Shown here: piece by piece, positions 1 to 64,000 of the stretch | Position numbering within the stretch: position 1 is the stretch's first letter | Layout: the number at the start of each line of letters is the position of its first letter | DNA from: a virus | Lineage: Duplodnaviria > Heunggongvirae > Uroviricota > Caudoviricetes | IMG/VR virus record: IMGVR_UViG_3300031867_003838 | Location: 44,671-108,670 of that record | DNA: 64,000 nt | Direction: 5' to 3' (one strand) | The notes under the pieces: generated by a model | The model's input: the letters and a program-made list of their open reading frames with translations, nothing else | Told to the model about the DNA's origin: nothing | The model's database searches: none | Position numbers and translations under genes: made by a program

Positions 1-3000
1 GTGCCGTAGGTGGTTTTGTTAAACTACTTACAAGTGCTATCACAAAGGACCCAAGCGTAGGGCCAGAGATAATTAAGAACCTGCATAAGCTGTTTACCAG
101 TGAACAAGTTGGATCTCTAATATTCAAGAATTTCAAAGGCAAAGCGTTCAAAGGTCTTATAGACTCAGCAGATGATCTTACTGAAGCAATAGCAACTCCA
201 ATCGAGAAAGGCTTCACGCTTGGAGCAGAAGGATCAAGCTCTGCAGTTAGTGAGATTGTAGAAAAGTTTGCAACCGATGGTACTATAGAGGCAGCCGCTG
301 AAACGGCTGGCAGTGTTATGGCGGAAGCCACCGAGAAGGCAACAAAAAAAGGTGTAACCAAAGCCGTTCAAGATGCTGGAAAGGATGCGGCTGTCAGTGG
401 TGCTGCAGAAGCTATGGGTAATACTATTGGTGATGCTTCCGGTAAAGCTGCTAAAGAAGGTGTAACCAAAGCTGTCAAAGAGATCGGATCTGACGCAGGT
501 GCTGAAGCAGTAGGTGAAGCCATTGGTAAAAAAATTGGTGGAACCGCAGGCGAAATAATACCAGAAGGTTTAGAGAAGGCCGGTGTCGAAGGCGGAACAA
601 AAGCTGCTGCCGGTATAGCAACTGGTCTTACCGCATTTGGATGGGCTGCTGTTGCTGCTGCAATTGTGGCAGTTGTAGGCGGAGCAATTTATCTAGGATA
701 TAAACAGCAGCAAGAGAAAATCAAAAAAGAACTTGAACAAGGCGTTTCCCAATGGGATGATGACAAATCCAAGATTGAGGAATATAGACAAAGAATTAGA
801 GAACTTCGCGATGAGCTTAAAGACACAGATCTTTCTCAGGAAGATCAATCTCGAATCAAGAGTGAGCTCCTTGAAATACAGAAAGACATAGTTGAGCAAT
901 ATGGCGAGGAAGCCAGAACAATTGATTTAATTAATGGTGATCTGGAACGCCAGATGAATATATTGTCTGGCATTGCAAAAGAAAAAGCAGAGGAAAACCT
1001 GCGCACAAATCGAGAGGGTTACGAAGAAGCGAAGCGTGTAATGAATTCCAAAGTGTCTGCTACTTCATCAGGAAATATTATTCTTGAAGATCCAAATGAC
1101 GTTAAAACGATGAGTGACCTCATGAGCAGATTAAATTCCATTGAAGGCGTAAATGCATCAGTCGGAAATTATATGCGAGGGCACGATGGAATGTTTGGTT
1201 ATACGCCTGGTACCCTTCAGTATACCGTTGACATCGATTATCAAGATGTATATGACACAGTCGATGGACTTGATGAAATCGATGCAGAGATTAATAAACT
1301 TCTCAATAATCCACAAATTGATTTTAATACAAAGACGACCCTTAACACACTGCGTGCAAATTTGTTTGGCACAGATATGGTTAGCGGTGACTTCGGCAAA
1401 AACTACAGCAACTATACTCAATTTGCTGCCGGTGACAGAGCGAGGCGCGAACAGGAATTTAGCCTCCAAGGCGGAGAAGAACACATAGGCAAATTAGAAG
1501 ATGCCGTAAAGAGTTATAATAATGCAATCGCAGAAGGTGATCCTTCAAAGATCAAGGAAACACAGTTGGCCTTCGAAGATACTGCTGACGCTTTCAAGGA
1601 ATGGGCTAACCAAAAAGGATTCACGAAAGAATACGAAACATATTTTAAAGACCTCACAAGTACCATCAGCACGACAAGAGTCAACTTAATTGAATTACAA
1701 GATGCACTCTCGAATTCAACCAATTCTAACACAAAGAAACTTAACGAATCTCGCAAAGAAATCAGCTCTATGCTTGAAGAAATTAGTTCGGCTGGATTCA
1801 CGAAAGATGATACTAAATTTGGTAACGTGCTTCTTGACCAATCTAGGCAGAGTATAAGATGGACGGAAGAGAACCTTAATAAGTATAAGAAAGAGATTGA
1901 ATCTTGGGACCACCTTCAGGCAGAAGATCTTGCAAATACTGTAACGTCTGCGCTTGCAAAATCTAATACGTTTAATGTTAACGGTAAAAAGTTTGAAGTA
2001 GCGTTTAGTCCTATTCTTCAAGGTAAAGACGGTAGAGCGCAACTACTCGATTCGTCAACTCTTAATAAGTATATTAATCAAGTATTGTCTGAAGCTATGG
2101 CTGATGATGGCAAACTTGACTTGAAGGAAGTTCTTAAGATTGATACCCGTGGGATAAAAGTTGATGGTATAGAAATCAAGAATGTCATTGGTGATGTGGG
2201 CGAAGCTCTTAAAGGTCAGGCATCGCAAGCAGAGAATACAGCCAAAGCTATGAACTATCTCGGCGAGAACGGGAAGATCTCCCAGAAGGAATTGGAAGCT
2301 CAGGCTTTAGAACAAGTAGTTGCTCTTCAAAAATTAAATGAAGCTGTCAAAGAGTTTAATCTTGATTCAACGGACATTGAGAATATTCTCATACGCTTAA
2401 AAGAAGGTTTAATAAATCCGAGAGCTCTTTCAGAGGAAGAACAGGCTGTTTATGATCTTGCAAAAGCATATGGTATTATCCCGGAAAAGATTAATGAGAT
2501 AAAAGATGAAAGCATTGCGGAGTTAATTGACGTATTAAGTGCGTCTGGAACTGCTATTAAACATTTCGATGATATTGTCTCAGATTCTTTCGAGGAAATG
2601 GCTAGCGATTTGAAATCGAGTATTCGCAATGCCATTGATGGCATAGGTATGATCAATTCGGCCATCGTCAACAATATGTCTGGCAAAGGTCTGAAGATGG
2701 AATATGATGAAGAAGCTAAGAAATATATTAGCGACATCGACAATCTAAACGAATTGTTCGCAGGCTTAGAAGGCTATGACTCTTCGAAACTCTTTGAAGA
2801 TACGGCTATGGGTGTACGCCTTAATACTGATGAGTTACGTAAGCTCGAAGCTCAGAAACGCAATATTGATAAGCAGGAATTCGAGAAGAAAGAACTTACC
2901 ATGAGGCACGAGCTTCTAATCCTGAACGCAGAGATGGCTTCTCAGAACTACAGAGACGGCAAGAAGATAATAGACATCGAAAACGAAAAGATTAAGAAGC

Positions 3001-6000
3001 ATAAAGAAGAACTTGAGCAGATTGGGCATCTTAAATCCGCATACGAAGGTGAAGCGAATGCATATCAAAGATGGCTCGCCGCTCAGCAGGCAGGTGATCC
3101 AGATGCGTTATATAATAATATTGCTCAGACCGGGCTAACCCGCCTTGATGATTTAGTTGGCCAGAATAAATATAACCATCCGGAAGTCCGAGCAATACTC
3201 GAACTTCTTACTGGCAAAGATCTTTCTACTGCATCTGTCGATCAGTTAGCCGAGGCATATAGAAATCTCAATCAGTGGCTTGGCGAAACTGATTATAGTA
3301 TGAGAGAAATTCTTTCAGACAATAACAACGAGGACTTACGCCGCTTTGGAAACGAACTTGAAAAACTTGGTTATCTTGTAAATGAAGGTGGCAAGTATAA
3401 GCTATCTGATGCACTCAGCATGGATGAGGCTGCCTCAGAGCTTCAGATGGGAGTTGAAACGCTCCAAGCAATTATTGATGCATTAAATACGTATGTCACC
3501 ACATTTACTTCTGTAAAAGAGCAGCTTATTTATGAATATAATGCAACGTCTGATCGATTAGCTAAAGATCTCAATACAGCGATTACGCGTATAGACGAAG
3601 TTAATGCTGCTCTTGTTAATAACAAGTCTGGGAAAGGTTTGTCGTTTAGTTATGATCCAGTAACTAAAAAGTACACTGGCGATGTCATCAATCTGACAAA
3701 CGCATTCAAGAATTTAAAGCACTCTGTTAATGGATTTAACCCTGCCACTCTCTTCTACCGTTCCGCAACGGGCATCCGTTTGAATACTGACGAACTTCGA
3801 AAACTCCAGGCGGCAGAGAGAGGAATAATGAATCAGAAGTTTGAATCCCAAAAGATCAAACTGCAGAGAGAATTAAGTGCTTTAATGCACGAGATGCAAA
3901 TCACCTCGTTAAATGATACGGCAAAGCTCACAGATGCTGAGAAAGAGCATATTCTTACTCTCCAAGAAAAGCTTCGTAACGTCGAAATGCTTAAGGCTTC
4001 ATACGATGGTGCTACCAATGCATATCAGCGCTGGCTCGACGCACAGTCTGCTGGAGATCCTGGCGACATATACGAAAACATTGCAAACAATGGTATAAAG
4101 CGTCTCGACGAATTAATGTCGCAAGGTAAGGTAGGACATACAGAAGTCCGTGCATTGCTTGAGCTGATCACAGGTAAAGATTTATCAACTGCAAAAATCG
4201 ACCAGTTAATTGATTTATATAACGATCTTGATCGTACTATTGGGCAGACGTCAATTACTGTACGCGATCTTTTTGATACTGAGAACGGGAAAGGTGTACA
4301 AAACTTTGCTGAGGTATTGAAATCAATTGGGTATGCTACTGGCGGCGAAGGTCAAATGCAATTGACAAAATGGATCAACACGGAAGATATAGCCTATTTA
4401 ACTGGGCTATCCGAGGAATTTGTGGAAGCGAATCTTAACGCTATGAAGACCTATGGCGCTGAGTTTACGATTTTGTCCAAGGAGGTAGCAGATGCCCTCA
4501 ACTTCCTCGATCCAAAAATCGACGATTATATGGCAAAGATAAATGGCATCGCCGAGGAAAAAGGGTTGAGTGAATTACAGATTCGTTTTGACATAGCAGA
4601 ACTTAATGATACAGCAGAGATAGAAGCCGAAATTCAACATCTTACAGAAATGAGAGATAATCTTCTCGCGGAAGGTAAGATGCAGATTGATAGTACTGAA
4701 TATCAATTATTTGATAATTTGTTGGGCACATTAAACAATAAGGTGTCATGGCTTAAAGACGAACTGCCATTTCAAATACTTGATTCATCTACGATTGATG
4801 CATTAAAGCAAGCAGATGAAACATTAGATAAGCTCACGGAGACATATAGATATGCATCTAAAGCTGGTGGAACTGTAGATATCAAAGCAGATACTGCATT
4901 ATATGAAGCTATAGATGCCCTTAAAAAGTTTAAGCCGGAAGATTTAGAGTTATCCTTAAAGATGCACAACATTGATGTTTCGCCAGATGCTACCACAGAT
5001 CAAATTGTTGATGCATATATCAAAGCATTTGAAGAAGGAACTCTTAGAACCGTAGCAGAATATAATGAAAGTATTGGTGAAGGGACGGAGTCTGCTGCTG
5101 ATAATCTCACAAAGGCTTCGAAGACCATTGGCGAGACAATTACTGGAGCTGCTGATTATCTTAAGAAGAAGATTGAAGAGGCTGCCAAATCATTTGCAGA
5201 TTTCGTGACAGGAAAATCGGATAATCCTTTCTCGAAATTCTTTACGAAGGATTCTCAATCAGGTGATGGTAATGTAACCACGTCTCCCAAAATTGATACA
5301 GAATCTATACGTACTCAGACAAAAGAACTAGAAGAGTTGTCCAAGGAGCTTGAGGCTGCTCGTGCCAAAGTCAGAGAGGCGGGCCTTGATCCGTCTCAAA
5401 CCCTTGTGGGCAATATTGACTTTAGATCTGGTAGACAGGAAATACAATGGACATCTGATCTTCTTAAAGACTATGGCACACAGATTCAGTCATGGGGCGG
5501 AAACGCAGAAGATCTCCTCGGTAAGGTTTCGTCTGCAATGGTCGAAGTAGAAAAGATGCCGGTTAATGGTATGAACTTCGATGTTGCATTTACGCCTATG
5601 CTCCAAGGCGCAGGCACTGGTGGTGGCCCTGCTATTCTCAGCAAGGATTTAATGAAGTCATATCTTCATGCTGTAATCCTTGAGGCAATGAATGGTGGCG
5701 AACCATTCTCGTTTGACGCCATTTTGAAAATTGATCAGCAAGGTGTCGAAGGGTTTAAAGTGAATGGCATTCAGATACAAAATATGATTGGTGCTATTAG
5801 TGAATCTCTGGATGACGGGAAAAGCCAAGCCGAAAAGATGGGCGAGGCTATGTACTATCTCGGAAATAATGGAGAGATTGAGAAACTCGTCAAGGAGATG
5901 GATGAACTTGGGAAACCTGTTGACACTAAGGTTCAGATTAGTGTTGAAGGACAGGAGCGTATCAAAGAACTGCAGGGTTATCTTGATAAGCTCCAAGATG

Positions 6001-9000
6001 GCGAGCTGATAAATGTTGATGACCCAGAACTTCTTGGCATCCTAAGTAAAATCAATTCTTTACCAGATTCAACAAGGGTTGAAGTACTGACTCATTTTGG
6101 GCTTGATGCTGGAGCATACGACACCGCAGAGGAAATTGCGCGTGCTCTAGCCAATTCGTTTAATGAGAGTATGAATTCTGGCGCTGCTGTAACAAGTGAG
6201 AAAGTTGGATCTATAGCATCGACGGTTGAGCAAGCAGTTCAATCGATGTCCGGTGCCGTAGCACATACGGCTGAAATAGCAGAAGGATCGTCCGAGAGAA
6301 TCAAGACTAATAGCGAACTGATGTCGCAATCTCTTATCCAAGCATCAGATAAGATGACAGAGACTGCGAAGATCGTAGCATCTAGCCTTGATACAACTAC
6401 ACAGTTCTCGAAAGCTTATCAATCATCTGGGAGTAGCAATTCCACAGAATCGTCTAATTCTTCTGGCGAATCAATTAATACTGACGACGAAGTAGAAGCG
6501 TTAGAACGTCTGAAGACTGCTGCTGAAGAAGCTGCAGCCGCGAAAGAAAGTGTTAAGACCGCTAATGAAGATCTTAACATATCGGCACAAGCGTCAACCG
6601 AGGCTTTGACAAATGAAGCCCAGTCTATGGAAATGGTGGCTACTTCGGGCAGAAATGCGGCAGACGCAAAGAACGAATTAGGCGTGGCGAATCAGGCACT
6701 TACCACATCCATTGATGAAACGATTACGAAACTGAATGCTGAAGCCGAAGCACTCAATTCTTTTCTCTCGCAGAATCAGGATGGTTCAGGTATTAAAATA
6801 GGACTTGATACTACAGAGTACGATGAATTCTCCGAGAAGCTTGCTAACGATGAATCACAAGATCACATAATAAACGCCAAAGCAACGCTTGCCGTAGAAG
6901 GTCAAGAGTTATTCGACACGGCATCCGCATCAAAGGAATATTTGGCGACAGATACAAAGGGTGTATCTGCTCAAGATGTACAGAACATCCCTGAGCTTCA
7001 GACGCAGAATACCCTGAAGATGGAGAATGCAAAGAGTACGACCGGTACTTCGGCGCAGAATGTTCTTAATATGGATGAAATGCAGAACGCATTGAGCCTT
7101 AAGAATAGTCTCGCTGGTACAACGACAGGATACATCTACCTTAATATAGATGGTGCTATCAATGCTCTTAATAGTCTCCAGGATCGTATTAATAGCATGC
7201 AAAACCAGACGATCTATGTCAATGGATCTGCCAACTCATCATTCGCAACTGGTACTGCCCTCTCTCGCTTCTATGGGAATGCTTATGCCAAAGGTAACTG
7301 GGGTACTAAAAAGACTGAAGAAGCCTTACTAGCAGAAGTAGGTCCTGAGATATTGGTCAATCCGTCTACAGGCAGATGGGAACTCGTAGGTCAACATGGG
7401 CCTGTCATGAAGAAGGTTCCTAAGGGATCTATCATCTTCAACCACAAGCAAACCGAAGAGATCCTGAAACACGGACATACCAATAGTCGTGGCCAGGTCG
7501 AAGGTGCGGCACACTTATCAGGCACCGCGTATGGTTATGGTGGTTGGAATTGGGATTCTAATAAAAATAGAACCAACGATTCTTACTTCCCAGATTCTGA
7601 AGATAATGATGTTGAGATCGCAGACGAGATCAACAACTACGACTATTCTTCTCCTACCTATAATAATTATGGTAGTGACAGTGGCACCATCAATGGGCAA
7701 CAGAATTATTCCAGTGGTGGAGATATAGCTGAGGAAATACCATATCATGAAGGCGGAGATGAACCTGATCGCGTTTATACTAAAATGTATCGGTTGCCAG
7801 ATGGAGCCAAAGATGAGTTTCTTGATCCTTCAGAAGCCAGACTTTATACCGGATATTATGAACCTCTCAAGAATAGGGATTATGTCAATAATGGCCCTAA
7901 ACCGGTAAGTCAAAACATTGCGCCTGATAGCTATATATCAGATACTACATCTTCAACCAAACCAATAACATCTGAAGGGCCAGATGAGTTTATTGATGAT
8001 GTTACAGACACGGTTACTAAGACTTCTGAAAAAGTCAGTAAGAGTGCAGAGAAAGCATTCGACCAAATTGTAGACTGGATTGAAATCTATGTTGATCGAC
8101 TTGACAACCGCTTGGCTGACCTTGCGAAGAAAGCGGACGACGCATTTTTAGGATATAACGACCGCATTAAAGCGTCTAAGAAATATGTCGCTGTCGCTGA
8201 ATCGAAGATAGATGATTATAAAGCGGCTGCGGATGCTTATCTTAATATGGCAAATAACGTCGACATTAGTCATAGCGAAATGCGCCGTATCAGAAACGGT
8301 GACCTTGACATAGAACATGTTAAAGACGAGGAAAAGTACGACAAACTGATGGAGTACAAAGATTACTATGAAAAGTATCTTGCTGCTCTTGAGAAAGTTG
8401 AAGGACTTAGTACCGCAAAGTATGAACAGATGCAGAAGCGTTTCCAGTTGACCAACGATTTGTTCTCTCAAAAGGATGAAGAATTCCAGTCCAAGATGGA
8501 AGTAGTCCAGGCGACGATTGAATCATTGCGTGCTAATGGTGAGGATATTTCTGAACACTTTGAAGATTATCAGGAACTTCAGCAGCTTGAGAAAGATACA
8601 ATAAGGGAAAGAGCTCGTCATATTAAAGCGCTGCAAAAGAGTTATAAGGAAGCCATAGATAATGGTCTCGATGAAACATCGGAAGCCGCCATTCAAATGC
8701 GCAGTACAATTAATAGCCTTGAGGCAGAGAACAAAAAGGCGACTGCAAATATCACTAGCTATTGGCGGGCATGGATGCAGCAAGTCAAGGAACAGTTTGA
8801 TGACATTGACGAATACTATTCATTGAAGTCACAGGTTATTGACAACCGTATTACTGCAATTTCTACTACCAAAGACATATCAACTGAAATGGGATATAAG
8901 GAATCGGCCGTATACCAGAAGCAGATGATGCGTTATGAGGAGTTGCGGAAACCTATTCTCGAAGCAGAACTGGAACGTCTTGAAAACATGCTTACCAATG

Positions 9001-11657
9001 TTAAGAAAGGTACTAAGCAATGGTACACCATGCTCAATACGATTGACGGTGTTAAAGAGGAGATAAGACAGTCTACTCTCTCATTGCTTCAAATGCAGAA
9101 CGCGATTGATAAGCTTAAGTTCCAGCAGTTTGAAGATTACATCGCTAAGATCCATACGAACCTTGTTGACGATCCGCAATTCATGATCGATTACATGAGT
9201 TACTTCAAACTATTCAACGACAACGGTTCATACAATAAACTTGGTCAGGCTACGGAAGCTCTGCACACGGAGAAGTATTTTGCACTGATCAACGAGCGTG
9301 ATAGGTATAATAATAAAGTCGCTGATATAGAAAAACAGCTTCAGAGTAATCCAAATGATGAGGAACTTCTGAGTAAGAAGAAGGAATATATTGAGCTGAG
9401 TCAGCAAGCGACAATCGCCGCAATGAATGAGAGGAAGGCCGTCCAAGACCTTGTAAAGGAAGGTATGCAGATTGAGCTTGATAACCTTCAGAAGCTGATC
9501 AATAAATACAACGAGTCTTTGGATAACGCAAAGAACCTGTATGACTATCAGAAGAACATTGCTAAGCAGACTAAGAACATTGCCAAACTTGAGAAACAGG
9601 CGACTGCTTTCTCATTCGACAATTCCGAAGAAGGTCAGGCAATGCGTCAGAAGATTTCTGTCCAGCTTGAAGAAGCGAAAGAACAGCTTGAGGAAACCGA
9701 GTATCAACATTACATCACCGAACAGAAGAAGATCCTCAGCGACATGTACTCCAAATATGAGCAGAGACTCAACGAGCTTTCGGATAACATCACCGCACTC
9801 TTTAAGGATGCGATGGCAAGATCCGAATCGAACAAGAACCAAATCTGTAGTACGATTCTTGAATCTCTCGGAGTAGATGTCAACCCATATCTCGAAAATA
9901 TTTTCAAGTCGGAAGAAACTATAAAGTCGGCTACGATTCATGAGACCAGGGCAATCGACAAAGATGAACTTGAACTGATTCATTCAGCAGATGATTACGC
10001 GAGAACTCCTCATGATAGAAAGGAGTATGAAGGCGGTACTGGAAAACCTCCTATCCCAGAAAAGACCGAAACCAAAGAGGATAAATCAAAAGACGAAGAC
10101 AAAAACAAAAAACAGGATGATAAAACTGATGAAGTAAAATTCGAAAAAGAAACAATATTCAGGGCTACTTCCAAAGTTTATAATGAGGCCATTCAGAATT
10201 TATTAAATCAGTATCAAAAGGAGATCAACAACAATCAAACCCAAATGGCAAAACAAACAGTATCGGACCTGACCAAAATTCTTAACCAAATTATTGCTCA
10301 AGGCAACGCAGACAAGTTAGAACTTGATAAAGTTAAGAAGGCTTATTCGAATATCGAGGCGGCTGTTAGATCAACAGGTATTGATTCGACACAAACAAAG
10401 TTTGGTAATGTTGACCTTAGCAATCGTAAGAGTATTGCGTGGACTAACACCAACCTGAATAAATACGCAACACAGCTTGGATCGTGGGGCATCAAAGCTG
10501 AAGACATCAAGGGTACAACCACGAATCTTATGGCAGATACACACAGGTTTGATGTCAATGGTCAGAAAGTATCCGTGACATTTACCCCAATGTTAGAGGG
10601 GGCAGATGGCAAGGCAACATTGCTCACCCAGGATTCCGTTTATAAATACATTGAGACCATACTCAAGAAAGCCACATGGAATGGCGAAGAGTTAAACTTC
10701 GACAAGGTTCTTAAGCTTGATGCCAAAGGTCTTGAAATTGAAGGCGAGAAGGTCAAAGGTATTATTGCCGAAATCAGTAACGCAAAACAGGGACAGCAAA
10801 GTCACGCCGAGAAGCTTTGGAAAGCATTACAATACATAGGACCAGACGGAGAACTCGGAAAAATTAAAACAGCTCTCGAAGAATTAGAAAGGATCGAGGC
10901 TCTTAAGACTATGGCAGAACAGCTTAAGAAGCTCGGCATTGAAGCCGTTGATGTCGAGAAGGTGATTAAACGTCTGAAAGAAGCAGGCACTGAAGCTGTC
11001 ACGGCCACTGATATCAAGAAAGTTACTACCACACTTCCTACAAAACCAACTACGAACACGCCCAAAACACCTACTACCAAAACATCTACCCCAACAGTAG
11101 ATAAGTCGCTAGAAGAAAAAATAAATAATCACATAGATGAACTTAAGAAGAAAGTAGCTGCCGGTAGCAAGGCAGCGAAGGCTTACTGGACAGACGATAA
11201 AATTGAATCGTATCGTGCGTATTTGTTACGAACAGGTGGTCTTGCATCTGGATCGAAGAAGATCTCTAAAAACGAAATTGCATGGACACAGGAAAATAAG
11301 CCGGAAACGATTGTGCGCAAATCAGATCACGCAGTGCTTACACGTCTTGGCAAAGGCGACCGCGTTTATAACGCAGCTGCTTCAGAGAATATGTGGAAGG
11401 CTGCAAATGATCCGCTTACTTATATTAAAGATGCCTTGTCTGACACACCTGTTCAGGCAGGATCTTCTGTGGCCGGTACGTCAATTGGCAATATTACGTA
11501 TAGCGTGAACATTCCAATTGAGCGCGTACAGGATTACAACGATTTCGTAAACCAGATGCGTGCAGATGGCAAATTTGAAAAGATGATCCAGTCGATGACG
11601 ATTGACAGGATTACAGGTGGAAGCAAACTTGCCAAAAATAAATATCAGTGGTCTTAA
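1..11657 (+). CDS. Tail tape measure protein, 5'-truncated by the window edge (3779 aa visible; frame open back to nt 3)
   Basis: Giant ORF with no stop upstream in frame. N-terminal Gly/Ala-rich hydrophobic segment (GIATGLTAFGWAAVAAAIVAVVGGAIYLGY) followed by long coiled-coil, K/E-rich sequence. Internal protein-level repeats: three ~150-aa units (KFGNV.L...R.SI.WT..NLNKY...WG) and two ~230-aa units (VNNKSGKGL...NAYQRWL.AQ.AGDP). Lies immediately upstream of Dit/Tal-like genes. Confidence 0.7.
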   Translation, partial: AVGGFVKLLTSAITKDPSVGPEIIKNLHKLFTSEQVGSLIFKNFKGKAFKGLIDSADDLTEAIATPIEKGFTLGAEGSSSAVSEIVEKFATDGTIEAAAETAGSVMAEATEKATKKGVTKAVQDAGKDAAVSGAAEAMGNTIGDASGKAAKEGVTKAVKEIGSDAGAEAVGEAIGKKIGGTAGEIIPEGLEKAGVEGGTKAAAGIATGLTAFGWAAVAAAIVAVVGGAIYLGYKQQQEKIKKELEQGVSQWDDDKSKIEEYRQRIRELRDELKDTDLSQEDQSRIKSELLEIQKDIVEQYGEEARTIDLINGDLERQMNILSGIAKEKAEENLRTNREGYEEAKRVMNSKVSATSSGNIILEDPNDVKTMSDLMSRLNSIEGVNASVGNYMRGHDGMFGYTPGTLQYTVDIDYQDVYDTVDGLDEIDAEINKLLNNPQIDFNTKTTLNTLRANLFGTDMVSGDFGKNYSNYTQFAAGDRARREQEFSLQGGEEHIGKLEDAVKSYNNAIAEGDPSKIKETQLAFEDTADAFKEWANQKGFTKEYETYFKDLTSTISTTRVNLIELQDALSNSTNSNTKKLNESRKEISSMLEEISSAGFTKDDTKFGNVLLDQSRQSIRWTEENLNKYKKEIESWDHLQAEDLANTVTSALAKSNTFNVNGKKFEVAFSPILQGKDGRAQLLDSSTLNKYINQVLSEAMADDGKLDLKEVLKIDTRGIKVDGIEIKNVIGDVGEALKGQASQAENTAKAMNYLGENGKISQKELEAQALEQVVALQKLNEAVKEFNLDSTDIENILIRLKEGLINPRALSEEEQAVYDLAKAYGIIPEKINEIKDESIAELIDVLSASGTAIKHFDDIVSDSFEEMASDLKSSIRNAIDGIGMINSAIVNNMSGKGLKMEYDEEAKKYISDIDNLNELFAGLEGYDSSKLFEDTAMGVRLNTDELRKLEAQKRNIDKQEFEKKELTMRHELLILNAEMASQNYRDGKKIIDIENEKIKKHKEELEQIGHLKSAYEGEANAYQRWLAAQQAGDPDALYNNIAQTGLTRLDDLVGQNKYNHPEVRAILELLTGKDLSTASVDQLAEAYRNLNQWLGETDYSMREILSDNNNEDLRRFGNELEKLGYLVNEGGKYKLSDALSMDEAASELQMGVETLQAIIDALNTYVTTFTSVKEQLIYEYNATSDRLAKDLNTAITRIDEVNAALVNNKSGKGLSFSYDPVTKKYTGDVINLTNAFKNLKHSVNGFNPATLFYRSATGIRLNTDELRKLQAAERGIMNQKFESQKIKLQRELSALMHEMQITSLNDTAKLTDAEKEHILTLQEKLRNVEMLKASYDGATNAYQRWLDAQSAGDPGDIYENIANNGIKRLDELMSQGKVGHTEVRALLELITGKDLSTAKIDQLIDLYNDLDRTIGQTSITVRDLFDTENGKGVQNFAEVLKSIGYATGGEGQMQLTKWINTEDIAYLTGLSEEFVEANLNAMKTYGAEFTILSKEVADALNFLDPKIDDYMAKINGIAEEKGLSELQIRFDIAELNDTAEIEAEIQHLTEMRDNLLAEGKMQIDSTEYQLFDNLLGTLNNKVSWLKDELPFQILDSSTIDALKQADETLDKLTETYRYASKAGGTVDIKADTALYEAIDALKKFKPEDLELSLKMHNIDVSPDATTDQIVDAYIKAFEEGTLRTVAEYNESIGEGTESAADNLTKASKTIGETITGAADYLKKKIEEAAKSFADFVTGKSDNPFSKFFTKDSQSGDGNVTTSPKIDTESIRTQTKELEELSKELEAARAKVREAGLDPSQTLVGNIDFRSGRQEIQWTSDLLKDYGTQIQSWGGNAEDLLGKVSSAMVEVEKMPVNGMNFDVAFTPMLQGAGTGGGPAILSKDLMKSYLHAVILEAMNGGEPFSFDAILKIDQQGVEGFKVNGIQIQNMIGAISESLDDGKSQAEKMGEAMYYLGNNGEIEKLVKEMDELGKPVDTKVQISVEGQERIKELQGYLDKLQDGELINVDDPELLGILSKINSLPDSTRVEVLTHFGLDAGAYDTAEEIARALANSFNESMNSGAAVTSEKVGSIASTVEQAVQSMSGAVAHTAEIAEGSSERIKTNSELMSQSLIQASDKMTETAKIVASSLDTTTQFSKAYQSSGSSNSTESSNSSGESINTDDEVEALERLKTAAEEAAAAKESVKTANEDLNISAQASTEALTNEAQSMEMVATSGRNAADAKNELGVANQALTTSIDETITKLNAEAEALNSFLSQNQDGSGIKIGLDTTEYDEFSEKLANDESQDHIINAKATLAVEGQELFDTASASKEYLATDTKGVSAQDVQNIPELQTQNTLKMENAKSTTGTSAQNVLNMDEMQNALSLKNSLAGTTTGYIYLNIDGAINALNSLQDRINSMQNQTIYVNGSANSSFATGTALSRFYGNAYAKGNWGTKKTEEALLAEVGPEILVNPSTGRWELVGQHGPVMKKVPKGSIIFNHKQTEEILKHGHTNSRGQVEGAAHLSGTAYGYGGWNWDSNKNRTNDSYFPDSEDNDVEIADEINNYDYSSPTYNNYGSDSGTINGQQNYSSGGDIAEEIPYHEGGDEPDRVYTKMYRLPDGAKDEFLDPSEARLYTGYYEPLKNRDYVNNGPKPVSQNIAPDSYISDTTSSTKPITSEGPDEFIDDVTDTVTKTSEKVSKSAEKAFDQIVDWIEIYVDRLDNRLADLAKKADDAFLGYNDRIKASKKYVAVAESKIDDYKAAADAYLNMANNVDISHSEMRRIRNGDLDIEHVKDEEKYDKLMEYKDYYEKYLAALEKVEGLSTAKYEQMQKRFQLTNDLFSQKDEEFQSKMEVVQATIESLRANGEDISEHFEDYQELQQLEKDTIRERARHIKALQKSYKEAIDNGLDETSEAAIQMRSTINSLEAENKKATANITSYWRAWMQQVKEQFDDIDEYYSLKSQVIDNRITAISTTKDISTEMGYKESAVYQKQMMRYEELRKPILEAELERLENMLTNVKKGTKQWYTMLNTIDGVKEEIRQSTLSLLQMQNAIDKLKFQQFEDYIAKIHTNLVDDPQFMIDYMSYFKLFNDNGSYNKLGQATEALHTEKYFALINERDRYNNKVADIEKQLQSNPNDEELLSKKKEYIELSQQATIAAMNERKAVQDLVKEGMQIELDNLQKLINKYNESLDNAKNLYDYQKNIAKQTKNIAKLEKQATAFSFDNSEEGQAMRQKISVQLEEAKEQLEETEYQHYITEQKKILSDMYSKYEQRLNELSDNITALFKDAMARSESNKNQICSTILESLGVDVNPYLENIFKSEETIKSATIHETRAIDKDELELIHSADDYARTPHDRKEYEGGTGKPPIPEKTETKEDKSKDEDKNKKQDDKTDEVKFEKETIFRATSKVYNEAIQNLLNQYQKEINNNQTQMAKQTVSDLTKILNQIIAQGNADKLELDKVKKAYSNIEAAVRSTGIDSTQTKFGNVDLSNRKSIAWTNTNLNKYATQLGSWGIKAEDIKGTTTNLMADTHRFDVNGQKVSVTFTPMLEGADGKATLLTQDSVYKYIETILKKATWNGEELNFDKVLKLDAKGLEIEGEKVKGIIAEISNAKQGQQSHAEKLWKALQYIGPDGELGKIKTALEELERIEALKTMAEQLKKLGIEAVDVEKVIKRLKEAGTEAVTATDIKKVTTTLPTKPTTNTPKTPTTKTSTPTVDKSLEEKINNHIDELKKKVAAGSKAAKAYWTDDKIESYRAYLLRTGGLASGSKKISKNEIAWTQENKPETIVRKSDHAVLTRLGKGDRVYNAAASENMWKAANDPLTYIKDALSDTPVQAGSSVAGTSIGNITYSVNIPIERVQDYNDFVNQMRADGKFEKMIQSMTIDRITGGSKLAKNKYQWS

Positions 11658-11666
11658 ATATAGATT

Positions 11667-11695
11667 GGGCTGCCGCTTAATGCGGCAGCTCTTAT
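11667..11695 (+). terminator. Hairpin after the tape measure gene (gctgccgc-ttaat-gcggcagc + tcttat)
   Basis: 8-bp perfect stem directly after the TMP stop. Weak U-tract. Confidence 0.3.
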
Positions 11696-11712
11696 GATTG
11701 GAGGAAAGGAAT

Positions 11713-12021
11713 ATGTTTGACGGAATAAAACTGAAAATGCTTCAAAAGGAAAACGCTTCATTGAAAGATTTGGTCATGTCACTCAAAGAAGAGAATGAAT
11801 CACTCGTTACTCAGAAGGAAGACTTGGAACGACGCATTAAATTATACGAGGGAAGAATGCATCTGGCAGATGACATGATCTCACATTACCAGGATGCGAT
11901 GAAGAACATTGAAGAAATGAAGAAGGAATACAACAGAGCAATTGAAGAAACCCAATTGATGAGGTCGGAATACCGAGGAAAGTTAGACGACCTGCTTAAT
12001 AGCATAAGGATAGAGGAATGA
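11713..12021 (+). CDS. Hypothetical coiled-coil protein
   Basis: ORF with RBS GGAGGAAAGGAAT before the second ATG (the ORF track starts at 11698). Heptad-like E/K-rich sequence. Confidence 0.5.
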   Translation: MFDGIKLKMLQKENASLKDLVMSLKEENESLVTQKEDLERRIKLYEGRMHLADDMISHYQDAMKNIEEMKKEYNRAIEETQLMRSEYRGKLDDLLNSIRIEE

Positions 12022-12022
12022 T

Positions 12023-12832
12023 ATGTACGCCTTGGATTTTGAATATGACGGCCGTAGGTTAAGCGATTACAATTTTATGATTTGTAATTTTGGCGATGGA
12101 GAAGATACGGCGACAGCTGGATCGAAGATTACCTTTGAGACCGTCCCTGTTCATGACGGCAAACGGTATCTTCTATCACACACAAAATATGATGAATATA
12201 TTGAAACGACGTTTACGATTTGTAAGAACCCATGTTATTACGATGACTTGGTTATTACCAACGCAGAATACAGAGATATAATGCGTTGGCTGAATCGACG
12301 CAACTTTTACAGGTTCCAGCTTTTCGACCAGTATGATCAGTATAGGGAATCATGCTGGTATGAGGCTAGTTTCAATATTGAAAAATATATGTCAGAAGGA
12401 AAGCTGGTAGGACTTATATTAACTTTGACTACTAATACTCCATTCGGATACGGGCAAGATCAAACCGTAACGTGGAATATCACGGACACTGGTACACCGA
12501 AGATCCTGAGCAATATTTCAGACGAGATCGGTTACATATATCCGTCCATGAAGATCACGCTTCGGTCTTCTGGTAATCTCAGAATCTATAATGATCTTGA
12601 AGATTGTGAGATGATCATCAAGAATTGTTCGTCCGGTGAAGTAATCACAATAGATGGAATGACTCATATTATACAGTCGTCCAATAGTTCTCATAAGATT
12701 TACAATGATTTTAATTTTGTATATCTGAGAATTGCAAATACTTTGAATAATCGAAACAACAGGATTACGGTTTCATTACCGTGCTTGTTTGAATTAACTT
12801 ATACACCAATCATTAAAGACGCGCCAGACTAA
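12023..12832 (+). CDS. Distal tail protein (Dit)-like, by position
   Basis: 269 aa, RBS GGAGGAATGAT ATG. Sits between the TMP and the Tal-like gene as in siphovirus tail-tip modules. Assignment is positional, not from a recognised motif. Confidence 0.4.
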   Translation: MYALDFEYDGRRLSDYNFMICNFGDGEDTATAGSKITFETVPVHDGKRYLLSHTKYDEYIETTFTICKNPCYYDDLVITNAEYRDIMRWLNRRNFYRFQLFDQYDQYRESCWYEASFNIEKYMSEGKLVGLILTLTTNTPFGYGQDQTVTWNITDTGTPKILSNISDEIGYIYPSMKITLRSSGNLRIYNDLEDCEMIIKNCSSGEVITIDGMTHIIQSSNSSHKIYNDFNFVYLRIANTLNNRNNRITVSLPCLFELTYTPIIKDAPD

Positions 12833-12839
12833 GAAAGGG

Positions 12840-15800
12840 GTGACACATATGGCGGTAAGGATACAATTCGACAGCAATCATACTGCGATCAGGCCGACAT
12901 TTGTTGTTGCCACTAGATCAGGAGACAAACTTGGGTATATCCCTACGGCAGAATTGCATGTGCATGATATATTTTCTGCGACAGGTCAAGCGGCAGAGGT
13001 CTCCTTCGACGTTTATAAATATGATGGTGAAGTACGCTATACTCACTGGGAAGAGATCAAGAACCTCCGCCTATGTTGGTGCAAGGAATGGGACCAGTGG
13101 TACGAGATGCAAGTTGACACGCAGGATGAACGAGCCATAGTAAAGCACGTAACGTGTACTGCTTTGGGTGAAGCAGAATTGTCTCAAACTATGATTTATG
13201 GTCTTGAGATCAATACGGAAAACGACATCGCAAGAGATGATTACAACCATTATGGACTTCCGGATGAGACGCACGCACTCTGGGATGACCGCTTCATGCA
13301 CAACTCGATCTTGTATAGACTTATGTCTAAAGTACCACATTACTCAATTGATCATGTCGACGCGACGATTGCAAAAGAACAAAGGACATTTTCATTCAAC
13401 GGAATGAGCGTCTATGACTGCCTTCAGGAAATTGCCCTTGAATATGAATGCGTTGTATTTGTCCACGCAAATTCAAATCCAGACGGAAGTATACACCGAG
13501 GTATTAGTCTCTATGATTTACAAAATACTTGCCAATCATGTGGAGAGCGTGGAGAGTTTTTACACGTATGCAGCAAGTGTGGTAGTTCAAATATCAAACG
13601 CGGGTACGGCGAAGACACGACGGTATTTGTTAACACTGAGAATCTTGCTGAAAATATCTCGTTGACAACAGATCTCGGAGAAGTAAAGAACTGCTTTAAA
13701 CTAAGCGGCGGAGATGATCTGATGACAGCCGCCATTGTTTCATGTCTGCCAACGGGTACACCGTATATCTGGATGTTTACGGAAGAAACCAAGAACGATT
13801 TTACGCCGGCATTGAAATCCAGGTTTGAACAGTACCAACGAGATTACGAGTATTACAATAATACATACCCGACTTACATCGACGCATCATTAGTTTCGAA
13901 TTACAACAGTCACATCATGAAGTACCGCCAGTATGACGGGAAACTTGAAGCTATCCAAAATCCGATTGTTGGATATTCGAGATTGATGAAAATCTATTAC
14001 GACGTAATTGATTTCGAACTGTACCTTGAGCACTCGCTTATGCCGACTAGAAAGATGTCGTCGACCAGCGCGTACTCACAGTCACTTAAGATTAGCAATT
14101 CCGACTCTTCTATGAAGAAGGTTGCGGTAAACATAATCAATATTGATTACTGCACGGTCAGTACTGCAGATGGAGCTGCTCTATCTGTGGCAAAATCACT
14201 TGTCGACCCACGTTATAGTGTCGAGCTTGAGAGTTCAACTTATGACGAGGGAACTCATAAGTGGTCAGGCACGTTCAAGATTAAGAATTATTCTGATGAG
14301 ACAGACTCAACCACTAGAAGTGTAAGTAATGTCGAAATCATTTCTGACAAAGATCTGTATACAAGACAGCTGATGAAGCGTGCGCTGAAAGACAAGATCA
14401 GTTCTGCGACAGAAGAAACCGCAAGTGACATTGTAGAACTCTGCGAATTGTCGAGAACTTCTTTCAGAAGAGCATTGAAGAATTACAGCCAAGCTTGTTT
14501 GAAGGAATTCTCAATGTTAATCCAAACGTGTTTGGATGTCATGACGGAACAGGGAGTCACAGACGGAAGCAGTTGGGACGCAGAAATATATCCTCATCTA
14601 TACGAGCCGTATCATACGAAGCTGTGTGATGTACAGGATGAACTAGCAATTCGTGATCACGAAGTCATGACAATCACTGGCGTTGTCGACGCAAATGGTA
14701 AGATTATACGTCCAGGTTTAAAGACTGTGATCGAAGAAAAGCTCGACTATATTCAGAAGCAACTCGAAATGAAACCGTATTTCGGAGAACAGCTTTACAA
14801 TGAGCTTCTGGCATTCAGACGAGAAGACGAATATACGAACAGCAATTACATTTCTGATGGTCTAAGCAACCACGAATTATTTGCCAGAGCGAAGAAGTTT
14901 CTTGAACTGGCAGAAAGAGATTTGTTCAAGTCAGCTCATATTCAACATACGATCGACTCAACCATGCAGAATCTTCTTGCCATGGAAGAGTTCAAGCCCA
15001 TTGTCGATTACTTCACGGTAGGCAACTGGATCAGGATTGAAATTGACGAGCAGCTATTTATGCTTCGACTTGTTTCATATGATATCAACTTCGAAGACTT
15101 GTCCGAGTTTAGTGTCACATTCTCTGACGCAAAGCTATTAACCAATGGTATCAGTGACCTAGAGTCGTTATTGAAAGGCGCATCTGGAATGGCTACATCA
15201 TTCACGTCCGTGCAACGACAGGTAGCGAAGGTTGCAGATACGGCCGGTCAAGTTGATGATTGGTTTACAAATGGACTTGATGTTTCAAAATCGCTCGTTA
15301 CTGATCAGTCAAACAACTGCTGTGTCACATGGGATGCGAACGGAATTTTGTGTAGGGACTACTCTCCCACTACAGATTCCTATAGCGATTGTCAGCTTAA
15401 GATCCTTACGAACGGCATGTATTTGACAACAGACAACTGGTTAACCATCAGAGCCGCCATTGGCAAATTCTACTACTACGATCCTTTCGACGAAATGACG
15501 CTTAAAGAAGGTTATGGTATCAACGGCGAAACGATTGTCGGCAGATTGATTCTTGGGCAAGAGCTTGGCATTTATAACGCCGAAGCCAACATGGCGTTCA
15601 ACGAAGACGGCCTTCTAATCCGCAATACATCTGGATCGATTGAAGTCGCGATCAATCCAAACGACCCTGACGTCATCTCGATTAAGAACAACACTGAAAC
15701 GGTTTTGGGATTCACGACCGATGTTGAAGACGGCGAGACACGTCTTTATATTCGTGGAATGATTGAAGCTGATAAGGGTCAGATTGGCGGTTGGTCAATT

Positions 15801-16676
15801 GGCAAATCGAAAATCTACGCGGGCGATGCTGTCACTGGTACGGTGGCGCTCAGACGTCCGCAGGCAGGTAGGAGCACAATTGTTTTTGCGGCAGGCGGAA
15901 AGAGCCATGATGACTACCATGACTGTCCTTTCATTATTAGATCGACTGGTGATTTCGAAGCTAAGAAAGGTAGCATAGCCAATTGGAAAATTGCTACTGA
16001 TAAATTGTACGGAGGCAGAGAAGGCGACGGTAGCTGTACGATGGTTGGTATTGCAACACGTGAAGGTGGTGCGGTTTTTGCTGCCGGTGGTTATACATTT
16101 GAAACGCAGGATACGTACCGCTTCAAGGTGACAAAGCGCGGTCAGTGCTTCACATCGGACGGCATGGTTCATACATCTGACGCAAAGATGAAGGACATTA
16201 TTGGGGACATCGGATTTGCAAAGGATTTCATAATGAACCTTGAGCCAAAGACTTACATGTGGAAGATGGGCGATCATCGCAGAACCAGGATGGGATTCGT
16301 AGCACAAGATGTCGCGAGGATTTGCAAGGACATGAATAGAAATTTGGCAGTTGTAACTGCTTCTTATAAAGGTGAAGTTGATGGCGCATACTACGGCGAG
16401 GAGACCGATGATACGAAACTCACATGGGGAATCACTTATGACGAGATCATTGCTCCCCTTGTTAAGGTGGTGCAAGATCAGCAACGTGAAATAGAAATTT
16501 TGAAGGAGAGAATAAATGGAGATAACGAATGGCAGCTTGCTGCTGATGAACGACGTGCTGAACAAGTACGCGAACAGGAGACTTCCGCAGAAGATATCAT
16601 ACGCGATAGTTCGCAACCTGACGATTCTGGCGAAGGAGATGAACGTGTACAACAGAGCACTGGAAAAGATTATTGA
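12840..16676 (+). CDS. Tail-associated lysin/fibre (Tal-like) with C-terminal intramolecular chaperone (peptidase S74-like) domain
   Basis: 1278 aa. C-terminus GFVAQDVARI...WGITYDEIIAPLVKVVQDQQREIEILKERI matches the autoproteolytic chaperone motif of endosialidase and tail-spike proteins. Internal Zn-ribbon CQSCGERGEFLHVCSKCGSSN. Follows the Dit-like gene. Confidence 0.6.
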   Translation: MTHMAVRIQFDSNHTAIRPTFVVATRSGDKLGYIPTAELHVHDIFSATGQAAEVSFDVYKYDGEVRYTHWEEIKNLRLCWCKEWDQWYEMQVDTQDERAIVKHVTCTALGEAELSQTMIYGLEINTENDIARDDYNHYGLPDETHALWDDRFMHNSILYRLMSKVPHYSIDHVDATIAKEQRTFSFNGMSVYDCLQEIALEYECVVFVHANSNPDGSIHRGISLYDLQNTCQSCGERGEFLHVCSKCGSSNIKRGYGEDTTVFVNTENLAENISLTTDLGEVKNCFKLSGGDDLMTAAIVSCLPTGTPYIWMFTEETKNDFTPALKSRFEQYQRDYEYYNNTYPTYIDASLVSNYNSHIMKYRQYDGKLEAIQNPIVGYSRLMKIYYDVIDFELYLEHSLMPTRKMSSTSAYSQSLKISNSDSSMKKVAVNIINIDYCTVSTADGAALSVAKSLVDPRYSVELESSTYDEGTHKWSGTFKIKNYSDETDSTTRSVSNVEIISDKDLYTRQLMKRALKDKISSATEETASDIVELCELSRTSFRRALKNYSQACLKEFSMLIQTCLDVMTEQGVTDGSSWDAEIYPHLYEPYHTKLCDVQDELAIRDHEVMTITGVVDANGKIIRPGLKTVIEEKLDYIQKQLEMKPYFGEQLYNELLAFRREDEYTNSNYISDGLSNHELFARAKKFLELAERDLFKSAHIQHTIDSTMQNLLAMEEFKPIVDYFTVGNWIRIEIDEQLFMLRLVSYDINFEDLSEFSVTFSDAKLLTNGISDLESLLKGASGMATSFTSVQRQVAKVADTAGQVDDWFTNGLDVSKSLVTDQSNNCCVTWDANGILCRDYSPTTDSYSDCQLKILTNGMYLTTDNWLTIRAAIGKFYYYDPFDEMTLKEGYGINGETIVGRLILGQELGIYNAEANMAFNEDGLLIRNTSGSIEVAINPNDPDVISIKNNTETVLGFTTDVEDGETRLYIRGMIEADKGQIGGWSIGKSKIYAGDAVTGTVALRRPQAGRSTIVFAAGGKSHDDYHDCPFIIRSTGDFEAKKGSIANWKIATDKLYGGREGDGSCTMVGIATREGGAVFAAGGYTFETQDTYRFKVTKRGQCFTSDGMVHTSDAKMKDIIGDIGFAKDFIMNLEPKTYMWKMGDHRRTRMGFVAQDVARICKDMNRNLAVVTASYKGEVDGAYYGEETDDTKLTWGITYDEIIAPLVKVVQDQQREIEILKERINGDNEWQLAADERRAEQVREQETSAEDIIRDSSQPDDSGEGDERVQQSTGKDY

Positions 16677-16905
16677 TGATTATAAAGACTATCAAATTGA
16701 TGGGGAGACGTTTAACAACGGGTTACCGGCCGTAGATAACGATCATAAAAATGCGTATTTTAATGATGTCAACGAGCTGCTTCATATAAAGCTGAATGTG
16801 GACTTGTACAAAATCGACCAGTCCGTATTCGATTATGAAGAGTCAGACCGGTATGATCCCCTATCTGCTCTGGAGATTATTGAGCTTCAGGGAATATTAT
16901 GTTGA
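16516..16905 (+). CDS. Hypothetical protein; gene overlaps the 3' end of the Tal-like gene in another frame
   Basis: Strong RBS GAAGGAGAGAATAA ATG. The translation is globular-looking, whereas the overlapping frame-0 tail of the Tal gene is low complexity. Confidence 0.45.
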   Translation: MEITNGSLLLMNDVLNKYANRRLPQKISYAIVRNLTILAKEMNVYNRALEKIIDDYKDYQIDGETFNNGLPAVDNDHKNAYFNDVNELLHIKLNVDLYKIDQSVFDYEESDRYDPLSALEIIELQGILC

Positions 16906-16919
16906 AAGGACGGTAGGTC

Positions 16920-17489
16920 ATGGATGTTTTAGTGGACGTATCTAATCAGCGTATTCGTCTTTCAACCCATATCAATGCTTTTGTCGCAGGTACAAAGAGT
17001 TTTATACGGTTCGTATTTAACCTATCTGACGAGTGGAGAGATCTGAACAAGTACGCGCAATTCACACAAGGTAATATCTCGTACAATCAGTCGCTGTTTA
17101 ATGACTACTATTGCTGGCTACCAGAGGATTTAAGACCGGGCGAATGTACGATGACCCTTGTCGGCGAAAACGGTACTACAAAAGCAGTCACAGATGCGCT
17201 TACATTTAAAATTATTGATTCTATCCTGTACGACGGCGGAGAGAGCGATCCTGGACAGCCCGACCTTTCAGTCGCATTAATTGATGGTAGAGAACATTAT
17301 ATCGTGACGAATGGCGGATTGGGCATTGTAGCAGGTGCGACTAGTGCCAGAATCACAGATTTAAACACATCTACTTTCTTCGATGAGTCAGACTACCTGA
17401 TGATTGATAGCAGATTATATGGTTCGAGAAAATTCAGGTTCGACATATTGACAGAGGAAGAGATTGAGAACATCTGGGAGGGCTCGTAA
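16920..17489 (+). CDS. Baseplate/receptor-binding protein paralog A (shared N-terminal domain, short C-terminus)
   Basis: N-terminus MDVLVDVSNQRIRL...FIRFVFNLSDEW is homologous to the N-termini of 17489..18757 and 21614..22633. Confidence 0.5.
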   Translation: MDVLVDVSNQRIRLSTHINAFVAGTKSFIRFVFNLSDEWRDLNKYAQFTQGNISYNQSLFNDYYCWLPEDLRPGECTMTLVGENGTTKAVTDALTFKIIDSILYDGGESDPGQPDLSVALIDGREHYIVTNGGLGIVAGATSARITDLNTSTFFDESDYLMIDSRLYGSRKFRFDILTEEEIENIWEGS

Positions 17490-18757
17490 TGGATTTACTT
17501 GTCAGTGTTACAAACCAGCAGCTCCGCATGGAAAGCCAGATTAAGAAATTAATTTATGGGACGAAAGATTTTATACGTTTGGTGTTCTCATTGACCGGCG
17601 ACTGGGAAGGACTTCGTGTCTGCGCCCAATTCCGCCAGGGGCAAAATGTTTATAATAAATATCTTGATTCAGATAATTCGGTATACTTCCCGTCTGAGAT
17701 TCAGCCCGGCACTTGCTTCCTATTATTATATGGAACTGACGGTGAAAGAACGGCATTGACCGACATGATGAAAATCGTGGTAGATGAGAATCAGTATATC
17801 ACAAATGCTTCCAGCACGCAGATTACACAGACGCTGTATGAGCAATTGATTTCTTACATTAATAGCACGGTAAGTGGGATTGATTCAAGAGTAGCATCTT
17901 TGGAGGCGTCAAGTCCGACGCATGCTACCACTGCTGCTCTTACGGCAGAAACGGAACGTGCTTCGAATGCAGAGTCAGTTTTGTCAAATCGTGACGATGC
18001 TATTTCGGACAGTTTAGCAAATGAAATAAGCCGCGCAACTCTAGCTGAAAATGCCATTACCGGCAGAGTTGATGCAATAGAACACAGCATTGGCAATATT
18101 TCAGGTGGAGAAACAGCGTCAGGCGGCTCGAAGAATCTTCTATGTATAGACAAACTGAATGGCGTGGTCGGTACTCGTTCATATGATCCTGGCAAATCAA
18201 ACGGCGAAGGAGCCTCATTAGGCGATGGTATTATTTTTGAATACGAAGGACCAAAGTATGGGGCGTATGAGATTACGGGATTGTCGAACCTTGAGGTTGG
18301 AAGTTATATAGCAAGTGTCGAGTTAGTCAAGCTCGATCCAGAAGACGAAGGGGACATAGACGAGTACGCGAACTATGTCTATATGACCGTGAAACTAAAT
18401 GAATCTTCTGGGGAACTTGCCGCCAAGCATGGCAACCCAGTTCTATTCGAATTGAATGGCGAGACCTTAATGACAGCAAAAGCGTACTTAAGAATTGTTG
18501 TTCCGGAAGATGAAACACTTGGTAGAGTTCTGTTCAAGCCAATGATCCGTGTCGCCGGTAATGGCGATGCAACTTATCAAAGATATACGCCAAACAACTC
18601 GATGCTGTATGAAATGATCAATGTAGTAAAAGAAGATGAAACCATACCAGGCAACTTGACCATAGGCGGGAATTTGCAAATCGGAAATGTAGTTCTAACC
18701 GAAGAACAACTTAACATGTTGGTCAATATCAAAAACGCCAATACTATACATTACTAA
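17489..18757 (+). CDS. Baseplate/receptor-binding protein paralog B
   Basis: N-terminus MDLLVSVTNQQLRM...YGTKDFIRLVFSLTGDWEG...NVYNKYLDSDNSVYFP. It is followed by an Ala/Ser/Thr-rich (coiled-coil-like) segment and a divergent C-terminal domain. The ATG overlaps the upstream stop (TAATG). Confidence 0.55.
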   Translation: MDLLVSVTNQQLRMESQIKKLIYGTKDFIRLVFSLTGDWEGLRVCAQFRQGQNVYNKYLDSDNSVYFPSEIQPGTCFLLLYGTDGERTALTDMMKIVVDENQYITNASSTQITQTLYEQLISYINSTVSGIDSRVASLEASSPTHATTAALTAETERASNAESVLSNRDDAISDSLANEISRATLAENAITGRVDAIEHSIGNISGGETASGGSKNLLCIDKLNGVVGTRSYDPGKSNGEGASLGDGIIFEYEGPKYGAYEITGLSNLEVGSYIASVELVKLDPEDEGDIDEYANYVYMTVKLNESSGELAAKHGNPVLFELNGETLMTAKAYLRIVVPEDETLGRVLFKPMIRVAGNGDATYQRYTPNNSMLYEMINVVKEDETIPGNLTIGGNLQIGNVVLTEEQLNMLVNIKNANTIHY

Positions 18758-18772
18758 GAAAGGGAGGATCTT

Positions 18773-21601
18773 ATGGCTGATGTATTAGTTGAAGAGTCCT
18801 CTCTGGAGGAACTTGGAGATGCAATCAGAACTGTTAACCGTTCTGATAACACTTATTTACCTGAAGAAATGCCACAGGCAGTTTTGGACTTGGCAAATAC
18901 TAACTTCGAAAAACAGATATTTTTGGATGTAATTGCTAGGGCTTCTACATGTGATGAGGTTCTCAATCTTGAGGGCACGACTGAAATTGGAGATTTAGCA
19001 TTCTGTCAAGAACGTAGGATAAAAAAGATCTACGCAAATAACGTTGAACGTGTTGGCGCTGGAGCTTTTGCAAATTGTTATGTGTACCTTGACGGAAACC
19101 AATGGCATGTGCAGGATGGTATTATTGACAGCGGATCGTTAGAAGAAATAGTACTATCAAAATGTACGGAACTTGGATATGGGACATTCGCAAACAATAA
19201 AATGATTAGAAATATATATATACCATTAATTGATACTATACCACCGTATTGTTTTTACCAATGCACAAATTTAATGATTACGGAAATACCATCTACGATA
19301 ACGTCGATTGGGGAACGTGCATTTTTTGGGTGTACAAATTTAATGATTACGGAAATACCATCTACGATAACGTCGATTGGGGAACGTGCATTTTTTGGGT
19401 GTACAAATTTAACGATTACGGAAATACCATCTACGATAACGTCGATTGGGCAGTATACGTTTTATAGCTGCGGAGGTATAAAAACTCTTACATTAGACAT
19501 ACCAAATTGTAGTGGTCTTAAGTCATACACATTTGAATATTGTAATGGTTTAACGGACTTAGTAATCAAATATGTTAGGTATGTAAATGACCCACAAAAT
19601 ATCTTTGGATATTGTACAAATTTAACAACGGTTGATTTCTATCAGGATACTGATCAGGATAAAATTGCGCCTTGTATGTTCATTGGTTGTACTAACCTTA
19701 GAAGTTTCATTTTTCCACCAAATTTAACAACGATTGCCAATAATGCTTTTCGTGATTGTACAAATCTCAATCAAATAGAGTTGCCTGACACTGTTACATC
19801 CATTGAGTCTTATGCATTTTATTACTGTAATGAAATGGTACTAAATAGAATGCCGAGAGATTTACAAACAATTGGTAATTACGCTTTTTATTATTGTTAT
19901 AAATTGAAAAGGCTCATATTTAATACTAAATTGAAATCAATTGGATCAAATGCATTCTATAATTGTACCGGGATAGACGTAGTAGATTTGCCGTCATCAC
20001 TAACCACTGTGAGTTCGCAAGCATTCTATAATAATACTGCTTTACAATGTGTTGTGTTTCATGGCAAAACAACATCATTAAGTAGTAATGCATTTTCGAA
20101 TTGTATAAATCTGAGAGATATCTATGTACCATGGGCACAAGGGGAAGTATCATACGCGCCATGGGGAGCTACTAACGCAACTGTGCATTATAATACAACA
20201 GATGCAGATTTTGAGCGTCTGTATTCTGTAACAGAATTTGATGTTCGTGGATCAAATTTAATCCTTTGGTTTGAAGGATCGGAAACCTTTCTATCCACAT
20301 CATTTAATATATTATGTAGTGATGAGAATAAAGAAATCCAATGGAGTGTGCCAAATGGAGTTGAGGTAATAGATGACAAATTACTTAGATTGGTACGCAA
20401 TAATACAGTTGGCAACATAATATCTGTAACTGCTACTCCAGTAAATAATCCTTCTCTGGCAAAGACTGTCGAAATTGAAGTAGTTGAGCCATCAGACATC
20501 TTTAATGGAGCAAATACTATATCTCTTGCTCATTCGACTGGTGTTACAATTGAGTCGAGTAATATAGATGAATATGGAATTATGAATATGATGGGTTATG
20601 AATCAAGCGCTGGGTATGAAGGTTTTAATATAATGCTTTCTAATTTAGAGCCATATAGATTATATGAGTTGCATTTTGATTTTCAAGTCACGCAAGGCGG
20701 CGATTATATAAGCGGATACGCTCTTGATTATAAAGCGTTTGATGATCTTAGGTCAGATTATAATTATTATAATTACTATTGGGAAAATAAAATTGACCGT
20801 GATTTTCAAAAACACAATCATGTTATAAGATTTATGCCTTGCGGTACTACAGCTTATTTATCATTTAATCTGACTGCGTTGTCAGATGACACACAGAATT
20901 ATTTCAATATAAGTAATTTTTATGCGATTAAACCGAATATAACGCCATTGATTAATGATGTATCGACTCGAAGCTCAGGGTTACGTTTATATTACGATGC
21001 TCTGCTTAATGGCTCAGATACAACAAAATTGATTGATTTGAGTGGTAATGATAATGATGGCATTTCATATGGCATCACGTTCAATACAGATAGTTTTGGG
21101 TTTTCTGGGAATAGCAATTCTTATGTTGATTGTGGAGATGTTCAGAACGCACTAAGTTCATTCGAAATATACTGCAAACCAAATGGTAGTTCTGATTATT
21201 TAATATTTAACAATTTACAATATGGTGGTTGGTATTTTGGAATTTATAATTATCAGCCAAGAGTTGGCTATAATATAAACGGTATAGAACGATATTTTTA
21301 TTACAATGGGCCAAGAGTTACTTCAACTGAATATACTCATTTTATAGGGACATATGACGGTAATTCTATAAAGCTGTATGTTAATGGTGAATTAGGGCAA
21401 ACATCAAACTACGTTGGTAGGATTACTCCGCCACGTTATAATACACATATAATTCTTGGCGGCGGTGCTTATCAAAATAGATCAAGTAACTACTATTACA
21501 ACGGTCAGATTCGCACGGCTCGCGTCTATGCTCGTGCTTTAACCGCCGAAGAAGTACAGGCACACTACGAATATGATTACAATAGATACGAAAATGTTTA
21601 A
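18773..21601 (+). CDS. BspA-type leucine-rich-repeat protein with C-terminal LamG/concanavalin-like lectin domain (putative adhesin/RBP)
   Basis: Tandem ~23-aa LRRs (CTNL.ITEIPSTITSIG..AF..C) of the BspA/Treponema-type class. C-terminal segment (YTHFIGTYDGNSIKLYVNGELGQ...RVYARALTAEEV) is typical of a LamG domain. Confidence 0.6.
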   Translation: MADVLVEESSLEELGDAIRTVNRSDNTYLPEEMPQAVLDLANTNFEKQIFLDVIARASTCDEVLNLEGTTEIGDLAFCQERRIKKIYANNVERVGAGAFANCYVYLDGNQWHVQDGIIDSGSLEEIVLSKCTELGYGTFANNKMIRNIYIPLIDTIPPYCFYQCTNLMITEIPSTITSIGERAFFGCTNLMITEIPSTITSIGERAFFGCTNLTITEIPSTITSIGQYTFYSCGGIKTLTLDIPNCSGLKSYTFEYCNGLTDLVIKYVRYVNDPQNIFGYCTNLTTVDFYQDTDQDKIAPCMFIGCTNLRSFIFPPNLTTIANNAFRDCTNLNQIELPDTVTSIESYAFYYCNEMVLNRMPRDLQTIGNYAFYYCYKLKRLIFNTKLKSIGSNAFYNCTGIDVVDLPSSLTTVSSQAFYNNTALQCVVFHGKTTSLSSNAFSNCINLRDIYVPWAQGEVSYAPWGATNATVHYNTTDADFERLYSVTEFDVRGSNLILWFEGSETFLSTSFNILCSDENKEIQWSVPNGVEVIDDKLLRLVRNNTVGNIISVTATPVNNPSLAKTVEIEVVEPSDIFNGANTISLAHSTGVTIESSNIDEYGIMNMMGYESSAGYEGFNIMLSNLEPYRLYELHFDFQVTQGGDYISGYALDYKAFDDLRSDYNYYNYYWENKIDRDFQKHNHVIRFMPCGTTAYLSFNLTALSDDTQNYFNISNFYAIKPNITPLINDVSTRSSGLRLYYDALLNGSDTTKLIDLSGNDNDGISYGITFNTDSFGFSGNSNSYVDCGDVQNALSSFEIYCKPNGSSDYLIFNNLQYGGWYFGIYNYQPRVGYNINGIERYFYYNGPRVTSTEYTHFIGTYDGNSIKLYVNGELGQTSNYVGRITPPRYNTHIILGGGAYQNRSSNYYYNGQIRTARVYARALTAEEVQAHYEYDYNRYENV
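19265..19450 (+). repeat. 69-bp tandem repeat (2 perfect copies + 48-nt third copy with 1 mismatch) encoding one LRR unit
   Basis: The 69-nt unit acaaatttaatgattacggaaataccatctacgataacgtcgattggggaacgtgcattttttgggtgt is repeated at 19265 and 19334. Partial copy at 19403. Confidence 0.9.
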
Positions 21602-21613
21602 GGGAGGTGAAGT

Positions 21614-22633
21614 ATGGATCTATTAGTTAGTGTAGTCAATCAACAATTACGTCTTGAAACAAATGTGAGCAATCTTATCTATGGTACACAGGAATTCATT
21701 AGGTTCGTCTTCTCTCTCACCGGTGATTGGGATACATTCACAACGTTTGCGCAGTTCCAACAGGATGGTAATGTCTATAACAAATACCTGGATTCAGACA
21801 ATTCAGTTTATCTGCCGGCAGAAATCCATACTGGAAAATGCAATATGTTACTGTGTGGTAACAATGGAACAAACGTTGCGGTAACAAATTTCTTAACGCT
21901 TACGATTGATGACAACATCTATGTTGTTAATGCAGAGAATACGGAGATCACTCAATCGTTGTATGATCAGCTTGTGGAAAATGTGCAAACACAGATATCA
22001 ACTTTTGCAAATCGGGTTTCAGATTTGGAAGTAGCGTCTGCCCAGCATGCGAAACAAGTTGATCTCGACGCGGAAATTGAACGTGCAAAATCGACGGAAC
22101 GACAATTGGCAGATCTAATTGACGGTTCTGAAGTTCCAATCGGAACTCTTGCTTATAATATAGAAGTACTTAATGAACCGAGTGAAAGCTTCGCAAAGTC
22201 ATATCAGCTTAAGCGAATGGGCGTTGATGTTGGAGAACCAATTGATATAGCTATATCAGAAGGCGAAGGGCATTGCAGCGCAAAGACGGCAAAAGCTGGG
22301 ATGGCTTCTGGTTTCTACTCTTTTGCTCAAGGGTTCAATAATATTGCAACACGTAAATGCCAACATGTATTTGGCGAATTCAACATTGGTGAAGATGATG
22401 AAATAGCTGAGTCTCAACGCGGTGAATTCGTCGAGATAGTTGGTAATGGTGAAGACGAAGATAATAGGTCAAATGCGAGAACGCTCGACTGGGAAGGGAA
22501 CGAGAAGCTGGCAGGTAATATAACTGCTCTTGGCGGTAGCTTAATCCTTAATGAAACTGAGATGGATGAGTTGACGCTTATGAGAGTGCTGCTCATGCTC
22601 GACGTTATGTTCGCAGATGACATTGCATATTAA
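21614..22633 (+). CDS. Baseplate/receptor-binding protein paralog C
   Basis: N-terminal ~110 aa are homologous to paralogs A and B (MDLLVSVVNQQLRLE...FIRFVFSLTGDWD...NVYNKYLDSDNSVYLP). Ala/Glu-rich coiled-coil-like segment and a unique C-terminus. Confidence 0.55.
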   Translation: MDLLVSVVNQQLRLETNVSNLIYGTQEFIRFVFSLTGDWDTFTTFAQFQQDGNVYNKYLDSDNSVYLPAEIHTGKCNMLLCGNNGTNVAVTNFLTLTIDDNIYVVNAENTEITQSLYDQLVENVQTQISTFANRVSDLEVASAQHAKQVDLDAEIERAKSTERQLADLIDGSEVPIGTLAYNIEVLNEPSESFAKSYQLKRMGVDVGEPIDIAISEGEGHCSAKTAKAGMASGFYSFAQGFNNIATRKCQHVFGEFNIGEDDEIAESQRGEFVEIVGNGEDEDNRSNARTLDWEGNEKLAGNITALGGSLILNETEMDELTLMRVLLMLDVMFADDIAY

Positions 22634-22645
22634 GGAGAAAAGGAA

Positions 22646-24568
22646 ATGGCGCAAGCACTTGGGGATCTGCCAGTTGGTTCACTGGTGATTGATCCCAAAT
22701 CAAAATATAATAGAGCCGTCATTGTATGGCGAGTTGAAGGCCCTGGAAATGAGGAGTATCCTAAGAATTCGATTGTCCTCACGTCCAGGGATATTATTTC
22801 ATTAAAATGCTTTGATGCACGAGAGCCGTTTAATAGCGATCCAGATCGTATAGAATATGGCAACAATCGGTATAGTCAATCAAATCTTTTGCAGTGGCTA
22901 AACAGTGATAACGAGGACTGGTTCTATAAACAGCATGATCGCGACATGGACCCAAAGAACATGTATGTCTTTGGCAAATTCAACGAATATGCTCGCGAGG
23001 GTGGTTTCCTAAGAAATATTTCAAAGGCTTTGAAGTATTCGATGCTTAATATCAAACAGAAAATGGACATCCCAGAAGTAGACGGTGGGGACGCTGAGGT
23101 TATCATGACTAGAATCTTCATTCAGAGCGAGGACGAACTCAGCGACGAGTTACTTCGTAAACCAACAGAACAAGCTATTGATAGATCTGAATTCAAGAAC
23201 TGGGATGCGCTTGTATTAAAAGCACAAAAGAGAGGTATACCAATAGATGAAATTAACGAGGCAGAAGTATTATTAAGTAAAGATCTGCCGTGGAGCTACT
23301 GGATCAGATCATCTAATACTTCAACTTCGCAGATGGCTAAGGTTGTTACGAACGAAGGAACTATAGAAGATGCGGAATCGTTTAGAGGATATCACGGCGT
23401 AGTCCCGGCATTTGCGTTATTCAATACCACTCTCGTTTCCGACGAACCAAATGAAGATGGATATTATGAATTCATCTTTGGAAAGGTAACAGAGGAAGAT
23501 AATGCTACCGATGAAGAAATCGAGAGTGATGATGTGGCAGCTGGCGATAGTTCATCAAATGTTGACGATGATGCTATTCAAGATGAAGAAGAGGAAGAAC
23601 CTGAAGTAGTCATTGGTGATGAATATGTTCTTGTCCGCGAGAGTAGGATTCGCGACATAGCTAGTGCTATTAATCAAAAGAAAGAGACAGATAAACTATA
23701 TAAACCTTGCGAGTTTGCTACTGCTATCAGAAATATCAGAAAACATGGCGTTCTAAAAATTACTGAAATGTCTGGTGAAAAATATGATGTTTCTGCATAT
23801 GAATATGTTTGGCTAGAGATTCCCGAAGATGAAGACGATAAAGGTAGGAACGTAGTTTCTATACAATTAACAAAAGCTCCTGACACCAACTATTCATACG
23901 GTGATGTGTTTTCAATAGAAGAATATGAAGTGAAAGCATTGTATGATAATAAAACATCCGAGGTGATAACATCACAGTGTGACTTCAGTATAGATGATGG
24001 ATTCGTCTTTCATTATAACGATGTAGATATTCTCAATATAGATTATTATATTAATGATACGCACTTTAATATTAAACGGTCGTTGACAACGGAGAAGAAG
24101 ACGTATGAGTGGATCGAAAGCGAAGCTGATTTCATCCAATATAGCGTAGTTTATAATCATACATTCTTGAATAGAATTCCAGATCAATATGTCTGGGGTG
24201 CAAGTATTTATGGATTATCTCCAAGAAGGTTCACTACGATCAGATATAAATCAGACGGCTTTGATAAATCAACTATAATCATAGCTTCAATTGAACCGTT
24301 TATCTATATCAGATATTGCCCTGATGGCAGAATATTCCATTATGATTTCAGGATGTATACTGCTACAAAGGAAAAGAAAACAGTTTATTATATAGTTGAT
24401 ACTCATCGTGGTGTTTTAATGACTGATACTATTGATATGTCTAAAATCGATGAAGAGGCTGGAGATCCATTTAATTATGGTCCTATTGCTCTTTCTATGT
24501 TTGATGAAGATCCTGATAAAGAAATCATTGAAGATATTGTTGATGATGGAGAGGTTGCAACTGGATAA
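22646..24568 (+). CDS. Hypothetical structural protein with an acidic central region
   Basis: 640 aa, RBS AAGGAGAAAAGGAA ATG. The N-terminal segment GSLVID...AVIVWRV...LLQWLN..NEDWF resembles the fold found in the C-terminal halves of the DGR targets. Confidence 0.45.
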   Translation: MAQALGDLPVGSLVIDPKSKYNRAVIVWRVEGPGNEEYPKNSIVLTSRDIISLKCFDAREPFNSDPDRIEYGNNRYSQSNLLQWLNSDNEDWFYKQHDRDMDPKNMYVFGKFNEYAREGGFLRNISKALKYSMLNIKQKMDIPEVDGGDAEVIMTRIFIQSEDELSDELLRKPTEQAIDRSEFKNWDALVLKAQKRGIPIDEINEAEVLLSKDLPWSYWIRSSNTSTSQMAKVVTNEGTIEDAESFRGYHGVVPAFALFNTTLVSDEPNEDGYYEFIFGKVTEEDNATDEEIESDDVAAGDSSSNVDDDAIQDEEEEEPEVVIGDEYVLVRESRIRDIASAINQKKETDKLYKPCEFATAIRNIRKHGVLKITEMSGEKYDVSAYEYVWLEIPEDEDDKGRNVVSIQLTKAPDTNYSYGDVFSIEEYEVKALYDNKTSEVITSQCDFSIDDGFVFHYNDVDILNIDYYINDTHFNIKRSLTTEKKTYEWIESEADFIQYSVVYNHTFLNRIPDQYVWGASIYGLSPRRFTTIRYKSDGFDKSTIIIASIEPFIYIRYCPDGRIFHYDFRMYTATKEKKTVYYIVDTHRGVLMTDTIDMSKIDEEAGDPFNYGPIALSMFDEDPDKEIIEDIVDDGEVATG

Positions 24569-25245
24569 TGCTAAATTATGTTTTATTAAAGAAATCACAA
24601 TTGGAAGATATAGGTGAGGCATTAAGATATAAACTAGATGTAGAGGATCAATTTCTTGTTGATGATATGGTAGATGCCGTATTAAACATTGGGAATGGGG
24701 ATGTGTGTACTGGATATACTAATGGATTCTATGACGTAGGTAAATATTCTTCGTTTATATTATTAGATAAAGATATATTTGAAAGAGGCGTCGCCTTTGT
24801 TTTTGACACTCCATTTATTACGAGCTATGGTAATGTATTAACGGATATGGTTGGTGGATTTATTAAATGCGAAGATGACGAAAATCCTATATATAGGATA
24901 GCATACTATTTTGCTGGACAGCATACTGGGAATTCTATTATGTATTCTGTATATTTTTCTTTTAAGAATTTCGTATCAGCAAAATATACTGTTCGGTTAG
25001 TACATTATAACGCATATAATGGTAAACAAGTATTTAACAGTATAGATCATCCGCAACATCTTAATACTTTTACATTTTCAAATTATTATAATTACTATAA
25101 ATCGCCAGAAATTAACTGGAATCATTTCAGAGACGTAAATGGCGTTTATGTTGACAATTATATTATTAAATCATTTAGTAAAAATTCTAAAGTAGTATTT
25201 AATACGCAAGAAGCAATCGACTATGTTCTTGGCAGAATAAACTAA
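24568..25245 (+). CDS. Hypothetical protein
   Basis: 225 aa ORF; ATG overlaps the upstream stop. Followed by a terminator hairpin. Confidence 0.45.
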   Translation: MLNYVLLKKSQLEDIGEALRYKLDVEDQFLVDDMVDAVLNIGNGDVCTGYTNGFYDVGKYSSFILLDKDIFERGVAFVFDTPFITSYGNVLTDMVGGFIKCEDDENPIYRIAYYFAGQHTGNSIMYSVYFSFKNFVSAKYTVRLVHYNAYNGKQVFNSIDHPQHLNTFTFSNYYNYYKSPEINWNHFRDVNGVYVDNYIIKSFSKNSKVVFNTQEAIDYVLGRIN

Positions 25246-25250
25246 TCACA

Positions 25251-25282
25251 GACGTGCTATTAAGCACGTCTTTCTTATTATA
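25251..25282 (+). terminator. Rho-independent terminator-like hairpin (agacgtgc-tattaa-gcacgtct + ttctt)
   Basis: 8-bp perfect stem plus T-rich tail. Confidence 0.5.
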
Positions 25283-25293
25283 AGGAGACAACA

Positions 25294-25695
25294 ATGCTAG
25301 ATGGAATTAAACATTTTCTACAGCTTGTTAATGACAACTGGACAACGATTCTTGTCATAGCTGGTCTTGCGGTAGCGATCTGGAAAAAGATCCAGTCATA
25401 CTTGGCTCAGACAGACGAAGCGAAAATCGAATTTGCGAAGAAGCAAATCAGTCACGTTGTCCTAAAAATGATTACCGATGCTGAAACTGAATATCAGCAA
25501 TATGCAAAAGCCGGTGAAATCAAACGGTCACAGGTAATCAAACAGATATTCGCTGACTACCCAGTGTTGCAAAAGGTCGTGGATCAGGATGCATTGATTT
25601 CTTTGATTGATACCGAAATCAACAACGCCCTCAAGACACTTAGGGAAGTTATAAAAGAAACTAAGAAGGAGGAGGAATTAAGCAATGGCGTATAA
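25294..25695 (+). CDS. Small membrane protein (one N-terminal transmembrane helix)
   Basis: RBS AAGGAGACAACA ATG. Hydrophobic segment TTILVIAGLAVAIW. Confidence 0.45.
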   Translation: MLDGIKHFLQLVNDNWTTILVIAGLAVAIWKKIQSYLAQTDEAKIEFAKKQISHVVLKMITDAETEYQQYAKAGEIKRSQVIKQIFADYPVLQKVVDQDALISLIDTEINNALKTLREVIKETKKEEELSNGV

Positions 25696-25909
25696 AGAAT
25701 TTGGTTCGCCAGATAAGCACATCCATGAGAATGGAAAGATTCATCTGGTTAGTTATCACAGCTATATATGCTTTGATAAGAGCGAAATTGGAAGTTTGCC
25801 TGATGCTGAGAGTACGGCCCTTGGCTCTCTGGCTCTGCTCGTACCCGACGGGGTTGTGTATTCACTGACTGCCGACGGGTGGAAACCTGTAGGAGACAGC
25901 AATGATTAA
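25685..25909 (+). CDS. Hypothetical small protein
   Basis: 74 aa ORF overlapping its neighbours by a few nucleotides. Confidence 0.35.
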   Translation: MAYKEFGSPDKHIHENGKIHLVSYHSYICFDKSEIGSLPDAESTALGSLALLVPDGVVYSLTADGWKPVGDSND

Positions 25910-26210
25910 AGAAGCAAACATTGACGAGTTAGCCTTACTATTAGCGATTAGCAATTCAAGGGCCGGTGGCGGCAGTGGATCCGTCACAGAATCGCAAGTT
26001 AAAGGCGTAGTCGAAGAATACTTGGCAAAACACACAGCAACCACTGATGCAGCCGGCGTCATTAAGATTGGCAGTGGCATCAAGGTTGACGAGGACGGCG
26101 TTGCCTCGATTGACGAGGTGATGCTCACAGATATGGTCGCCGATCTGCTCGAACAGCTTACTGTCGAGATTACAGACGACGAGATTAATTCACTTTGGGG
26201 AAACGGCTGA
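25902..26210 (+). CDS. Small fibre-like protein with conserved C-terminal ITD.E...W motif
   Basis: RBS TAGGAGACAGCA ATG. C-terminus VEITDDEINSLWGNG parallels the C-termini of 26295..27179 and 32794..33366. Confidence 0.45.
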   Translation: MIKEANIDELALLLAISNSRAGGGSGSVTESQVKGVVEEYLAKHTATTDAAGVIKIGSGIKVDEDGVASIDEVMLTDMVADLLEQLTVEITDDEINSLWGNG

Positions 26211-26243
26211 TATCCAGCCTTTCTTATATATTACATTAACCAA

Positions 26244-26276
26244 AGCAGGCATAAGCCTGCTTAATTTTATTTTATT
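26244..26276 (+). terminator. Terminator hairpin (aagcaggc-ataa-gcctgctt + T-rich)
   Basis: Perfect 8-bp stem followed by aattttattttatttt. Confidence 0.55.
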
Positions 26277-26294
26277 TTATAGGAGGACAAATAT

Positions 26295-27179
26295 ATGTCT
26301 ATTACTTATGCAAGTTTACAAACCCTTCAGAAGTTCCAGCAGGAAGTTGATTCTCGTTACGCAAAGAAGTTTACCCTTGGCGTAGCAAAACTGGCTACCG
26401 CTACTAGCGGATATGCTGCATCTTACAAGATCACCCTCGACGGCACTCAGGTCGGCGAAACCATCAACATCCCGAAGGACTTCCTTGTTAAGTCCGCGAC
26501 TGTTGAAACTTGCGCTACAGCTGATACACCGGTTACCGGCCTTGCAGTTGGCGACAAGTACATCGACTTCGTGGTTAACTCTGTTGAAAACGATGACACG
26601 GCTTCCCATATCTACCTTCCGGTTCAGGATCTCGTAGATATCTACACATCCGGCAACGGTGTTAACGTTTCCGCTGGCAACGTTATCTCCGCAGTTGTTG
26701 ATTCTAGCAACGCTAACGGTCTGTCCGTTGGTGCTAACGGCCTTGCTATGGCTACAGTTGTTGCTTCCACCTCTGGCGTTGGCGGATCTAACGGTGCTAT
26801 GACAGCTGCTCAGGCTGAAAAGCTTGCTGGTCTTGACAACTATAGCGAAGGCAATGGTATTGATATCACAAACCGCGTTGTGTCTGTTGATATTGATTCC
26901 ACGAACGCTAACGGCCTTGCTACTACGCAGGATGGTCTGAAGATCGGTCTTGCTGATGCATCTCACAATGGTGCGCTCAGCTCTACTGATTGGAGTAACT
27001 TCAATACGGCTTATAGCCGCAGCGTTGCGACTCCGACTGGTGACGGAAACGTTATCACAGCCATCGGCATTGACTCTACGACAAAGGATATCACGGTTAC
27101 TAAGGGCATCACTGCTCTTCAGGCATCCGACTTTGTTGCTATTACAGATGCAGAAGTTACTGCCCTTTGGGGTGCTTGA
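26295..27179 (+). CDS. Fibre-like structural protein, probably highly expressed
   Basis: Strong RBS TAGGAGGACAAATAT ATG. Flanked by terminators on both sides. Codon usage is markedly biased (ggt/gct/gtt/aac/cgt) relative to its neighbours. C-terminal FVAITDAEVTALWGA motif. The internal segment is homologous to the frame upstream of 32794. Confidence 0.6.
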   Translation: MSITYASLQTLQKFQQEVDSRYAKKFTLGVAKLATATSGYAASYKITLDGTQVGETINIPKDFLVKSATVETCATADTPVTGLAVGDKYIDFVVNSVENDDTASHIYLPVQDLVDIYTSGNGVNVSAGNVISAVVDSSNANGLSVGANGLAMATVVASTSGVGGSNGAMTAAQAEKLAGLDNYSEGNGIDITNRVVSVDIDSTNANGLATTQDGLKIGLADASHNGALSSTDWSNFNTAYSRSVATPTGDGNVITAIGIDSTTKDITVTKGITALQASDFVAITDAEVTALWGA

Positions 27180-27195
27180 TATTGACTTAATCTCG

Positions 27196-27226
27196 GCGCT
27201 GAGCTTTTGCTCAGCGCCTCTTTGAT
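27196..27226 (+). terminator. Terminator hairpin (ggcgctgagc-tttt-gctcagcgcc + tcttt)
   Basis: 10-bp perfect stem. Confidence 0.55.
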
Positions 27227-27241
27227 GGAGAGCCGAATACA

Positions 27242-29686
27242 ATGAAATTAATAGATGAAGAAGGAATTATAAAATTACGGAATTTAATAAAGAGTGATAT
27301 CCAAGAAGTGAGGGATGAAATTCCAGATTTTCCAAAAGATGCATATCCAATTGAGGGAAGCCATAATCCGATTGAATCTGGCGGTGTATATGATGCATTG
27401 GCAGATAAGCAGGACGTTCTTACATTTGATAATACACCTACTGCAAACAGCGAGAATCCTGTAAAAAGCGGCGGTGTTTATCAAGTTGTAACTGGCAAAC
27501 AGGATCGTCTGACATTTGATGAAGTGCCAACGCTTGGAAGCCAGAACATGGTTCGTTCCGGCGCGATTGCTCTGGCTCTCAATAATAAAAACGACATGGC
27601 AACTCCAGTTGATACGATCTCATCGTCTGTTGATAATCCAGTGAAGTCTAGCGCGATTTATGAGGCTCTTCAAGGTAAACAGGATACATTAACTTTCGAT
27701 GCTGTACCGACTGAAGGGAGTGATAATGTTGTTAGCAGTAATGGTATTTATGAGGCGTTAAGCCATGCAGGAGGAACGCCTGATTGGAATCAAGATGACA
27801 GCAATGGTGTTGGATATATCAAAAATAGAACACATTATATAGAGTATACATTCTCTGAAAAATTAATTGATGCAAACACCATTGATTGGAATGATAGTTC
27901 AACATCAACCACTATTGGCGGCTTATCTTATAAATTGATTTATACATTGTCGTCAAATATAAAGGACGCGTTGAGGACTACAGGAAAATTCAGAGTTTCA
28001 TTTGGGAGCAAATATGCAATAGCCAGTTCGACATATAGTTCCAATGCATACAGGACAGCCGTCGAAGATCTTGGTTTGTATATTATAACCACATCTTCCA
28101 CTATTGATGTTTATGTCAATTGGAAATCGCCTTCACAGCTTTTAACAATTGAGAAAGTTATAAGTGAGACATATCATAAGTTGGATAATAATTATCTAGA
28201 TATTTCAACAACACCGACTTCTGGAAGTGTGAAACCAATTTCGTCTGGTGCTGTATATACAGTTTTGCAAGATACGGCAGGTATGCCAGACTGGTGGCAA
28301 GACGACAGCACGCAAAGAAATTATATAAAACATAGAACTCATTATACAACATATGAATGGTCATTATATAAAAGCAGCACTCTCACAAATTCATTTAGTG
28401 ACACGTATACCAGTAATAATAAAACTTATTACAAACATTTTTCTGGTACTGGCAGTTCCTATGCGATTAGTGCCGGCACTATGTGTAAAGTAAATTATCT
28501 TGGCAAAACTTGTCAGGCTTACTTCTATATGATAACTCAGTATGGTAGTGGCAGAGATGGAGTTTATGAGCTTAATGCAAGTGACATAGGATTTATTGCT
28601 CATCTTTCATATGAACGTGATATATATACATTTTCTATTTATACATCTACTCAAAATGATACTTCTACGTTTCAGATTTATCGTGCGACAAATGAAAGCG
28701 TCGTAAAATTACCACAAAAATATATAGACACAGCAAGTAGTATTTCAGAGTTTGATAATAGACCTGTTCCAGCAAATGTCGTATATACCGCTTTACAGAA
28801 TGTAGGCGGGGTTTCTGATTGGGATCAGAATAATTCTCAAGAGAATGATTATGTTAAAAATAGAACGCATTATTCAGTTCCTGTTTGGACTACAGTTTTA
28901 GATGATACGCTCAATTATACTACAGTTACTTATGTTTATAATGGTGTTACATATTATCGTAATTATTATGGAGCCAATATGGGTAATTTTGTAACTAGAG
29001 GCAACAGATTTAGAATTATATATAATTCATTGACCTATATAGGTGATATTGTCTATTCCAATGGAGTATATATATTAGATGCATCAAGTATAGGCATTCT
29101 TCTACGAGTAACGCATTCTGATATTATGTATTCGTTTTATGCGTACACTCCAATCAGTAACAATAGTTCACTTTTTATATTGGATATAATGACAGATGAG
29201 AACATCACCAAACTTCCAAACAAATATCTTGATCTTGCGGCAGAACCTCAACAAAACGGCGTACAACCAATTACAAGTGGTGGTGTTTATGACGCAACCG
29301 TAGGCAAAGAGGATGTCGAGAATAAAGTTACACAAATTACAAGTAATTCAACTGACATCGAGTATCCTTCTGCTCTGGCCGTTTGGAAGCTATTCAATGA
29401 TCTAAATCGCAGAATTGCTAGATTAGAGGCTGAGCTTGGTGGTGGCACATCTGCTATTGTCGAAGACAATATTCTTGAAGTGTTTAATGGAGAAGAGAAT
29501 GATAATATTCTTGAATTGGATGATCGGTCGTACGTCGACGAAAACAATATTTTGAACTTTATAAACAGTTCTTCAACTGCATCAGTGGATAATAATATAC
29601 TAACAGATGACAGTATCTCAGTCGACAATGGGATACTCAATGTACCTAATGCAACAGTAGATGATTCAATGATAGATTTAGGATAA
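27242..29686 (+). CDS. Tail fibre protein with short fibre repeats
   Basis: 814 aa. Repeated units NP(V/I).SGGVY.AL..KQD.LTFD..PT.GS.N.V.S, as seen in phage tail fibres. Confidence 0.55.
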   Translation: MKLIDEEGIIKLRNLIKSDIQEVRDEIPDFPKDAYPIEGSHNPIESGGVYDALADKQDVLTFDNTPTANSENPVKSGGVYQVVTGKQDRLTFDEVPTLGSQNMVRSGAIALALNNKNDMATPVDTISSSVDNPVKSSAIYEALQGKQDTLTFDAVPTEGSDNVVSSNGIYEALSHAGGTPDWNQDDSNGVGYIKNRTHYIEYTFSEKLIDANTIDWNDSSTSTTIGGLSYKLIYTLSSNIKDALRTTGKFRVSFGSKYAIASSTYSSNAYRTAVEDLGLYIITTSSTIDVYVNWKSPSQLLTIEKVISETYHKLDNNYLDISTTPTSGSVKPISSGAVYTVLQDTAGMPDWWQDDSTQRNYIKHRTHYTTYEWSLYKSSTLTNSFSDTYTSNNKTYYKHFSGTGSSYAISAGTMCKVNYLGKTCQAYFYMITQYGSGRDGVYELNASDIGFIAHLSYERDIYTFSIYTSTQNDTSTFQIYRATNESVVKLPQKYIDTASSISEFDNRPVPANVVYTALQNVGGVSDWDQNNSQENDYVKNRTHYSVPVWTTVLDDTLNYTTVTYVYNGVTYYRNYYGANMGNFVTRGNRFRIIYNSLTYIGDIVYSNGVYILDASSIGILLRVTHSDIMYSFYAYTPISNNSSLFILDIMTDENITKLPNKYLDLAAEPQQNGVQPITSGGVYDATVGKEDVENKVTQITSNSTDIEYPSALAVWKLFNDLNRRIARLEAELGGGTSAIVEDNILEVFNGEENDNILELDDRSYVDENNILNFINSSSTASVDNNILTDDSISVDNGILNVPNATVDDSMIDLG

Positions 29687-29698
29687 GGAGTTGTTAAT

Positions 29699-30898
29699 AT
29701 GCCACAAAATATTATTCAAGGTGTAAAAGTAGATGGTACCATCTACAAATATGATTATGAAAGTCTGGAGAACCTTCCAGACCCGGAACTGCCATCAGCT
29801 ACGGCAAGTGATGAAGGGAAAGCACTTGTGATCAACTCTACCGGTGATCCGGCGTGGAAAACACCCGCGTCTGGCCTGCCGTCAGCTACGGCAAGTGATG
29901 AAGGAAAAGCGCTTGTGGTCAATTCCACCGGTGATCCGGCGTGGAAAACACCCGTGTCTGGCCTGCCGTCATCTACAGCGAGCGATTCAGGGAAAGCACT
30001 TATGGTCAATTCCACCGGTGATCCGGCATGGTCAGCAATCCCGTCGGACTTACCTGCCCATGTTTCCAATGACAATGGTAAAGCCCTTGTGCTTAACAGT
30101 ACAGGAAATCCAGCCTGGCGAGATATCCTTCCAAAATATTCACCGCAAGATGCAGGAAAGGTTCTTGTTCTTGGATCATCAGAACCAGGAGGGAGCGGAA
30201 ATGAAGGACCTCAGTGGGGCAGTGCACTTCCGACTGGTTCTTCTATCGGATTTGCACTGGTGATCGACTCGACAAGGAAACCGGCATGGAAAGATCTGAA
30301 ATATCCTGCCTGTGGTTCCCAAGATAGGGGAAAGACACTTGTGGTTAATACGACAGGTGAACCTGTCTGGAGCACTCCAAGTGGAGCACTCCCGACCCTT
30401 GGATCTCATGATGAGGGAAAGGCTCTGGTCGTTAATGATAGTGGCCGTGTAGCATGGGCCGAAGTACTGCCGACATGTGACACCCCCGATAGTGGCAAGG
30501 TACTACGAGTCAATTCAACTGGTAATGCGGCATGGAGTAATATGTCTGATGTATTAGTGTGTGATAGTACCGACGCAGGGAAAGCACTCGTGGTTAACCC
30601 GTCAGGTAAACCGGTGTGGGAAGAACTTCTTCCGACACATGATACCAGTTATGATGGATCTGATGCAGGTAAAGTACTTACGGTGGCTACTAATGGTTCA
30701 CTTACCTGGGAAGAAGGAGGAAGCGGCGGCCTGTCACTCCCGGACCCAAGCGACACTAATGAAGGGGATGTTCTGAAGGCTGATGGGTCTGGTGCTTATT
30801 CTTGGGGAAGTCTTCTTCCAGTTTATGATACGTCTGATGACGCGGGAAAAGTGCTCACGGTTACATCGAGCGGGCTCCGCTGGAACAGTCTGTCGTAA
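29699..30898 (+). CDS. Repeat protein (about 12 copies of a ~29-aa motif ..D.GK.LVVN.TG.P.W...LP)
   Basis: 399 aa. The first three repeats are near-identical at DNA level. Confidence 0.5.
   Translation: MPQNIIQGVKVDGTIYKYDYESLENLPDPELPSATASDEGKALVINSTGDPAWKTPASGLPSATASDEGKALVVNSTGDPAWKTPVSGLPSSTASDSGKALMVNSTGDPAWSAIPSDLPAHVSNDNGKALVLNSTGNPAWRDILPKYSPQDAGKVLVLGSSEPGGSGNEGPQWGSALPTGSSIGFALVIDSTRKPAWKDLKYPACGSQDRGKTLVVNTTGEPVWSTPSGALPTLGSHDEGKALVVNDSGRVAWAEVLPTCDTPDSGKVLRVNSTGNAAWSNMSDVLVCDSTDAGKALVVNPSGKPVWEELLPTHDTSYDGSDAGKVLTVATNGSLTWEEGGSGGLSLPDPSDTNEGDVLKADGSGAYSWGSLLPVYDTSDDAGKVLTVTSSGLRWNSLS
29789..30049 (+). repeat. 3 x 87-bp tandem repeat (about 90 percent identical), each encoding LPSATASDEGKALV.NSTGDPAWKTP.SG
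   Basis: Units start at 29789, 29876 and 29963. Confidence 0.85.
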
Positions 30899-30930
30899 TA
30901 AACAACCAAACAAACAAAAGGAGAAAACCA

Positions 30931-32673
30931 ATGACTTTGGAAATTTTAGTGAACCACTATCAGGAAAATGAATCAATCGTAGAACGCTTCTTTTCATCCC
31001 TTGCCATGCAGAGGGGTGTGGAGTTCCGGGTTATGCTTTGCAGTGACGGGGGTGTGAGACTGCCCCCCGATCTTTTTTGTAAGTTCCAATTTGAAATTAC
31101 CTACCAGTACCTTCCCCACACCGGTGTGTGCCATACGAGGAACGTCATGCTGGAAAAGGCGACAGCTGATTATCTGATGTTCTGCGATGTGGATGACTGT
31201 TTTTCTTCCCCGTATGGGCTTAGCAGTCTGATGGCTGCAGCTGAGAAGTCGCGTGCGGACGTAATCGGATCGCCGTATCAGTGCGAAAGGCTCATAAACG
31301 GAAAATATGAGTACGCTACCTATAAGAACGACACGATCCGCGTCCATGGGAAGATCTTCAGGAGAGCGTACCTGACTGAGAACCACATCCGTTTCCCGGA
31401 TGAACTGGAAACGAGCGGCGACATGTCTTTCCTGTGGCTCACCTATGCGTTGACGGACAGAATCGTTTGGGTTCCTGAGAACTTCTACATCTGGAAGTGG
31501 AATCCGGACTCAGTGACCAGGGCTGATCCGTACAGCCATGTGATGAATTATGATCGGACGCTCAGGTGTTATGAGCTTTTGGCGAAGGATCTTGTGAGAA
31601 GGAAGCGGGGGGATCTGTTCCAGAATCTGGTGTCGACAACGATTTCTATGATTTATGTGGATATGACGCATCCGAGATGGAGACAGGCACCAAAGGAGTA
31701 TCAGGAGAGGGCGCGGAAAGCTGTCTGCGGTTATCTGTCCGAGTACTATGAGTTTTATGCGTCCGTAGATGAGAATTACAGGAAAAGCAAGTACCTTCTC
31801 ATGCTGAACTATAAGAATTTCCAGGGATTTTCTGATCCTTTTGAAAAGATTGATGAGTGGGCGCATTCTTTACTTCCTGCAGCCGATCAACCCAAAGGTA
31901 ATGGAGAAGAGAAAAGAGAAGAAGGCAGCGTCCTCATCATCGGCTATGGTGTCGTCGGTTCCAATCTGGCCAAGGAGTTGAGTCCTCTAAACCCCGAAAC
32001 CTATGATAAATACAAGGAAATCGACACACGGACAGCCGACAAATACAAAGTCGCCTTCATCTGTGTGGACACACCGGCGACTGGTGATTCGGACTGTGAC
32101 ACGACTGAAGTAAAGAACGCGATCATGGAGAATGAAGCACTTATATATGTGGTGAAGAGCACAGTTCTCCCCGGCACAACGGAGAGATTGATGCGTGAGA
32201 CAGGAAAGCACATAATCTTCAGTCCGGAGTATTATGGCGGCACGCAGCACTGCAATAACTATAATTTCGATTTTACAATCCTTGGCGGTGAGAAGGATGC
32301 CTGTATCAAAGTCGTTCAAGTATTACAGAAAGTATATGACGCTCGTCATCAATTTAGGATTACTGATTCGAAGACAGCAGAACTTGCGAAATATATGGAG
32401 AATAGCTATCTTGCAATGAAGGTATCATTCTGCAATCAGTTTTACGAAATCGCAAAGAAAGCCGGTGTGTGCTACGAAGAACTCCGTGAGCTGTTCGTTC
32501 TTGACCCACGAGTGGAACCATCACATACATTTGTGTACAGGGATCACCCTTGGTGGAGCAGCCATTGTTTAAATAAAGATGTTCCTGCTATTGCAAATGC
32601 TTATGACGCGAAATTATTACAAGACGTGATTGATTACAACACTGAATGTAAGACGGGCGATAGGGTATTATAA
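30931..32673 (+). CDS. Fusion protein: family-2 glycosyltransferase (N-terminal) + UDP-glucose/GDP-mannose dehydrogenase-like domains (C-terminal, truncated)
   Basis: GT2 signatures: VMLCSDGG and DxD motif FCDVDD. Rossmann motif IIGYGVVGS. UGDH central-domain match ENSYLAMKVSFCNQFYEIAKKAGV...LDPRV...SSHCLNKD. The region is much more GC-rich than the surrounding genes. The UDP-sugar-binding C-terminal domain is absent. Confidence 0.6.
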   Translation: MTLEILVNHYQENESIVERFFSSLAMQRGVEFRVMLCSDGGVRLPPDLFCKFQFEITYQYLPHTGVCHTRNVMLEKATADYLMFCDVDDCFSSPYGLSSLMAAAEKSRADVIGSPYQCERLINGKYEYATYKNDTIRVHGKIFRRAYLTENHIRFPDELETSGDMSFLWLTYALTDRIVWVPENFYIWKWNPDSVTRADPYSHVMNYDRTLRCYELLAKDLVRRKRGDLFQNLVSTTISMIYVDMTHPRWRQAPKEYQERARKAVCGYLSEYYEFYASVDENYRKSKYLLMLNYKNFQGFSDPFEKIDEWAHSLLPAADQPKGNGEEKREEGSVLIIGYGVVGSNLAKELSPLNPETYDKYKEIDTRTADKYKVAFICVDTPATGDSDCDTTEVKNAIMENEALIYVVKSTVLPGTTERLMRETGKHIIFSPEYYGGTQHCNNYNFDFTILGGEKDACIKVVQVLQKVYDARHQFRITDSKTAELAKYMENSYLAMKVSFCNQFYEIAKKAGVCYEELRELFVLDPRVEPSHTFVYRDHPWWSSHCLNKDVPAIANAYDAKLLQDVIDYNTECKTGDRVL

Positions 32674-32793
32674 AAGCAAAATTTTGTAATTAACACGGCC
32701 GACTCAGACGGAAATACAACTCACCTTTATCTGCTTGTCAGTGATCTGATTGACACATACACGGCTGGGGACGGCATCACGATTTCAAACAAT

Positions 32794-33366
32794 GTGGTCA
32801 GCGCCAAAATTGTAACCGCAAATGGCCTGACTATCGACGCGACAAATGGCATTAGTTTCACACATCCCGCAAGCGGAGTGACGCCTGGGACTTACACACA
32901 AGTAACTACCGATGCGCAGGGTCATGTTACCACTGGTGCAAATCCTAGCACTATTTCAGGCTACGGGATTCTTGATGCATACACTAAGACGGAAGTGGAT
33001 ACCGCCCTTTCTGGCAAAGTAAGCACTGAACAGGGCAAAGGATTATCCGCTAACGACTTTACCAATACATTGAAGACAAAGCTCGAAGGGATTTCGGCAG
33101 GCGCAGAAGTCAACGTTAACGCAGATTGGAATGCTTCATCAGGCGACGCGCAGATTCTAAACAAACCGACAACAGTTGCGGGATATGGTATTACGAACGC
33201 GTACACCAAGACAGAAATTGATTCTGCATTGTCAGGCAAAGTCAATACCGAATCTGGTAAAGGACTTTCATCTAATGACTTCACAACCGCGCTAAAAACA
33301 AAGCTTGAAGATATCGAGCCAATTACCGACGCTGAAATCATTGCCATTTGGAGCGGAAAATCTTAA
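32794..33366 (+). CDS. Fibre-repeat protein (GKGLS.NDFT repeats), probably the C-terminal remnant of a disrupted fibre gene
   Basis: No ATG and no SD; the ORF track starts it at a GTG. The reading frame is open back to the TAA of the upstream gene (32671-32673), and the upstream in-frame sequence is homologous to 26295..27179. C-terminus ITDAEIIAIWSGKS. Confidence 0.4.
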   Translation: MVSAKIVTANGLTIDATNGISFTHPASGVTPGTYTQVTTDAQGHVTTGANPSTISGYGILDAYTKTEVDTALSGKVSTEQGKGLSANDFTNTLKTKLEGISAGAEVNVNADWNASSGDAQILNKPTTVAGYGITNAYTKTEIDSALSGKVNTESGKGLSSNDFTTALKTKLEDIEPITDAEIIAIWSGKS

Positions 33367-33377
33367 AAGGAGGCACT

Positions 33378-35174
33378 ATGAAATACTTAACCTATGATGG
33401 TTTAAGAACATTAACCAATTTAATTAAAGGCGACATAAACGGTATTTCAGGTAATGTCATCCCTACATTCGAAGAAGTATACGACAACCTGATAAACCTT
33501 GACGAAGACACGAGCGGCCATACAGAAGGGAGCTTCCAATCCGCTGAAGGTCTTCACGGCCTTAGATATATCAACGGCGCATTCGAAGTCGCCGTTCCTA
33601 CATATACACCCGTCACTCCTTCGTCTGGCGACAACCCAAGCGAAGAAGGATGGTACGAAGAAACAAGTGGTACGTACTCTCCCACCGATGATACTACACC
33701 GACACAAGACAAAACTTATTACGAGAAAACGGTATCATGGACGGAGGTACAGGAAAAAGCCGTTGGAGAGATTGAAGTGATCCCAGAATTTTCGCAGAAA
33801 ACCTATACAGGTTCTGCACAGACCGTAGTTACTGCTGGTGAAGGAACGGGTGACATGTATTACTATTTGTCCGATTCTTCTACGGCTCCGGCAAGCAACG
33901 CGTATTCAACGTCACTTCCGACTCTGACGAATGCGACAGCCAATACGTATTACTTGTGGTATTACTCAGGAAAAACGAGTCAATATAAAGCAACAACGCC
34001 TACGTATGTCGTATGGCCTGGCGCTGCGGATCACATGCTGATGCAGAAAGCAACACCGACTATTACAAAGTCAACTAGTTCTGTATCATTAGACAGTTCA
34101 AATATGACACAAGATGTAACTATTACTGTTGTAACTGACGGAAGTCTAACTGTGTCTTCTTCAGATGTTACAATTGCAACTGTTTCCAATCTTTCTGGTA
34201 GCACCTATCGAATTTCTGCGGTTGGGGGTGGTAGTTGTACAATTAATATCAGTGCTACGAATGGGGTAAACTTTAATTTTTTGAGCGACTCTATTTCAGT
34301 TACTTGTACACTTATAAAATCGTTAAATGATTCTACTTGGTCTGAGATTTCTCAAGCTTCATCATCTGGTGTAGCCAATTCATATTGGAATGTAGGTGAC
34401 TGTAAGGAGATCACATTAAATGGTACGGTCGGTACTTTGGCACTTAGTAACAAGAAACTGTGCGTGTACATTCTTGGGTTTGATCACAACTCAGCGATTG
34501 AAGGTAGTGGTATTACTTTCGGCGGATTCAAGACGGCTGTTACGGGTGGAAAAGATGTGTGTTTGATTGATGGTAATTATAATTCATACACTACTAACGG
34601 TAGCAAATGGTTTAATATGAACCACTGGGGTAATTATAACTATGGTGGCTGGGCTGCAAGTGATGTGCGTTACGACGTTCTTGGAAGCACAAACAGTGCA
34701 CCATCTTCATATGGTAGTGCGAGAACAACATCCTCAACTGGTAATAATCCAACTAACACATGTGCTACAAGCCCAGTCAGTAACACACTGATGGCCGCAC
34801 TTCCAGAAGATTTAAGGGCTGTGATGAAACCAATCACAAAGTATACAGATAACAAAGGTAATAGTTCAACTGCTGCTGCAAATGTAACTACAACCATTGA
34901 TTACTTGCCGTTAATGTCTGAGTACGAAGTATTTGGTTCTACTTCTTACGCTAATACTAATGAGGCAACTAATCAGGCAAGGTATGCTTACTACGCCAAC
35001 AACAACAGCCGTGTGAAGTATGGGCATAGTTCAACTGGGTCTACCGCCCATTGGTGGCTTCGTTCTCCTGGCCGTTCGTACGCGAACCGCTTCGTGCGTG
35101 TTCACACTGACGGCAGTGTCTCCAACAGCCCCTCTAGGCTTTCGCGTGGCCTGGCGCCGCTCATTTTGATCTGA
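33378..35174 (+). CDS. DGR target protein 1: BIG2-like Ig domains + C-terminal lectin-like variable domain (WWLRSP...GLAPLILI)
   Basis: RBS AAAGGAGGCACT ATG. Paralog of 35536..37356. The C-terminal ~40 codons form variable repeat VR1. Confidence 0.65.
   Translation: MKYLTYDGLRTLTNLIKGDINGISGNVIPTFEEVYDNLINLDEDTSGHTEGSFQSAEGLHGLRYINGAFEVAVPTYTPVTPSSGDNPSEEGWYEETSGTYSPTDDTTPTQDKTYYEKTVSWTEVQEKAVGEIEVIPEFSQKTYTGSAQTVVTAGEGTGDMYYYLSDSSTAPASNAYSTSLPTLTNATANTYYLWYYSGKTSQYKATTPTYVVWPGAADHMLMQKATPTITKSTSSVSLDSSNMTQDVTITVVTDGSLTVSSSDVTIATVSNLSGSTYRISAVGGGSCTINISATNGVNFNFLSDSISVTCTLIKSLNDSTWSEISQASSSGVANSYWNVGDCKEITLNGTVGTLALSNKKLCVYILGFDHNSAIEGSGITFGGFKTAVTGGKDVCLIDGNYNSYTTNGSKWFNMNHWGNYNYGGWAASDVRYDVLGSTNSAPSSYGSARTTSSTGNNPTNTCATSPVSNTLMAALPEDLRAVMKPITKYTDNKGNSSTAAANVTTTIDYLPLMSEYEVFGSTSYANTNEATNQARYAYYANNNSRVKYGHSSTGSTAHWWLRSPGRSYANRFVRVHTDGSVSNSPSRLSRGLAPLILI
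35042..35166 (+). repeat. DGR variable repeat VR1
   Basis: 125 nt aligning with the template repeat at 37983..38107. 21 of 24 differences fall on template adenines. Confidence 0.6.
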
Positions 35175-35535
35175 TTTTTTTCATCGAGAAAAAAGAATAA
35201 AACACTCAAAGGCGTATGCGCACGAAAGTGTGCATCGCCTTAAATGAGAACCAAAAAAACATTAAGTTAATGTTCTTAACGTGACGCCGCGAAGCGGCTG
35301 AAAATTATTAGTTTATACAACAACTACAAAACCCTTTTGTGGAAACAACAACAAAATTCCAACGGTGGTCAATAAAACGACAATTTTATGGGTGTTTTGA
35401 CCACAATATGTTGTGGTTTTTGAAATTTCAAAAACTATATATAGTGGGTGTCGATACCTATAGAACTACTAATTGTGGTATGACACTAATTTTGTAACTG
35501 TAAACCGCATTTCCTCGTAAGGATAAGGAGGAACT

Positions 35536-37356
35536 ATGAAATATTTAGATTATAACGGCTTGACAGTTCTGTCAAATGCGATCAAAGGTGATTTGTCTAG
35601 TTTTACAGATACCGTGATCCCGACATTTGAAGAAGTGTATAGCAATTTGTTTACAATCGACCAGGATATTGAGGAACACAAGGAAGGTGAAGTCACTGAT
35701 CCTGACGGGATTCATGGCATTCGCTACGCAGATGGCGCTTTTCAGGTGGCGAATCCGACTTACGCAGAGGCTTCGCCCGCATCAGGAAGCAACCCGAAAG
35801 AATTAGGATTGTATGAATTGGTTAATGGCAACTATGTTCTAACTGATGATGAGGAAATTGTTTCTGGCAAAACTTATTACACAAGAAATGATTCATGGGA
35901 TGATGTAATCACGAAACCTGCTGGAAGTGTTACGACAACACCTTCATTCTCTCAGAAGACTTATAACGGATCTGCACAGACTATTGCTACTGCTGGCGAG
36001 GGAACTGGCACGATGTATTATTGTCTGTCAAACTCTTCTACTGCTCCGGCGCGTTCAAGCTATAGCACGACGTTGCCGACATTGACTGACGCGACAGATG
36101 CCACATATTATCTGTGGTATTATGCTGGCGCGTCTTCAAGCTATAAGGCTACTACGCCTGACTATGTAACATGGATCGGATCTGCAAATAACATGCTTAT
36201 GCAGAAAGCCGAACCGACTATCACAAAATCGAAATCATCTGTTTCACTCAGCACTGCGCAAATGTCCGATGATGTGACAATCACTGTGGTGACAGATGGC
36301 ACATATACGGTTACTTCGTCAGATACATCTGTTGCGACTGTGACAAACACATCTGGCAATACCTATCATATTGCTGTTGTGGCAAATGGTACGTGTACGA
36401 TCAATATTGATGTGGCAGAAGGATCGAACTATGCAGCAGCGTCAGACACTATTTCAGTTAGTTGTGCGTTGGTGAATAATACACTTGATAACAATGACTG
36501 GTCTACTATATCCGCGATTTCTGCGGCAGGTACTGGTAGTACATATTGGTCTGTTGGTGACTGCAAAGCGATTACACTCAATGGTACTGTTGGCACACTG
36601 AGTTTAAGTAATGTAACAACTTATGTTTATATTCTTGGATTCAATCACAACTCAAGTGTAGAAGGAACTGGCATTACGTTTGGTGGATTTAAAACTGCGG
36701 CATCTGGCGGTACAGATGTATGCTTGGTTGATAGTAAATATAATTCAAATGCTGGAAATAGTGGTGGCAAATATTTCCAGATGAACCATTGGGGATCATC
36801 GTCAAACCCGTACAATACTAACTATGGTGGCTGGGCGGCTTGCGATATGAGATATGACATCCTTGGTAGTACCGATTCACAACCGACTCCATATGGTAGC
36901 ACAAAGACTACATCCGCTACTGGTGTAAATGCAAGTAGTACATGCGCAACTAATCCAGTAGCAAATACCTTAATGGCAGCGCTTCCATCAGATCTTCGTG
37001 CGGTGATGAAACCGATTACTAAGTATACGGATAATAAGGGTAATTCAAGTACAGCGGCCGCTAACGTGACGGCTACTATTGATTATCTTCCGCTTCCGGC
37101 AGAAAAGGAAATATTTGGGTCAATTAGTAATGCAAATACAAATGAGGGTACAAACCAGGCACAGTATGCTTACTATGCTAACAACAATAGCAAGGTGAAG
37201 TATCGGCATGACGGCACGTCAACAGCCGCCCGTTGGTGGCTTCGTTCTCCTTACCGTTCGTACGCGTCCCACTTCGTGTCTGTTTACACTAGCGGCATTG
37301 TCAACTTCAACGGCTCGGGCAATTCGTTTGGCCTGGCGCCGCTCATTTTGATCTGA
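35536..37356 (+). CDS. DGR target protein 2 (paralog of target 1)
   Basis: RBS TAAGGAGGAACT ATG. Same domain order as target 1. The C-terminus carries VR2. Confidence 0.7.
   Translation: MKYLDYNGLTVLSNAIKGDLSSFTDTVIPTFEEVYSNLFTIDQDIEEHKEGEVTDPDGIHGIRYADGAFQVANPTYAEASPASGSNPKELGLYELVNGNYVLTDDEEIVSGKTYYTRNDSWDDVITKPAGSVTTTPSFSQKTYNGSAQTIATAGEGTGTMYYCLSNSSTAPARSSYSTTLPTLTDATDATYYLWYYAGASSSYKATTPDYVTWIGSANNMLMQKAEPTITKSKSSVSLSTAQMSDDVTITVVTDGTYTVTSSDTSVATVTNTSGNTYHIAVVANGTCTINIDVAEGSNYAAASDTISVSCALVNNTLDNNDWSTISAISAAGTGSTYWSVGDCKAITLNGTVGTLSLSNVTTYVYILGFNHNSSVEGTGITFGGFKTAASGGTDVCLVDSKYNSNAGNSGGKYFQMNHWGSSSNPYNTNYGGWAACDMRYDILGSTDSQPTPYGSTKTTSATGVNASSTCATNPVANTLMAALPSDLRAVMKPITKYTDNKGNSSTAAANVTATIDYLPLPAEKEIFGSISNANTNEGTNQAQYAYYANNNSKVKYRHDGTSTAARWWLRSPYRSYASHFVSVYTSGIVNFNGSGNSFGLAPLILI
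37226..37348 (+). repeat. DGR variable repeat VR2
   Basis: Aligns with the template repeat. 19 of 20 differences are at template adenines (AAC to TAC/TCC/CAC/TTC/GGC and similar). A GC-rich hairpin lies about 35 nt downstream (37386-37420). Confidence 0.75.
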
Positions 37357-37453
37357 TTTTTTCATCGAGAAAGAAACAAGACACTCATTGGGCGTGGGCA
37401 CGCGGAAGTGTGCCTCGCCCTTCACAATACTGAAGAAAGGAGAAATTCTCGTT

Positions 37454-37951
37454 ATGTCTGTATTAAAGAGTAAACGAAAAGAAAGTAAAGTTGAATTTCT
37501 GCGTGTAGCAAACGAAATCTATGAAGATACTCTGTGGTTTTTAAGCAGACTATCTGATCGTTATCAACGGTTCTTATGTGAGCATGTAATGAAACTTGGA
37601 TGTGAAGTAATCAGTGAAACTGTAAAAGCGAATCATATTATAATTCAGAGTAAGGCATCGTATGAAGCAAGAAAGATCCACTTATCAGAAGCACTATCTT
37701 CGCTCAATGCATTAGATGTTCAGTTAGGACATATATGGGCACTATTAATGAGGAATCCAGAAGGGTGTTTCAGAAACTCCGCAGGAGAATCGAAACCGCC
37801 CTCGGAGGCAATCAGCAAACTCAACTCTATGGCTGAAAATCTTGGAAACAAAATCGAGTACGAAGAAAACATGATCAAAAAGATTATGAAAAGCGACAAA
37901 GAAAAGTATAACAAGATAAAAGCTGAAGAGAAAGAGACAATCAAAAACTAA
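37454..37951 (+). CDS. Accessory variability determinant (Avd)-like small basic helical protein
   Basis: Lies between VR2 and the template repeat. RBS AAAGGAG before the internal ATG at 37454 (the ORF track starts at 37388). 165 aa, predicted helical, K/R-rich. Confidence 0.45.
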   Translation: MSVLKSKRKESKVEFLRVANEIYEDTLWFLSRLSDRYQRFLCEHVMKLGCEVISETVKANHIIIQSKASYEARKIHLSEALSSLNALDVQLGHIWALLMRNPEGCFRNSAGESKPPSEAISKLNSMAENLGNKIEYEENMIKKIMKSDKEKYNKIKAEEKETIKN

Positions 37952-37982
37952 AACAGGAGGAATAAAGGGTGCATTTCTGTAT

Positions 37983-38107
37983 TACCGCCAATTGGTGGCT
38001 TCGTTCTCCTAACCGTTCGAACGCGAACAACTTCGTGAATGTTAACACTAGCGGCAGTGTCAACAACAACAACTCGAACAATTCGAATGGCCTGGCGCCG
38101 ATCATTT
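37983..38107 (+). other. DGR template repeat (TR)
   Basis: Non-coding copy of the target 3' ends. It reads through in the VR reading frame and is adenine- and AAC-rich (aac cgt tcg aac gcg aac aac ... gtc aac aac aac aac tcg aac aat tcg aat). It has no start codon and no downstream hairpin. Confidence 0.75.
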
Positions 38108-38162
38108 ATAAACGTGTCGCAATTTCATAAGACATATAAATGAGGAGAAATGTTTCCCGTGG

Positions 38163-39467
38163 TTGCAATGCCACAAAAGTGCTAATGTACGTCAGGCACG
38201 GACGCTTCTTGCATGGTGGAGAATGGGTACTACCTCCATTTCATGTGCTGTGACTACGCATCGTGAAGGTATCCCCTACAACAGCGATGTGGCGTTAGCG
38301 AATAATTTAAAAATGACCAGTATTGAACGACATGAAAGGCGTTATCAACGACGTAAACAGAAAAGAGAAGAACGTCGCGAAGAACGCTTAAGTAAAATTA
38401 AATCAGTGGATGAGATCTTCGCATTTAACAAGATGTTTAAATACGGCGAACAGTGCTGTAGAGGTGTAATGTGGAAACATTCTGCGCAGATGTTTAAACT
38501 GCATCTGTTCTCGCGCACTGCTTCCAACATCAAGAGAGCGAAGAATGATTACAAACCAAAGCCGCTTTCAAAGTTTACGATCAGTGAACGCGGTAAAACA
38601 AGACAGATTGAGGCGCCGCATATTGATGACAGACAAATCCAGAAAGCGCTTGTGCATGAAGTGCTTTTGCCTGTGTATCTGCCACATATGATCTATAACA
38701 ATGGCGCGTCACTAAAGGGTAAAGGCTTACACTTTTCACAGGCACAACTTGACAAGATGCTTCACAGGCATATCAATCGGTATGGTATGAATGGGTGGAT
38801 CATCACGGCTGATATGAAGGGTTTCTTTCCGAATGCGGATCGCAACGTCGTAAAAGAGAATCACAAGATGATCAAGAATGAGCAAGTGCGCAATATCCTC
38901 GACACGATTACAGACATCGGAAGCGGCGACAGAGGACTACCACTTGGCGTTGAGCCGTCACAGGTTGAAATGATCGCACTTCCCTCTCCGCTCGACAACT
39001 TTATGTGTTGCCAGATGGGATTAAAGGGCTTCGGTCATTACATGGACGATTATCATATCATCGTGCCGCCCGACAGAGATCCGAAAGAGATTCTCGAAGT
39101 GTTTATTGAAAAGGCAGCAAGCATCGGAATTACCGTGAGTCGTGATAAAACAAGAATTATTCCATTCGGTAAGCCTTTTAAGTTCTGTAAGATGAAGAGA
39201 ATATTTGACAAGGACAGGATCATTCATCGCGGATGCAGAGATAGCGTAAAACGGCTCCGCACTAAGATTAAGAAGTTTTCAAAAACGGAAATGAACATGG
39301 AGGATATTGCAACCTCGATTGGTAGCTCATTATCTTACTTCGGGATAACGGATGATCATTACACGGTGTTGAAACTCAAGCGGCTATTTTATAAAGAATT
39401 TGGTTTTACATGTGAGGAATTACAAAGGAGAAATAAAGATGGAGTATATTTGCCACAGGCCGTATAG
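38163..39467 (+). CDS. DGR reverse transcriptase
   Basis: RT motifs in order: RQIEAPHIDDRQIQKAL, ITADMKGFF, LPLGVEPSQ (the DGR-type GxxxSQ signature) and GHYMDDYHII (YxDD). Start uncertain: the track uses TTG at 38163; ATGs at 38223 and 38313 are alternatives. Confidence 0.8.
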   Translation: MQCHKSANVRQARTLLAWWRMGTTSISCAVTTHREGIPYNSDVALANNLKMTSIERHERRYQRRKQKREERREERLSKIKSVDEIFAFNKMFKYGEQCCRGVMWKHSAQMFKLHLFSRTASNIKRAKNDYKPKPLSKFTISERGKTRQIEAPHIDDRQIQKALVHEVLLPVYLPHMIYNNGASLKGKGLHFSQAQLDKMLHRHINRYGMNGWIITADMKGFFPNADRNVVKENHKMIKNEQVRNILDTITDIGSGDRGLPLGVEPSQVEMIALPSPLDNFMCCQMGLKGFGHYMDDYHIIVPPDRDPKEILEVFIEKAASIGITVSRDKTRIIPFGKPFKFCKMKRIFDKDRIIHRGCRDSVKRLRTKIKKFSKTEMNMEDIATSIGSSLSYFGITDDHYTVLKLKRLFYKEFGFTCEELQRRNKDGVYLPQAV

Positions 39468-39837
39468 AGGAGTTTGTGCGGCAGGTAAGAAGCACTTTTT
39501 TAAAAAAGGATCAAAATTAGAATGCGTTAACGGATGGCTCATTAAAGGAGTAGAATGCATTTGCCACATGAATAGCGAGCTCGCGCATCTGTACTTTGCA
39601 CGCAATGATGATGGGCAAGGATTTCATAGAGGTGAGCTGACGCACAAAATCGCGTATGCTGACCGTCATCCTAACGAAGATAACGGATTCAGATTTACAC
39701 CTGAAGAGTGCGAAATGATTGAAACAGAATACGGTAAGTGGGTGAAACAGGAAGCGGAGACGCTTCTTTTTAATAACGATTTTTTCAATGCTGAGATCGG
39801 CGAACTGGAAGAATTAGCAAATAAATTGGAGGCGTAA
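39438..39837 (+). CDS. Cys-rich small protein (putative Zn-binding)
   Basis: RBS AAAGGAGAAATAAAG ATG. Motifs CHRPYRGVCAAGKKH and CVNGWLIKGVECICH. Overlaps the 3' end of the RT gene by 30 nt. Confidence 0.45.
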
Positions 39838-39839
39838 AT

Positions 39840-40166
39840 ATGTATGCAATTATAAAAGGCAGTGAAGTCATCAGCCTGTGTGACGAGCCGCGATTCGTGC
39901 GCGACAAGGACGGAATCTGGGTTGAATCAGATCGGGAACACGCGGATAAAGTCGCAGTAGGTAATGAGAATTACGGACTGGACGAAATTTATATAAGAGA
40001 AGTTGACGGCGCTGAGTACGTGTTCGGCGAAAGTGTCAAACTCGCCAGCGCACAGACGGATATTGTAGATACACAGGAAGCACTTTGTGAAGCGTCAGGC
40101 GATTTTGAACAGAGGATTGCCGACCTTGAAGACGCACTTTGTGACTTAAGTATAATGGAGGAATGA
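39840..40166 (+). CDS. Hypothetical protein
   Basis: RBS GGAGGCGTAAAT ATG; 108 aa, acidic. Confidence 0.45.
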   Translation: MYAIIKGSEVISLCDEPRFVRDKDGIWVESDREHADKVAVGNENYGLDEIYIREVDGAEYVFGESVKLASAQTDIVDTQEALCEASGDFEQRIADLEDALCDLSIMEE

Positions 40167-40170
40167 TATT

Positions 40171-40371
40171 ATGGCTAAGATTTGGAGAAATCGTATTGAA
40201 GCAGGAACTAAGAAACTGAGTAATTGCCCCGCCAAGTACAGGGCAGATGTCATCGCGCTGATTCAGGAAGACATCGCGAATGGCGCGTTTACGACTGATC
40301 AGCTTAGACAGCTTGTCGAAATGGACATGATGACGGAAGCGGAATATGAGGAAATCGCCGGAGTGGAATAA
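40171..40371 (+). CDS. Hypothetical small protein
   Basis: RBS GGAGGAATGATATT ATG; 66 aa. Confidence 0.45.
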   Translation: MAKIWRNRIEAGTKKLSNCPAKYRADVIALIQEDIANGAFTTDQLRQLVEMDMMTEAEYEEIAGVE

Positions 40372-40382
40372 TAAAAATAACG

Positions 40383-40410
40383 AGCGGGAATCTTGTTATT
40401 CCCGCTCTAT
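40383..40410. terminator. Bidirectional terminator hairpin (gagcgggaat-cttgtt-attcccgctc)
   Basis: 10-bp perfect stem between convergent genes. T-run on the plus side. Confidence 0.5.
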
Positions 40411-40578
40411 CTCTTTCAATGATTCGTATGCCAGATGCAAAATCAGTTCGTCTCTGACGATGTATGACTCGCGCCACGGATAATTTTTGAACGCTATTGA
40501 TGAGTTCATGTCATTAATCTGGTCTTCTGCCACAGATACAATCCATTTGAGTAACAATTCCGTTTCAGTGATTCCCAT
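40396..40578 (-). CDS. Antisense small protein (60 aa) with its own promoter
   Basis: RBS AAGGAGATTACCAAA ATG on the minus strand, preceded by a consensus-like sigma70 promoter. Confidence 0.45.
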   Translation of the reverse strand: MGITETELLLKWIVSVAEDQINDMNSSIAFKNYPWRESYIVRDELILHLAYESLKEIERE

Positions 40579-40614
40579 TTTGGTAATCTCCTTATTTATA
40601 TTTTAGTACGGTAT

Positions 40615-40643
40615 ATGATACCGCAATGATATTTATTTGTCAA
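40615..40643 (-). promoter_or_regulatory. Sigma70-like promoter (TTGACA-17-TATCAT) for the antisense small gene
   Basis: Minus-strand -35 at 40638-40643 and -10 at 40615-40620, with a 17-nt spacer. Confidence 0.5.
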
Positions 40644-40681
40644 TTATTCGAAATAAATTTGTTTTACAGGGAGGGATGCGT

Positions 40682-41074
40682 ATGGATAAAAGAACACTGG
40701 AAGTCAATCACGAGAAGCGGATGAAACAGATTGAACTGGAAAATCTGAGAGAAGAATACAGACAGCAAGAGGAAGATGCGAAGCAGAAGAAGCACAAGAA
40801 GATCCCATACTCAAAGATCGTCATGGGACTGTTGTTTGTACTGGCCATTCAGATCGTGGCGTTTTCTGAAATCATGATGTATAGGACTGGGAACCTGTCA
40901 GCGCTGTATGCATTGATCGGTATTAGTGCGTCGCTTACGGCAGGCTACTTCGGCTATCTGTCTCATAGCAAAGCCGAGAACACAAAGGGCGGCATTGTAT
41001 ACGATTCTGCGATGGCAGAAATGGGAATGCAGGAAGAAAGTGAATACAGCGGCGAGGATGACGCTGTTGGGTAA
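40682..41074 (+). CDS. Holin-like membrane protein (two predicted transmembrane helices after an N-terminal coiled coil)
   Basis: RBS GGGAGGGATGCGT ATG (the track start at 40637 has no SD). Transmembrane segments IVMGLLFVLAIQIVAF and LYALIGISASLTAGYFGYL. Confidence 0.45.
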   Translation: MDKRTLEVNHEKRMKQIELENLREEYRQQEEDAKQKKHKKIPYSKIVMGLLFVLAIQIVAFSEIMMYRTGNLSALYALIGISASLTAGYFGYLSHSKAENTKGGIVYDSAMAEMGMQEESEYSGEDDAVG

Positions 41075-41086
41075 GAGGTGATTAAC

Positions 41087-42079
41087 ATGGGTAGTTATAA
41101 ACTGACTGATACAAAATACCGCAGGATTGCGAACCTGGCCGTGCAGGAAAACGGTGAACGGGCGGTCAGGGATTATGTGTCTCTGATGCTGAATCTGTTT
41201 GAGCTGTACGGTTCAAAGTATGAGGACTTGTATGATTACTGCCTGAACAGCGGATGGTTCTACAAACCTTCTAAGTACATGTTCGAGGATCAGGCAAGTA
41301 AATCGGCAATCGCTGCGACGAAAGAACTAATTGAAGACGAAACTAAACGGACACTTCCGAGGTATATAGATGAACATGATGCGATTTCAGACGTCAAGTC
41401 TTGTGATAATAATGGTAATTACTTTGATCCATACGATAGGTCTATGTACAAAAGTGGTATTACAAAAATTAAAAACAAGATGGGATCAACATACACATTC
41501 GTAAAGTTCTTTGTCCCAGAAAACATAGGCGATCCGATGGGGTATACAAAATATGCGTATGACAAGTTTGGCGCATCTGGGGGAGTAATAAGCACGCCCG
41601 TAACACCGATGACAATCACAACACTTAAGAAAGGTGACGAGAATGCAAAGGTGGCAATGGTGCAGACGATGTTACACGCGCTTGGATATTTAACGGGCGG
41701 CATTGATGGTATTTTCGGAAGTGCAACGGAGCAGGCGATTAAGGTATTTCAGGCTACGATTGGTATGGAAGCGAGCGGACATTTTGGGGTGAACACGCGG
41801 AAGAAATTGATTGAAGCATATAAGAAAGTTCTTGGGCTTGGTATTGCAGAAAAGCGTGACGCATCACTTAGTGGTGACTATACGGTGACAGCTTCATCTC
41901 TCAATCTGAGGGATAGAGCTGGCACATCTGGCACAAACGTGGTGACAAAAATTCCACGCGGATCGACAGTTACGTCAAAGGGATATTACACAACCATCGA
42001 CGGAACTCGCTGGCTTTATGTTTTATACGACAAATCAAAATGCGGTTTTATTAGCATGGATTACATAGAAAAGAAATAG
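41087..42079 (+). CDS. Putative cell-wall hydrolase: unknown N-terminal domain + peptidoglycan-binding (PG_binding_1-like) + SH3-like C-terminus
   Basis: RBS AAGAGGTGATTAAC ATG. VAMVQTMLHALGYLTGGIDGIFGSATEQAIKVFQ matches the PG-binding motif. SH3b-like C-terminus. Confidence 0.45.
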   Translation: MGSYKLTDTKYRRIANLAVQENGERAVRDYVSLMLNLFELYGSKYEDLYDYCLNSGWFYKPSKYMFEDQASKSAIAATKELIEDETKRTLPRYIDEHDAISDVKSCDNNGNYFDPYDRSMYKSGITKIKNKMGSTYTFVKFFVPENIGDPMGYTKYAYDKFGASGGVISTPVTPMTITTLKKGDENAKVAMVQTMLHALGYLTGGIDGIFGSATEQAIKVFQATIGMEASGHFGVNTRKKLIEAYKKVLGLGIAEKRDASLSGDYTVTASSLNLRDRAGTSGTNVVTKIPRGSTVTSKGYYTTIDGTRWLYVLYDKSKCGFISMDYIEKK

Positions 42080-42091
42080 GAGGGCAACCAT

Positions 42092-42613
42092 ATGGATGTA
42101 GTTACGACAGGCGATGTTGTTAACACTCTGAATGCCGTGCCAATCGGTTCCGTCATTGCATGGGTTATGGTAATCAGCGGAATTATTGGAGCGATCATTT
42201 ACGCCATACGGAAAACATACAAAGGCTATGAGATCATGCATGATCTGCATGAACAAGAGGAAGAATTCCGTGACATGGTTAAGGAGCACGATGAAAAGAT
42301 TAAAGAAATCGAAGAAAAGCACGAGAGTGAATTTGATGCCATTGATAAGAAAATTGACTCGATCTTAGACTGGATCAGTGAGAAAGATGATGCAGATCTG
42401 CGCAAGCTGAGGCATAGCCTCGTCAGGGCTGGCGAAGAAGCACTACGGTCTGAACGGATCACCGTCAGGGAACTCAAGTCGATGTCTGAGTTATACGACT
42501 TATACCACGTAAAGATGAAACAAAATAGTTATGTGACCACACTTATGTCGCGTGTGAACGAGCTTCCCGTCATTGGCAAATTAGACGAACACGGGAATGA
42601 CGTTGAGGAGTAA
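42092..42613 (+). CDS. Membrane-anchored coiled-coil protein (holin/spanin-like)
   Basis: RBS AGGAGGGCAACCAT ATG. N-terminal transmembrane segment IGSVIAWVMVISGIIGAIIYAI followed by a charged helical region. Confidence 0.45.
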   Translation: MDVVTTGDVVNTLNAVPIGSVIAWVMVISGIIGAIIYAIRKTYKGYEIMHDLHEQEEEFRDMVKEHDEKIKEIEEKHESEFDAIDKKIDSILDWISEKDDADLRKLRHSLVRAGEEALRSERITVRELKSMSELYDLYHVKMKQNSYVTTLMSRVNELPVIGKLDEHGNDVEE

Positions 42614-42671
42614 GATCCTATGCGCTATTGTGTGGATCTGCATCACGATTGGATTGACAGGAGGAAATGTT

Positions 42672-44174
42672 ATGGCGGCATCGGTAGATAAACTTCTCTC
42701 GGTCGCATATGAAGAAGTAGGATATTTAGAAAAGAGATCGAACTCGCAGCTTGATAGTAAGACGGCAAATGCGGGTGAGAATAATTACACAAAATACTGG
42801 CGAGATATGGATCCGTCTCTGCAAGGACAGGCATGGTGCTGCTGTTTTACTTGTTGGTGTTTTAAGAAAGCCTATGGTGAAGCAACTGCAAATAAGCTGA
42901 TGTGCGGAGGGCTCTATGAGTTTTACACACCAGAGTCGGCGCAGTATTTCAAGAATAAAGGCCAGTGGTATACCTCATCCCCTAAGAAAGGGGATGTTAT
43001 TTATTTCAAGAACAGTGAACGGATTCATCATGTCGGCATTGTCGTTGAGGTTACATCTGCAACCGTCTATACCATTGAGGGGAATACATCTGCCGGCGAG
43101 CAGGTCATCCCAAATGGTGGCGCGGTCTGCAAGAAATCGTATGCCATCAACAATCCGAGGATTGCAGGTTACGGCAGACCGAAGTACGACAACGTGTCTT
43201 CTTCCGGATCAACGTCGTCTACACCGGCAGAACCAGAGTCGACGCTCAATGAGGTGGCGAAATACCACGGCTATGTTACAGCCTCGTCTCTCAATGTTCG
43301 CACTGGCCCAGGCGCTGACTTTGATAAGGTCAGCTTCTCTCCTCTCCCAAATGGTACGAAGGTCGGCGTGTGTGACGAATTAGAATCTATGGAAGGTGAC
43401 AAATGGTATTATATTTCGTATAACGGAAAGCATGGCTTCGTGTCAGCAGCTTATATCAGCAAGTCATCTTCGGATCAAACGGAATCGAAAAAGAAGATAA
43501 CTGCCGAGGATATTTCGGTAGCAGCACTACTCAAGTCCGCAAAGACGGTCATGGATAAGGCCCAGAAAGAAGGATGGCAGCACGGAACAACGAAGTCGAA
43601 GGTTCCGTGTAAGGATGGTGTCATATCTGGTGTCAGTCTTGTTACCAGAGCGCTGTACGATCTTGGGTTTACTGACCAGATTAGCGGCGGTGAAACGTAT
43701 AAGACACTCGACAAGTATCTGCAATCACACGGCTTTAAGCGTTCGACAAAACTTTCCGCAATTAGAAAAGGATCTATTGTCCTTGTCAAACATGAAGGAA
43801 AGAATTCTGTATCGCACGCCTTCATCGCGCTGTCGTTCGTACAGTCAACTCTGCTGACGTCACGCTATGACGCTGGTACTCAGCAGAGGATCGAAACGGA
43901 TCAGCCATTGAAGAACGTCAAGTGGACTTACAAGAAGGATGATGTGATTGTCTACAATCTTCCCTCTTCTGCTTCTGCATGGACGCCGTGTCAGGCTGAT
44001 TATAAGGCCGGGCTTCTCAGGATATTTGAGACGCCATCATCAACTGCCAGGGTTCTTCGCAGAATTCCGTACGGCGGAAAGATGGAGACAGACGGTAAGA
44101 CATCGGGCATCTTCATCCATGTCAGAAACGGAAACGTCGAGGGATGGGCGAAAGAACGCTACGTGAAACGCTAG
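42672..44174 (+). CDS. Endolysin: CHAP/NlpC-P60-type amidase-peptidase + SH3b domains
   Basis: RBS GGAGGAAATGTT ATG. Cys/His catalytic arrangement (QAWCCCFTCWCF ... IHHVGIVVEV). SH3b-like segments YHGYVTASSLNVRTGPG... and LLRIFETPSSTARVLRRI. The track's upstream start (42597) would add a hydrophobic signal-anchor-like N-terminus. Confidence 0.6.
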   Translation: MAASVDKLLSVAYEEVGYLEKRSNSQLDSKTANAGENNYTKYWRDMDPSLQGQAWCCCFTCWCFKKAYGEATANKLMCGGLYEFYTPESAQYFKNKGQWYTSSPKKGDVIYFKNSERIHHVGIVVEVTSATVYTIEGNTSAGEQVIPNGGAVCKKSYAINNPRIAGYGRPKYDNVSSSGSTSSTPAEPESTLNEVAKYHGYVTASSLNVRTGPGADFDKVSFSPLPNGTKVGVCDELESMEGDKWYYISYNGKHGFVSAAYISKSSSDQTESKKKITAEDISVAALLKSAKTVMDKAQKEGWQHGTTKSKVPCKDGVISGVSLVTRALYDLGFTDQISGGETYKTLDKYLQSHGFKRSTKLSAIRKGSIVLVKHEGKNSVSHAFIALSFVQSTLLTSRYDAGTQQRIETDQPLKNVKWTYKKDDVIVYNLPSSASAWTPCQADYKAGLLRIFETPSSTARVLRRIPYGGKMETDGKTSGIFIHVRNGNVEGWAKERYVKR

Positions 44175-44245
44175 GGTCCTCTGTGAGCGGGTTTCTGCTC
44201 TCGAAGGTATCCATATACACCTGAATACTGAAAAGCCCGTACAGG

Positions 44246-44281
44246 GCATCTGGAGTCACTCAGTCGGGTGGCTCCTTTTTT
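44246..44281 (+). terminator. Rho-independent terminator (ggagtcac-tcagtcgg-gtggctcc + tttttt)
   Basis: Hairpin plus a T6 run after the endolysin. Confidence 0.55.
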
Positions 44282-44296
44282 GTTACGGAGGAATAT

Positions 44297-45478
44297 ATGA
44301 CTGATTTGAATGAACTTCTGAAGTATGGTATACTATCAGAAGAGGAAATCCACAAACAATTAAAAATGAAGAAAACTGAATCAATGCTTAAGGAGCATCC
44401 TCATCCGATCACGCAGCTCTCGAACGGTCGATGGCAGACTTACTACGACGATCCTGTAACTGGCAAGAAGATTGAAGTTAAACTTGCTACCAGGGATAAG
44501 GTTATAGACCGGCTGTACGACTTGTATTACAAGAAGAGTTACACGTTTGAACAACTCTTCCCAGAATGGCTTGAGTACAAGAGAAGCATCACGGCAAGTC
44601 CTAACACGATCACGAGGCATCAGCAGCATTACAACAAGTATCTCTCTGGCAGATCGGTCGTTACGAAAGATATCCGTCACATCAAGAAGACGGAGCTCAA
44701 CTCATTCTGCAACTCACTGGTCAAGGATTTCGCCCTATCCTCCAAGGAGTGGATGAACGTCAAGACGGTGATTAACGGAGTGTTCGACTATGCTGTCGAC
44801 AAAGAGATTCTGGGATTCAATCCGATGTCTCATGTGAAGATCACGGTCAAGTACCGGCAGGTCAACCGCAAGCCGTCTTCGACACAGTGCTTCAACACGA
44901 ACGAACTGGCGGATTTTAAGTCGTACATGTACGGGAAATATGCGGAGACGAAGGATTCCAGTTTCGCATCTTCCATCGTGCAGATGCTGACTGGACTCAG
45001 GATCGGGGAGCTTGCCGTGATTAAGTGGGCAGATGTGGACTACGAAGCGCATCAGCTTCATGTGGTAAGAGAAGAAACAAAGGTATTTGATACTGGCGAA
45101 TTCGAAGTCGTACCGCACACGAAGGGCAATCGTGACCGCTTCGTCGTACTTGTTCCGGAGGTAGAATCTCTGCTGAAAGAAGTGTACGCAAATGAAAAAC
45201 GTCACGGGGAATATGTCTTCACCCGTGACGGTGAGCGCCTTACCGCTAGGCAGCTCGCATATGTGTATAAAAAATATGCACGTAATACAAAGTCCGACTT
45301 CAAGAGTTCACACAAGGCTAGGAAGACCTACGCCAGTATGCTCCAGAAAGCCGGTGTTCCCATCGAAGTGATCCGTGAAATGCTCGGTCACAAGGATCTG
45401 GCGACTACTTTCGCGTATCTGTTCAGCACAGAAACGCCGGAAGAAACCTACGACAGCGTCGTGACGGCCATGTCTTAA
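44297..45478 (+). CDS. int: Tyrosine site-specific integrase
   Basis: C-terminal catalytic region HKARKTYASMLQKAGVPIEVIREMLGHKDLATTFAYL (R...HxxR...Y pattern). RBS GGAGGAATAT ATG. Confidence 0.75.
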   Translation: MTDLNELLKYGILSEEEIHKQLKMKKTESMLKEHPHPITQLSNGRWQTYYDDPVTGKKIEVKLATRDKVIDRLYDLYYKKSYTFEQLFPEWLEYKRSITASPNTITRHQQHYNKYLSGRSVVTKDIRHIKKTELNSFCNSLVKDFALSSKEWMNVKTVINGVFDYAVDKEILGFNPMSHVKITVKYRQVNRKPSSTQCFNTNELADFKSYMYGKYAETKDSSFASSIVQMLTGLRIGELAVIKWADVDYEAHQLHVVREETKVFDTGEFEVVPHTKGNRDRFVVLVPEVESLLKEVYANEKRHGEYVFTRDGERLTARQLAYVYKKYARNTKSDFKSSHKARKTYASMLQKAGVPIEVIREMLGHKDLATTFAYLFSTETPEETYDSVVTAMS

Positions 45479-45654
45479 ACTGTCTTTTGCCAGGAATGGC
45501 AACAAACCCTTGTTTTCTCGCATAAAAATAATGCGGAAGACGGGACTTGAACTTTTACACAACGTTGAAACCCTTGTATTATAAGGGATTTAGACGACGA
45601 ATTTCAAGTGTCTTTAAAGTGTCTTTGAAGAAAGGAGAAGTGGATTTCCTCCAT

Positions 45655-45690
45655 TCAAATCAAACAGGGCGAAAGGATTCATTCCTCTCG
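45655..45690 (+). terminator. Hairpin (gggcgaaagg...cctctcgccc + ttttt)
   Basis: Between the integrase and the convergent minus-strand gene. Confidence 0.4.
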
Positions 45691-45984
45691 CCCTTTTTCG
45701 TGTATTCGTCTGTAATTATCCCATTCATTCATGGCATCGAAGCTACCGCCATCCTTCAAGAATTGTTCAAACAGCGGGTTAAGGGTGTACATCGCAAGTG
45801 CACCATCATATGGGTCGACACTCAGATAATCGTTTCTGCATTCCTTAATTCCTTCTTCGTCAAAGGTCATCCCCATCTTAGTACCGTCTTTGCATTTAGC
45901 TTTTACTTTGAGTTTCACTGCATCCTTCGGCACCCATATAACGGTCGCCATCTGAGATCCTTCATATTTTATACGGTTCCCCAT
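45679..45984 (-). CDS. Hypothetical protein
   Basis: RBS GGGAGACGG ATG on the minus strand; 101 aa. Confidence 0.45.
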   Translation of the reverse strand: MGNRIKYEGSQMATVIWVPKDAVKLKVKAKCKDGTKMGMTFDEEGIKECRNDYLSVDPYDGALAMYTLNPLFEQFLKDGGSFDAMNEWDNYRRIHEKGREE

Positions 45985-46228
45985 CCGTCTCCCCCATCGT
46001 TACTCAATGCAATATATATGATTATCAATGCTATTAGAATAGAACAGATTATATATGATTGTACCATATTATTATCCTCAAACGGCCGTGCGGAGCCTCT
46101 CACTCCTGCAGCACCTCTGCGTGGATGTCAGTATCTTTTTAACGTGGTACGATCCCACTTGTTCCACCGTACGGAGGCAGATTATTGTCTTCACCGCGTT
46201 TATCTTTCGCCAACGACCACGGTTGTTA

Positions 46229-46492
46229 TTATTTTTCCTTTTCAAATCCAAGGTTAATTAGTGTCTTGAAAAATTCACTGTCGAGTTTATCAGCGCAGTT
46301 CATACACAAACATTTTCTCAATATCATGCTATAATTTCTACGGGTTTTTACTCTTTGTATATATTCACCATACTTAAAATATTCTCCATCATATGTTTCG
46401 CCAGATTCTCCTAAGTATTTACCACATTCGTCGCAGTAAAATTCGCGCATATTTTTGATCGTTAACCTTCCAACCCAACGTATTTTTTCCAT
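46229..46492 (-). CDS. Zn-ribbon small protein
   Basis: CDECGKY...CLCMNCADK cysteine pairs. Confidence 0.4.
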   Translation of the reverse strand: MEKIRWVGRLTIKNMREFYCDECGKYLGESGETYDGEYFKYGEYIQRVKTRRNYSMILRKCLCMNCADKLDSEFFKTLINLGFEKEK

Positions 46493-46496
46493 ATGG

Positions 46497-47486
46497 TTAT
46501 CCTACTGGCTGAGCCTCGACCACATCATCACCCAAGTTACCGATGTCGACAATCGTTGCTCCTGACCCAGATACCGCCGGCAGCTTGCCATCCCACTGAG
46601 AAATCTTATTATTCTCAATGAGCTCAGGAGTCAAAGATTCCGCGATCATTCTGTTAGCTTCAGCTTCTGCTTCTGCCTTAATCTTGGTGGCGTTCGCATG
46701 GCCCTCTGCTTTAATCTTAGCCTGTTCAGCATTAATGATAGCCGTCTCTTTATCCTGTTCTGCTTTAATCAGTGCAACTTCTTTATCTTTATTAGCCTGG
46801 ACATTCGCTGTCTTCTGCTCGATTCTCGCAAGTTCAAGCTCCTGCTGCGCGGTAACTTTGCGCTGCACCGCCTCTCTTGTATCTTGGTCGGCGTCAATAT
46901 TGATTAATGATACATTGTCTACGATGATACCATATGGTTCAAATTTGCTTCTGATGTAATCAGATACTTCTGTGTTTAACTTCGCACGCTCTTCGCCGAG
47001 GATTTCAGTCACCGGATATTTTGCCGTGATTTCTTTCGTCCATGAGATAATGTTAGGTTTGATGAACGTATCTCTCACTTCTGTACCAGAACGTCCTTTA
47101 AACCGTGTGAACAGATCCGTCACTTTGTCGACATCGTATCTATAAGTAAATGTGAGATCCACGGTCAGCCCTTTGCCATCAGATGTAGGAACTTCGAAAC
47201 TGTCGTCATTTTTTGAATCACCATCTTCGCCAGATGTAAGATACGATTGCTCAATCCCGATGCTGTATAAGATCACATCTTTCGTAGGTGGTACAACATG
47301 CCATCCTTGTGTCAGTACTTCGTCTGATACGCCGCCATTCATCGAATAGATGATGCCGACCTGTCCTGCCGGGACCTTCTTCATGCACATCAGTAATATC
47401 ACTATTACAATGAAAATCAAAGCACCAACCACTATTGCACCTATCTTACCATTCTTTTTCATCCGTTTCGTCCTCTTCCTTCTCAT
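46497..47486 (-). CDS. SPFH/band-7 (prohibitin/flotillin-like) membrane protein
   Basis: N-terminal transmembrane helix, SPFH core, and an Ala/Glu/Lys-rich C-terminal coiled coil (QAKIKAEGHANATKIKAEAEAEANRMIAE). Confidence 0.6.
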   Translation of the reverse strand: MRRKRTKRMKKNGKIGAIVVGALIFIVIVILLMCMKKVPAGQVGIIYSMNGGVSDEVLTQGWHVVPPTKDVILYSIGIEQSYLTSGEDGDSKNDDSFEVPTSDGKGLTVDLTFTYRYDVDKVTDLFTRFKGRSGTEVRDTFIKPNIISWTKEITAKYPVTEILGEERAKLNTEVSDYIRSKFEPYGIIVDNVSLINIDADQDTREAVQRKVTAQQELELARIEQKTANVQANKDKEVALIKAEQDKETAIINAEQAKIKAEGHANATKIKAEAEAEANRMIAESLTPELIENNKISQWDGKLPAVSGSGATIVDIGNLGDDVVEAQPVG

Positions 47487-47627
47487 TAATCAATTCTTTT
47501 GTATCTCCTAGTATTTTATCTATCAACATTCCTATCCAAGGGAATGTAATTGCGAAGATAAACCACAGTAAAATTCCCGCGCAAATTATTAAAAATATAA
47601 GTATTGGATTCATATTTGACTACCGTT

Positions 47628-48125
47628 TTAAAAACAAAGCCCAAGTCTCTCTTTTATATTGTCGCGACTTGTCTTTTCTGATACCTTTTTAGTTTGTTTC
47701 TTCGGCTGCGTCTTTGTCTTTTTATCCTTTGCCTTCGGATGATAAATCCACTTGTCGAGGTCGGAGTAGAATTTAATGTTGTTGTTGTAGTATTTCTTGA
47801 GTACACAAAGCAGGAACCCAACTCTCTCATCGAATCTATCCTCCTTATCACATTTGACAACCGTCTTATCTCCATCAGACCATTTAACAATTGTAGCCGG
47901 AGCGTTGAAAATTACATCCACTATTTCGAGATCATCGTTATCAGAATATAAATGATCTAAGAAAGTCTTTGCGGCCGCCTCCGGATCATTATTCCCATAA
48001 CAAGCATCTATGAAAAGCTCTGCCGCTGACGGGTTATAGGTTTTTAAGATAATTGGTGGTTGTGGCCATCCACCATGTGAACTCCATGTTTTATCTAACA
48101 TCTTGTAAAGATCACTCCTCATCAT
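47628..48125 (-). CDS. Hypothetical protein with Lys-rich C-terminal tail
   Basis: 165 aa ORF in the leftward operon. Confidence 0.4.
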   Translation of the reverse strand: MMRSDLYKMLDKTWSSHGGWPQPPIILKTYNPSAAELFIDACYGNNDPEAAAKTFLDHLYSDNDDLEIVDVIFNAPATIVKWSDGDKTVVKCDKEDRFDERVGFLLCVLKKYYNNNIKFYSDLDKWIYHPKAKDKKTKTQPKKQTKKVSEKTSRDNIKERLGLCF

Positions 48126-48128
48126 ATA

Positions 48129-48713
48129 TTACTCTCCTTCAGTAAAACACAGTTCCATAAAATGTGGAAACCCTTTAACCTGTTCGCAGAATCGTTTCCA
48201 CTCAGGTAGGCGATGATTCTCTCTCTGCATCACCATTGTTTTCAACTGCCTATAGTTTGTAGTCATTCGCGCCGTCAACCTAAAGCCAGCAGGATTGCTA
48301 TATAAAATCTCAAGATAAATCTCGTTCTTTAGTTCAGGATCCGACTCCAGATTATAAGCAAGGACTTTATCTTTCATGATGTCAATGATACGCGGATCTA
48401 CATATTCACTATATTGCTTGTCAAGATCGAATTTCGTTATTTTATGCTGTTGACTCTGGCTTGAAATAAATTCAAACCAGTGATATCTCTGAGCCTCAGT
48501 CCACGCTTTGACTGTAAATGTCAAGTCGAATTGAGCAATAATACCATTCAGAAAGTTATCATGTCCTGTACCTGGCTTCGCAGATCCGAGCTTCTTAACA
48601 GTGTCTGTGAGTTCACAGTTAAGCGAACTCACATCAACACTCATAGGATATTTACTGGCTTTGATTGAATCTGCAAGGCCGTAAATCTTTACGTTACTAA
48701 TTACATCAGTCAT
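48129..48713 (-). CDS. Hypothetical protein (weak resemblance to flavin-dependent thymidylate synthase; not supported)
   Basis: 194 aa. Lacks the RHR ThyX motif. Confidence 0.3.
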   Translation of the reverse strand: MTDVISNVKIYGLADSIKASKYPMSVDVSSLNCELTDTVKKLGSAKPGTGHDNFLNGIIAQFDLTFTVKAWTEAQRYHWFEFISSQSQQHKITKFDLDKQYSEYVDPRIIDIMKDKVLAYNLESDPELKNEIYLEILYSNPAGFRLTARMTTNYRQLKTMVMQRENHRLPEWKRFCEQVKGFPHFMELCFTEGE

Positions 48714-48915
48714 TGTTCAGCATATCCGTTTCTTGTTTTGTAGTGATCACCATGTTGATATCTTTATCCTTGAAGTTATTAAAGAGATCTGCCACAGTGA
48801 TAGTCTGCTCTGAGTCACCGTTAAGATATGTGACGGCTGTTCCCGCAGTGTTAACAGTTCCTTTAAGTCTTACTGTATCAGATGTTGCTCTTTTATATTT
48901 ATAATTTACTGCCAT
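48706..48915 (-). CDS. Hypothetical small protein
   Basis: 69 aa ORF overlapping its neighbours by a few nucleotides. Confidence 0.3.
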   Translation of the reverse strand: MAVNYKYKRATSDTVRLKGTVNTAGTAVTYLNGDSEQTITVADLFNNFKDKDINMVITTKQETDMLNND

Positions 48916-49210
48916 AAGTATCTCCTCTCGTCATTAAATACATAGTCGGTTCTTTGATTTCAAAGCCACATTTTTCATAAACATGGATCGCCTTCTTGTT
49001 GTCTGCATTAACCCATAGACAATCCAACCCATATTCGTTGCACAGATCTTCTACGATCTTTGTACCATATCCTTTATCCTGATACGGCTCATAGATATTC
49101 AATCTACTAAGCATTTTGCCGTTAATGTCGACCTCAACCTCCCCTATCTTTACTCCATCAACGAACAATTCTATCTCCTGGTACAACTCATTCTTTCTGT
49201 ACTCAATCAT
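48899..49210 (-). CDS. GNAT-family N-acetyltransferase
   Basis: Acetyl-CoA-binding-like motif YGTKIVEDL...LWVNADNKKAIHVYEKCGFE. Confidence 0.5.
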   Translation of the reverse strand: MIEYRKNELYQEIELFVDGVKIGEVEVDINGKMLSRLNIYEPYQDKGYGTKIVEDLCNEYGLDCLWVNADNKKAIHVYEKCGFEIKEPTMYLMTRGDTYGSKL

Positions 49211-49641
49211 TTGAATAACTCCCCTATTGCTCTTGGCTCATATTTTTGATGGCCTATTCTCATTAAGAACCCTTTCGATTTTGCGTCGAATTCTTGACTC
49301 TTATTTATCATGTTTTTGAGATAATATATCTCGTCTTTGATCTTTCTACGCTTCACCAGTCTCTCACGAAGCATCACATATGCGTTATATCCACGGTATG
49401 CATCCAATTTCGACATTTCAATATAATGGTTGATATCAGTTATTTCCAAATCGACTTTACTTAATTCTTCATAAGAAGAAGCAAGTTTTGATTTCATATC
49501 CCCATAAATTGAATTGATACGATCTGAAAATTCTGCGACGGAACTACAGTAATTATCGGTCTCAATTATCTCTCTTGTATTTGTAATCCCTTTGTACCTT
49601 TTATTCCTATTCATCTTTGATCGCTGTCGTTTTTCACCCAT
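49207..49641 (-). CDS. Hypothetical protein
   Basis: 144 aa ORF. Confidence 0.4.
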   Translation of the reverse strand: MGEKRQRSKMNRNKRYKGITNTREIIETDNYCSSVAEFSDRINSIYGDMKSKLASSYEELSKVDLEITDINHYIEMSKLDAYRGYNAYVMLRERLVKRRKIKDEIYYLKNMINKSQEFDAKSKGFLMRIGHQKYEPRAIGELFK

Positions 49642-50794
49642 GATATTTCAGCAAGTATTCGTTCGACACGGCCTTGAAAGAATCACTGCCATCCTTCGCC
49701 CGGAACACAACGCCTTCTCTCATGCCACCGTCTATCTGCGATGATTCTGATCCCGCATACTCAAGGATTTCATCGATTGTATCAGGAAGCATGTAGTTCG
49801 AATCGACAATCGGCACGCACGGGATTCCGCATCTGTCTCGCAGAATCTCTTCCATCTCTTCAGTTCCGTATCTGCCATTCTCAGAAGTGATAAGATTGAA
49901 CGCAGCGAAGTCAATATCTTTCATGCCGTAATCGCGCTTCTGGATTTTGTGCCCGTAAATCTCGCCCTGAATTGTGATCCAATCTACGTCTAGTAAGTCC
50001 ATCAGAACAGACAGAACAGCTCTCATGTTATAGATCTTTTCAATTTCCCAGTACACGTTGGTGTCGTACCAGTTGTCTTGATCAGGAGTTTCCTGGACTA
50101 CATTGCGACTGCAGACATAGAATTCATCTTTGCCGAAAAGACCGCGACCGCGTTTGAGTGCATACGAGGCACTGCAGCCGTCCAGCTTCTCACTGGCGAC
50201 CCAAGGACCTTTATTATCAAGGATCCATGGGATGTTCTGGCACCTTGGTTCGTCTGTCTTAATTACCCATTCAGGCCACCCGCGCCTCTTGTCACTCTTT
50301 CTGCCGAAGAGCGCAAACATGACCTTCTTACTCCACGGCCTTTTCATCATCCATCTAGCCCAACGATGTTTGAAAAGTTTCGGATTTCTACGAGCCATCT
50401 GCTTATATTTATCAGCGCTCGGGCGCTTTCTGTAGTTGTCTTCCGGTGTGCTGTATCTAATATGAAGTTTCTCTGTAAGCCCGTCGCCTTCTCGTACTGA
50501 ATTTGCAGGGATATTTAAGTCGTCAAGCGACATGAGCAGCCCCTGAGACAGGACGGTTCCTTTGAAATATTTCTGAGTCTTAATCTTGTAGTGATTCTTC
50601 TCAAGGAACGTAAACGGCTCTTCATGCGGACACTCGGAATCGATCTCAATGTATACGGCCAGATCTCCGACCTTGAACTGCCCCTTACGAACCATCACTT
50701 TCCATCCTAATACTGTCGCCAGTTCAACTCTATCAGCACCAGGAATCGGCTGAATATCTACTATCTTCTCTACGTGTGCTAACTCACGTTCCAC
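49634..50794 (-). CDS. ATP-dependent RNA/DNA ligase-family nucleotidyltransferase
   Basis: Motif I KxDG (SEKLDGCSAS). Overall layout is ligase-like. Confidence 0.5.
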   Translation of the reverse strand: MERELAHVEKIVDIQPIPGADRVELATVLGWKVMVRKGQFKVGDLAVYIEIDSECPHEEPFTFLEKNHYKIKTQKYFKGTVLSQGLLMSLDDLNIPANSVREGDGLTEKLHIRYSTPEDNYRKRPSADKYKQMARRNPKLFKHRWARWMMKRPWSKKVMFALFGRKSDKRRGWPEWVIKTDEPRCQNIPWILDNKGPWVASEKLDGCSASYALKRGRGLFGKDEFYVCSRNVVQETPDQDNWYDTNVYWEIEKIYNMRAVLSVLMDLLDVDWITIQGEIYGHKIQKRDYGMKDIDFAAFNLITSENGRYGTEEMEEILRDRCGIPCVPIVDSNYMLPDTIDEILEYAGSESSQIDGGMREGVVFRAKDGSDSFKAVSNEYLLKYHG

Positions 50795-50828
50795 ATTATT
50801 ATCCTCCCAAATTTTTCTTCATATATAA

Positions 50829-51020
50829 TCAGACCTCTTTCCGACCCAGATCGTCGACGACTGTCTGTAACTTGGAATGAATTGGATAGAAGCAATCATC
50901 CTTCTCAACTCCCCTGAAGAAGGCATAGCTCTGATAAATCGGATCCGGCTCCGCTTTGAATCTGTAGCAATTATCTTTTACGCTACATTTGCTATTCTTG
51001 CACATTGTAATGTCTGGCAT
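50829..51020 (-). CDS. Cys-rich small protein
   Basis: RBS GAAGAGGAACAGTG ATG at an internal start (the track ORF is longer and overlaps the next gene by 118 nt). Confidence 0.4.
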   Translation of the reverse strand: MPDITMCKNSKCSVKDNCYRFKAEPDPIYQSYAFFRGVEKDDCFYPIHSKLQTVVDDLGRKEV

Positions 51021-51307
51021 CACTGTTCCTCTTCGGTATATAAGTAATCCGTAATCGCGTTTCTGAATGCGATCCAGCGCTCCTGATCGTCGGTTATGAT
51101 TGTTGCATCGATGTTCGGCATGGAACAAATACCACACATTCCGAGAATGCTTTTGCCGTCGATGATATAGCGACCAGCTTTCACATCAATATCTTCCTTG
51201 AATGTTGTGCAGATATTGACGAAGTGAATGACTTTATCTATGTCGTTGTTGAATGTTATTCTCATTACTGAACTCCTTCGAAATGATAAAGGGTGGATTA
51301 AATCCAC
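51020..51307 (-). CDS. Hypothetical protein
   Basis: 95 aa ORF. Confidence 0.4.
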   Translation of the reverse strand: MDLIHPLSFRRSSVMRITFNNDIDKVIHFVNICTTFKEDIDVKAGRYIIDGKSILGMCGICSMPNIDATIITDDQERWIAFRNAITDYLYTEEEQ

Positions 51308-51316
51308 CCATATTCA

Positions 51317-51937
51317 TCAGGGGAACTCACCTAACGGGACTCCAAGACTACTGTTCTTCAACCATGTAAATGCATATCCGAGTGCGTTCTCGTTCTTGTT
51401 GCAAAGCAGATCCGTGAAAATAACATCGTGTGCGGTGTTATTGATAATCACGAGAGCCGCTCTCTTCTTGGCGTTCGGTGTAACAGGTGTAACTTCTGCC
51501 GCAAAAATAAGGTTTATACCATTTACGACCTGGCTACCAAGATAAGCGAACGGCTCAACATTTGATCCGACGAAACCATCGAAGGCTTCATCCCATGCCG
51601 CCTTTGCGTCATCCGGAATGTCAGTAGTGGGATCGACTACAATTCCTCCGAGTTCTCCACCACTTTCTACGACACGTTCGATGCCTACAAGAGCAGCTTC
51701 CATATCACCTGGCTTCTCATTGAAAACAATCAGAACAATATTCTCTGTATCCTTGCCCGTAAGAACTGTCTGCTTTGCAAGCACAGCGTGATTCGTTCCA
51801 TTTACAACCTGATGACCAATATATGCAATGGGCTCATATTCAGCCCCAACAAGAGTTTCATTAATCTTCGCAAATGCCGTGGCAACCTTCTGCGGCATGC
51901 CGTTTGTATTGATATTTACTTCCCAATTACCTAACAT
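51317..51937 (-). CDS. Hypothetical protein with an internal tandem domain duplication
   Basis: GAEYEPIAYIGHQVVNGTNHAVLAKQTV...IVLIVFNEKPGD is duplicated as GSNVEPFAYLGSQVVNGINLIFAAEVTP...AALVIINNTAHD. Confidence 0.45.
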   Translation of the reverse strand: MLGNWEVNINTNGMPQKVATAFAKINETLVGAEYEPIAYIGHQVVNGTNHAVLAKQTVLTGKDTENIVLIVFNEKPGDMEAALVGIERVVESGGELGGIVVDPTTDIPDDAKAAWDEAFDGFVGSNVEPFAYLGSQVVNGINLIFAAEVTPVTPNAKKRAALVIINNTAHDVIFTDLLCNKNENALGYAFTWLKNSSLGVPLGEFP

Positions 51938-51996
51938 AGTTTCTCCTTTGTAATCAGATTTACTATTTGCTACAACCTATTTCCCGGGATAGGTAG

Positions 51997-52129
51997 TGCC
52001 GGCGGAGGAATTCGAACCCTCATGGATTTTCGATCCGAAGGATTAATTAACCTGCGATCTGAATCTCACTCGTGGTAGGATTGTAAGCTAATTAAGTCCG
52101 TTGCGTCTGGCCAATTCCGCCACACCGGC
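51997..52129 (-). tRNA. Atypical 133-nt tRNA-like gene: tRNA-Leu-like acceptor/D-arm + canonical T-arm/acceptor, with an insertion of about 55 nt in the anticodon/variable region
   Basis: Minus-strand sense 5'-GCCGGTG TG GCGGAATTGGCCAGACGC ... GAGGG TTCGAAT TCCTC CGCCGGC A-3'. The acceptor halves pair 7/7 with one G-U. No canonical anticodon stem could be found. Confidence 0.3.
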
Positions 52130-52324
52130 TTATATTGCGGATAACTGGGTCGTCCGGGGTAGACGTGTTATCCGCGTAATCCCCTTGCGGTTCAGGCTGT
52201 TCCGAGTGCCGCCAATTATATGCCCAGTGTGCTATTTTTTAAGGTGGTTTCGGTTCCACCACTTCAGGCAAAGATTGATCGCGCAAAGCGTGAAATCTTT
52301 TCGTGTTGCTGACGAAAAGATTAA

Positions 52325-52396
52325 CTGGGGATCTGCGAATCGAACGCAGGATGTAGCAGTCAAAGTGCTATGCCTTAACCACTTGGCGAATCCCCA
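52325..52396 (-). tRNA. tRNA-Gln (anticodon UUG)
   Basis: Full 72-nt cloverleaf on the minus strand: TGGGGAT T C GCC-AAGTGGTTAA-GGC A TAGCA-CTTTGAC-TGCTA CATC CTGCG-TTCGATT-CGCAG ATCCCCA G. Confidence 0.8.
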
Positions 52397-52788
52397 AAGA
52401 AAGGAGCTGACCCTAACATCTCTCACGCCTAGGTCAGCACGGTTAATACCAGGCGATGTGTTATTCCCGTGCCAAAAATAAAGGATTATGAAACAGAGTG
52501 TGCTATTACGCCAAAGCATCCACGCCGACATATCTTGGGGAATATATAGGTATATTACATGTCGGTACTATCCTATATACCATGGTCGTGCCAAACCACA
52601 CACCCAAGTTGTGAGATCCATACCGTTAAGCGATGCCTTTCGCATAGGTACGTACAATGTACTTATCGGTCATGCCTGTAAATCATGTCCTGTCATCCCA
52701 CACACGGAATTCGCATGAAACGATTCCGTCCATCGCGATGCACTCTTTAGATGATGGCTGCTTCTAAGCCTACATCCTCTATTTCAAA

Positions 52789-52861
52789 CCGGAACGGCAG
52801 GAATCGAACCTGCATTCAAGCCATCAGCAATGTACCTGTTCTGCCATTAAACTACGTTCCG
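52789..52861 (-). tRNA. Degenerate tRNA-like element (tRNA pseudogene?)
   Basis: Perfect 7-bp acceptor (CGGAACG/CGTTCCG), U8A9, D-arm GTTT-AATGGCA-GAAC, T-arm GCAGG-TTCGATT-CCTGC and canonical spacing (73 nt). No anticodon stem can be formed. Confidence 0.25.
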
Positions 52862-53525
52862 AAATGCCTGTCTTTCCAGGCTGCCAGACCCTTTGCCTAC
52901 CTAGACATTTCACGGATTCGAACCGCACCTCGTCTTTACCAAAACTCGGTCAGCGAGCAGAATCGAACTGCATTTATTATGCGGGTGAAGATTTGCACCT
53001 CACATGAAGATGATTTTTTTCAATGCAGGGTTATCGCAATGGTCGTGTTAGCTCTTAATCTTAACGAGCTGTTCCTACTCGCAAGTCATCTTCTCCCTGT
53101 TGACCCCGTCTACCTATTCCGCCACCGCATAACATTTATTTTCAAACGCTACCTGTTCAAAATTGCTATCATAGCAGCTCCATATAAGCCTCGGCGTAAA
53201 CCAACATCCAACCGCACAGAATTGCACAGGAGATTTTCGTATTATTTACTACCTATTGTGTATTGTATACTGCTTATATAAAATTTACTGCTTATTGCTT
53301 ACACTACCTACTGAATACTAGCTACTGTCTACTACTTAAATCATCGACGCTGACAATTTTTAAATGTATTATAGGCACATTTAATATTTTGTCTGCATAA
53401 CTTTTATTTGTATATATTTCCTTGTTAGAGCAGATTTTTTATAGTTTTACATCTCTCAACCTGCAAAACTAGAGATGGGATGTTGAAGTGAGACTTTCGC
53501 TATGATAGCAATAATGTTATTAGTT

Positions 53526-54161
53526 TCAGTATTCGATTGTTATATCATGAGTTGCATTTGCGATCTGAATCGCTGTGTCAACACCGGCTTCGAACTTTGC
53601 AATTTCCTCTTCCAGATCTTTGATCTTGTCTCTGATCTTCAGCGGATCAATCAGTTCGTACTGATTTTTCTCGCGGTATGCTTCGAGGAACTTCAGGTAC
53701 TCAGCCTTGTCAGATTTCGCGTCACCCTCGAAACTCTGCTTCGCATGTTTCTCCGCAGCATCATCGAGTTTCTGACCGTTCTCGTTCTTAACTTTGTTCT
53801 CACCATCCCTAAGAGCCTTAACCAGAACGTCGAGCACAATCTTTTTCTCATTAATGCCGTAGTTCTTCATGTAGATCGCAGATGCTACGCTCATTTCTTT
53901 TCCGGCAATATTGACTTTTGTTCCGGCGTTAAATTCATTAATCGCTTCTTTCATTGCGTTATAGCGATTAATGAGAGTCGTAATTGAGTCATAATTGACC
54001 TTCGCCATACGATCAAATTCCTCTTTGGTGATACCATTTACCTTCTTTGCAGTGACCCTATTGGCCGCCACAGGTGTAAAGTTTATAAGGGATTTGGCGA
54101 TTCTGTCTTCCTGGATCTTGAGTTGACCAATCGCTTCAATGACTTTCATTGTCTCCTGCAT
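53526..54161 (-). CDS. Hypothetical protein
   Basis: 211 aa, K/E-rich. Confidence 0.45.
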   Translation of the reverse strand: MQETMKVIEAIGQLKIQEDRIAKSLINFTPVAANRVTAKKVNGITKEEFDRMAKVNYDSITTLINRYNAMKEAINEFNAGTKVNIAGKEMSVASAIYMKNYGINEKKIVLDVLVKALRDGENKVKNENGQKLDDAAEKHAKQSFEGDAKSDKAEYLKFLEAYREKNQYELIDPLKIRDKIKDLEEEIAKFEAGVDTAIQIANATHDITIEY

Positions 54162-54262
54162 TGTGTTCCTCCTATTTTTGATCTAGTATTCTGTCTTTGT
54201 GACTATACTGAGTATAGCACCATTGATTCATGTTGTCAACTCTAGTATTACGTTTTTGTAAA

Positions 54263-54700
54263 TTATTTTCCGGTCGATCCAAAGCCACCAGATCCGCGCC
54301 CAGTGAGATCAAGTTCGTCCACCTCTTCGAAATGTACATTATGATATGGAAGCAATACCATCTGCGCGACACGCTCACACTGCCCGATGTCATACGGCTT
54401 GTCTGAGTCGTTGTGGAGGGGGACCATAACTTCGCCAAGGTAGTCGCAGTCTACCACTCCAACACAATTTGCAGGTCTGACCCCGTGTTTAGTCGAGAGT
54501 CCGCTTCTAGCAAAGATCGCGCCGAAGTAACCTGCTGGCAGTTGCATCGCAAAGCCTGTATGAATCAGCGCTGTCTCACCTGGTTGCAGCAGGTAATCGT
54601 GAGCTGCATACAGGTCGAATCCTGCTGAGTATTCAGATCCTCTGGTAGGGATCGTTCCATCGGGTGAAAGTCTTTTGAGTTTTACGTTCAGATCACACAT
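54263..54700 (-). CDS. dut: dUTP diphosphatase (dUTPase)
   Basis: Motifs AGYFGAIFARSGLSTKHG, GVVDCDYLGEVMV and RGSGGFGSTG. Confidence 0.8.
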   Translation of the reverse strand: MCDLNVKLKRLSPDGTIPTRGSEYSAGFDLYAAHDYLLQPGETALIHTGFAMQLPAGYFGAIFARSGLSTKHGVRPANCVGVVDCDYLGEVMVPLHNDSDKPYDIGQCERVAQMVLLPYHNVHFEEVDELDLTGRGSGGFGSTGK

Positions 54701-55211
54701 CTTTCCAAAACCTTTCTGTAATATCTTTGTGAATATGGCTAATCTTATACATCCTCTGGTTCGTCGTCTTGCTGTCCAGACCGCCGAGCTCTTCCACGTA
54801 ATGGCCGACCTTCAGATAATCCACTGCATCCCAGATGGATTTGGGAGGATTATCGTCGCCTGTATACATTGCGATCTTTAATCCTGGGTAAAGAAATCTG
54901 AGCTTGTCAATCAACGAAAGTATCTCGCCACGTTCGTGATCTCCACCCATGAACAACACACAGCTGATCTCATCTCTATGCTCGTCGATTATGTCATAGA
55001 TGTCATCGTCTAATACACGGCCGGCATCTTCCCATAAGTTCTTTGAATGGCACCCTTCGCACCGCCACGGGCATCCAGTGATGTTGAAAGCCAGCGAAAT
55101 TTCGTCCGGCACTTCCTGTAATACTATTGAATATCCATCATACTTCAGCATTTGCGTAATACCTCCTCGTAAACTGATTGTTTGACGCCAGTTCAACTCC
55201 AAGTATCTCAT
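54693..55211 (-). CDS. nrdG: Anaerobic ribonucleotide reductase activating protein (radical-SAM NrdG)
   Basis: CxxxCxxC motif NITGCPWRCEGCHSKN. GGD...YTGD layout as in T4-type NrdG. Confidence 0.65.
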   Translation of the reverse strand: MRYLELNWRQTISLRGGITQMLKYDGYSIVLQEVPDEISLAFNITGCPWRCEGCHSKNLWEDAGRVLDDDIYDIIDEHRDEISCVLFMGGDHERGEILSLIDKLRFLYPGLKIAMYTGDDNPPKSIWDAVDYLKVGHYVEELGGLDSKTTNQRMYKISHIHKDITERFWKDV

Positions 55212-55629
55212 CGTATACTGGCTCGCTATTTGGAATATATCTTCCGAATTTGATAATAATATTGTTAAATTTGCGAAGAATCATCACCTTATCATCTATC
55301 TCGTCTGGGTAATATCCGGAGTAAATAACAATTGGATCCTGACAATCGTATTGATTTCGCAAAACAGAAACAAAACGCTTCAGCTCGTCAAACGAATCCA
55401 ATGGTTCAAGCCCCTGACATACAACAGCCTCTGTAATTGGATTGTTGATATAGCGTTTACAGAGCTTGTTAATGTCGACAGTGATCGGTTTCTCATCTTT
55501 CAACGATTGATTCTGGCAGAGATCTTTGCCACATTTAAAAGAGCAAGTTGGAAACATTAATGTCATTGACGGGACCCTGTAGTTAACAAAGTCCTCGTCG
55601 ATGATACCTTTAAGAGTAATTGTATTCAT
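55138..55629 (-). CDS. Second NrdG-like protein with non-canonical Cys spacing
   Basis: CSFKCGKDLC (C-x3-C-x4-C). CQGLEPLD...IVIYSGYYPDEID parallels NrdG GGDPL...WVWTGY. Overlaps nrdG by 74 nt. Confidence 0.45.
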   Translation of the reverse strand: MNTITLKGIIDEDFVNYRVPSMTLMFPTCSFKCGKDLCQNQSLKDEKPITVDINKLCKRYINNPITEAVVCQGLEPLDSFDELKRFVSVLRNQYDCQDPIVIYSGYYPDEIDDKVMILRKFNNIIIKFGRYIPNSEPVYDEILGVELASNNQFTRRYYANAEV

Positions 55630-58600
55630 GAGAATATATCCTCTGATGTCAAATTAATTGGTTCCCATTTCCTCAGTTTGTATTCTTTTGACCGTTCCTT
55701 TGACCATGTTTTAACTGGTGTATAGAAGCCGACGATCCTCGTGTACTCAGTCGCTACTGGCTCTCCGCATACCGGGCAGATTTTACCATAGAAGGCATGA
55801 TTGTGTTTACACGCTTGAATCTTAGTATTGAAGGCGAAGTATGTAACTCCACTATCAGCAATATAGTTCACCATCTTCCACGCTTTATCAAAACTATCAA
55901 ATGGCGAGTCTATGTTTGCATGAAGAATTGAACCGCCATTACAGTATCCGTCAAACTCTGCTGCAATCCTGACTCTTTCCTGCAACGTGGTCTTAATTCC
56001 AAGAGGGATGAACTGATTGCCATACAGTGGCAGGTCATAAATCCTTGCTCTTGGATAGAAGAATTTATCCTTCTGCATCAGTTTCGCCGCAGCACTTTCG
56101 CCAGGAATTTGTTCAGTGTTAATTTGGTAATCACATCCGTAGCTCTCGATGAATTCGTCCGCGACTCTTCTCATTGTCTGGAATATCTTCTGCCCGAATA
56201 TAGATGCTTTCTCGGTATAGTAAGTGTTACCAAATTCATCTACTTTGATATATTTGAATTTCTTCATTGTCTCGTATATGCCGAGGAACCCTATAGTATT
56301 GTAGAGGAACTCGAAACCTATAAGACCGTATGTGAAGTTTGGTAGAATACCCTTATCAACATTACGCTTAATAATATGCCGGACTGCATCGAGAGCGCAC
56401 AAGCAGACATATGTGCGATCTTCCAACTCTTTCAGATACTCTTCTTCAGTCTTTGTGTCGAGTGCTATTCTTGCCAAATTAATGGTATTAACTTTTACAG
56501 ATCCTACTTTCAGAGCCGTCCCGCCAATGCTGTTGAAATACCCAAGTTCTCGTATATCAGACTTTAATCTGCAATTGTGTGTCATTATTCCATTTGGTAA
56601 CGTAAAATACGGATCTGTTTCATCACTCATTTCAAAACAATATACATAGTCGTCATCACTCTCATATTCTTCTATGTTTTTAATCTTAAAAAATATTGAA
56701 TTATTACGCTTTATATATATACCACTTTGATTTCGTCTGTTACACCTCTCATACCATCTTATACAATATACAGGGTAATTCCTATTAAATGCTTCGCCCC
56801 TGATAATAACTTCACCATCACCTGTTCTGTCAGACACATCAATGATACTCTGAAGCCCAAGTGTTGTTATAAGAGCTTCCATATCATAGATAAGACCAGG
56901 CGATGTCGAGTAAATTCGATTGCTATTTCCGCCGTCGGTTAAATAATAACCATCTAAAACTCCCTGTCGAAACTCATATGACTGGAGAAGACAATCGAGG
57001 TTTAATCTTTTCTCAAATGAATATCTACCAGAGACAAATTTTCTAATAAATAAACCGACTTTGTTGCTACAAATTAACAGAGGATATACATTATTGAATG
57101 GCGTATTCAATGAAAACGCTTTTGATTCGCCGATGTCTTTAAGTGCAACTTTTAAAATATGTTTTGATACGTTATATTTTTCTTCGTTAAGAGATAAAGA
57201 TACTACAATCGAATTACTGGTATCAGTATTATCGTTATACATAGAGCCATCTCCAAGGTACATACCAACTAAATATCCCTGTTCGTATGTAAGCGACTCA
57301 TCTACCTCTCTGACAGAATATAATGGAACATTGTTGAACATTAAATAATCATCTGTTGTTAATTGATCAGTAGCTACTTCACCTCTATGAGTTAAATTAA
57401 TGTGATTGTCAGTGACAAGTATCTCTTTATTATTTACAGTAGTAACTTTATATAGCTTTCGTTTTGGAAGTCTAATAATCTTCCCCTTCGTCCATCCGCC
57501 ATTATTAAACACTGTAAAATTACGCTTAGTTTCGTTATATGGCGCTTCATACAATTCTTTGAACGTCATAAAATTCACGCCGTCTGAAGACTTAGTAAGC
57601 GTCATTTGTGAACCATCGAAACAACAATTACTTAAGCTATTAACGCTTGAATCGACAAATAGATTCGAGTCAGACCATTTCATATTATGTTTGATCGCCC
57701 ACTTTGCAAATTCTTCATCGACAAATTTGCCATCCTGTCGTAGTAAAGAAATGGTACTGACCGGGAAAGTGAACATATTGTCACTTCTAATTTCAGACAT
57801 GACTTCCATATACCACTTCTGAAACTCAATTATCTCATCTTCATAGTCAATCATGAACGTCCCATCTGGGAACATCGCTCCTCCAAAGAGCGCTTCGAAA
57901 TAAGGTCTGTCAAACACTGAACTGTTAGTGAAGGCAGATTGACTTCCATCGCGGACGTAGGGCTGGTTAACTGCAAAAATAAAACGCTGAAAATTCTGGC
58001 GAGCGTAATACTTTTCATTGCCACTACTTCTTACGCCCATATAGTCTGCATCAACATCTTTCTTCCAGAAATAAAACATGTACGGTATTATATTAGGTAA
58101 GCCAACTGCACCACTTGTTCGATTACACGCAAAGCTGACAAACTCCTTAACAAAATCTACGAATGTGGTCAAGTGTTTTGCAGGTAAAGCGTTCTGCCCA
58201 TCTATAAAATAAAGCCCCTTCTCAGCCAGATCCTTCAGATCATATGCAAAACAGTATGACCTAAACGTACTTGAAGGAGCGTCATGCAAATAAAGATCCC
58301 CTATCCACTCCATTCTCAACCAGGCATTTGCTGTTTTAAAACCAAACTTCTTCGAAATTTCATAATAGATTTTATTGAATGCAAGCAGCTTAGAGTGCGG
58401 TTTAGGCATTTCACGCTCAAGGGTCACAATATCTTTATGACTTACATTAGAATTGCCATCAATACTTGAATCTGCCACCACCTGTTCGTCAACAAAATTG
58501 TCAATAAAATCAGTATAACTTAATTGATTGTCATCAAAACCGTTCAGTCTAGCTATATCTGTTCCGAATTCTGTTTGAAGTTTATTGTATTGAGAAACGA

Positions 58601-58655
58601 AGTTCTTAACTAGCTTAATGTTTATCTCCATCCTTATAACCTCTGGTTTACCCAA
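55626..58655 (-). CDS. nrdD: Anaerobic ribonucleoside-triphosphate reductase NrdD (class III RNR), interrupted by an intein
   Basis: Extein junction SLSNC|CRLKSD (conserved NrdD CCRL). C-terminal Zn-ribbon CPVCGEP and glycyl-radical region TRIVGFYTP. Confidence 0.75.
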   Translation of the reverse strand: MGKPEVIRMEINIKLVKNFVSQYNKLQTEFGTDIARLNGFDDNQLSYTDFIDNFVDEQVVADSSIDGNSNVSHKDIVTLEREMPKPHSKLLAFNKIYYEISKKFGFKTANAWLRMEWIGDLYLHDAPSSTFRSYCFAYDLKDLAEKGLYFIDGQNALPAKHLTTFVDFVKEFVSFACNRTSGAVGLPNIIPYMFYFWKKDVDADYMGVRSSGNEKYYARQNFQRFIFAVNQPYVRDGSQSAFTNSSVFDRPYFEALFGGAMFPDGTFMIDYEDEIIEFQKWYMEVMSEIRSDNMFTFPVSTISLLRQDGKFVDEEFAKWAIKHNMKWSDSNLFVDSSVNSLSNCCFDGSQMTLTKSSDGVNFMTFKELYEAPYNETKRNFTVFNNGGWTKGKIIRLPKRKLYKVTTVNNKEILVTDNHINLTHRGEVATDQLTTDDYLMFNNVPLYSVREVDESLTYEQGYLVGMYLGDGSMYNDNTDTSNSIVVSLSLNEEKYNVSKHILKVALKDIGESKAFSLNTPFNNVYPLLICSNKVGLFIRKFVSGRYSFEKRLNLDCLLQSYEFRQGVLDGYYLTDGGNSNRIYSTSPGLIYDMEALITTLGLQSIIDVSDRTGDGEVIIRGEAFNRNYPVYCIRWYERCNRRNQSGIYIKRNNSIFFKIKNIEEYESDDDYVYCFEMSDETDPYFTLPNGIMTHNCRLKSDIRELGYFNSIGGTALKVGSVKVNTINLARIALDTKTEEEYLKELEDRTYVCLCALDAVRHIIKRNVDKGILPNFTYGLIGFEFLYNTIGFLGIYETMKKFKYIKVDEFGNTYYTEKASIFGQKIFQTMRRVADEFIESYGCDYQINTEQIPGESAAAKLMQKDKFFYPRARIYDLPLYGNQFIPLGIKTTLQERVRIAAEFDGYCNGGSILHANIDSPFDSFDKAWKMVNYIADSGVTYFAFNTKIQACKHNHAFYGKICPVCGEPVATEYTRIVGFYTPVKTWSKERSKEYKLRKWEPINLTSEDIFS
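56574..57623 (-). mobile_element. Intein (350 aa) with LAGLIDADG homing-endonuclease domain inside nrdD
   Basis: Begins CFDGSQMTL and ends GIMTHN followed by a Cys. Two LAGLIDADG-like motifs: YLVGMYLGDGS and VLDGYYLTDGG. Confidence 0.65.
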
Positions 58656-58843
58656 TCAACGGCCAGCTTAAATTCCATCAGTTCGCCGTTCACTTCAAGA
58701 ACCGGAGCCGTTACAAATCCCTTCTTAATTAACTGGGACACATCAGTTTCTTTTGTATAAGCAACACCCGCACTGTCGAGCTTTGCTTCTAATACATTGC
58801 ATTTTGGACACCCCGTCGTATACAAAATTACCTTATCTTCCAT
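58634..58843 (-). CDS. Glutaredoxin/NrdH-like redoxin
   Basis: RBS GGAGGAGGATAAAA ATG at an internal start. CPKC active site (KVILYTTGCPKCNVLE). Confidence 0.55.
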   Translation of the reverse strand: MEDKVILYTTGCPKCNVLEAKLDSAGVAYTKETDVSQLIKKGFVTAPVLEVNGELMEFKLAVDWVNQRL

Positions 58844-59071
58844 TTTTATCCTCCTCCAAAATCCAGTACTTAAATCCATTATGCCCAGGCCAACAGTCGT
58901 TGTACGCAACGCACATAGCGCATTCAACCGTTATGTCGCACAGAAATCTTGCCAACTCTTCGTCGGACATCTGACGTATCTGATCCGCATGTGACATGCA
59001 TTCTCCTTTCTATAATCTAGTATTGCTTCGTTATAAAGAATTTTTAAGGCCCAGAAAACTGGGCCATTCGT

Positions 59072-59443
59072 TTACTGCTGCTTGAATGTCACTGACATGA
59101 CAAGCCCGTCGGCGTATACAATATAGTAATTCTCGCTTCCATCGTAATACGTTCTAGATGTTATCTCATCTATGTTTTTGTATCCGATCATAGCTCTATT
59201 CCTCCGATCCATCAGCTCTGCCCCGACTTCTGCAGAACGGATCTTCGGGTTTATTATCCTGGTGGTGCTCATCGACACGTTCTTTTTACTCTGCAAAGAG
59301 ATGTCGACGACGCCTTTAAATTGACCATTATCAAGTAACTGTTTGATCTCTGCGATCTTCCTCACTCTGTTCACCACCTTCTCGTTAAAATCGAACATAT
59401 GTTCGTGTGTTCGTATTATAACATGAATGAGGAGAAGCTTCAA
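59072..59443 (-). CDS. Hypothetical protein
   Basis: 123 aa ORF. Confidence 0.4.
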   Translation of the reverse strand: MKLLLIHVIIRTHEHMFDFNEKVVNRVRKIAEIKQLLDNGQFKGVVDISLQSKKNVSMSTTRIINPKIRSAEVGAELMDRRNRAMIGYKNIDEITSRTYYDGSENYYIVYADGLVMSVTFKQQ

Positions 59444-60457
59444 TTACGAGTTGGAAAAATTTCTATACCGTGCTTTCAGCGCAATGACATACGGTTCAAG
59501 AGTTTCAGAAATCTTAGCATAAGGCATATTGAATTGATAATCTTCTATCAATTTGATGACTTTATTTACTTCTGTCTGAGATTTTCTGCCGCCTCTCAGC
59601 AAATAAGCTGCGGTATCTTCACCTACTTCGCCACACATATATTCGAGGAAACCCTCGTAATATAATATGTAGCGATCCATCTGTGATCCAATTTCCTCCT
59701 GAATGCCTTTGAGTATTACAGTCACACTCTGTATAATGGCCTTACGTTTATTAGAGGATGTGGCGACCTTTATAATACTCCCCTCTGTAGCTGGATGTAC
59801 TGGATAATCTCTGTAGCCACTCATACTTCTTGTATGTCTGGAACTGAATACGTACACATCTTCCAAATCGCGGTACGCGTTTGCCAACTTTTGGCTGACT
59901 TTTCTTATGCCTCTTGGCGTCATAATAGTTCTGTCATTATAATTAAAGTCAGACCTCTTTAATTCAATAAGTTCATTTGAATCTGAAGCAACTCCTTCGT
60001 AATAAGACAGCATAACCGCGGCAACTAATGCTTTATTATTATCTGGCTGTCTTTCTATCATCTGTTCGATGTCAGCCCTTTTATAATACGGCATTACGAT
60101 GACCGAGTTCTCAACGACTCTCTTGGCAAAATCAGTTGGTCTTACAGACGCAGCAGGATTCAGCATGATGATCTCTCGCTCCTGCAGATACCTGTAAAAG
60201 CCGTCCGTGATTTCATACATCTTGACGATTGTTCTGTACTTAAATAGCTTTTCTCCTGTCAAATTGACAAAGAAGTCGTACAGATCTACCTCGGTGAAAT
60301 CAGAGAGCAGCTTGCCAGTTTTGTCGAAGTAGTCAGACGCTCTCGTTACCAAAAGTGATTGTTTTTGATAATTCGCGTCGCCTTCTTTTGCTATAAAATC
60401 TTCAACCAGGGTTAAATATTCTTGCTTTGTCATAGGCATCTCCTTTCTATAGTCCAA
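59444..60457 (-). CDS. Hypothetical protein
   Basis: 337 aa. No convincing catalytic motif. Confidence 0.4.
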   Translation of the reverse strand: MDYRKEMPMTKQEYLTLVEDFIAKEGDANYQKQSLLVTRASDYFDKTGKLLSDFTEVDLYDFFVNLTGEKLFKYRTIVKMYEITDGFYRYLQEREIIMLNPAASVRPTDFAKRVVENSVIVMPYYKRADIEQMIERQPDNNKALVAAVMLSYYEGVASDSNELIELKRSDFNYNDRTIMTPRGIRKVSQKLANAYRDLEDVYVFSSRHTRSMSGYRDYPVHPATEGSIIKVATSSNKRKAIIQSVTVILKGIQEEIGSQMDRYILYYEGFLEYMCGEVGEDTAAYLLRGGRKSQTEVNKVIKLIEDYQFNMPYAKISETLEPYVIALKARYRNFSNS

Positions 60458-60624
60458 TTATACTCTATTATTTTAGAGCAGTCAATTACAGGAAACGCCC
60501 CTTATCTCCCCCTTATTTACTGCATTTTCTGATAATTCTACCTCCTTTCTAAGTAATATTGTACTCTAGTATTTCGGTTTTGTCAATCATTTTTCGTGGG
60601 CTGAAATTGTCATAACGCTCCTCT

Positions 60625-60951
60625 TTATATTTTTTGATTTATTGAAGGCATATTACTCACAAAATCCAATACGCTCTCTGCGGAAATGGAATGCATACCG
60701 TTTGTTTTAACACCATGTTCAATAACTCTTCTCAGGCGTTCCTGGATCTCTTTACGACTCACCGCATCTTCAAGTATCTCCAGAGAAGTGATGGCCATAC
60801 GCATTGCTTCATCGTATTTTGCGGCGATAAAACTAGTGTCTTTACACTGTTCACCCGTATATGGCGAATCACCATCGTCAAGTAAACATTTCAATATTTT
60901 AATTGCCTCGTCAATTGTCATTGTTTGCCGTTCTTTCTCATTGTATGTCAT
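60625..60951 (-). CDS. Hypothetical protein
   Basis: 108 aa ORF. Confidence 0.4.
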   Translation of the reverse strand: MTYNEKERQTMTIDEAIKILKCLLDDGDSPYTGEQCKDTSFIAAKYDEAMRMAITSLEILEDAVSRKEIQERLRRVIEHGVKTNGMHSISAESVLDFVSNMPSINQKI

Positions 60952-60953
60952 GT

Positions 60954-61253
60954 TTATTCTTGTTCACTTCTCATTCCAGTAGTTATCCTATGCCACAGGC
61001 CTTTGTGCCATACCTCTGCTTTTCCGATCTCCACAGATATCTCGGCAAAGAATCTGTTTACTGGAATCGGCCTATCTGGGCGATATCCGATGAAATATAT
61101 CATGATCAAATCGTTCTTTGATAATGCGTTCTGTAGGGTCTTAATCTTCAGCGATAAATCTGCTTCGTCCTTAGCTCTCAAGACATACTTACCACCTTCT
61201 GGTGGGATATTATCAACTACTGGAAAACCCAGATCAAACGGAGTGCTACTCAT
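60954..61253 (-). CDS. Hypothetical protein
   Basis: 99 aa ORF. Confidence 0.4.
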   Translation of the reverse strand: MSSTPFDLGFPVVDNIPPEGGKYVLRAKDEADLSLKIKTLQNALSKNDLIMIYFIGYRPDRPIPVNRFFAEISVEIGKAEVWHKGLWHRITTGMRSEQE

Positions 61254-61884
61254 CCTGTTTACCTCTCATATCCGCAGAACAATTAGGGCAGAAGTTCATT
61301 TCAACATCTCCACAATCAATTTCAAGGTACGCTCCGCATTCAGAACATTTATACCCATATTGATAATTATCAAGCCACCGCCCAGTCTTCCGCTTCGGCG
61401 TGACGGATGGCACAGTGTCGAGTGCTTCTCTGATTTCTGTACCATTCAGTTCCCAAGTTTCACCAAGTCTGTATCTACGTGAGCGTTGTCCTTTTTCTAT
61501 CATTGCTTCATAAACAGCTTCTCTACTCACCGCATCCTCGCACGGTTCTGGTTCTCCACGCAATTCGACTACAAGTGCATAAAGCCGATGGATTCCAATT
61601 TTCTCAGCGAGATAATAAACATCTGCCCTCGGATCATCACACGGTTCAAGCTGTGCATCTTTTCTCCCTTGTTCATACGCTTTCATTAACAAATCCGCAT
61701 AAAAGTCAAACGCATAATTATATGTATTCCAGTCTATAACTCCGCAAGAATTTAACCCGTTCAAATAATCGGCCGACTCTGACTTTATCTTTTCTATTTC
61801 TGACGCTGTTTCAACTATCCCCCAACTCATCGGTTCTCCTTTCTGCTCTGTATGGCTCTGGCTCCGGCATCCACGCAATGACAT
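61246..61884 (-). CDS. Hypothetical protein with C-terminal Zn-ribbon (CSECG...CPNC)
   Basis: 212 aa; the start may be the internal ATG near 61830. Confidence 0.4.
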   Translation of the reverse strand: MSLRGCRSQSHTEQKGEPMSWGIVETASEIEKIKSESADYLNGLNSCGVIDWNTYNYAFDFYADLLMKAYEQGRKDAQLEPCDDPRADVYYLAEKIGIHRLYALVVELRGEPEPCEDAVSREAVYEAMIEKGQRSRRYRLGETWELNGTEIREALDTVPSVTPKRKTGRWLDNYQYGYKCSECGAYLEIDCGDVEMNFCPNCSADMRGKQDE

Positions 61885-62224
61885 TCAAAATTTTACAGTA
61901 GCCATATTCAGAACTAAGATAATACCACCCGGATTCGCCACGATTGCCGAAGAAATCCTCTTCATCAACATTGAATAAGTCTGTCGAATATGTCCCCCTG
62001 TCAACTAAAAAATTATTTGAACACCTGACAGATACCAGACAATTTTCACCGTCTTCCGGCATCCTCTCACTGACAGGTATCCACCGCTGTTCAGGCTGTG
62101 CGGATGGCAGTTTATTCAGTAAATCAACGATACTCTTTGTATCCATATAACCATAAGCACCATCCGTATTTGACTCTTTTAGCACTGCATCAATCGCCGT
62201 ATCTAAATCAATCAACCTACTCAT
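61811..62224 (-). CDS. Hypothetical protein
   Basis: 137 aa ORF. Confidence 0.4.
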   Translation of the reverse strand: MSRLIDLDTAIDAVLKESNTDGAYGYMDTKSIVDLLNKLPSAQPEQRWIPVSERMPEDGENCLVSVRCSNNFLVDRGTYSTDLFNVDEEDFFGNRGESGWYYLSSEYGYCKILNVIAWMPEPEPYRAERRTDELGDS

Positions 62225-62786
62225 CAGTTCTCCTTACCACAAAAGTGCAATAATCATCAGGTCTCCTCCATCTATCTCCGTCCAGTTCACAGGTGTACCA
62301 CTGCTCTTGTGGTATGCGATTATCTGCGAAGTAATAATGTTTGCAGTCTCCGCACCGCATGATTTCAGGCTGTACGGATGGCAGATTTGCGATAGCAGAT
62401 ACAGCATCTTCAGGGTCAAGTAATGCTGTCATCGGTGGTTGTGCCCCACCATAAAATCCACCATCATCTGCCCACCATGTAGGCAATCCCTTCAGCGCAT
62501 CAATCGCCGCCTGTCTGCTGATCGTGTCACTGACATTTGTGTCGGGAACATCCTGTGCACGAACTGCGGAGATCGCCATGTCAAACGCTTCGTTGATTGG
62601 CTGAATGGTTGACTCTAACCACGATTTATCATCTAATAAAATCTTTCTTACTTGATCCAAAAAGTAAATTACTTCTTTTTTCGTCATCGCTCGCACTCCT
62701 GTCATTGGCAACTTGTCCACGACTGGGACAAAAATTTCTGCGACATATTTTTTCTTCTCCTTAGTTCCTGCAACTCTCTTAGCCAT
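62217..62786 (-). CDS. Hypothetical protein
   Basis: 189 aa ORF. Confidence 0.4.
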   Translation of the reverse strand: MAKRVAGTKEKKKYVAEIFVPVVDKLPMTGVRAMTKKEVIYFLDQVRKILLDDKSWLESTIQPINEAFDMAISAVRAQDVPDTNVSDTISRQAAIDALKGLPTWWADDGGFYGGAQPPMTALLDPEDAVSAIANLPSVQPEIMRCGDCKHYYFADNRIPQEQWYTCELDGDRWRRPDDYCTFVVRRTDE

Positions 62787-62965
62787 TCCGCAAGTTGCCT
62801 GTGTTCATCAGCGCATTTCTTACATTCGACATATACACCTTCAGCATATTTTCGATCTGGATGAGTTTCCAATTTTGAAACTCGATAGAATTCCTTCGCA
62901 GCATCATCGCTTTCTTTCGCTACTTCCTCACAATGCTTAATTGCAGATTCTAAATCTAACACCAT
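62702..62965 (-). CDS. Hypothetical protein
   Basis: 87 aa ORF. Confidence 0.35.
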   Translation of the reverse strand: MVLDLESAIKHCEEVAKESDDAAKEFYRVSKLETHPDRKYAEGVYVECKKCADEHRQLAEWLRELQELRRRKNMSQKFLSQSWTSCQ

Positions 62966-63609
62966 TACACCACCTTTCTAAAGTGATAACCTCTTGCATT
63001 CTCGCTTAAACCACTTAATACATTTTGAATTGACGTTCTTAATATTCCCATATCTTCCGATGCCTGTTTGATACTTTCGTAAACAATTTTTGTTTCAATA
63101 CATTCAATGGATTTTTTATTACTTCCTTCTTTTCCTTTATGTGCATTGCTCATATTCTTCCGTCCTTGTTCCGATAATTTCTTGCCTTTTTTGTTTTTAC
63201 TAACCTTTTCTCTGGACTCGTCAGACCAAACTCTATTGTGTGCGTGTTCAGCCATCTTTTTTCTTCGATTATCACTATCTAAAACATTCCAAGCATGATA
63301 ATTATTCTCTTCTGAAGTACACCATTCTAAATTCTCGATTCTATTATCATCCTTAATTCCATTTATGTGATTTATATATGGCTTCCCTTCTGGGTTTGAT
63401 ATAAATGCTTCAGCTATCAATCTATGAATTTTATATAACTTTCTTTTTTGATGATGATATAAAGCACAAACCAAATATCCATATTTATCATGTTGCAGCT
63501 TTTTTAATTTACCTGTAATATCATTTCTTATTAATCCCGTATTTGATACACTATAGTTAGGAAAATCTTTTATCTTTTTCCACCTTATCGCTTCTTCCAG
63601 TTTCATCAC
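62965..63609 (-). CDS. Free-standing HNH homing endonuclease (HNH_3 + NUMOD-like repeats)
   Basis: INHINGIKDDNRIENLEWCTSEEN HNH core. K/R-rich C-terminal repeats KGKKLSEQGRKNMSNAHKGK. Confidence 0.6.
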   Translation of the reverse strand: MMKLEEAIRWKKIKDFPNYSVSNTGLIRNDITGKLKKLQHDKYGYLVCALYHHQKRKLYKIHRLIAEAFISNPEGKPYINHINGIKDDNRIENLEWCTSEENNYHAWNVLDSDNRRKKMAEHAHNRVWSDESREKVSKNKKGKKLSEQGRKNMSNAHKGKEGSNKKSIECIETKIVYESIKQASEDMGILRTSIQNVLSGLSENARGYHFRKVV

Positions 63610-63809
63610 TCGCCATCCTTATCTATCCATTCGCATTCAGCACTGTCTAACGCATCTTGCAATTCTTCTATAGCAGTTTCTGTTGTGATCATCCCTTTGT
63701 ATTCTTTTAGATAAGTCCTAAACAGCCGCATAACTTCAGACGGATTAACGTAATACATCACTCGTTCTCCTGTTTTATAAAAATTTGTTCCCACATCCAA
63801 TTCATACAC
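63606..63809 (-). CDS. Hypothetical small protein
   Basis: 67 aa ORF. Confidence 0.35.
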   Translation of the reverse strand: MYELDVGTNFYKTGERVMYYVNPSEVMRLFRTYLKEYKGMITTETAIEELQDALDSAECEWIDKDGE

Positions 63810-63949
63810 ACGAGCATCTGGTATTTAGGTATACTATTGTGATTCTCCATATCGATTACTGTACGGATAGCATCTCCTTTTTCTGCTATCGAATACCTAC
63901 TATCAAATAGGTTTTTAAAAATCGCTACTGCTGTTCCTTTGTCCATCAC
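63758..63949 (-). CDS. Hypothetical small protein
   Basis: 63 aa ORF. Confidence 0.3.
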   Translation of the reverse strand: MMDKGTAVAIFKNLFDSRYSIAEKGDAIRTVIDMENHNSIPKYQMLVCMNWMWEQIFIKQENE

Positions 63950-64000
63950 TCGCTCTCCATATATCTAAACCCATCTTTTCTTCTTTTTCTGCGGCTTAGT

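Follow-up and report, generated by a model that had tools for sequence, protein, structure and literature searches.

Tail tape measure proteins (TMPs) are the textbook molecular rulers, their function being known from lambda gpH, T5 pb2, TP901-1 and SPP1. Members of the TP901-1 family (PF10145, PhageMin_Tail; TIGR01760) are typically several-fold shorter than the protein described here, while T5 pb2 is a TMP with a peptidase. Some phage papers mention group I introns alongside tape measure genes. The TMP of mycobacteriophage TM4 has an embedded Rpf-like motif (PMC1796659), and gp96 of the Thermus phage P23-45, a TMP of 5,002 residues, has a virion RNA polymerase fused at its N-terminal end (PMC10770324).

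The window analyzed here, a 64,000-nucleotide stretch of Caudoviricetes DNA, begins inside a partial ORF (3..11657, + strand, as are all features below; 3,884 codons plus a stop) that very probably represents the last 11.65 kb (3′ end) of a tail tape measure gene, carried by a large siphovirus-type phage of an uncultured gut/rumen clade, with the siphovirus-type assignment being suggested by the Dit/Tal-like tip genes only. It resembles the TP901-1-family TMPs in its location upstream of Dit/Tal-type tail-tip genes, in the presence of their core domain in the relatives and in the inferred missing exon, and in a helical body with a hydrophobic segment after the core domain. It differs from them in that the window portion matches no TMP model and contains three unannotated globular domains and an internal motif/spacer. 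P23-45 gp96 is comparable as a giant TMP in the 4,000–5,500 aa range that offers precedence for the combination of a ruler with folded functional domains, and some members of the family to which the window protein belongs are longer still, at 5,349–5,454 aa. However, the visible part of the window protein lacks a metallopeptidase domain (Pfam), and the hosts differ, namely Thermus as opposed to a gut/rumen Gram-positive bacterium. No DxDGD RNA polymerase signature was found in the window protein (the N-terminus of which lies outside the window), in the relatives P0021 and P0022, or in the 1,306-aa exon upstream of P0021 in locus L007; hence, we rejected a fused RNA polymerase of the P23-45 type, there being no D.DGD-type motif in the proteins examined.

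Extent and genomic context of the gene

A reading-frame scan finds frame 3 to be free of stops from nt 3 to the TAA at 11655–11657, and with no stop upstream of the ORF the frame leaves the window at its 5′ edge. Thus, the original prediction of a still-truncated protein of more than 3,779 aa is borne out, that figure being counted from the ATG at nt 318, the first in the frame. The product has at least 3,884 aa, and the closest relative, P0021 (a 3,809-aa protein from a bovine metagenome), suggests by analogy that the complete protein probably exceeds 5,000 aa and would be about 5,000–5,400 aa long. If P0021 is taken as the guide, some 235 aa, the PF10145 core and a further N-terminal extension (at least ~1,100 aa) would make up the missing 5′ part. 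These sizes are an extrapolation because the identity to P0021 falls to only ~34% in the N-terminal third of the window protein and near-identical N-termini were not found: the N-terminal 600 aa matched nothing in a database of 5.8 billion proteins, and the exact 44-mer at nt 9–52, used in an attempt at 5′ extension, matched nothing in viral, genome and metagenome contig collections. Across aa 1186–3884 the identity to P0021 is 67.6% over 2,757 aligned columns. The description of the protein as exceptionally large holds in relation to characterized phages but not in relation to a sizeable metagenomic family of TMPs of 2,000–5,454 aa, the largest of which (to 5,454 aa) are encoded on ~150–160 kb contigs; the related contigs span 141–176 kb.

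The identification as a TMP is supported by the position next to tail-tip genes, by homology to carriers of PF10145/TIGR01760 and by the neighborhoods of the relatives. The ORF is followed by a 107-aa ORF (11698..12021) whose position after the TMP is conserved (with 102–107-aa counterparts in L001, L003, L005 and L007), a DUF6558 phage tail protein in the tail-tip (Dit) position (12023..12832; PF20195 3.4e-38, PF20753 3.1e-33), and a 1,278-aa tail fiber or minor tail protein with a C-terminal S74 intramolecular chaperone (12840..16676; phrog_6211, several tail fiber PHROGs and PF13884). The set of tail-tip genes (DUF6558, S74 fiber) thus begins within 400 nt of the TMP ORF. The same gene order recurs in L001, L003, L005, L007 and L008, and the DUF6558 protein lies 3′ of the TMP in every relative examined. 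Upstream of the TMP in the relatives we identified no tail tube, sheath or chaperone genes, that region being occupied by a resolvase and small unannotated ORFs. Genes near the window TMP also encode adhesin-like proteins with LRR/Laminin_G and DUF6273 domains.

Searches of Pfam, PHROGs, NCBIfam and PDB sequences with the whole 3,884 aa returned nothing significant, and as the TMP signature domain (PF10145/TIGR01760) is not detectable in it (Pfam, PHROGs, NCBIfam), the identity of the protein rests on context and homologs. Its absence is as expected of a truncated ORF, since in P0021 the core domain lies N-terminal to the transmembrane segment, upstream of the point at which the window starts. 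The exon upstream of P0021 covers PF10145 positions 2–123 and scores above the cut-off for TIGR01760; when it is joined to P0021, positions 2–201 of the 201 in PF10145 are matched continuously with 78.4 bits. PF10145 is likewise found in the upstream ORFs of L001 and L003, in P0022 and in P0164, a 5,454-aa relative in the same gene order, annotated at its source as a “TP901 family phage tail tape measure protein”. A CHAP + SH3_3 endolysin and one homolog from a Dorea sp. MAG point to a probable Gram-positive host among gut or rumen anaerobes. A literature search with motif strings of the window protein matched no paper, and a second, on rumen or gut phages with long tails, yielded no usable result.

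Repeated modules and the length of the tail

Segment-wise self-BLAST recovers three copies of a ~215-aa module, hereinafter module A, with 36–41% identity and E-values to 1e-46: copy 1 (aa 590–805; 1770..2417), copy 2 (aa 1786–2000; 5358..6002) and copy 3 (aa 3451–3665; 10353..10997), the first two also being delimited by a three-way alignment. The individual matches pair nt 1812–2402 with 10395–10979 (38.6% identity over 197 aa, E 2.5e-46), nt 1812–2279 with 5400–5879 (E 1e-32) and nt 5409–5915 with 10404–10892 (E 2.8e-33). The original prediction of three repeats therefore stands, although the unit is ~200–230 aa and not ~150 aa, and the motif it proposed (KFGNV.L..R.SI.WT..NLNKY..WG...F.P.L.G) is visible in the three-way alignment. 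Residues Asn19, Arg25, Tyr99 and Asp123 of module A (A2 numbering of the alignment) are invariant. Copy 2 has an orthologous counterpart in P0021 with 79.7% identity, and copy 3 falls within a stretch (aa ~3305–3741) absent from L001, L003 and L005. The BLAST ranks of the copies offer marginal support for intragenic triplication over independent acquisitions.

The AlphaFold2 (AF2) model of copy 3 is a confident fold (pLDDT 91.6, pTM 0.82) with a compact α/β core followed by long helices. For this module, which the original prediction left nameless, HMM searches found no match in Pfam, PHROG or NCBIfam, and none emerged in the PDB. Nevertheless, an exhaustive HMMER search placed module A in 299 or more protein clusters, which consist almost entirely of giant TMP-like proteins; a word-index profile search gave one fragment only. 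A PhageMin_Tail-like region is present in 71 of the best 150 module A clusters, in each of the 71 upstream of module A. Among 50,697 GenBank phage records no cultured phage has module A or the second repeat, module B, and the weak matches to either are confined to two unverified fecal metagenome records. As in the TM4 and T5 pb2 TMPs, a non-ruler module appears to be lodged inside a ruler, which makes these proteins a plausible functional analogy. By parallel with the enzymatic or wall-active motifs that other TMPs contain, we posit, speculatively, that the most likely role of module A is that of a functional or anchoring domain, which would refold after ejection and might, for example, bind the cell wall.

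Module B is mostly helical and comprises copy 1 (aa 836–1165; 2508..3497), found by self-BLAST and pairwise alignment, and copy 2 (aa 1152–1495; 3456..4487) directly in tandem with it; nt 2508–3527 and 3456–4487 are joined by three collinear HSPs with 37–47% identity and E-values down to 3.8e-57. Here too the two predicted copies were recovered with a different size: they are ~340 aa each, as against ~230 aa, and directly tandem. Thus, both sets of repeats are significant in self-comparison, with E-values to 1e-46 for module A and 1e-57 for module B. The structural model of module B consists mostly of long helices, as would befit a helical “tape”, and a structure search returned generic helical matches only. 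The tandem pair was seen only in the window protein, with P0021 and 17 other proteins having a single copy. Duplications are a genuine feature of the protein, but it is not wholly built from them: they account for ~1,300 of its 3,884 aa, i.e., about one-third.

Elsewhere in the protein, Ala/Gly-rich repeats (aa 100–200) precede a hydrophobic, transmembrane-like segment (aa 203–232; 609..698; GIATGLTAFGWAAVAAAIVAVVGGAIYLGY), the only Kyte–Doolittle window above 1.6 in the protein, and P0021 has an equivalent segment downstream of its PF10145 region. A conserved mid-protein motif region (aa 2427–2506; 7281..7520; …LLAEVGPEILVNPSTGRWELVGQHGPVMKKVPKGSIIFNHKQTEEIL…; 37.5% identity to MT835469.1) occurs in 78 of 150 family representatives, usually 950–1,200 aa before the C-terminus, and cross-matches the motif of the conserved C-terminal domain (aa 3741–3884; 11223..11654). 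The latter is 43–59% identical to the C-termini of P0001–P0020 and 35–37% identical to MT835469.1. Inspection of the sequence reveals a low-complexity region rich in N, D, Y, S and G (aa ~2500–2670; 7500..8012) and, close to where it was predicted (near 11030–11100), a Pro/Thr-rich linker (aa 3675–3700; 11025..11102). Also in agreement with the original prediction of no lysozyme or M23 motif, Pfam and NCBIfam searches (E ≤ 0.1/0.01) found no peptidoglycan hydrolase domain (M23, lysozyme/SLT, Rpf, NlpC/P60) in the window TMP; the relative P0164 carries a PG_binding_1 domain, which the window protein lacks.

Extrapolating from the known systems, the C-terminal ends of the TMP oligomers would be anchored in the Dit/Tal tail-tip hub, with the tube subunits polymerizing around the extended, mostly helical TMP up to its N-terminal end, such that TMP length would set tail length. 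During infection the TMP would be expelled first, and its hydrophobic segment may help form the DNA conduit. Most of the window chain would act as “tape”, predicting a tail of several hundred nm: 3,884 residues at 0.15 nm each amount to ~580 nm, and a rough count of ~2,500–3,000 helical residues yields ~375–450 nm from the visible part alone.

A possible but doubtful alternative is that the protein is a TMP in which the module A copies, the low-complexity stretches and maybe the unseen N-terminal portion of ~1,100 aa or more are cargo or spacer and add nothing to tail length, so that the tail would be far shorter than 0.15 nm times the number of residues. Its appeal lies in the module A model, which is a compact globular domain and not a coiled coil, in the low-complexity and linker stretches at aa 2500–2670, 3340–3385 and 3675–3700, and in the precedent of the 5,002-aa P23-45 TMP with its folded N-terminal virion RNA polymerase (PMC10770324). 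However, by a rough count globular cores and linkers make up ~20–25% of the visible residues, the rest being predicted or apparently helical, and the P23-45 tail is extremely long despite its cargo domain (PMC10770324). Module A being modeled as a compact globular insert and module B as helical, the tail is probably very long and the TMP probably padded as well.

One gene, interrupted in its relatives

In several relatives gene callers report the 3′ part of the gene as separate proteins of 540–670 aa, which correspond to window aa 2930–3305 plus 3741–3883; the helical region among these (aa 2930–3305; 8790..9917) is 33–38% identical to P0001–P0020 (E to 1e-64). The window ORF could accordingly be an in-frame fusion specific to its lineage, in which a TMP that ends near aa 2790 was joined to a separate downstream tail gene (aa ~2930–3884). 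We consider this quite improbable, as the split is better explained from the side of the relatives. The tblastn alignments stop at window aa 2788–2796, exactly at the stop codons of the relatives, and at the site equivalent to the codon for aa 2788 (…LMEYKDY…; 8364..8366), which is uninterrupted in the window, L001 and L005 have a group I intron. That of L001 is bona fide (Rfam RF00028, 91.3 bits, 9180–9468); an in-frame, stop-free splice from U9179 to position 9488 is feasible, and coding homology reaches 420 nt beyond the first possible start codon on its 5′ side. In L005, RF00028 matches flank both sides of a 372-aa intron-borne ORF at the same site. Moreover, both parts reside in one ORF in P0021, in MT835469.1, whose 2,722-aa single ORF is collinear with the window protein, and in at least 20 other representatives, in which the internal motif lies 950–1,200 aa upstream of the C-terminal domain within one protein. 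L003 is the more favorable case for a fusion, in that Rfam detects no intron in its 315-nt gap and a GTG could serve as the start. Stop-codon recoding was dropped as an account of the split, given that every frame of the gaps contains stops and that L001 is explained by a group I intron. A programmed frameshift was likewise set aside: a –1 change is seen in three of three loci, but introns explain L001 and L005, leaving the L003 gap.

The preferred reading of a single gene thus withstood the checks for fusion and artefact, with the splits being group I introns and the single-ORF layout recurring in independent relatives. Insertions are not confined to this site. In MT835469.1 the TMP pieces are separated by HNH homing endonuclease genes, and L007 has a 1.6-kb interruption of PF10145 in which Rfam found no intron; this interruption is suggested by the restoration of the domain on joining and by a zf-FCS/TRASH ORF inside it. 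The family therefore resembles known intron-interrupted phage structural genes in that the TMP genes of the relatives hold group I introns and HNH-type endonuclease ORFs. However, this is a trait of the family, since the window copy itself has no intron across its visible 11.6 kb.

It is very improbable that the protein is no ruler at all, being instead a giant ejected/internal virion protein or a surface adhesin whose gene happens to lie beside the tail genes. The lack of a TMP domain match in the window portion and the adhesin-like genes nearby would fit this, but the relatives are contiguous with a PF10145/TIGR01760 exon, no other TMP candidate adjoins the tail-tip genes in any locus examined, and the protein has the richness in helices and the TM-like segment that are typical of TMPs (the models show long helices in module B and around the core of module A, and hydropathy the one TM-like segment). 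Least probable of all is an assembly artefact or chimera in which the repeats misled the assembler into concatenating or duplicating segments, with an inflated ORF as the outcome: the internal repeats, and a tandem module B seen only in the window protein but single in P0021 and 17 others, are what such an error might leave, yet the repeat copies are 36–47% identical in protein and nt 1–11700 contain no DNA direct repeat of 25 nt or longer, which places the copies beyond assembler confusion and marks the duplications as old and not as misassembled near-identical repeats, and the independent bovine-metagenome contig of P0021 has three module A copies in orthologous positions with the same downstream genes.

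Implications for giant tape measure proteins

A gut/rumen clade with rulers of 4,000–5,454 aa would stretch the known range of TMPs past the P23-45 record and predicts sub-micron tails in a well-studied habitat from which no phage of such a kind has been cultured. Module A, which is common in metagenomes, confidently folded and absent from Pfam, PHROGs, NCBIfam and PDB, raises the question of its role and of how internal globular domains, three per chain, fit the lumen of the tail tube. For annotation, introns and homing endonuclease insertions make gene callers routinely fragment the TMP gene of this clade, and consequently its TMP lengths and tail-length statistics are underestimated. Taken jointly, and tentatively, these observations might mean that module A is a new TMP-embedded functional domain family, occurring across hundreds of phage lineages that have not been cultured, which refolds once ejected and acts on or anchors in the Gram-positive envelope, that the tails of this clade are the longest known, at ~0.6–0.8 µm from rulers of 4,000–5,454 aa, and that group I introns and homing endonucleases have an unusual hot spot in its ruler genes.

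An open reading frame for a giant tape measure protein

On the plus strand, frame 3 of the window is free of stops from nt 3 to the TAA at 11655–11657, giving 3,884 codons; the interval 318–11657 (3,779 aa) from the ORF lister is the count starting at the first ATG. As there is no upstream stop in frame, the window edge cuts the gene, and the original prediction of a tape measure protein (TMP) that is still truncated is borne out. Landmarks discernible in the indexed sequence include Ala/Gly-rich repeats (aa 100–200), a single TM-like segment (aa 203–232), a conserved motif region (…AEVGPEILV…KGSIIFN…; aa 2427–2506), a low-complexity stretch rich in N/D/Y/S/G (aa 2500–2670), a K/D/E-rich linker (aa ~3340–3385), the previously noticed Pro/Thr-rich linker (nt 11025–11102) and a C-terminal domain (aa 3741–3884).

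Sequence searches of Pfam, PHROGs, NCBIfam and the PDB recovered nothing significant for this protein; its identity as a TMP therefore rests on its context and relatives, which make a strong case. Its immediate 3′ neighbours are an ORF of 107 aa, a DUF6558 'phage tail protein' matching PF20195/PF20753 (E 1e-33 to 1e-38) and a tail fibre of 1,278 aa that carries an S74 chaperone. The remainder of the window is of phage type and codes for a CHAP+SH3_3 endolysin, an integrase, an RNA ligase, an intein-containing NrdD and tRNAs. The closest relative, P0021, came out of an exhaustive HMMER search based on the profile of one of the internal repeats of the window TMP (module A). It is 3,809 aa long, derives from a bovine metagenome and shows 67.6% identity over aa 1186–3884 of the window TMP and ~34% over the N-terminal part; the genes downstream of P0021 in its locus, L007, are the same as those of the window. 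Upstream of P0021, a reading frame of 1,306 aa or more ends within the PF10145 (PhageMin_Tail) domain, covering profile positions 2–123 of 201, and also scores above the cut-off of TIGR01760 ('phage tail tape measure protein'); joined to the start of P0021, it covers PF10145 positions 2–201 uninterrupted (78.4 bits). PF10145 ORFs occupy the same position in two further related loci (L001 and L003), and the domain is also found inside the related proteins P0022 and P0164. The latter, a 5,454-aa single ORF from human-gut contigs of ~150–160 kb, bears the source name 'TP901 family phage tail tape measure protein', and its gene order (RuvC-like resolvase, two small ORFs, TMP, DUF6558, Prophage_tail-like protein, fibres) agrees with that of the window downstream of the TMP. 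No sheath gene was seen near the related TMP loci examined, whose tail-tip genes belong to the siphovirus Dit/Tal type. The initial observation is confirmed, and its interpretation as a TMP is supported.

In the related loci L003 (268–2534), L006 (898–2173) and L008 (8292–9983), the TMP is immediately preceded by a gene for a RusA/RuvC-type Holliday junction resolvase together with two to three small unannotated ORFs, with recognisable tail tube or chaperone genes absent from this position. Tail modules are not usually arranged in this way, and the small ORFs may be divergent chaperones.

Further along the window, the tail fibre is followed by a 942-aa protein with BspA-type leucine-rich repeats and a Laminin_G_3/sialidase-N-like lectin domain (18773–21601) and a 640-aa DUF6273/'Hoc-like' protein (22646–24568), both likely host- or mucus-binding adhesins. 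A 399-aa ORF (29699–30898) without a Pfam match has at least eight tandem 81–87-nt (~29-aa) repeats with the motif DEGKALVINSTGDPAWK, which may constitute a fibre or decoration repeat, and a 580-aa fusion of a family-2 glycosyltransferase to a UDP-glucose/GDP-mannose dehydrogenase (30931–32673) is found among the structural genes. The window also codes for a complete diversity-generating retroelement (33348–39467): a 137-nt template repeat (37985–38121) lies just upstream of an RT-2 RNA (38112–38319; RF03077, 101 bits) and the reverse transcriptase ORF (38163–39467), and the variable repeats VR1 (35044–35180) and VR2 (37226–37362) lie at the 3′ ends of two paralogous genes for ~606-aa DUF6273 proteins, with 25 of 35 and 23 of 31 mismatches falling on template adenines. 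The stretch at 42597–45478 holds the CHAP+SH3_3 endolysin, which points to a Gram-positive host, and after it a tyrosine integrase, which suggests a temperate lifestyle. A strand switch near 46 kb coincides with a sign change in GC skew, and two tRNA genes are on the minus strand (52325–52396 and 52789–52861).

Introns and homing endonucleases in the relatives

The long ORF could in principle be a fusion or an assembly artefact: database proteins of 540–670 aa match only aa ~2930–3305 and 3741–3883, and in L001, L003 and the related locus L005 the upstream PF10145 ORF ends exactly at the alignment with aa 2788–2796, to be followed by a second ORF in another frame. This split is caused by introns. 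In L001 a full-length group I intron (RF00028, 91.3 bits; 9180–9468) begins at the last codons of the upstream ORF, and coding homology to the window TMP reaches back 420 nt beyond the earliest codon at which the 'second gene' could start; splicing U9179 to 9488, with a predicted intron region of 9180–9487, gives an in-frame, stop-free junction and a predicted product of ~4,260 aa. At the same site in L005 (7597–8966), weaker group I intron signals flank a 372-aa ORF, while an Rfam search of the 315-nt gap between the L003 ORFs was without a match. In the 176-kb faecal phage record MT835469.1 (L006; interrupted region 4426–12245), two genes for HNH homing endonucleases separate a 468-aa N-terminal exon matching TMP PHROGs from a single ORF of 2,722 aa, which is collinear with module B (the second internal repeat family), the internal motif, aa 2871–3309 and the C-terminal domain of the window TMP. 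Moreover, at least 20 family representatives carry the internal motif 950–1,200 aa upstream of the C-terminal domain in a single protein. Given introns in split relatives such as L001 and L005 and single ORFs elsewhere, the one-ORF layout is the norm, and the window TMP is an intron-less allele. Together with the lack of DNA repeats of 25 nt or more, this speaks against a fusion or an artefact.

The recurrent group I introns and homing-endonuclease ORFs in the TMP genes of this clade lead gene callers to fragment them. In L007 (3924–5566) a zf-FCS/TRASH ORF splits the PF10145 domain, and an Rfam search of the interrupting element was without a match. A further selfish element in the window genome is the intein of the anaerobic ribonucleotide reductase NrdD (55626–58655, minus strand; PF13597, PF14890 and PF14528), which bears a LAGLIDADG endonuclease domain.

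Two families of internal repeats

Comparison of overlapping 200-aa pieces of the protein against the remainder by BLAST recovered three copies of module A on the plus strand, at aa ~590–805 (nt 1770–2417), 1786–2000 (nt 5358–6002) and 3451–3665 (nt 10353–10997), with 36–41% identity (E 1e-32 to 2.5e-46), and two directly tandem copies of module B, likewise on the plus strand, at aa 836–1165 (nt 2508–3497) and 1152–1495 (nt 3456–4487), with 37–47% identity (E down to 3.8e-57). The number and placement of both repeats thus stand as originally predicted, while the units are longer than the ~150 and ~230 aa proposed, being ~215 and ~340 aa, respectively; together they make up about one third of the visible protein. 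As the gene lacks DNA repeats of at least 25 nt, the duplications are old and an assembler artefact is impossible. The third module A copy lies within aa ~3305–3741, a stretch missing from the L001, L003 and L005 relatives. The window copies are narrowly one another's best non-orthologous BLAST matches (158, 130 and 118 bits versus 121 for the best foreign copy), which fits, and does not prove, an old intragenic triplication before the split from the L007 lineage. Module B is single-copy in 18 other family proteins and tandemly duplicated only in the window; one study reports duplication of such units in the evolution of TMPs (PMC3271669).

Copy 3 of module A, modeled with an alignment of 35 sequences (pLDDT 91.6, pTM 0.82), is predicted to adopt a compact α/β core (~145 residues) that leads into long helices. 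In BFVD the model matches only two uncultured 'Siphoviridae sp.' proteins; the sequence has no match in Pfam, NCBIfam, PHROGs or the PDB, and no paper containing its motif strings was found. The exhaustive profile search placed module A in at least 299 clusters at 50% identity, 262 of them with E ≤ 1e-10. The proteins of the best 150 of these have a median length of 2,223 aa (27 reach 3,000 aa or more), and a PhageMin_Tail-like region is present in 71 and precedes module A in all 71. Module A is nearly always single in them; seven have two copies, and the three of the window recur only in P0021. The family signature, T.FGNID.NNRQ.LEWT…KYK…SWG…IAFSPMLQT…LLS.DTV..YI…LDA.G.EIDG.KIK.LIADIG.TA…MHY.G.DG, has invariant polar Asn, Arg, Tyr and Asp residues, and a conserved Cys/His/Glu catalytic set is absent from the family alignment. 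The model of module B (pLDDT 70.8) consists of long helices, small hairpins and a C-terminal subdomain that is likewise helical, with structural matches only to generic coiled coils and helical bundles. The window gene is a single TMP gene combining helical repeat units with globular inserts.

Size class and proposed function

Residue 52 of the window TMP aligns with residue 286 of P0021, whose exon begins about two thirds through PF10145. The upstream exon of L007 contributes a further 1,299 aa or more and is itself cut by the contig end; hence, the L007 TMP has at least ~5,100 aa. With the same layout, the window TMP would total ~5,000–5,400 aa, an extrapolation, as the N-terminal regions are divergent and no near-identical N-terminus was found in the sequence collections searched. 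For comparison, the literature describes the 5,002-residue gp96 of P23-45 as a 'giant' TMP and the tail of its phage as 'extremely long' (PMC10770324), whereas single ORFs of the present family reach 5,299, 5,349 and 5,454 aa. Ahead of PF10145, the giant TMPs of L007 (3–3923) and P0022 (aa 1–1064) have an extra N-terminal region of at least ~1,100 aa. This region, which lies outside the window, has neither a Pfam match nor the RNAP DxDGD motif and, by analogy with P23-45, could be a fused ejected enzyme.

The window TMP is not unique, as it belongs to a sizeable family known only from metagenomes, some members of which carry the automatic annotation TMP or 'minor tail protein'; its phage is a member of an uncultured clade with giant TMPs. 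Within the libraries searched, three features appear to be undescribed: the size class to which these TMPs belong, the widespread but unannotated domain of module A, of which the window has three copies, and the intron and homing-endonuclease load of the genes.

By established TMP biology, the C-terminal domain would dock in the tail-tip hub, the tail tube would polymerize along the protein, and after ejection the hydrophobic segment would take part in channel formation. We infer that the tail is very long: the 3,884 visible residues at 0.15 nm each give ~580 nm, and a rough count of ~2,500–3,000 helical residues gives ~375–450 nm. More speculatively, module A, three copies of which would have to be housed per chain within the tube lumen, might act post-ejection, for instance by binding to the envelope or anchoring there.

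Follow-up and report, generated by a model that had tools for sequence, protein, structure and literature searches.

Among the glycosyltransferases that phages carry, the serotype-converting gtr genes of P22 and the Sf phages are related to the case described here, and mycobacteriophage virions are glycosylated by phage-encoded glycosyltransferases whose genes lie beside structural genes. The wall-teichoic-acid glycosyltransferases TarS and TarP of S. aureus and RmlT of L. monocytogenes form a further point of comparison; the tarP gene adjoins an integrase (PMC9650247). In Xenorhabdus, glycosyltransferases located in hypervariable fibre regions of tailocin and prophage loci have been proposed to provide self-resistance through receptor modification (bioRxiv 10.1101/2025.04.19.648921).

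The window, which is the whole 64-kb stretch of DNA that was analysed, originates from an integrase-bearing phage of about 150 kb (151-kb genome) of ruminant-gut Bacillota. The integrase gene, located at positions 44297-45478 of the window, indicates a temperate lifestyle, and the host is probably a Gram-positive member of the rumen Clostridia. The tail-fibre region of this phage is mosaic. We consider it quite probable that a three-gene block replaced the start of a fibre gene, that a recent and probably untranslated remnant of that gene was left behind, and that the enzyme encoded within the block most likely acts on a cell-wall glycopolymer.

With regard to the ancestral layout, several relatives carry two paralogous fibre genes, of 294/296 and 341 amino acids, next to each other. 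Three bovine or rumen contigs and one 1.4-kb contig carry the 341-aa orthologue in intact form, immediately downstream of the counterpart of the 294-aa fibre gene, and the gene order in the relatives is 296-aa fibre, 341-aa fibre, DUF6273, DUF6273 and reverse transcriptase. The intact 341-aa gene has its own AGGAGG ribosome-binding site and its own ATG. Related phages lacking the insertion were predicted to show the ancestral fibre gene, and this gene was indeed found. In the window, the left neighbour of the insertion is the intact 294-aa paralogue (26295-27179; the fibre-region features described here are all on the plus strand), the product of which exhibits 87% identity to L013 9021-9896 (tblastn). 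The DNA at 26187-27172 is 82% identical to the relatives L013, L014 and L016 (blastn). In all three, homology to the window stops at 27172 and restarts at 32681, downstream of which more than 10 kb is collinear at 90-94% identity. This collinear DNA includes a DUF6273 gene (33378-35174; 598 aa when read from the ATG at 33378), the strong AGGAGG ribosome-binding site of which is located within the last codons of the fibre remnant. A fourth relative, L006, aligns with the window at about 95% DNA identity from 32681 on, with unrelated sequence upstream; the last 26 residues of its upstream gene product are 100% identical to the end of the 294-aa fibre.

The segment at 27173-32680 (5508 bp) is therefore absent from the relatives, as seen by blastn of L013, L014 and L016 against the window. 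It is only for this whole block that presence in one phage and absence between the same flanking genes holds, L006 included. Both junctions were inspected at base level and are resolved to within a few bases. The left crossover is located in the DNA coding for the C-terminal ITDAEVTALWG motif of the 294-aa fibre, and the right junction lies 8 nt past the stop codon of the enzyme gene, at codon 114 of the second fibre gene. The block displaced 445 bp (L013 9896-10340), which run from the final codons of the 296-aa gene through the intergenic terminator and the ribosome-binding site to codon 113 of the 341-aa fibre gene, and include the ATG of the latter. No other part of the window encodes the N-terminal 113 residues of the 341-aa fibre. 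At its left end, the insert contains a strong terminator-like hairpin (27195-27218; 10-bp stem with 8 GC pairs, followed by a T-run), the sequence of which is unlike that of the hairpin at the equivalent position in the relatives. As the donor context of the block was not found, a one-step replacement is indistinguishable from an insertion followed by a deletion of about 400 bp, and the block may have arrived in either way. Judging from these alignments, the event is one of foreign DNA landing in a fibre paralogue, with removal of the 5' part of the latter. The original prediction had placed a moron inside a fibre paralogue; the landing site was correct, but the unit is the three-gene block of 5508 bp rather than the enzyme gene alone.

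It is highly unlikely that the junction is an assembly chimera of two co-occurring phages, one carrying the repeat-protein/GT-UGDH pair and the other the intact fibre gene. The contig is metagenomic and of MEGAHIT style, the fibre region is mosaic with related strains in similar samples, and the junction was absent from the IMG/VR and JGI metagenome contigs searched. Nevertheless, a Logan assembly produced by a different pipeline (L008, SRR9036512), which may share its source sample with the window, contains a 3037-bp stretch spanning the junction that is 100% identical, and neither junction shows a repeat common to both sides that could mislead an assembler. Furthermore, the fibre remnant carries 30 lineage-specific codon changes and has diverged as much as the 10 kb that follow it, which places it in this genome rather than in the sampled intact strains.

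The replacing block encodes an 814-aa fibre protein, a 399-aa beta-hairpin-repeat protein and a 580-aa GT2/UGDH-like enzyme. The 814-aa fibre gene (27242-29686) has a low GC content (36%), and its product exhibits N-terminal NPVxSGGVY-type repeats, three internal repeats of about 170 aa and partial similarity (42-47%) to a 583-aa fibre at the same position in the relative L005. The 399-aa protein (29699-30898) comprises about 13 beta-hairpin repeats (DxGKxLxVxxxGxxxW, period of about 29 aa; DNA repeats D1 and D2) and is 72% identical to an L005 protein; in its AlphaFold2 model, which is of low confidence (pLDDT 59), every repeat contains paired strands. The presence of a sugar-modifying enzyme in a fibre module had been regarded as unusual. 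It is not a one-off, as the repeat-protein gene lies directly 5' of the GT(-UGDH) gene in 9 of the 12 loci checked (the matches in L017 and L018 being near-identical), and the pairing persists down to 49% enzyme identity. A gene resembling that of the 814-aa fibre was present in the flanking DNA of 4 of these 12 loci. In the closest relatives, L005 and L177, the pair closes the fibre module, just before the lysis genes.

The enzyme gene (30931-32673) is a complete gene of bifunctional type, preceded by an AGGAG ribosome-binding site of its own and ending in a native TAA stop. Residues 1-316 correspond to a GT2 (GT-A) glycosyltransferase, residues 317-330 to a disordered linker and residues 331-580 to a UGDH-like NAD-binding and central domain. 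The predicted fusion of a GT2 domain, including its FCDVDD (DxD) motif, with a UGDH-like module lacking the C-terminal domain was confirmed by three Pfam domains above their cut-offs: Glycos_transf_2 (PF00535; 33.7 bits versus 23.3, residues 6-128), UDPG_MGDP_dh_N (PF03721; 33.0 versus 27) and the UDPG_MGDP_dh central domain (PF00984; 52.2 versus 25.4). The NCBIfam profile for nucleotide sugar dehydrogenases (TIGR03026) scored 102.7 bits, below its cut-off of 189.8, and was covered from position 74 to 295 of 413. D86, D88 and D89 of the DxD motif are invariant in 26 homologues. The dehydrogenase module has retained every element of the UGDH catalytic set (GYGVVG, KST, PE, K487/N491 and C546-L-N-K-D) and lacks the UDP-binding domain. 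Its SHC546LNK549D550 segment is aligned with gghClpKD in the solved dehydrogenase 4r16, and in the 26-homologue alignment D550 is invariant and C546 and K549 reach at least 90% conservation. PF03720, the C-terminal UDP-binding domain, was absent from the enzyme in Pfam searches, from all 26 aligned homologues and from all 80 IMG/VR loci with the dehydrogenase module (0/80), in which no more than 51 aa follow the module. The same architecture is found in more than 50 full-length homologues of 550-590 aa. As the domain is missing across a large family, its absence is neither a consequence of the event nor a truncation.

In terms of base composition, the enzyme gene had been described as far more GC-rich than its neighbours, a claim that finds little support: its GC content is 46.5%, compared with 50.5% for the upstream neighbour and 45.7% for the downstream remnant. 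The gene is in the top 6% of windows of its size (mean of the window 41.7%, sd 3.3% for windows of that size), and only its third-position GC stands out (54% versus 43% for the window). A consensus scan, which is a crude method, revealed neither a promoter-like site in 30898-30931 nor a terminator downstream of 32673. The gene begins 32 nt past the preceding ORF, with only a ribosome-binding site in between, and the enzyme is probably made late, together with the fibres.

The frame of the enzyme gene continues open past its TAA (32671-32673) for 230 codons with no frameshift, which raises the question of whether the enzyme and the fibre are joined. Homology to a fibre had been proposed to cross the stop codon, and this holds only on its downstream side. 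Taken alone, the 40 codons past the stop align with residues 91-126 of the 26295-27179 protein at 44% identity and 78% positives (E=4e-11), and the full 230-codon stretch matches the same protein with E=2e-13. In contrast, the last 40 residues of the enzyme gave no alignment with the fibre even at E<=100, and DNA homology starts at 32681, past the stop. N570 and K574 are invariant in 26 homologues, and beyond K574 most of them have tails of variable length, about 1 to 12 residues; therefore, the C-terminus of the enzyme is native and the stop is at its usual place. The in-frame insertion that had been proposed is thus contradicted by a native C-terminus and stop, and the fact that the enzyme and the 228 leftover codons share a frame is a 1-in-3 coincidence. 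A read-through product, which would be an 811-aa virion-borne glycosyltransferase-fibre fusion, is extremely improbable despite the single TAA between two ORFs of the same frame. Both release factors recognise UAA, the least leaky of the stops; here, it is followed by an A. No suppressor tRNA was found in the 64-kb window, in which only tRNA-Gln(ttg) and tRNA-Ser(gct) were detected. Moreover, the enzyme gene is followed by lysis genes and not by a fibre gene in L005 and L177, and the 12 full-length cluster members listed, like the relatives' contigs examined, have the fibre as a separate, intact gene. The junction is a recombination scar and not a conserved feature, and no relative has such a fusion. 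An in-frame ORF after a stop is not, in itself, evidence for read-through, and this deserves a warning for annotation.

What follows the stop is a 5'-truncated fibre gene (32681-33366) corresponding to codons 114-341 of the 341-aa orthologue. Its DNA is 94-95% identical to that of intact orthologues, and the post-stop translation exhibits 95% identity to P0111, an intact orthologue of 341 aa. The frame is still open, but the remnant lacks an ATG, a ribosome-binding site and half of the N-terminal block conserved between the paralogues. The first canonical in-frame start is the GTG at 32794-32796, on which gene callers base an ORF of 190 aa. As originally predicted, the start and Shine-Dalgarno scan revealed neither an ATG before this GTG nor a Shine-Dalgarno match in front of it. 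None of the in-frame candidate starts in 32674-33100 has such a match, compared with 20 of 22 called late genes (at least 4 nt, at 3-13 nt spacing), and the interval between TAA and GTG contained no promoter-like or terminator-like site in a scan. Relative to L014, the remnant shows a dS of 0.19 and an omega of 0.13, the omega of intact neighbours being 0.07-0.26, and the 30 codon changes seen only in the window comprise 21 synonymous and 9 non-synonymous ones. As this substitution pattern matches that of the intact neighbours, the truncation is recent. In the 90% cluster of the 341-aa fibre (25 members), 12 of the 15 listed members are full-length and intact (341-342 aa); other short members are on short contigs, and that of the window is the only one, among the members listed, shown to be truncated.

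Of the possibilities raised for the downstream ORF, the N-terminally truncated remnant fits best, read-through is unsupported and re-initiation would have to occur without a ribosome-binding site. A remnant that still works appears rather unlikely. Translation would re-initiate after the TAA of the enzyme gene, at the GTG or at a non-canonical codon, and yield a C-terminal fibre fragment of 190-230 aa that assembles via its conserved ITDAEIIAIW motif. The 230 open codons and the omega value against intact orthologues would fit continued selection, for example through low-level translation after enzyme termination. The C-terminal motif is common to three neighbouring fibre-region proteins and could be a docking element, and both ORFs are on the same transcript, since there is no terminator between them. 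However, the missing Shine-Dalgarno matches argue against this possibility, as does the gap of 121 nt between the stop and the GTG, which is an ordinary internal valine codon in intact orthologues. The deletion cuts into the block in which conservation between the paralogues is highest (P0111 residues 53 to about 170), and the truncated state is unique among the cluster members examined. Recency explains the low omega equally well, since dS equals that of the neighbouring genes. From these comparisons, the intact frame and low dN/dS of the remnant probably reflect recency rather than function. The remnant would thus be a young fragment, transcribed with the late operon and not efficiently translated, and the ORF of 190 aa that pipelines call as a 'gene' is probably no gene.

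With regard to the activity of the enzyme, its AlphaFold2 model (pLDDT 87.6) predicts a GT-A domain and a helical acceptor-binding subdomain with the same architecture as in TarS, TarP and RmlT. The top Foldseek matches in the PDB are TarS (5tz8 and 5tzk, E=5e-14), RmlT (8bz6, E=3e-13) and TarP (6h21, E=9e-12). The TarS matches extend over about 340 columns and give TM-scores of 0.61-0.63 when normalised to TarS 1-349; the second half of the enzyme matches UGDHs. The enzyme is likely a soluble two-domain protein that combines a TarS/RmlT/TarP-like glycosyltransferase with a dehydrogenase module. It may add a hexose or a hexuronic acid to a cell-wall glycopolymer seen by the linked fibres. Such a cell-wall glycopolymer is the most likely target, and its modification could result in receptor masking, self-immunity or protection of progeny phage. 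Glycosylation of the adjacent repeat protein itself seems less likely, although virion glycosylation would agree with late expression no less well than lysogenic conversion would. GT-A-fold phage DNA glycosyltransferases also match TarP structurally (bioRxiv 10.1101/2023.12.21.572611), so the fold does not fix the acceptor.

Accordingly, a target other than the host surface has to be weighed, either the 399-aa repeat protein and other fibre proteins or phage DNA, and we regard it as possible but doubtful. The tight pairing with the repeat protein and the location of the gene in the late operon, without a promoter or terminator of its own, are in favour of virion glycosylation. Many of the repeats contain Ser/Thr-rich stretches and N-x-S/T triplets, and the structural matches include CgT (5hea), a GT-A domain that extends protein-bound glycans. 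For DNA, stand-alone dehydrogenase modules adjoin TET-associated glycosyltransferases, and hexuronic-acid DNA modifications have been reported. On the other hand, teichoic-acid glycosyltransferases give the best structural matches, with coverage of the entire catalytic and helical acceptor region. Within the 64 kb of the 151-kb genome that were analysed, 10 replication-side ORFs were scanned and contain no TET, hydroxymethylase or methyltransferase genes, and the repeat-protein model is not good enough for exposed acceptor sites to be assessed.

The short dehydrogenase is fused to, or lies beside, glycosyltransferases of at least four families. We tentatively propose that rumen Bacillota phages could have, in the repeat-protein/GT2-mini-UGDH pair, a portable 'specificity plus modification' module. 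Its dehydrogenase half might then represent an uncharacterised enzyme class that oxidises a sugar held or already transferred by the partner glycosyltransferase, resulting in hexuronic-acid decoration of a fibre protein, of a cell-wall receptor or, in other phages, of DNA. If the fibre and the enzyme act on one cell-wall glycan, such cassettes would couple host recognition to receptor masking in phages of gut Gram-positive bacteria, and the short dehydrogenase would then be a new tool-like enzyme for sugar oxidation. The enzyme is the more useful lead of this locus, being a teichoic-acid-type glycosyltransferase that travels with fibre genes and is fused to a widespread, undescribed short UGDH. 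The value of the event itself lies in junctions resolved at this scale, in pre-insertion relatives that are in hand and in a fragment young enough to look selected.

Compared with known systems, the event is ordinary, textbook phage mosaicism with an unusually clean reconstruction. As in the mosaic exchange of tail-fibre and host-range cassettes, a receptor-recognition block is present in one lineage and absent in close relatives, with collinear flanks, sharp breakpoints, one crossover in a conserved motif-coding stretch and a 5'-deleted gene left behind. It differs in that the block contains a sugar-modifying enzyme besides fibres, and in that the right breakpoint lies just past a stop codon, in frame, thereby mimicking a read-through fusion. 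In contrast to a moron, the enzyme gene has no promoter and no terminator of its own in the crude scan. As to base composition, its overall GC content is not above that of its immediate neighbours, and its third-position GC is above that of the window. The GT-A and helical acceptor regions superimpose on those of TarS, TarP and RmlT (Foldseek E=5e-14 to 1e-11), and the DxD motif is shared, whereas sequence identity to these enzymes is only 13-18%. A UGDH-like module (331-580) takes the place of the C-terminal oligomerisation domains of TarS and TarP, and that of RmlT is absent as well. TarP is prophage-encoded, and the present enzyme is likewise soluble and phage-borne, but tarP is found beside an integrase gene, whereas the gene described here lies in a fibre module, paired with a repeat protein. 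With UDP-glucose/GDP-mannose 6-dehydrogenases (UGDH, TuaD and the UDP-ManNAc dehydrogenase 4r16), the enzyme shares the NAD-binding and central domains and the KST, PE, K...N and Cys-x-x-Lys-Asp motifs. In contrast to these, its family lacks PF03720 throughout, has an N-terminal Rossmann part about 35 residues shorter, and is fused to or located beside glycosyltransferases of several families. As in mycobacteriophage virion glycosylation, a glycosyltransferase is encoded among late structural genes, beside a candidate substrate protein, although the enzyme family and host phylum differ and fibre glycosylation is only a candidate here. The Xenorhabdus and gtr cases are Gram-negative and involve LPS and other enzyme families, whereas the present one is a GT2-dehydrogenase fusion, known from its sequence, in a probably Gram-positive host. 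Nevertheless, as in the Xenorhabdus loci, a glycosyltransferase is linked to fibre genes in a variable tail locus and moves with them, here in a temperate phage.

This analysis revealed an ordinary modular exchange at a phage tail-fibre locus, in which the glycosyltransferase/UDP-glucose dehydrogenase-like (GT-UGDH) gene at 30931-32673 closes a larger fibre cassette and, contrary to the original prediction, does not make up the whole insert. The predicted fibre homology after its TAA stop (32671-32673) was confirmed and goes far beyond chance expectation: on their own, the first 40 codons after the stop match residues 91-126 of the 294-aa fibre at 26295-27179 (44% identity, 78% positives, E=4e-11), and all 230 codons give E=2e-13 against this protein. 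The claim that the enzyme's last residues share this homology did not hold, as its final 40 residues give no alignment to the fibre. A tblastn match reaching into the enzyme end (GDRVL against GDKYI) was also rejected, no DNA homology being found before 32681.

A protein search with the post-stop translation identified P0111, a 341-aa protein with 95% identity over the whole query and 113 additional N-terminal residues. The 1.4-kb contig carrying its gene (L006) is ~95% identical to the window from 32681 into the next gene and unrelated upstream; the gene preceding P0111 ends in ...VTKGITALQASDFVAITDAEVTALWG and is therefore the orthologue of the 294-aa fibre gene. The 90% cluster of P0111 comprises 25 members, of which 15 were listed. 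Among the latter, 12 are intact (341-342 aa), including copies on contigs of 136-156 kb. Truncation was shown for the copy in the window alone; the remaining short members are on short contigs and were likely cut off by the contig ends. L013, L014 and L016, three further relatives recovered from gut metagenomes of bovine and other origin, share the gene order 296-aa fibre, 341-aa fibre, DUF6273, DUF6273 and reverse transcriptase. Phages lacking the insertion and retaining the ancestral fibre gene, as had been anticipated, are thus represented by L006, L013, L014 and L016.

With regard to the junctions, blastn gave the same breaks in L013, L014 and L016: homology stops at window position 27172 and restarts at 32681, which corresponds to codon 114 of the 341-aa gene, continuing for 4.6 to 10.7 kb at 90-94% identity. 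Therefore, 5508 bp (27173-32680) stand where the relatives have 445 bp, and the lost segment comprised a terminator hairpin, an AGGAGG ribosome-binding site, the ATG and codons 1-113. The 113 lost residues are encoded nowhere else in the window, the sole match being the paralogue, with 70% identity over residues 53-115. The right junction lies 8 nt past the enzyme's stop. The frame common to enzyme and remnant (32681-33366) is a coincidence with a prior chance of one in three. The motif ITDxE[IV]xx[LI]W[GS] terminates three ORFs of the fibre region (25902-26210, 26295-27179 and 32681-33366). The left junction (27172/27173) falls exactly within DNA encoding this motif, which may therefore provide a site of homologous crossover when fibre cassettes are exchanged.

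The right junction is also spanned by a second assembly produced with a different pipeline (L008; Logan, SRR9036512), which matches the window at 100% identity along the 700 aligned bp, encodes an identical 190-aa ORF and possibly derives from the same sample as the window. No repeats common to both sides of the junction were found, and exact junction 29- and 33-mers had no match in IMG/VR or JGI metagenome contigs.

The frame after the TAA is open to 33366, with a GTG at 32794 as its first canonical in-frame start, in agreement with the original prediction. No translation start signal was found for this remnant: a Shine-Dalgarno match, present in 20 of the 22 called late genes, is missing ahead of the GTG and of every other in-frame candidate up to 33100. 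Stop read-through, which had been proposed as one way of joining the enzyme to the downstream fibre repeats, is very unlikely, since a UAA codon with a following A makes a strong stop and the window contains no suppressor tRNA. Its two phage-borne tRNA genes, both on the minus strand, encode non-suppressor tRNAs: tRNA-Gln(ttg) at 52324-52397 and tRNA-Ser(gct) at 52788-52862. No terminator-like or promoter-like site was found between the enzyme gene and the remnant, so the two are transcriptionally contiguous. Compared with L014, the remnant shows a dS of 0.19 and an omega of 0.13, intact neighbouring genes ranging from 0.015 to 0.64 and from 0.07 to 0.26, respectively, and its window-unique codon changes comprise 21 synonymous and 9 non-synonymous ones. 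Almost all of the divergence between it and the sampled relatives thus accumulated while the gene was functional, so that the truncation must be recent unless the fragment is still in use. When tested for relaxed selection, the 37 codons before the GTG showed 6 non-synonymous and 7 synonymous changes, against 5 and 18 downstream, numbers too small for a conclusion. Since start signals are lacking and the breakpoint cuts midway through the block in which the fibre paralogues are best conserved, the remnant is probably a recent, essentially untranslated fragment; low-level re-initiation, which would keep the open frame in use, appears unlikely. A tblastn search of the remnant returned distant fibre-repeat matches only, none covering at least 80% of the query.

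The enzyme gene itself is complete. The predicted domains were recovered by Pfam, with Glycos_transf_2, UDPG_MGDP_dh_N and the UDPG_MGDP_dh central domain above cut-offs in the 580-aa ORF and no C-terminal UDP-binding domain, and the same three-domain architecture occurs in more than 50 homologues of 550-590 aa. In an alignment of 26 sequences, the C-terminal N570-x-x-x-K574 is invariant, while the tails past K574 are variable, spanning about 1 to 12 residues in most homologues. The window enzyme ends in NTECKTGDRVL, which conforms to this pattern, so the stop is native. Within 32605-32673, DNA similarity of the enzyme gene to its two closest relatives (L005 and L177) ends about 65 nt ahead of the stop codon. 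As the C-terminal tail is also closer to the more distant homologue P0004 than to these two, a further small mosaic patch within the gene is suggested. The gene was originally described as far more GC-rich than its neighbours, which is not the case: its GC content is 46.5%, compared with 50.5% for the upstream neighbour, 45.7% for the remnant and 41.7% for the window, and it is distinctive only in third-position GC (54% vs 43%).

The inserted block comprises, besides the enzyme gene, the genes for an 814-aa fibre and a 399-aa repeat protein. The 814-aa fibre gene, which has internal repeats, is well below the rest of the block in GC content (36%), so the block is itself mosaic. Three internal repeats of ~170 aa are encoded at 27815-28873, with the YIKNRTHY motif recurring 507 and 528 nt apart. 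The 399-aa protein consists of ~13 beta-hairpin repeats (DxGKxLxVxxxGxxxW); its AlphaFold2 model (pLDDT 59, pTM 0.22) was too poor for a fold search. Pfam, PHROGs and NCBIfam gave nothing informative for the 294-, 399- and 814-aa proteins. The repeat-protein and GT-UGDH genes are 85% identical at the DNA level to the pair in L005 and L177, where the pair comes last in the fibre module, ahead of a small membrane or holin-type gene. Of the 12 loci checked (which include the near-identical matches L017 and L018), 9 have a similar repeat protein immediately 5' of the GT gene, with enzyme identities down to 49%, and 4 have an 814-like fibre gene in the flanking DNA. A sugar enzyme within a fibre module, originally regarded as unusual, is therefore a recurrent arrangement. 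No close relatives of the 814- and 399-aa proteins, and hence no block donor, were found in IMG/VR, and 29600-33500 had no megablast match among 50,697 annotated phage records.

The window derives from a 151.7-kb metagenomic contig (ENA ERZ27256863 k141_412684), and its late operon carries fibre-type genes on the plus strand from 22.6 to 44 kb, preceded by two very large plus-strand ORFs (318-11657, 3779 aa; 12840-16676, 1278 aa). Downstream of the fibre operon are a diversity-generating retroelement, XkdX-like and lysis genes, and an integrase. The retroelement has two targets, as the 3' ends of both DUF6273 genes (33378-35174 and 35536-37356) contain variable repeats (35042-35166 and 37226-37348) matching one template repeat (37983-38107). 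The latter lies within a 53-aa DUF6273 fragment ORF (37969-38130), just upstream of the reverse transcriptase (RVT_1) gene at about 38163-39467. Nearly all mismatches occur at template adenines (AAC codons), and the layout is identical in L013 and L014. The tyrosine integrase (44297-45478, plus strand) directly follows the lysis region, hence the ~150-kb phage is probably temperate. The NrdD (anaerobic ribonucleotide reductase) gene (55626-58655, minus strand) is split by an intein with a LAGLIDADG-type domain.

The short dehydrogenase module of ~250 aa (31921-32670), which contains the NAD-binding and central domains and the catalytic cysteine, is widespread in phages and in Bacillota and Chloroflexota genomes (IMG/VR and GTDB loci L017-L176). 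None of 80 IMG/VR loci has the C-terminal domain, and 252 matches were confirmed in species genomes. The module is fused to or located beside GT2 enzymes and, in other phages, beside TET-associated (TAGT PF20691), GT32-type and GT4-type glycosyltransferases. In some phages (L002, 8001-9745, on the same contig as L034), GT2 (332 aa) and dehydrogenase (247 aa) are separate adjacent genes; the occurrence of both split and fused forms speaks for joint action of the two. Ruminant-derived genome bins of Mogibacterium, Ruminococcus and Oscillospiraceae carry full-length fusions, pointing to a Gram-positive bacterium of the rumen as host. A search of a limited literature collection yielded no description of a phage-borne GT-UGDH fusion or short UGDH, and the function of the short dehydrogenase is apparently undescribed.

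The AlphaFold2 model of the enzyme (pLDDT 87.6) shows two domains joined by a disordered linker (residues 317-330). Residues 1-316 superimpose on TarS, RmlT and TarP (E=5e-14 to 1e-11), including the helical acceptor region, and residues 331-580 match UDP-glucose dehydrogenases, retaining GYGVVG, KST, PE, K487/N491 and the catalytic C546-x-x-K-D, with a score under the NCBIfam cut-off. The cassette would deliver new fibres together with a glycan-altering enzyme. TarP, and the glycosyltransferases of Xenorhabdus tailocin loci, which lie in a hypervariable fibre region (bioRxiv 10.1101/2025.04.19.648921), suggest by analogy that the enzyme may modify the cell-wall polymer bound by the linked fibres, which could protect lysogens or keep progeny from sticking to debris. 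Glycosylation of the 399-aa repeat protein fits about as well, as the enzyme gene is tightly paired with that of the repeat protein and has no transcription signals of its own. For the enzyme family, DNA glycosylation is also possible: GT-A DNA glycosyltransferases likewise resemble TarP (bioRxiv 10.1101/2023.12.21.572611) and hexuronic-acid bases are described in the literature, but a scan of ten ORFs on the replication side showed no DNA-modification genes. TarS, RmlT and the prophage-encoded TarP are wall-teichoic-acid glycosyltransferases, and TarS and TarP have an oligomerisation domain, whereas UDP-glucose dehydrogenases have a UDP-binding domain. As the 580-aa enzyme has neither, it is akin to these known families yet departs from each in one defining feature.

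Follow-up and report, generated by a model that had tools for sequence, protein, structure and literature searches.

The window, a 64,000-nt stretch of DNA from a cattle-rumen phage of about 150 kb (contigs of 151.7 and 155.7 kb), contains a cassette at the end of the tail module, ahead of the lysis genes. The parts of the cassette follow one another in the order target 1 (VR1), target 2 (VR2), Avd-like accessory gene, template repeat (TR), RT-2 RNA, and reverse transcriptase (RT), and are located as follows.

33378-35174, plus strand: target gene 1, 598 aa, with an ATG after AAAGGAGG; the N-terminal part is poorly modelled and is followed by an Ig-like region and a C-terminal DUF6273 domain bearing VR1
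35044-35166, plus strand: VR1, at the 3' end of target 1, from in-register alignment to the TR
35148-35174, plus strand: IMH-like element at the 3' end of VR1, consisting of GC-rich GGCCTGGCGCCG and then VR-specific CTCATTTTGATCTGA
35211-35239, plus strand: GC-rich hairpin after VR1 with a GAAA loop, from folding; kept in relatives L009 and L011
35536-37356, plus strand: target gene 2, 606 aa, paralogue of target 1, with an Ig-like domain at about residues 225-310 and a C-terminal DUF6273 domain bearing VR2
37226-37348, plus strand: VR2, at the 3' end of target 2, from in-register alignment to the TR
37330-37356, plus strand: IMH-like element at the 3' end of VR2, the same 27-mer as that of VR1
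37390-37420, plus strand: GC-rich hairpin after VR2 with a GGAA loop, from folding; stem variants occur in relatives
37454-37951, plus strand: accessory gene, 165 aa, pI 8.9, predicted Avd-like four-helix bundle with a long C-terminal helix
37985-38107, plus strand: TR, 123 nt, with 33 adenines and 14 AAY codons in the frame of the VRs
38112-38319, plus strand: RT-2 RNA (Rfam RF03077), a structured RNA in the TR-RT gap
38313-39467, plus strand: predicted diversity-generating retroelement (DGR) reverse transcriptase, 384 aa, ATG start, RVT_1 E = 2.9e-10

The three-copy repeat reported in a preliminary description of this DNA is real, as judged from a repeat search and an in-register alignment of the three copies, and all tallies given here use the 123-nt TR at 37985-38107. 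A recount returned figures identical to those reported earlier: of the 24 differences between VR1 and the resident TR, 21 fall at TR adenines (hypergeometric p = 2e-12), as do 19 of the 20 between VR2 and the TR (p = 1.5e-12). The TR/VR differences are essentially confined to TR adenines (p about 1e-12), as in other DGRs, and 27 of the 33 adenines are altered in at least one VR of the window. One adenine difference included in these counts is not attributable to mutagenesis: the A-to-C change at TR position 38101 (index 116) is identical in all seven VR copies examined and therefore represents a fixed VR/TR difference. The non-adenine mismatches to the resident TR number three in VR1 and one in VR2 (a G-to-T change at TR 38057). 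The TR shares the reading frame of the VRs, as had been claimed, and its 14 AAY codons carry 28 of the 33 adenines; this AAY-rich template is matched by an in-frame VR at the 3' end of each target, the arrangement seen in DGRs, and both VRs stop 8 nt short of the stop codon. That the TR is non-coding, as first described, is reasonable but is something that we infer, since an ORF with a GTG start (37969-38130), called as a gene by public gene callers, covers it; annotation of the TR as a small DUF6273 "gene" is an error corrected here. A 62-nt TR pattern in which each adenine was masked (A to N) matched three sites in the window, namely, the TR, VR1, and VR2, and was matched in 0 of 100 shuffles; no further VRs were found elsewhere in the window by masked-pattern or repeat searches. 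A 19-nt likeness to the VR 3' end at 34009-34027 was treated as chance because it lies in another reading frame inside target 1 and is missing from target 2.

The two targets share 63% identity. Target 1 matches Pfam DUF6273 (E = 1.6e-9) over residues 480 to 594 of the 608-aa mechanical ORF (33348-35174), as well as phrog_37900 (E = 6.5e-83). The preliminary description had given the targets several BIG2-like Ig domains and a lectin-like C terminus. One Big_2-type domain is confidently modelled, in place of the plural, and the C-terminal domain is DUF6273; fold searches with the targets did not recover a C-type-lectin fold, their top structural match being a DUF6273 domain from an IgA peptidase; neither Mtd nor TvpA was among the top matches. 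The lectin-like fold is a weaker point of the earlier account and rests on the DUF6273 literature (PMC10743442). The DUF6273 domain presumably serves a tail-associated receptor-binding protein as its ligand-binding face.

The IMH-like 27-mer is identical at VR1 and VR2 and absent from the rest of the window. The TR has GGCCTGGCGCCG in common with the VRs but carries ATCATTTATAAACG where the VRs have CTCATTTTGATCTGA, so that a GC-rich element is followed by sequence that diverges between VR and TR, as in an IMH/IMH* pair; by its sequence, the element is a candidate for the corresponding role. GC-rich hairpins follow each VR only, as stated in the preliminary description, which had placed the first at 35204-35232 rather than at its real site, 35211-35239. 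Hairpin 1 reaches -20 kcal/mol in an 84-nt context (z = -6.35; equal stability in 0 of 200 shuffles), and its loop in relatives is GGAA. Hairpin 2 has a z score of -2.5, and in relatives its stem variants GGCACGC, GGCACAC, and GGCGCAC stand opposite GTGTGCC, with pairing kept via G-T wobbles. No comparable hairpin follows the TR (folding z = +0.36). The published rule for such hairpins specifies a 7- to 10-bp GC-rich stem and a 4-nt GRNA loop at 4 to 34 bp from the VR (PMC3240598). Both hairpins fit in their GC stems and GRNA loops, whereas their distance of 41 to 44 nt from the end of TR homology exceeds that range and that of the hairpin of Bordetella phage BPP-1. Intrinsic termination was rejected as an explanation for the hairpins because they have no T-tail and were not called by a terminator scan.

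The accessory gene lies between target 2 and the TR and is predicted to encode a small basic four-helix bundle with an Avd-type fold. In fold, size, and position it agrees with the Avd-like ORF proposed earlier, whereas its sequence does not place it in the Avd family PF05635 (23S_rRNA_IVP-type). Neither the protein nor 52 members of its family had matches in Pfam, NCBIfam, or PDB in sequence and profile searches, and hhalign against BPP-1 Avd gave a probability of 0.1%; the accessory-family profile matched the annotated Avd of Roseburia phage Shimadzu with 91% probability. These results correct a label of hypothetical for an Avd-like gene. The neighboring gene at 39439-39837, which overlaps the 3' end of the RT gene, was considered as a conserved DGR accessory gene and found to be unsupported, with marginal similarity to Pioen orf28 (E = 0.002) and no similarity to a Dulem virus gene.

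The TR-RT gap is occupied by an RT-2 RNA that scores 101.1 bits (gathering score, 40) and covers model positions 1 to 222 of 222, placing it in the family RF03077. It is the most conserved segment among the relatives of the locus (99.5% identity). Rfam leaves the function of the motif unstated. The same motif fills the TR-RT gap in six other DGR loci (100 to 175 bits), which brings to seven the loci in which this orphan motif occupies the position of the Bordetella priming spacer; the TR-brt gap of BPP-1 is matched by RF03022 Phage_DGR. By position, the RT-2 RNA corresponds to the spacer RNA of the Bordetella phage.

The RT ORF had been given as 38163-39467. The assignment as an RT holds, but 38163 (TTG) is a mechanical ORF start only, and about 150 nt of those coordinates are non-coding structured RNA, an annotation error in which the RT ORF is stretched over the RT-2 RNA. 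The RT matches phrog_1423 (E = 4.8e-57) from residue 50 of the long ORF, and the annotated starts of Faecalibacterium phage RTs, which are 42 to 43% identical to it, lie at the 3' end of RT-2. The most likely start is the ATG at 38313, ahead of which no Shine-Dalgarno sequence was found. DGR RTs are defined by a catalytic YxDD and by [I/V/L]GxxxSQ in place of QGxxxSP (PMC7826257). The reported LPLGVEPSQ and YMDD motifs are both present: in alignment with the best PDB match, the Bordetella phage DGR RT (8ub7_A; E = 3.8e-8), LGVEPSQ falls on IGSLTSQ and YMDD on YMDD, and the equivalent of Arg74 is conserved. Judged by its motifs and its closest solved structure, the enzyme is probably a DGR-type RT.

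Population data consisted of assembled alleles from six to seven samples. No close to identical DNA was found in a phage collection, the adenine-masked TR pattern had 0 matches in each of the viral, metagenome, and genome contig collections, and RT-seeded locus searches of viral and genome contig collections yielded no confirmed relatives. Among the related rumen contigs, differences between TR and VR fell at adenines in 19/19 and 14/14 cases in L009, 14/14 in L010, and 16/17 and 18/18 in L011. Of 30 TR-adenine columns, 25 are polymorphic among the three VR1 alleles and 27 among the six VR2 alleles, which come from different samples; of 80 invariant non-adenine columns, the corresponding counts are 0 for VR1 and 1 for VR2. 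The VRs are hypervariable between samples in these assembled alleles, and the variable columns are the TR-adenine columns. They are also the most divergent segments between strains (81 to 84% identity), compared with 87 to 93% for target 1 outside VR1 and 92 to 99.5% for target 2 outside VR2, the intergenic flanks, the accessory gene, and the RT gene. Six short metagenome contigs from six other samples start within VR2 or at its 3' edge, and two of them terminate in the TR.

At least three TR alleles are present in the population, and polymorphisms of the TR are copied into the VRs. The VR2 of L006 carries exactly the seven non-adenine variants of the L004-type TR, that of L011 carries the T-to-C change of its own TR, and that of L005 carries the variants of its own TR minus one inside the GC-rich IMH-like element. 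The VR1 of the window differs from the TR allele of L009 and L011 at 19 positions, all of them adenines, and appears to have been written from this non-resident allele; its mismatches to the resident TR indicate that VR1 may have homed rarely or never in the lineage of the window.

A complete DGR in a large cattle-rumen phage, rewriting the tips of two duplicated tail-associated proteins, is well supported by these observations, and the probability that the element is functional is estimated to be about 0.93. The related rumen contigs support its having been recently active, the sample of the window itself contributing assembled sequence alone.

The alternative that survives best, although we regard it as unlikely, is that VR2 is the sole live target and that VR1 is a decaying former target retained by duplication. 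The TR-proximal VR2 follows the current TR in two lineages in which VR1 does not, with VR1 departing from the resident TR at indices 65, 66, 91, 93, and 94 in the window and at index 22 in L011. All of the assembly breaks likewise lie at VR2 or the TR, in a look-up that was anchored on the accessory gene and is blind to breaks at VR1. Nevertheless, the IMH-like 27-mer of VR1 is still identical to that of VR2, the GRNA-loop hairpin after VR1 is stable, and the reading frame of target 1 is intact. Moreover, its three alleles differ at the 25 adenine columns and at no other column, and VR1 must therefore have been rewritten repeatedly within the phage group.

Considerably less probable is a fossil DGR that was once active but no longer homes in the genome of the window, the VR/TR pattern having been inherited. 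The fit of VR1 to another TR allele, and its misfit to the resident one at three non-adenine positions, would be consistent with such a history. It is at odds with the RT, accessory gene, RT-2 RNA, IMH-like elements, and hairpins, all of which are intact and 96 to 99.5% conserved among strains, and with VR alleles that differ between strains having near-identical flanks. In addition, the VR2 of the window tracks the resident TR allele, one distinct from the allele of L009 and L011, implying that homing took place once the resident allele was already in existence.

Ordinary paralogue divergence or gene conversion beside an unrelated RT (from a group II intron, retron, or defence system) has a negligible probability: although the best NCBIfam match of the RT is a group II intron RT/maturase model and PADLOC returned generic RT, retron, and DRT matches, the former (53.6 bits) is far under the 300-bit cut-off and the latter are weak throughout (51 bits at most, for a generic RT model), so that a retron or defence RT was rejected, while the RT carries LGxxxSQ in place of QGxxxSP and is nearest to that of BPP-1, the gene order is that of published DGRs, and neither process would yield differences confined to adenines (p about 1e-12; 0 to 1 of 80 other columns).

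For the functional DGR, a mechanism can be proposed by analogy with BPP-1. The accessory-TR-RT region would be transcribed, and the RT and the Avd-like protein would bind, possibly as a complex, to the TR together with the structured RT-2 spacer RNA, which may prime synthesis. The RT would then copy the TR into cDNA with misincorporation opposite template adenines only, and the cDNA would replace a VR, whose 3'-terminal GC-rich IMH-like element and downstream GRNA-loop hairpin would guide the exchange. The TR would stay unaltered because it has neither the IMH-like element nor the hairpin. No stop codons would arise, since the 14 AAY codons, with adenine at their first and second positions, account for 28 of the 33 adenines, an arrangement that would permit about 1e16 (15^14) peptide variants per target within the last ~40 residues of DUF6273, presumably at a receptor-binding surface. 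A further proposal, which we consider possible but rather doubtful, is that targets 1 and 2 are serviced unequally, linked to an RT-2 RNA that acts as the cDNA-priming spacer RNA of a large Firmicutes-phage DGR clade. It draws on two independent lineages, the window and L011, whose VR2 has the non-adenine polymorphisms of the resident TR and whose VR1 has those of another TR allele. If it is true, unequal servicing would pair a "fast," often-rewritten receptor-binding protein with a "slow," seldom-rewritten paralogue in a form of bet-hedging, and the VRs would hold a datable record of past TR alleles.

The element belongs to an already published DGR family, of which it is an ordinary further example, and it leaves the understanding of how DGRs work unchanged. 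The Faecalibacterium phage FP_Taranis DGR (MG711467; Cornuault et al. 2018, PMC5883640) is a homologous cassette with 39 to 44% identity (RT, 42.5%; accessory protein, 44%; target, 39%) and no DNA-level similarity. Taranis, Pioen, and Roos (PMC11792537) share with the window the order DUF6273 target, small accessory gene, TR, RT-2 RNA, and RT, the location at the end of the tail module ahead of the lysis genes, and a VR at the DUF6273 C terminus. In contrast, Taranis is a 54-kb phage with one annotated DGR target, whereas the phage of the window is about three times larger, comes from cattle rumen, and has two tandem paralogous targets.

BPP-1 (mtd-avd-TR-brt), the experimental prototype, has the same order of parts and likewise combines adenine-specific TR-to-VR differences, an RT with [I/V/L]GxxxSQ and YMDD, and a four-helix-bundle accessory protein (as predicted in the window). 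In BPP-1, too, the VR has a GC-rich element at its 3' end and is followed by a hairpin with a GC stem and a GAAA-type loop (PMC3240598), and the TR-RT gap contains a structured RNA. The two differ in the Rfam family of that RNA (Phage_DGR in BPP-1, RT-2 in the window), in the domain and number of targets (one Mtd versus two DUF6273 proteins), and in the accessory protein, which has no detectable sequence similarity to BPP-1 Avd and carries an extra long C-terminal helix.

Two targets are found in about 13% of DGR cassettes (figure cited in PMC10743442). The gut-phage DGRs nd4 and nd12 ("tentaclins"; PMC10743442) resemble the window in using one TR for two DUF6273 targets, but their targets are of unlike architecture, with one VR near the 5' end, whereas those of the window are full-length tandem paralogues with both VRs at the 3' end. 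The window provides a clean, fully annotated two-target DGR with a natural allele series for both VRs and the TR, with which TR-to-VR transfer can be read straight from metagenomes, as can the 3' limit of that transfer within the GC-rich element. The DGR of Roseburia phage Shimadzu (LR596903) also has the order tail fibre, "Avd," TR, RT-2 RNA, and RT, with one annotated target and an RT just 29% identical to that of the window.

The diversity-generating retroelement (DGR) in the window is complete and well supported, and it is very probably active; it is not surprising to a specialist. Its mapped parts are as follows.

33378-35174, + strand: target gene 1, with DUF6273 (Pfam) at the C terminus and a good ribosome-binding site
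35211-35239: hairpin after VR1, with a GC-rich stem and loop GAAA
35536-37356, + strand: target gene 2, with DUF6273 (Pfam) at the C terminus and a good ribosome-binding site
37390-37420: hairpin after VR2, with a GC-rich stem and loop GGAA
37985-38107: template repeat (TR), with 33 adenines
38112-38319: RT-2 RNA (Rfam RF03077), a full-length match scoring 101 bits (gathering score, 40)

A repeat search of the window returned a direct repeat in three copies, starting at 35044 (variable repeat VR1), 37226 (VR2), and 37985 (TR), which align in register and without gaps across 123 nt and have a common reading frame. Recounting the differences by TR base gave the tally of the preliminary description unchanged: 21 of 24 differences between VR1 and the TR fall at TR adenines (hypergeometric p = 2e-12), as do 19 of 20 for VR2 (p = 1.5e-12), and 27 of the 33 adenines are altered in at least one VR. 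The adenine-masked TR pattern matched only the TR, VR1, and VR2 within the window and nothing in shuffled sequence. Because 28 of the adenines sit in 14 AAY codons, stop codons cannot arise there by adenine mutagenesis. The TR homology stops a few bases upstream of the stop codon in each target; the GC-rich GGCCTGGCGCCG is common to the TR and VRs and is followed by a 27-mer that is identical in both VRs and absent from the TR. At 38101, all seven VRs show the same A-to-C difference, a fixed one that belongs to the VR/TR distinction rather than to mutagenesis. Public gene callers place a 53-amino-acid open reading frame with a GTG start and a Pfam DUF6273 match over the TR (37969-38130), almost certainly a miscall of the TR as a gene. 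Within target 1, positions 34009-34027 resemble the VR 3' end over 19 nt (TGGCCTGGCGC in common); this stretch is in a different reading frame, is not found in target 2, and is probably a chance likeness.

The window belongs to a 151.7-kb ENA contig, and short contigs from six other samples encode an identical accessory protein. Each of them starts within VR2 or at its 3' edge, and two of them end in the TR (window positions 37192-37342 and 38001-38024), which are the assembly breaks expected at a hypervariable repeat. Complete cassettes were available from three relatives in bovine rumen metagenomes, L009 (a 155.7-kb contig), L010, and L011. Compared with the cognate TR, differences at adenines numbered 19/19 for VR1 and 14/14 for VR2 in L009, 14/14 for VR2 in L010 (where VR1 is not present), and 16/17 for VR1 and 18/18 for VR2 in L011. 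VR1 alleles are polymorphic at 25 of 30 TR-adenine columns versus 0 of 80 invariant non-adenine columns, and VR2 alleles at 27 of 30 versus 1 of 80. Identity between strains is 81-84% in the VRs and 87-93% in target 1 outside its VR; target 2 outside its VR, the accessory gene, the RT, and the intergenic flanks reach 92-99.5%.

At least three TR alleles occur among the loci compared, and VRs track their own TR at non-adenine variants. VR2 of the short contig L006 has all seven variants of the TR type seen in L004, another short contig, and VR2 of L011 has the T-to-C change of its TR. VR2 of the short contig L005 has its own TR's variants except one within the GC-rich element, an exception that fits a 3' transfer boundary inside that element, as in the Bordetella phage BPP-1 (PMC3240598). 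In the window, VR1 has three non-adenine mismatches to the resident TR, which correspond exactly to the L009-type TR allele; all 19 differences of VR1 from that allele are at adenines. VR2 agrees with the resident allele. The rewriting of VR2, unlike that of VR1, thus postdates the origin of the present TR allele. This asymmetry, with VR1 following another TR and VR2 the resident one, involves five positions in the window (35044-35166 versus 37985-38107) and one in L011 (5071 and 8004). It is suggestive, though not proof, of two targets that are used unequally or rewritten at different rates.

The targets are paralogues with 63% identity. In the structure model of target 2, confidence is good from about residue 225 on; this part contains a single Ig-like domain and, at the C terminus, a large domain with the VR on its last strands. 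Structure comparison of this model did not recover Mtd or TvpA, and the lectin-like fold first proposed is a tentative one. Hairpins had been placed after each VR and not after the TR: both fold, and folding of the TR-downstream sequence gave none, with the coordinates 35204-35232 and 37386-37420 now corrected to 35211-35239 and 37390-37420. Their loops and GC-rich stems agree with a rule that experiments on BPP-1 and comparison with other phage DGRs are cited for (PMC3240598). Measured from where TR homology ends, the hairpins are 41-44 nt away, beyond the 4-34 bp listed in that paper. A terminator scan did not find them terminator-like.

The best solved relative of the RT is that of the BPP-1 DGR (8ub7_A), with LGVEPSQ aligned to IGSLTSQ, YMDD to YMDD, and the equivalent of Arg74 conserved (roles of motifs and residues as in PMC7826257), in keeping with the DGR motifs originally read in this gene. 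Matches to retron or defence RT models were weak. The RT-2 RNA, a cassette part absent from the preliminary description, begins 5 nt past the TR and overlaps the first 7 nt from an ATG at 38313. It occupies the equivalent TR-RT gap in phages Taranis, Pioen, Dulem virus 34, and Shimadzu (loci L008 5706-5926, L013 4712-4932, L012 4700-4915, and L014 4700-4923) and in two rumen relatives (L009 8576-8783 and L011 8131-8338). Since the RNA ends there, RT starts in the annotated phages lie within about 10 nt of its 3' end, and the PHROG RT profile matches the long open reading frame from residue 50 on, the RT most likely starts at 38313 (384 amino acids), and the TTG at 38163 first taken as its start is an artefact of how far the frame stays open. 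At the equivalent position, BPP-1 carries the Rfam Phage_DGR RNA (RF03022; L015 2750-2882), a motif described as RT-10 by Weinberg et al., with the speculation that further DGRs are served by other RT motifs (PMC5737381). No paper assigning RT-2 to DGRs was found in the searchable literature. By its position, the RT-2 RNA may be the priming spacer RNA.

Each part of the cassette is homologous to its counterpart in the DGR published for Faecalibacterium phage Taranis (RT, 42.5% identity; accessory, 44%; target, 39%), which has the same placement relative to tail and downstream genes. DUF6273 is already published as a DGR target domain (PMC11792537, PMC10743442), and two-target cassettes reportedly make up about 13% of DGRs (PMC10743442). 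The added value here is modest: a series of TR and VR alleles, a hint that the two targets are used unequally, the assignment of a place in DGRs to RT-2, and corrections to the annotation.

Genes upstream of the cassette match tail-fibre and Hoc-like PHROGs; downstream are XkdX-like, endolysin, and CHAP/SH3 genes and an integrase. Further genes in the window were as follows.

318-11657, + strand: single 3779-amino-acid open reading frame at the head of the tail module, with no Pfam or PHROG match
29699-30898, + strand: 399-amino-acid protein with repeats of about 29 amino acids (…GKALVVNSTGDPAWK…; DNA periodicity, 87 nt)
30931-32673, + strand: 580-amino-acid fusion of a family-2 glycosyltransferase and a UDP-glucose/nucleotide-sugar dehydrogenase, among the tail-fibre genes
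39439-39837, + strand: 132-amino-acid gene (phrog_29409) whose first 29 nt overlap the RT 3' end, kept in all close relatives
44297-45478, + strand: tyrosine integrase, at the switch point of gene orientation and GC skew
49634-50794, - strand: RNA ligase
52324-52862, - strand: tRNA-Gln and tRNA-Ser
55626-58655, - strand: anaerobic ribonucleotide reductase (NrdD) with an intein interruption
62965-63609, - strand: HNH/NUMOD endonuclease

Pioen and Dulem virus 34 also have genes overlapping the RT end, whose homology to the 132-amino-acid gene is not clear. The module with the glycosyltransferase-dehydrogenase fusion is mosaic, as L009 and L011 carry three other genes (126, 296, and 341 amino acids) in place of the fusion gene and its neighbours. 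The NrdD, RNA ligase, endonuclease, and tRNA region looks like the replication/nucleotide module of a large phage, and the phage is present on two independent contigs, of 151.7 and 155.7 kb.
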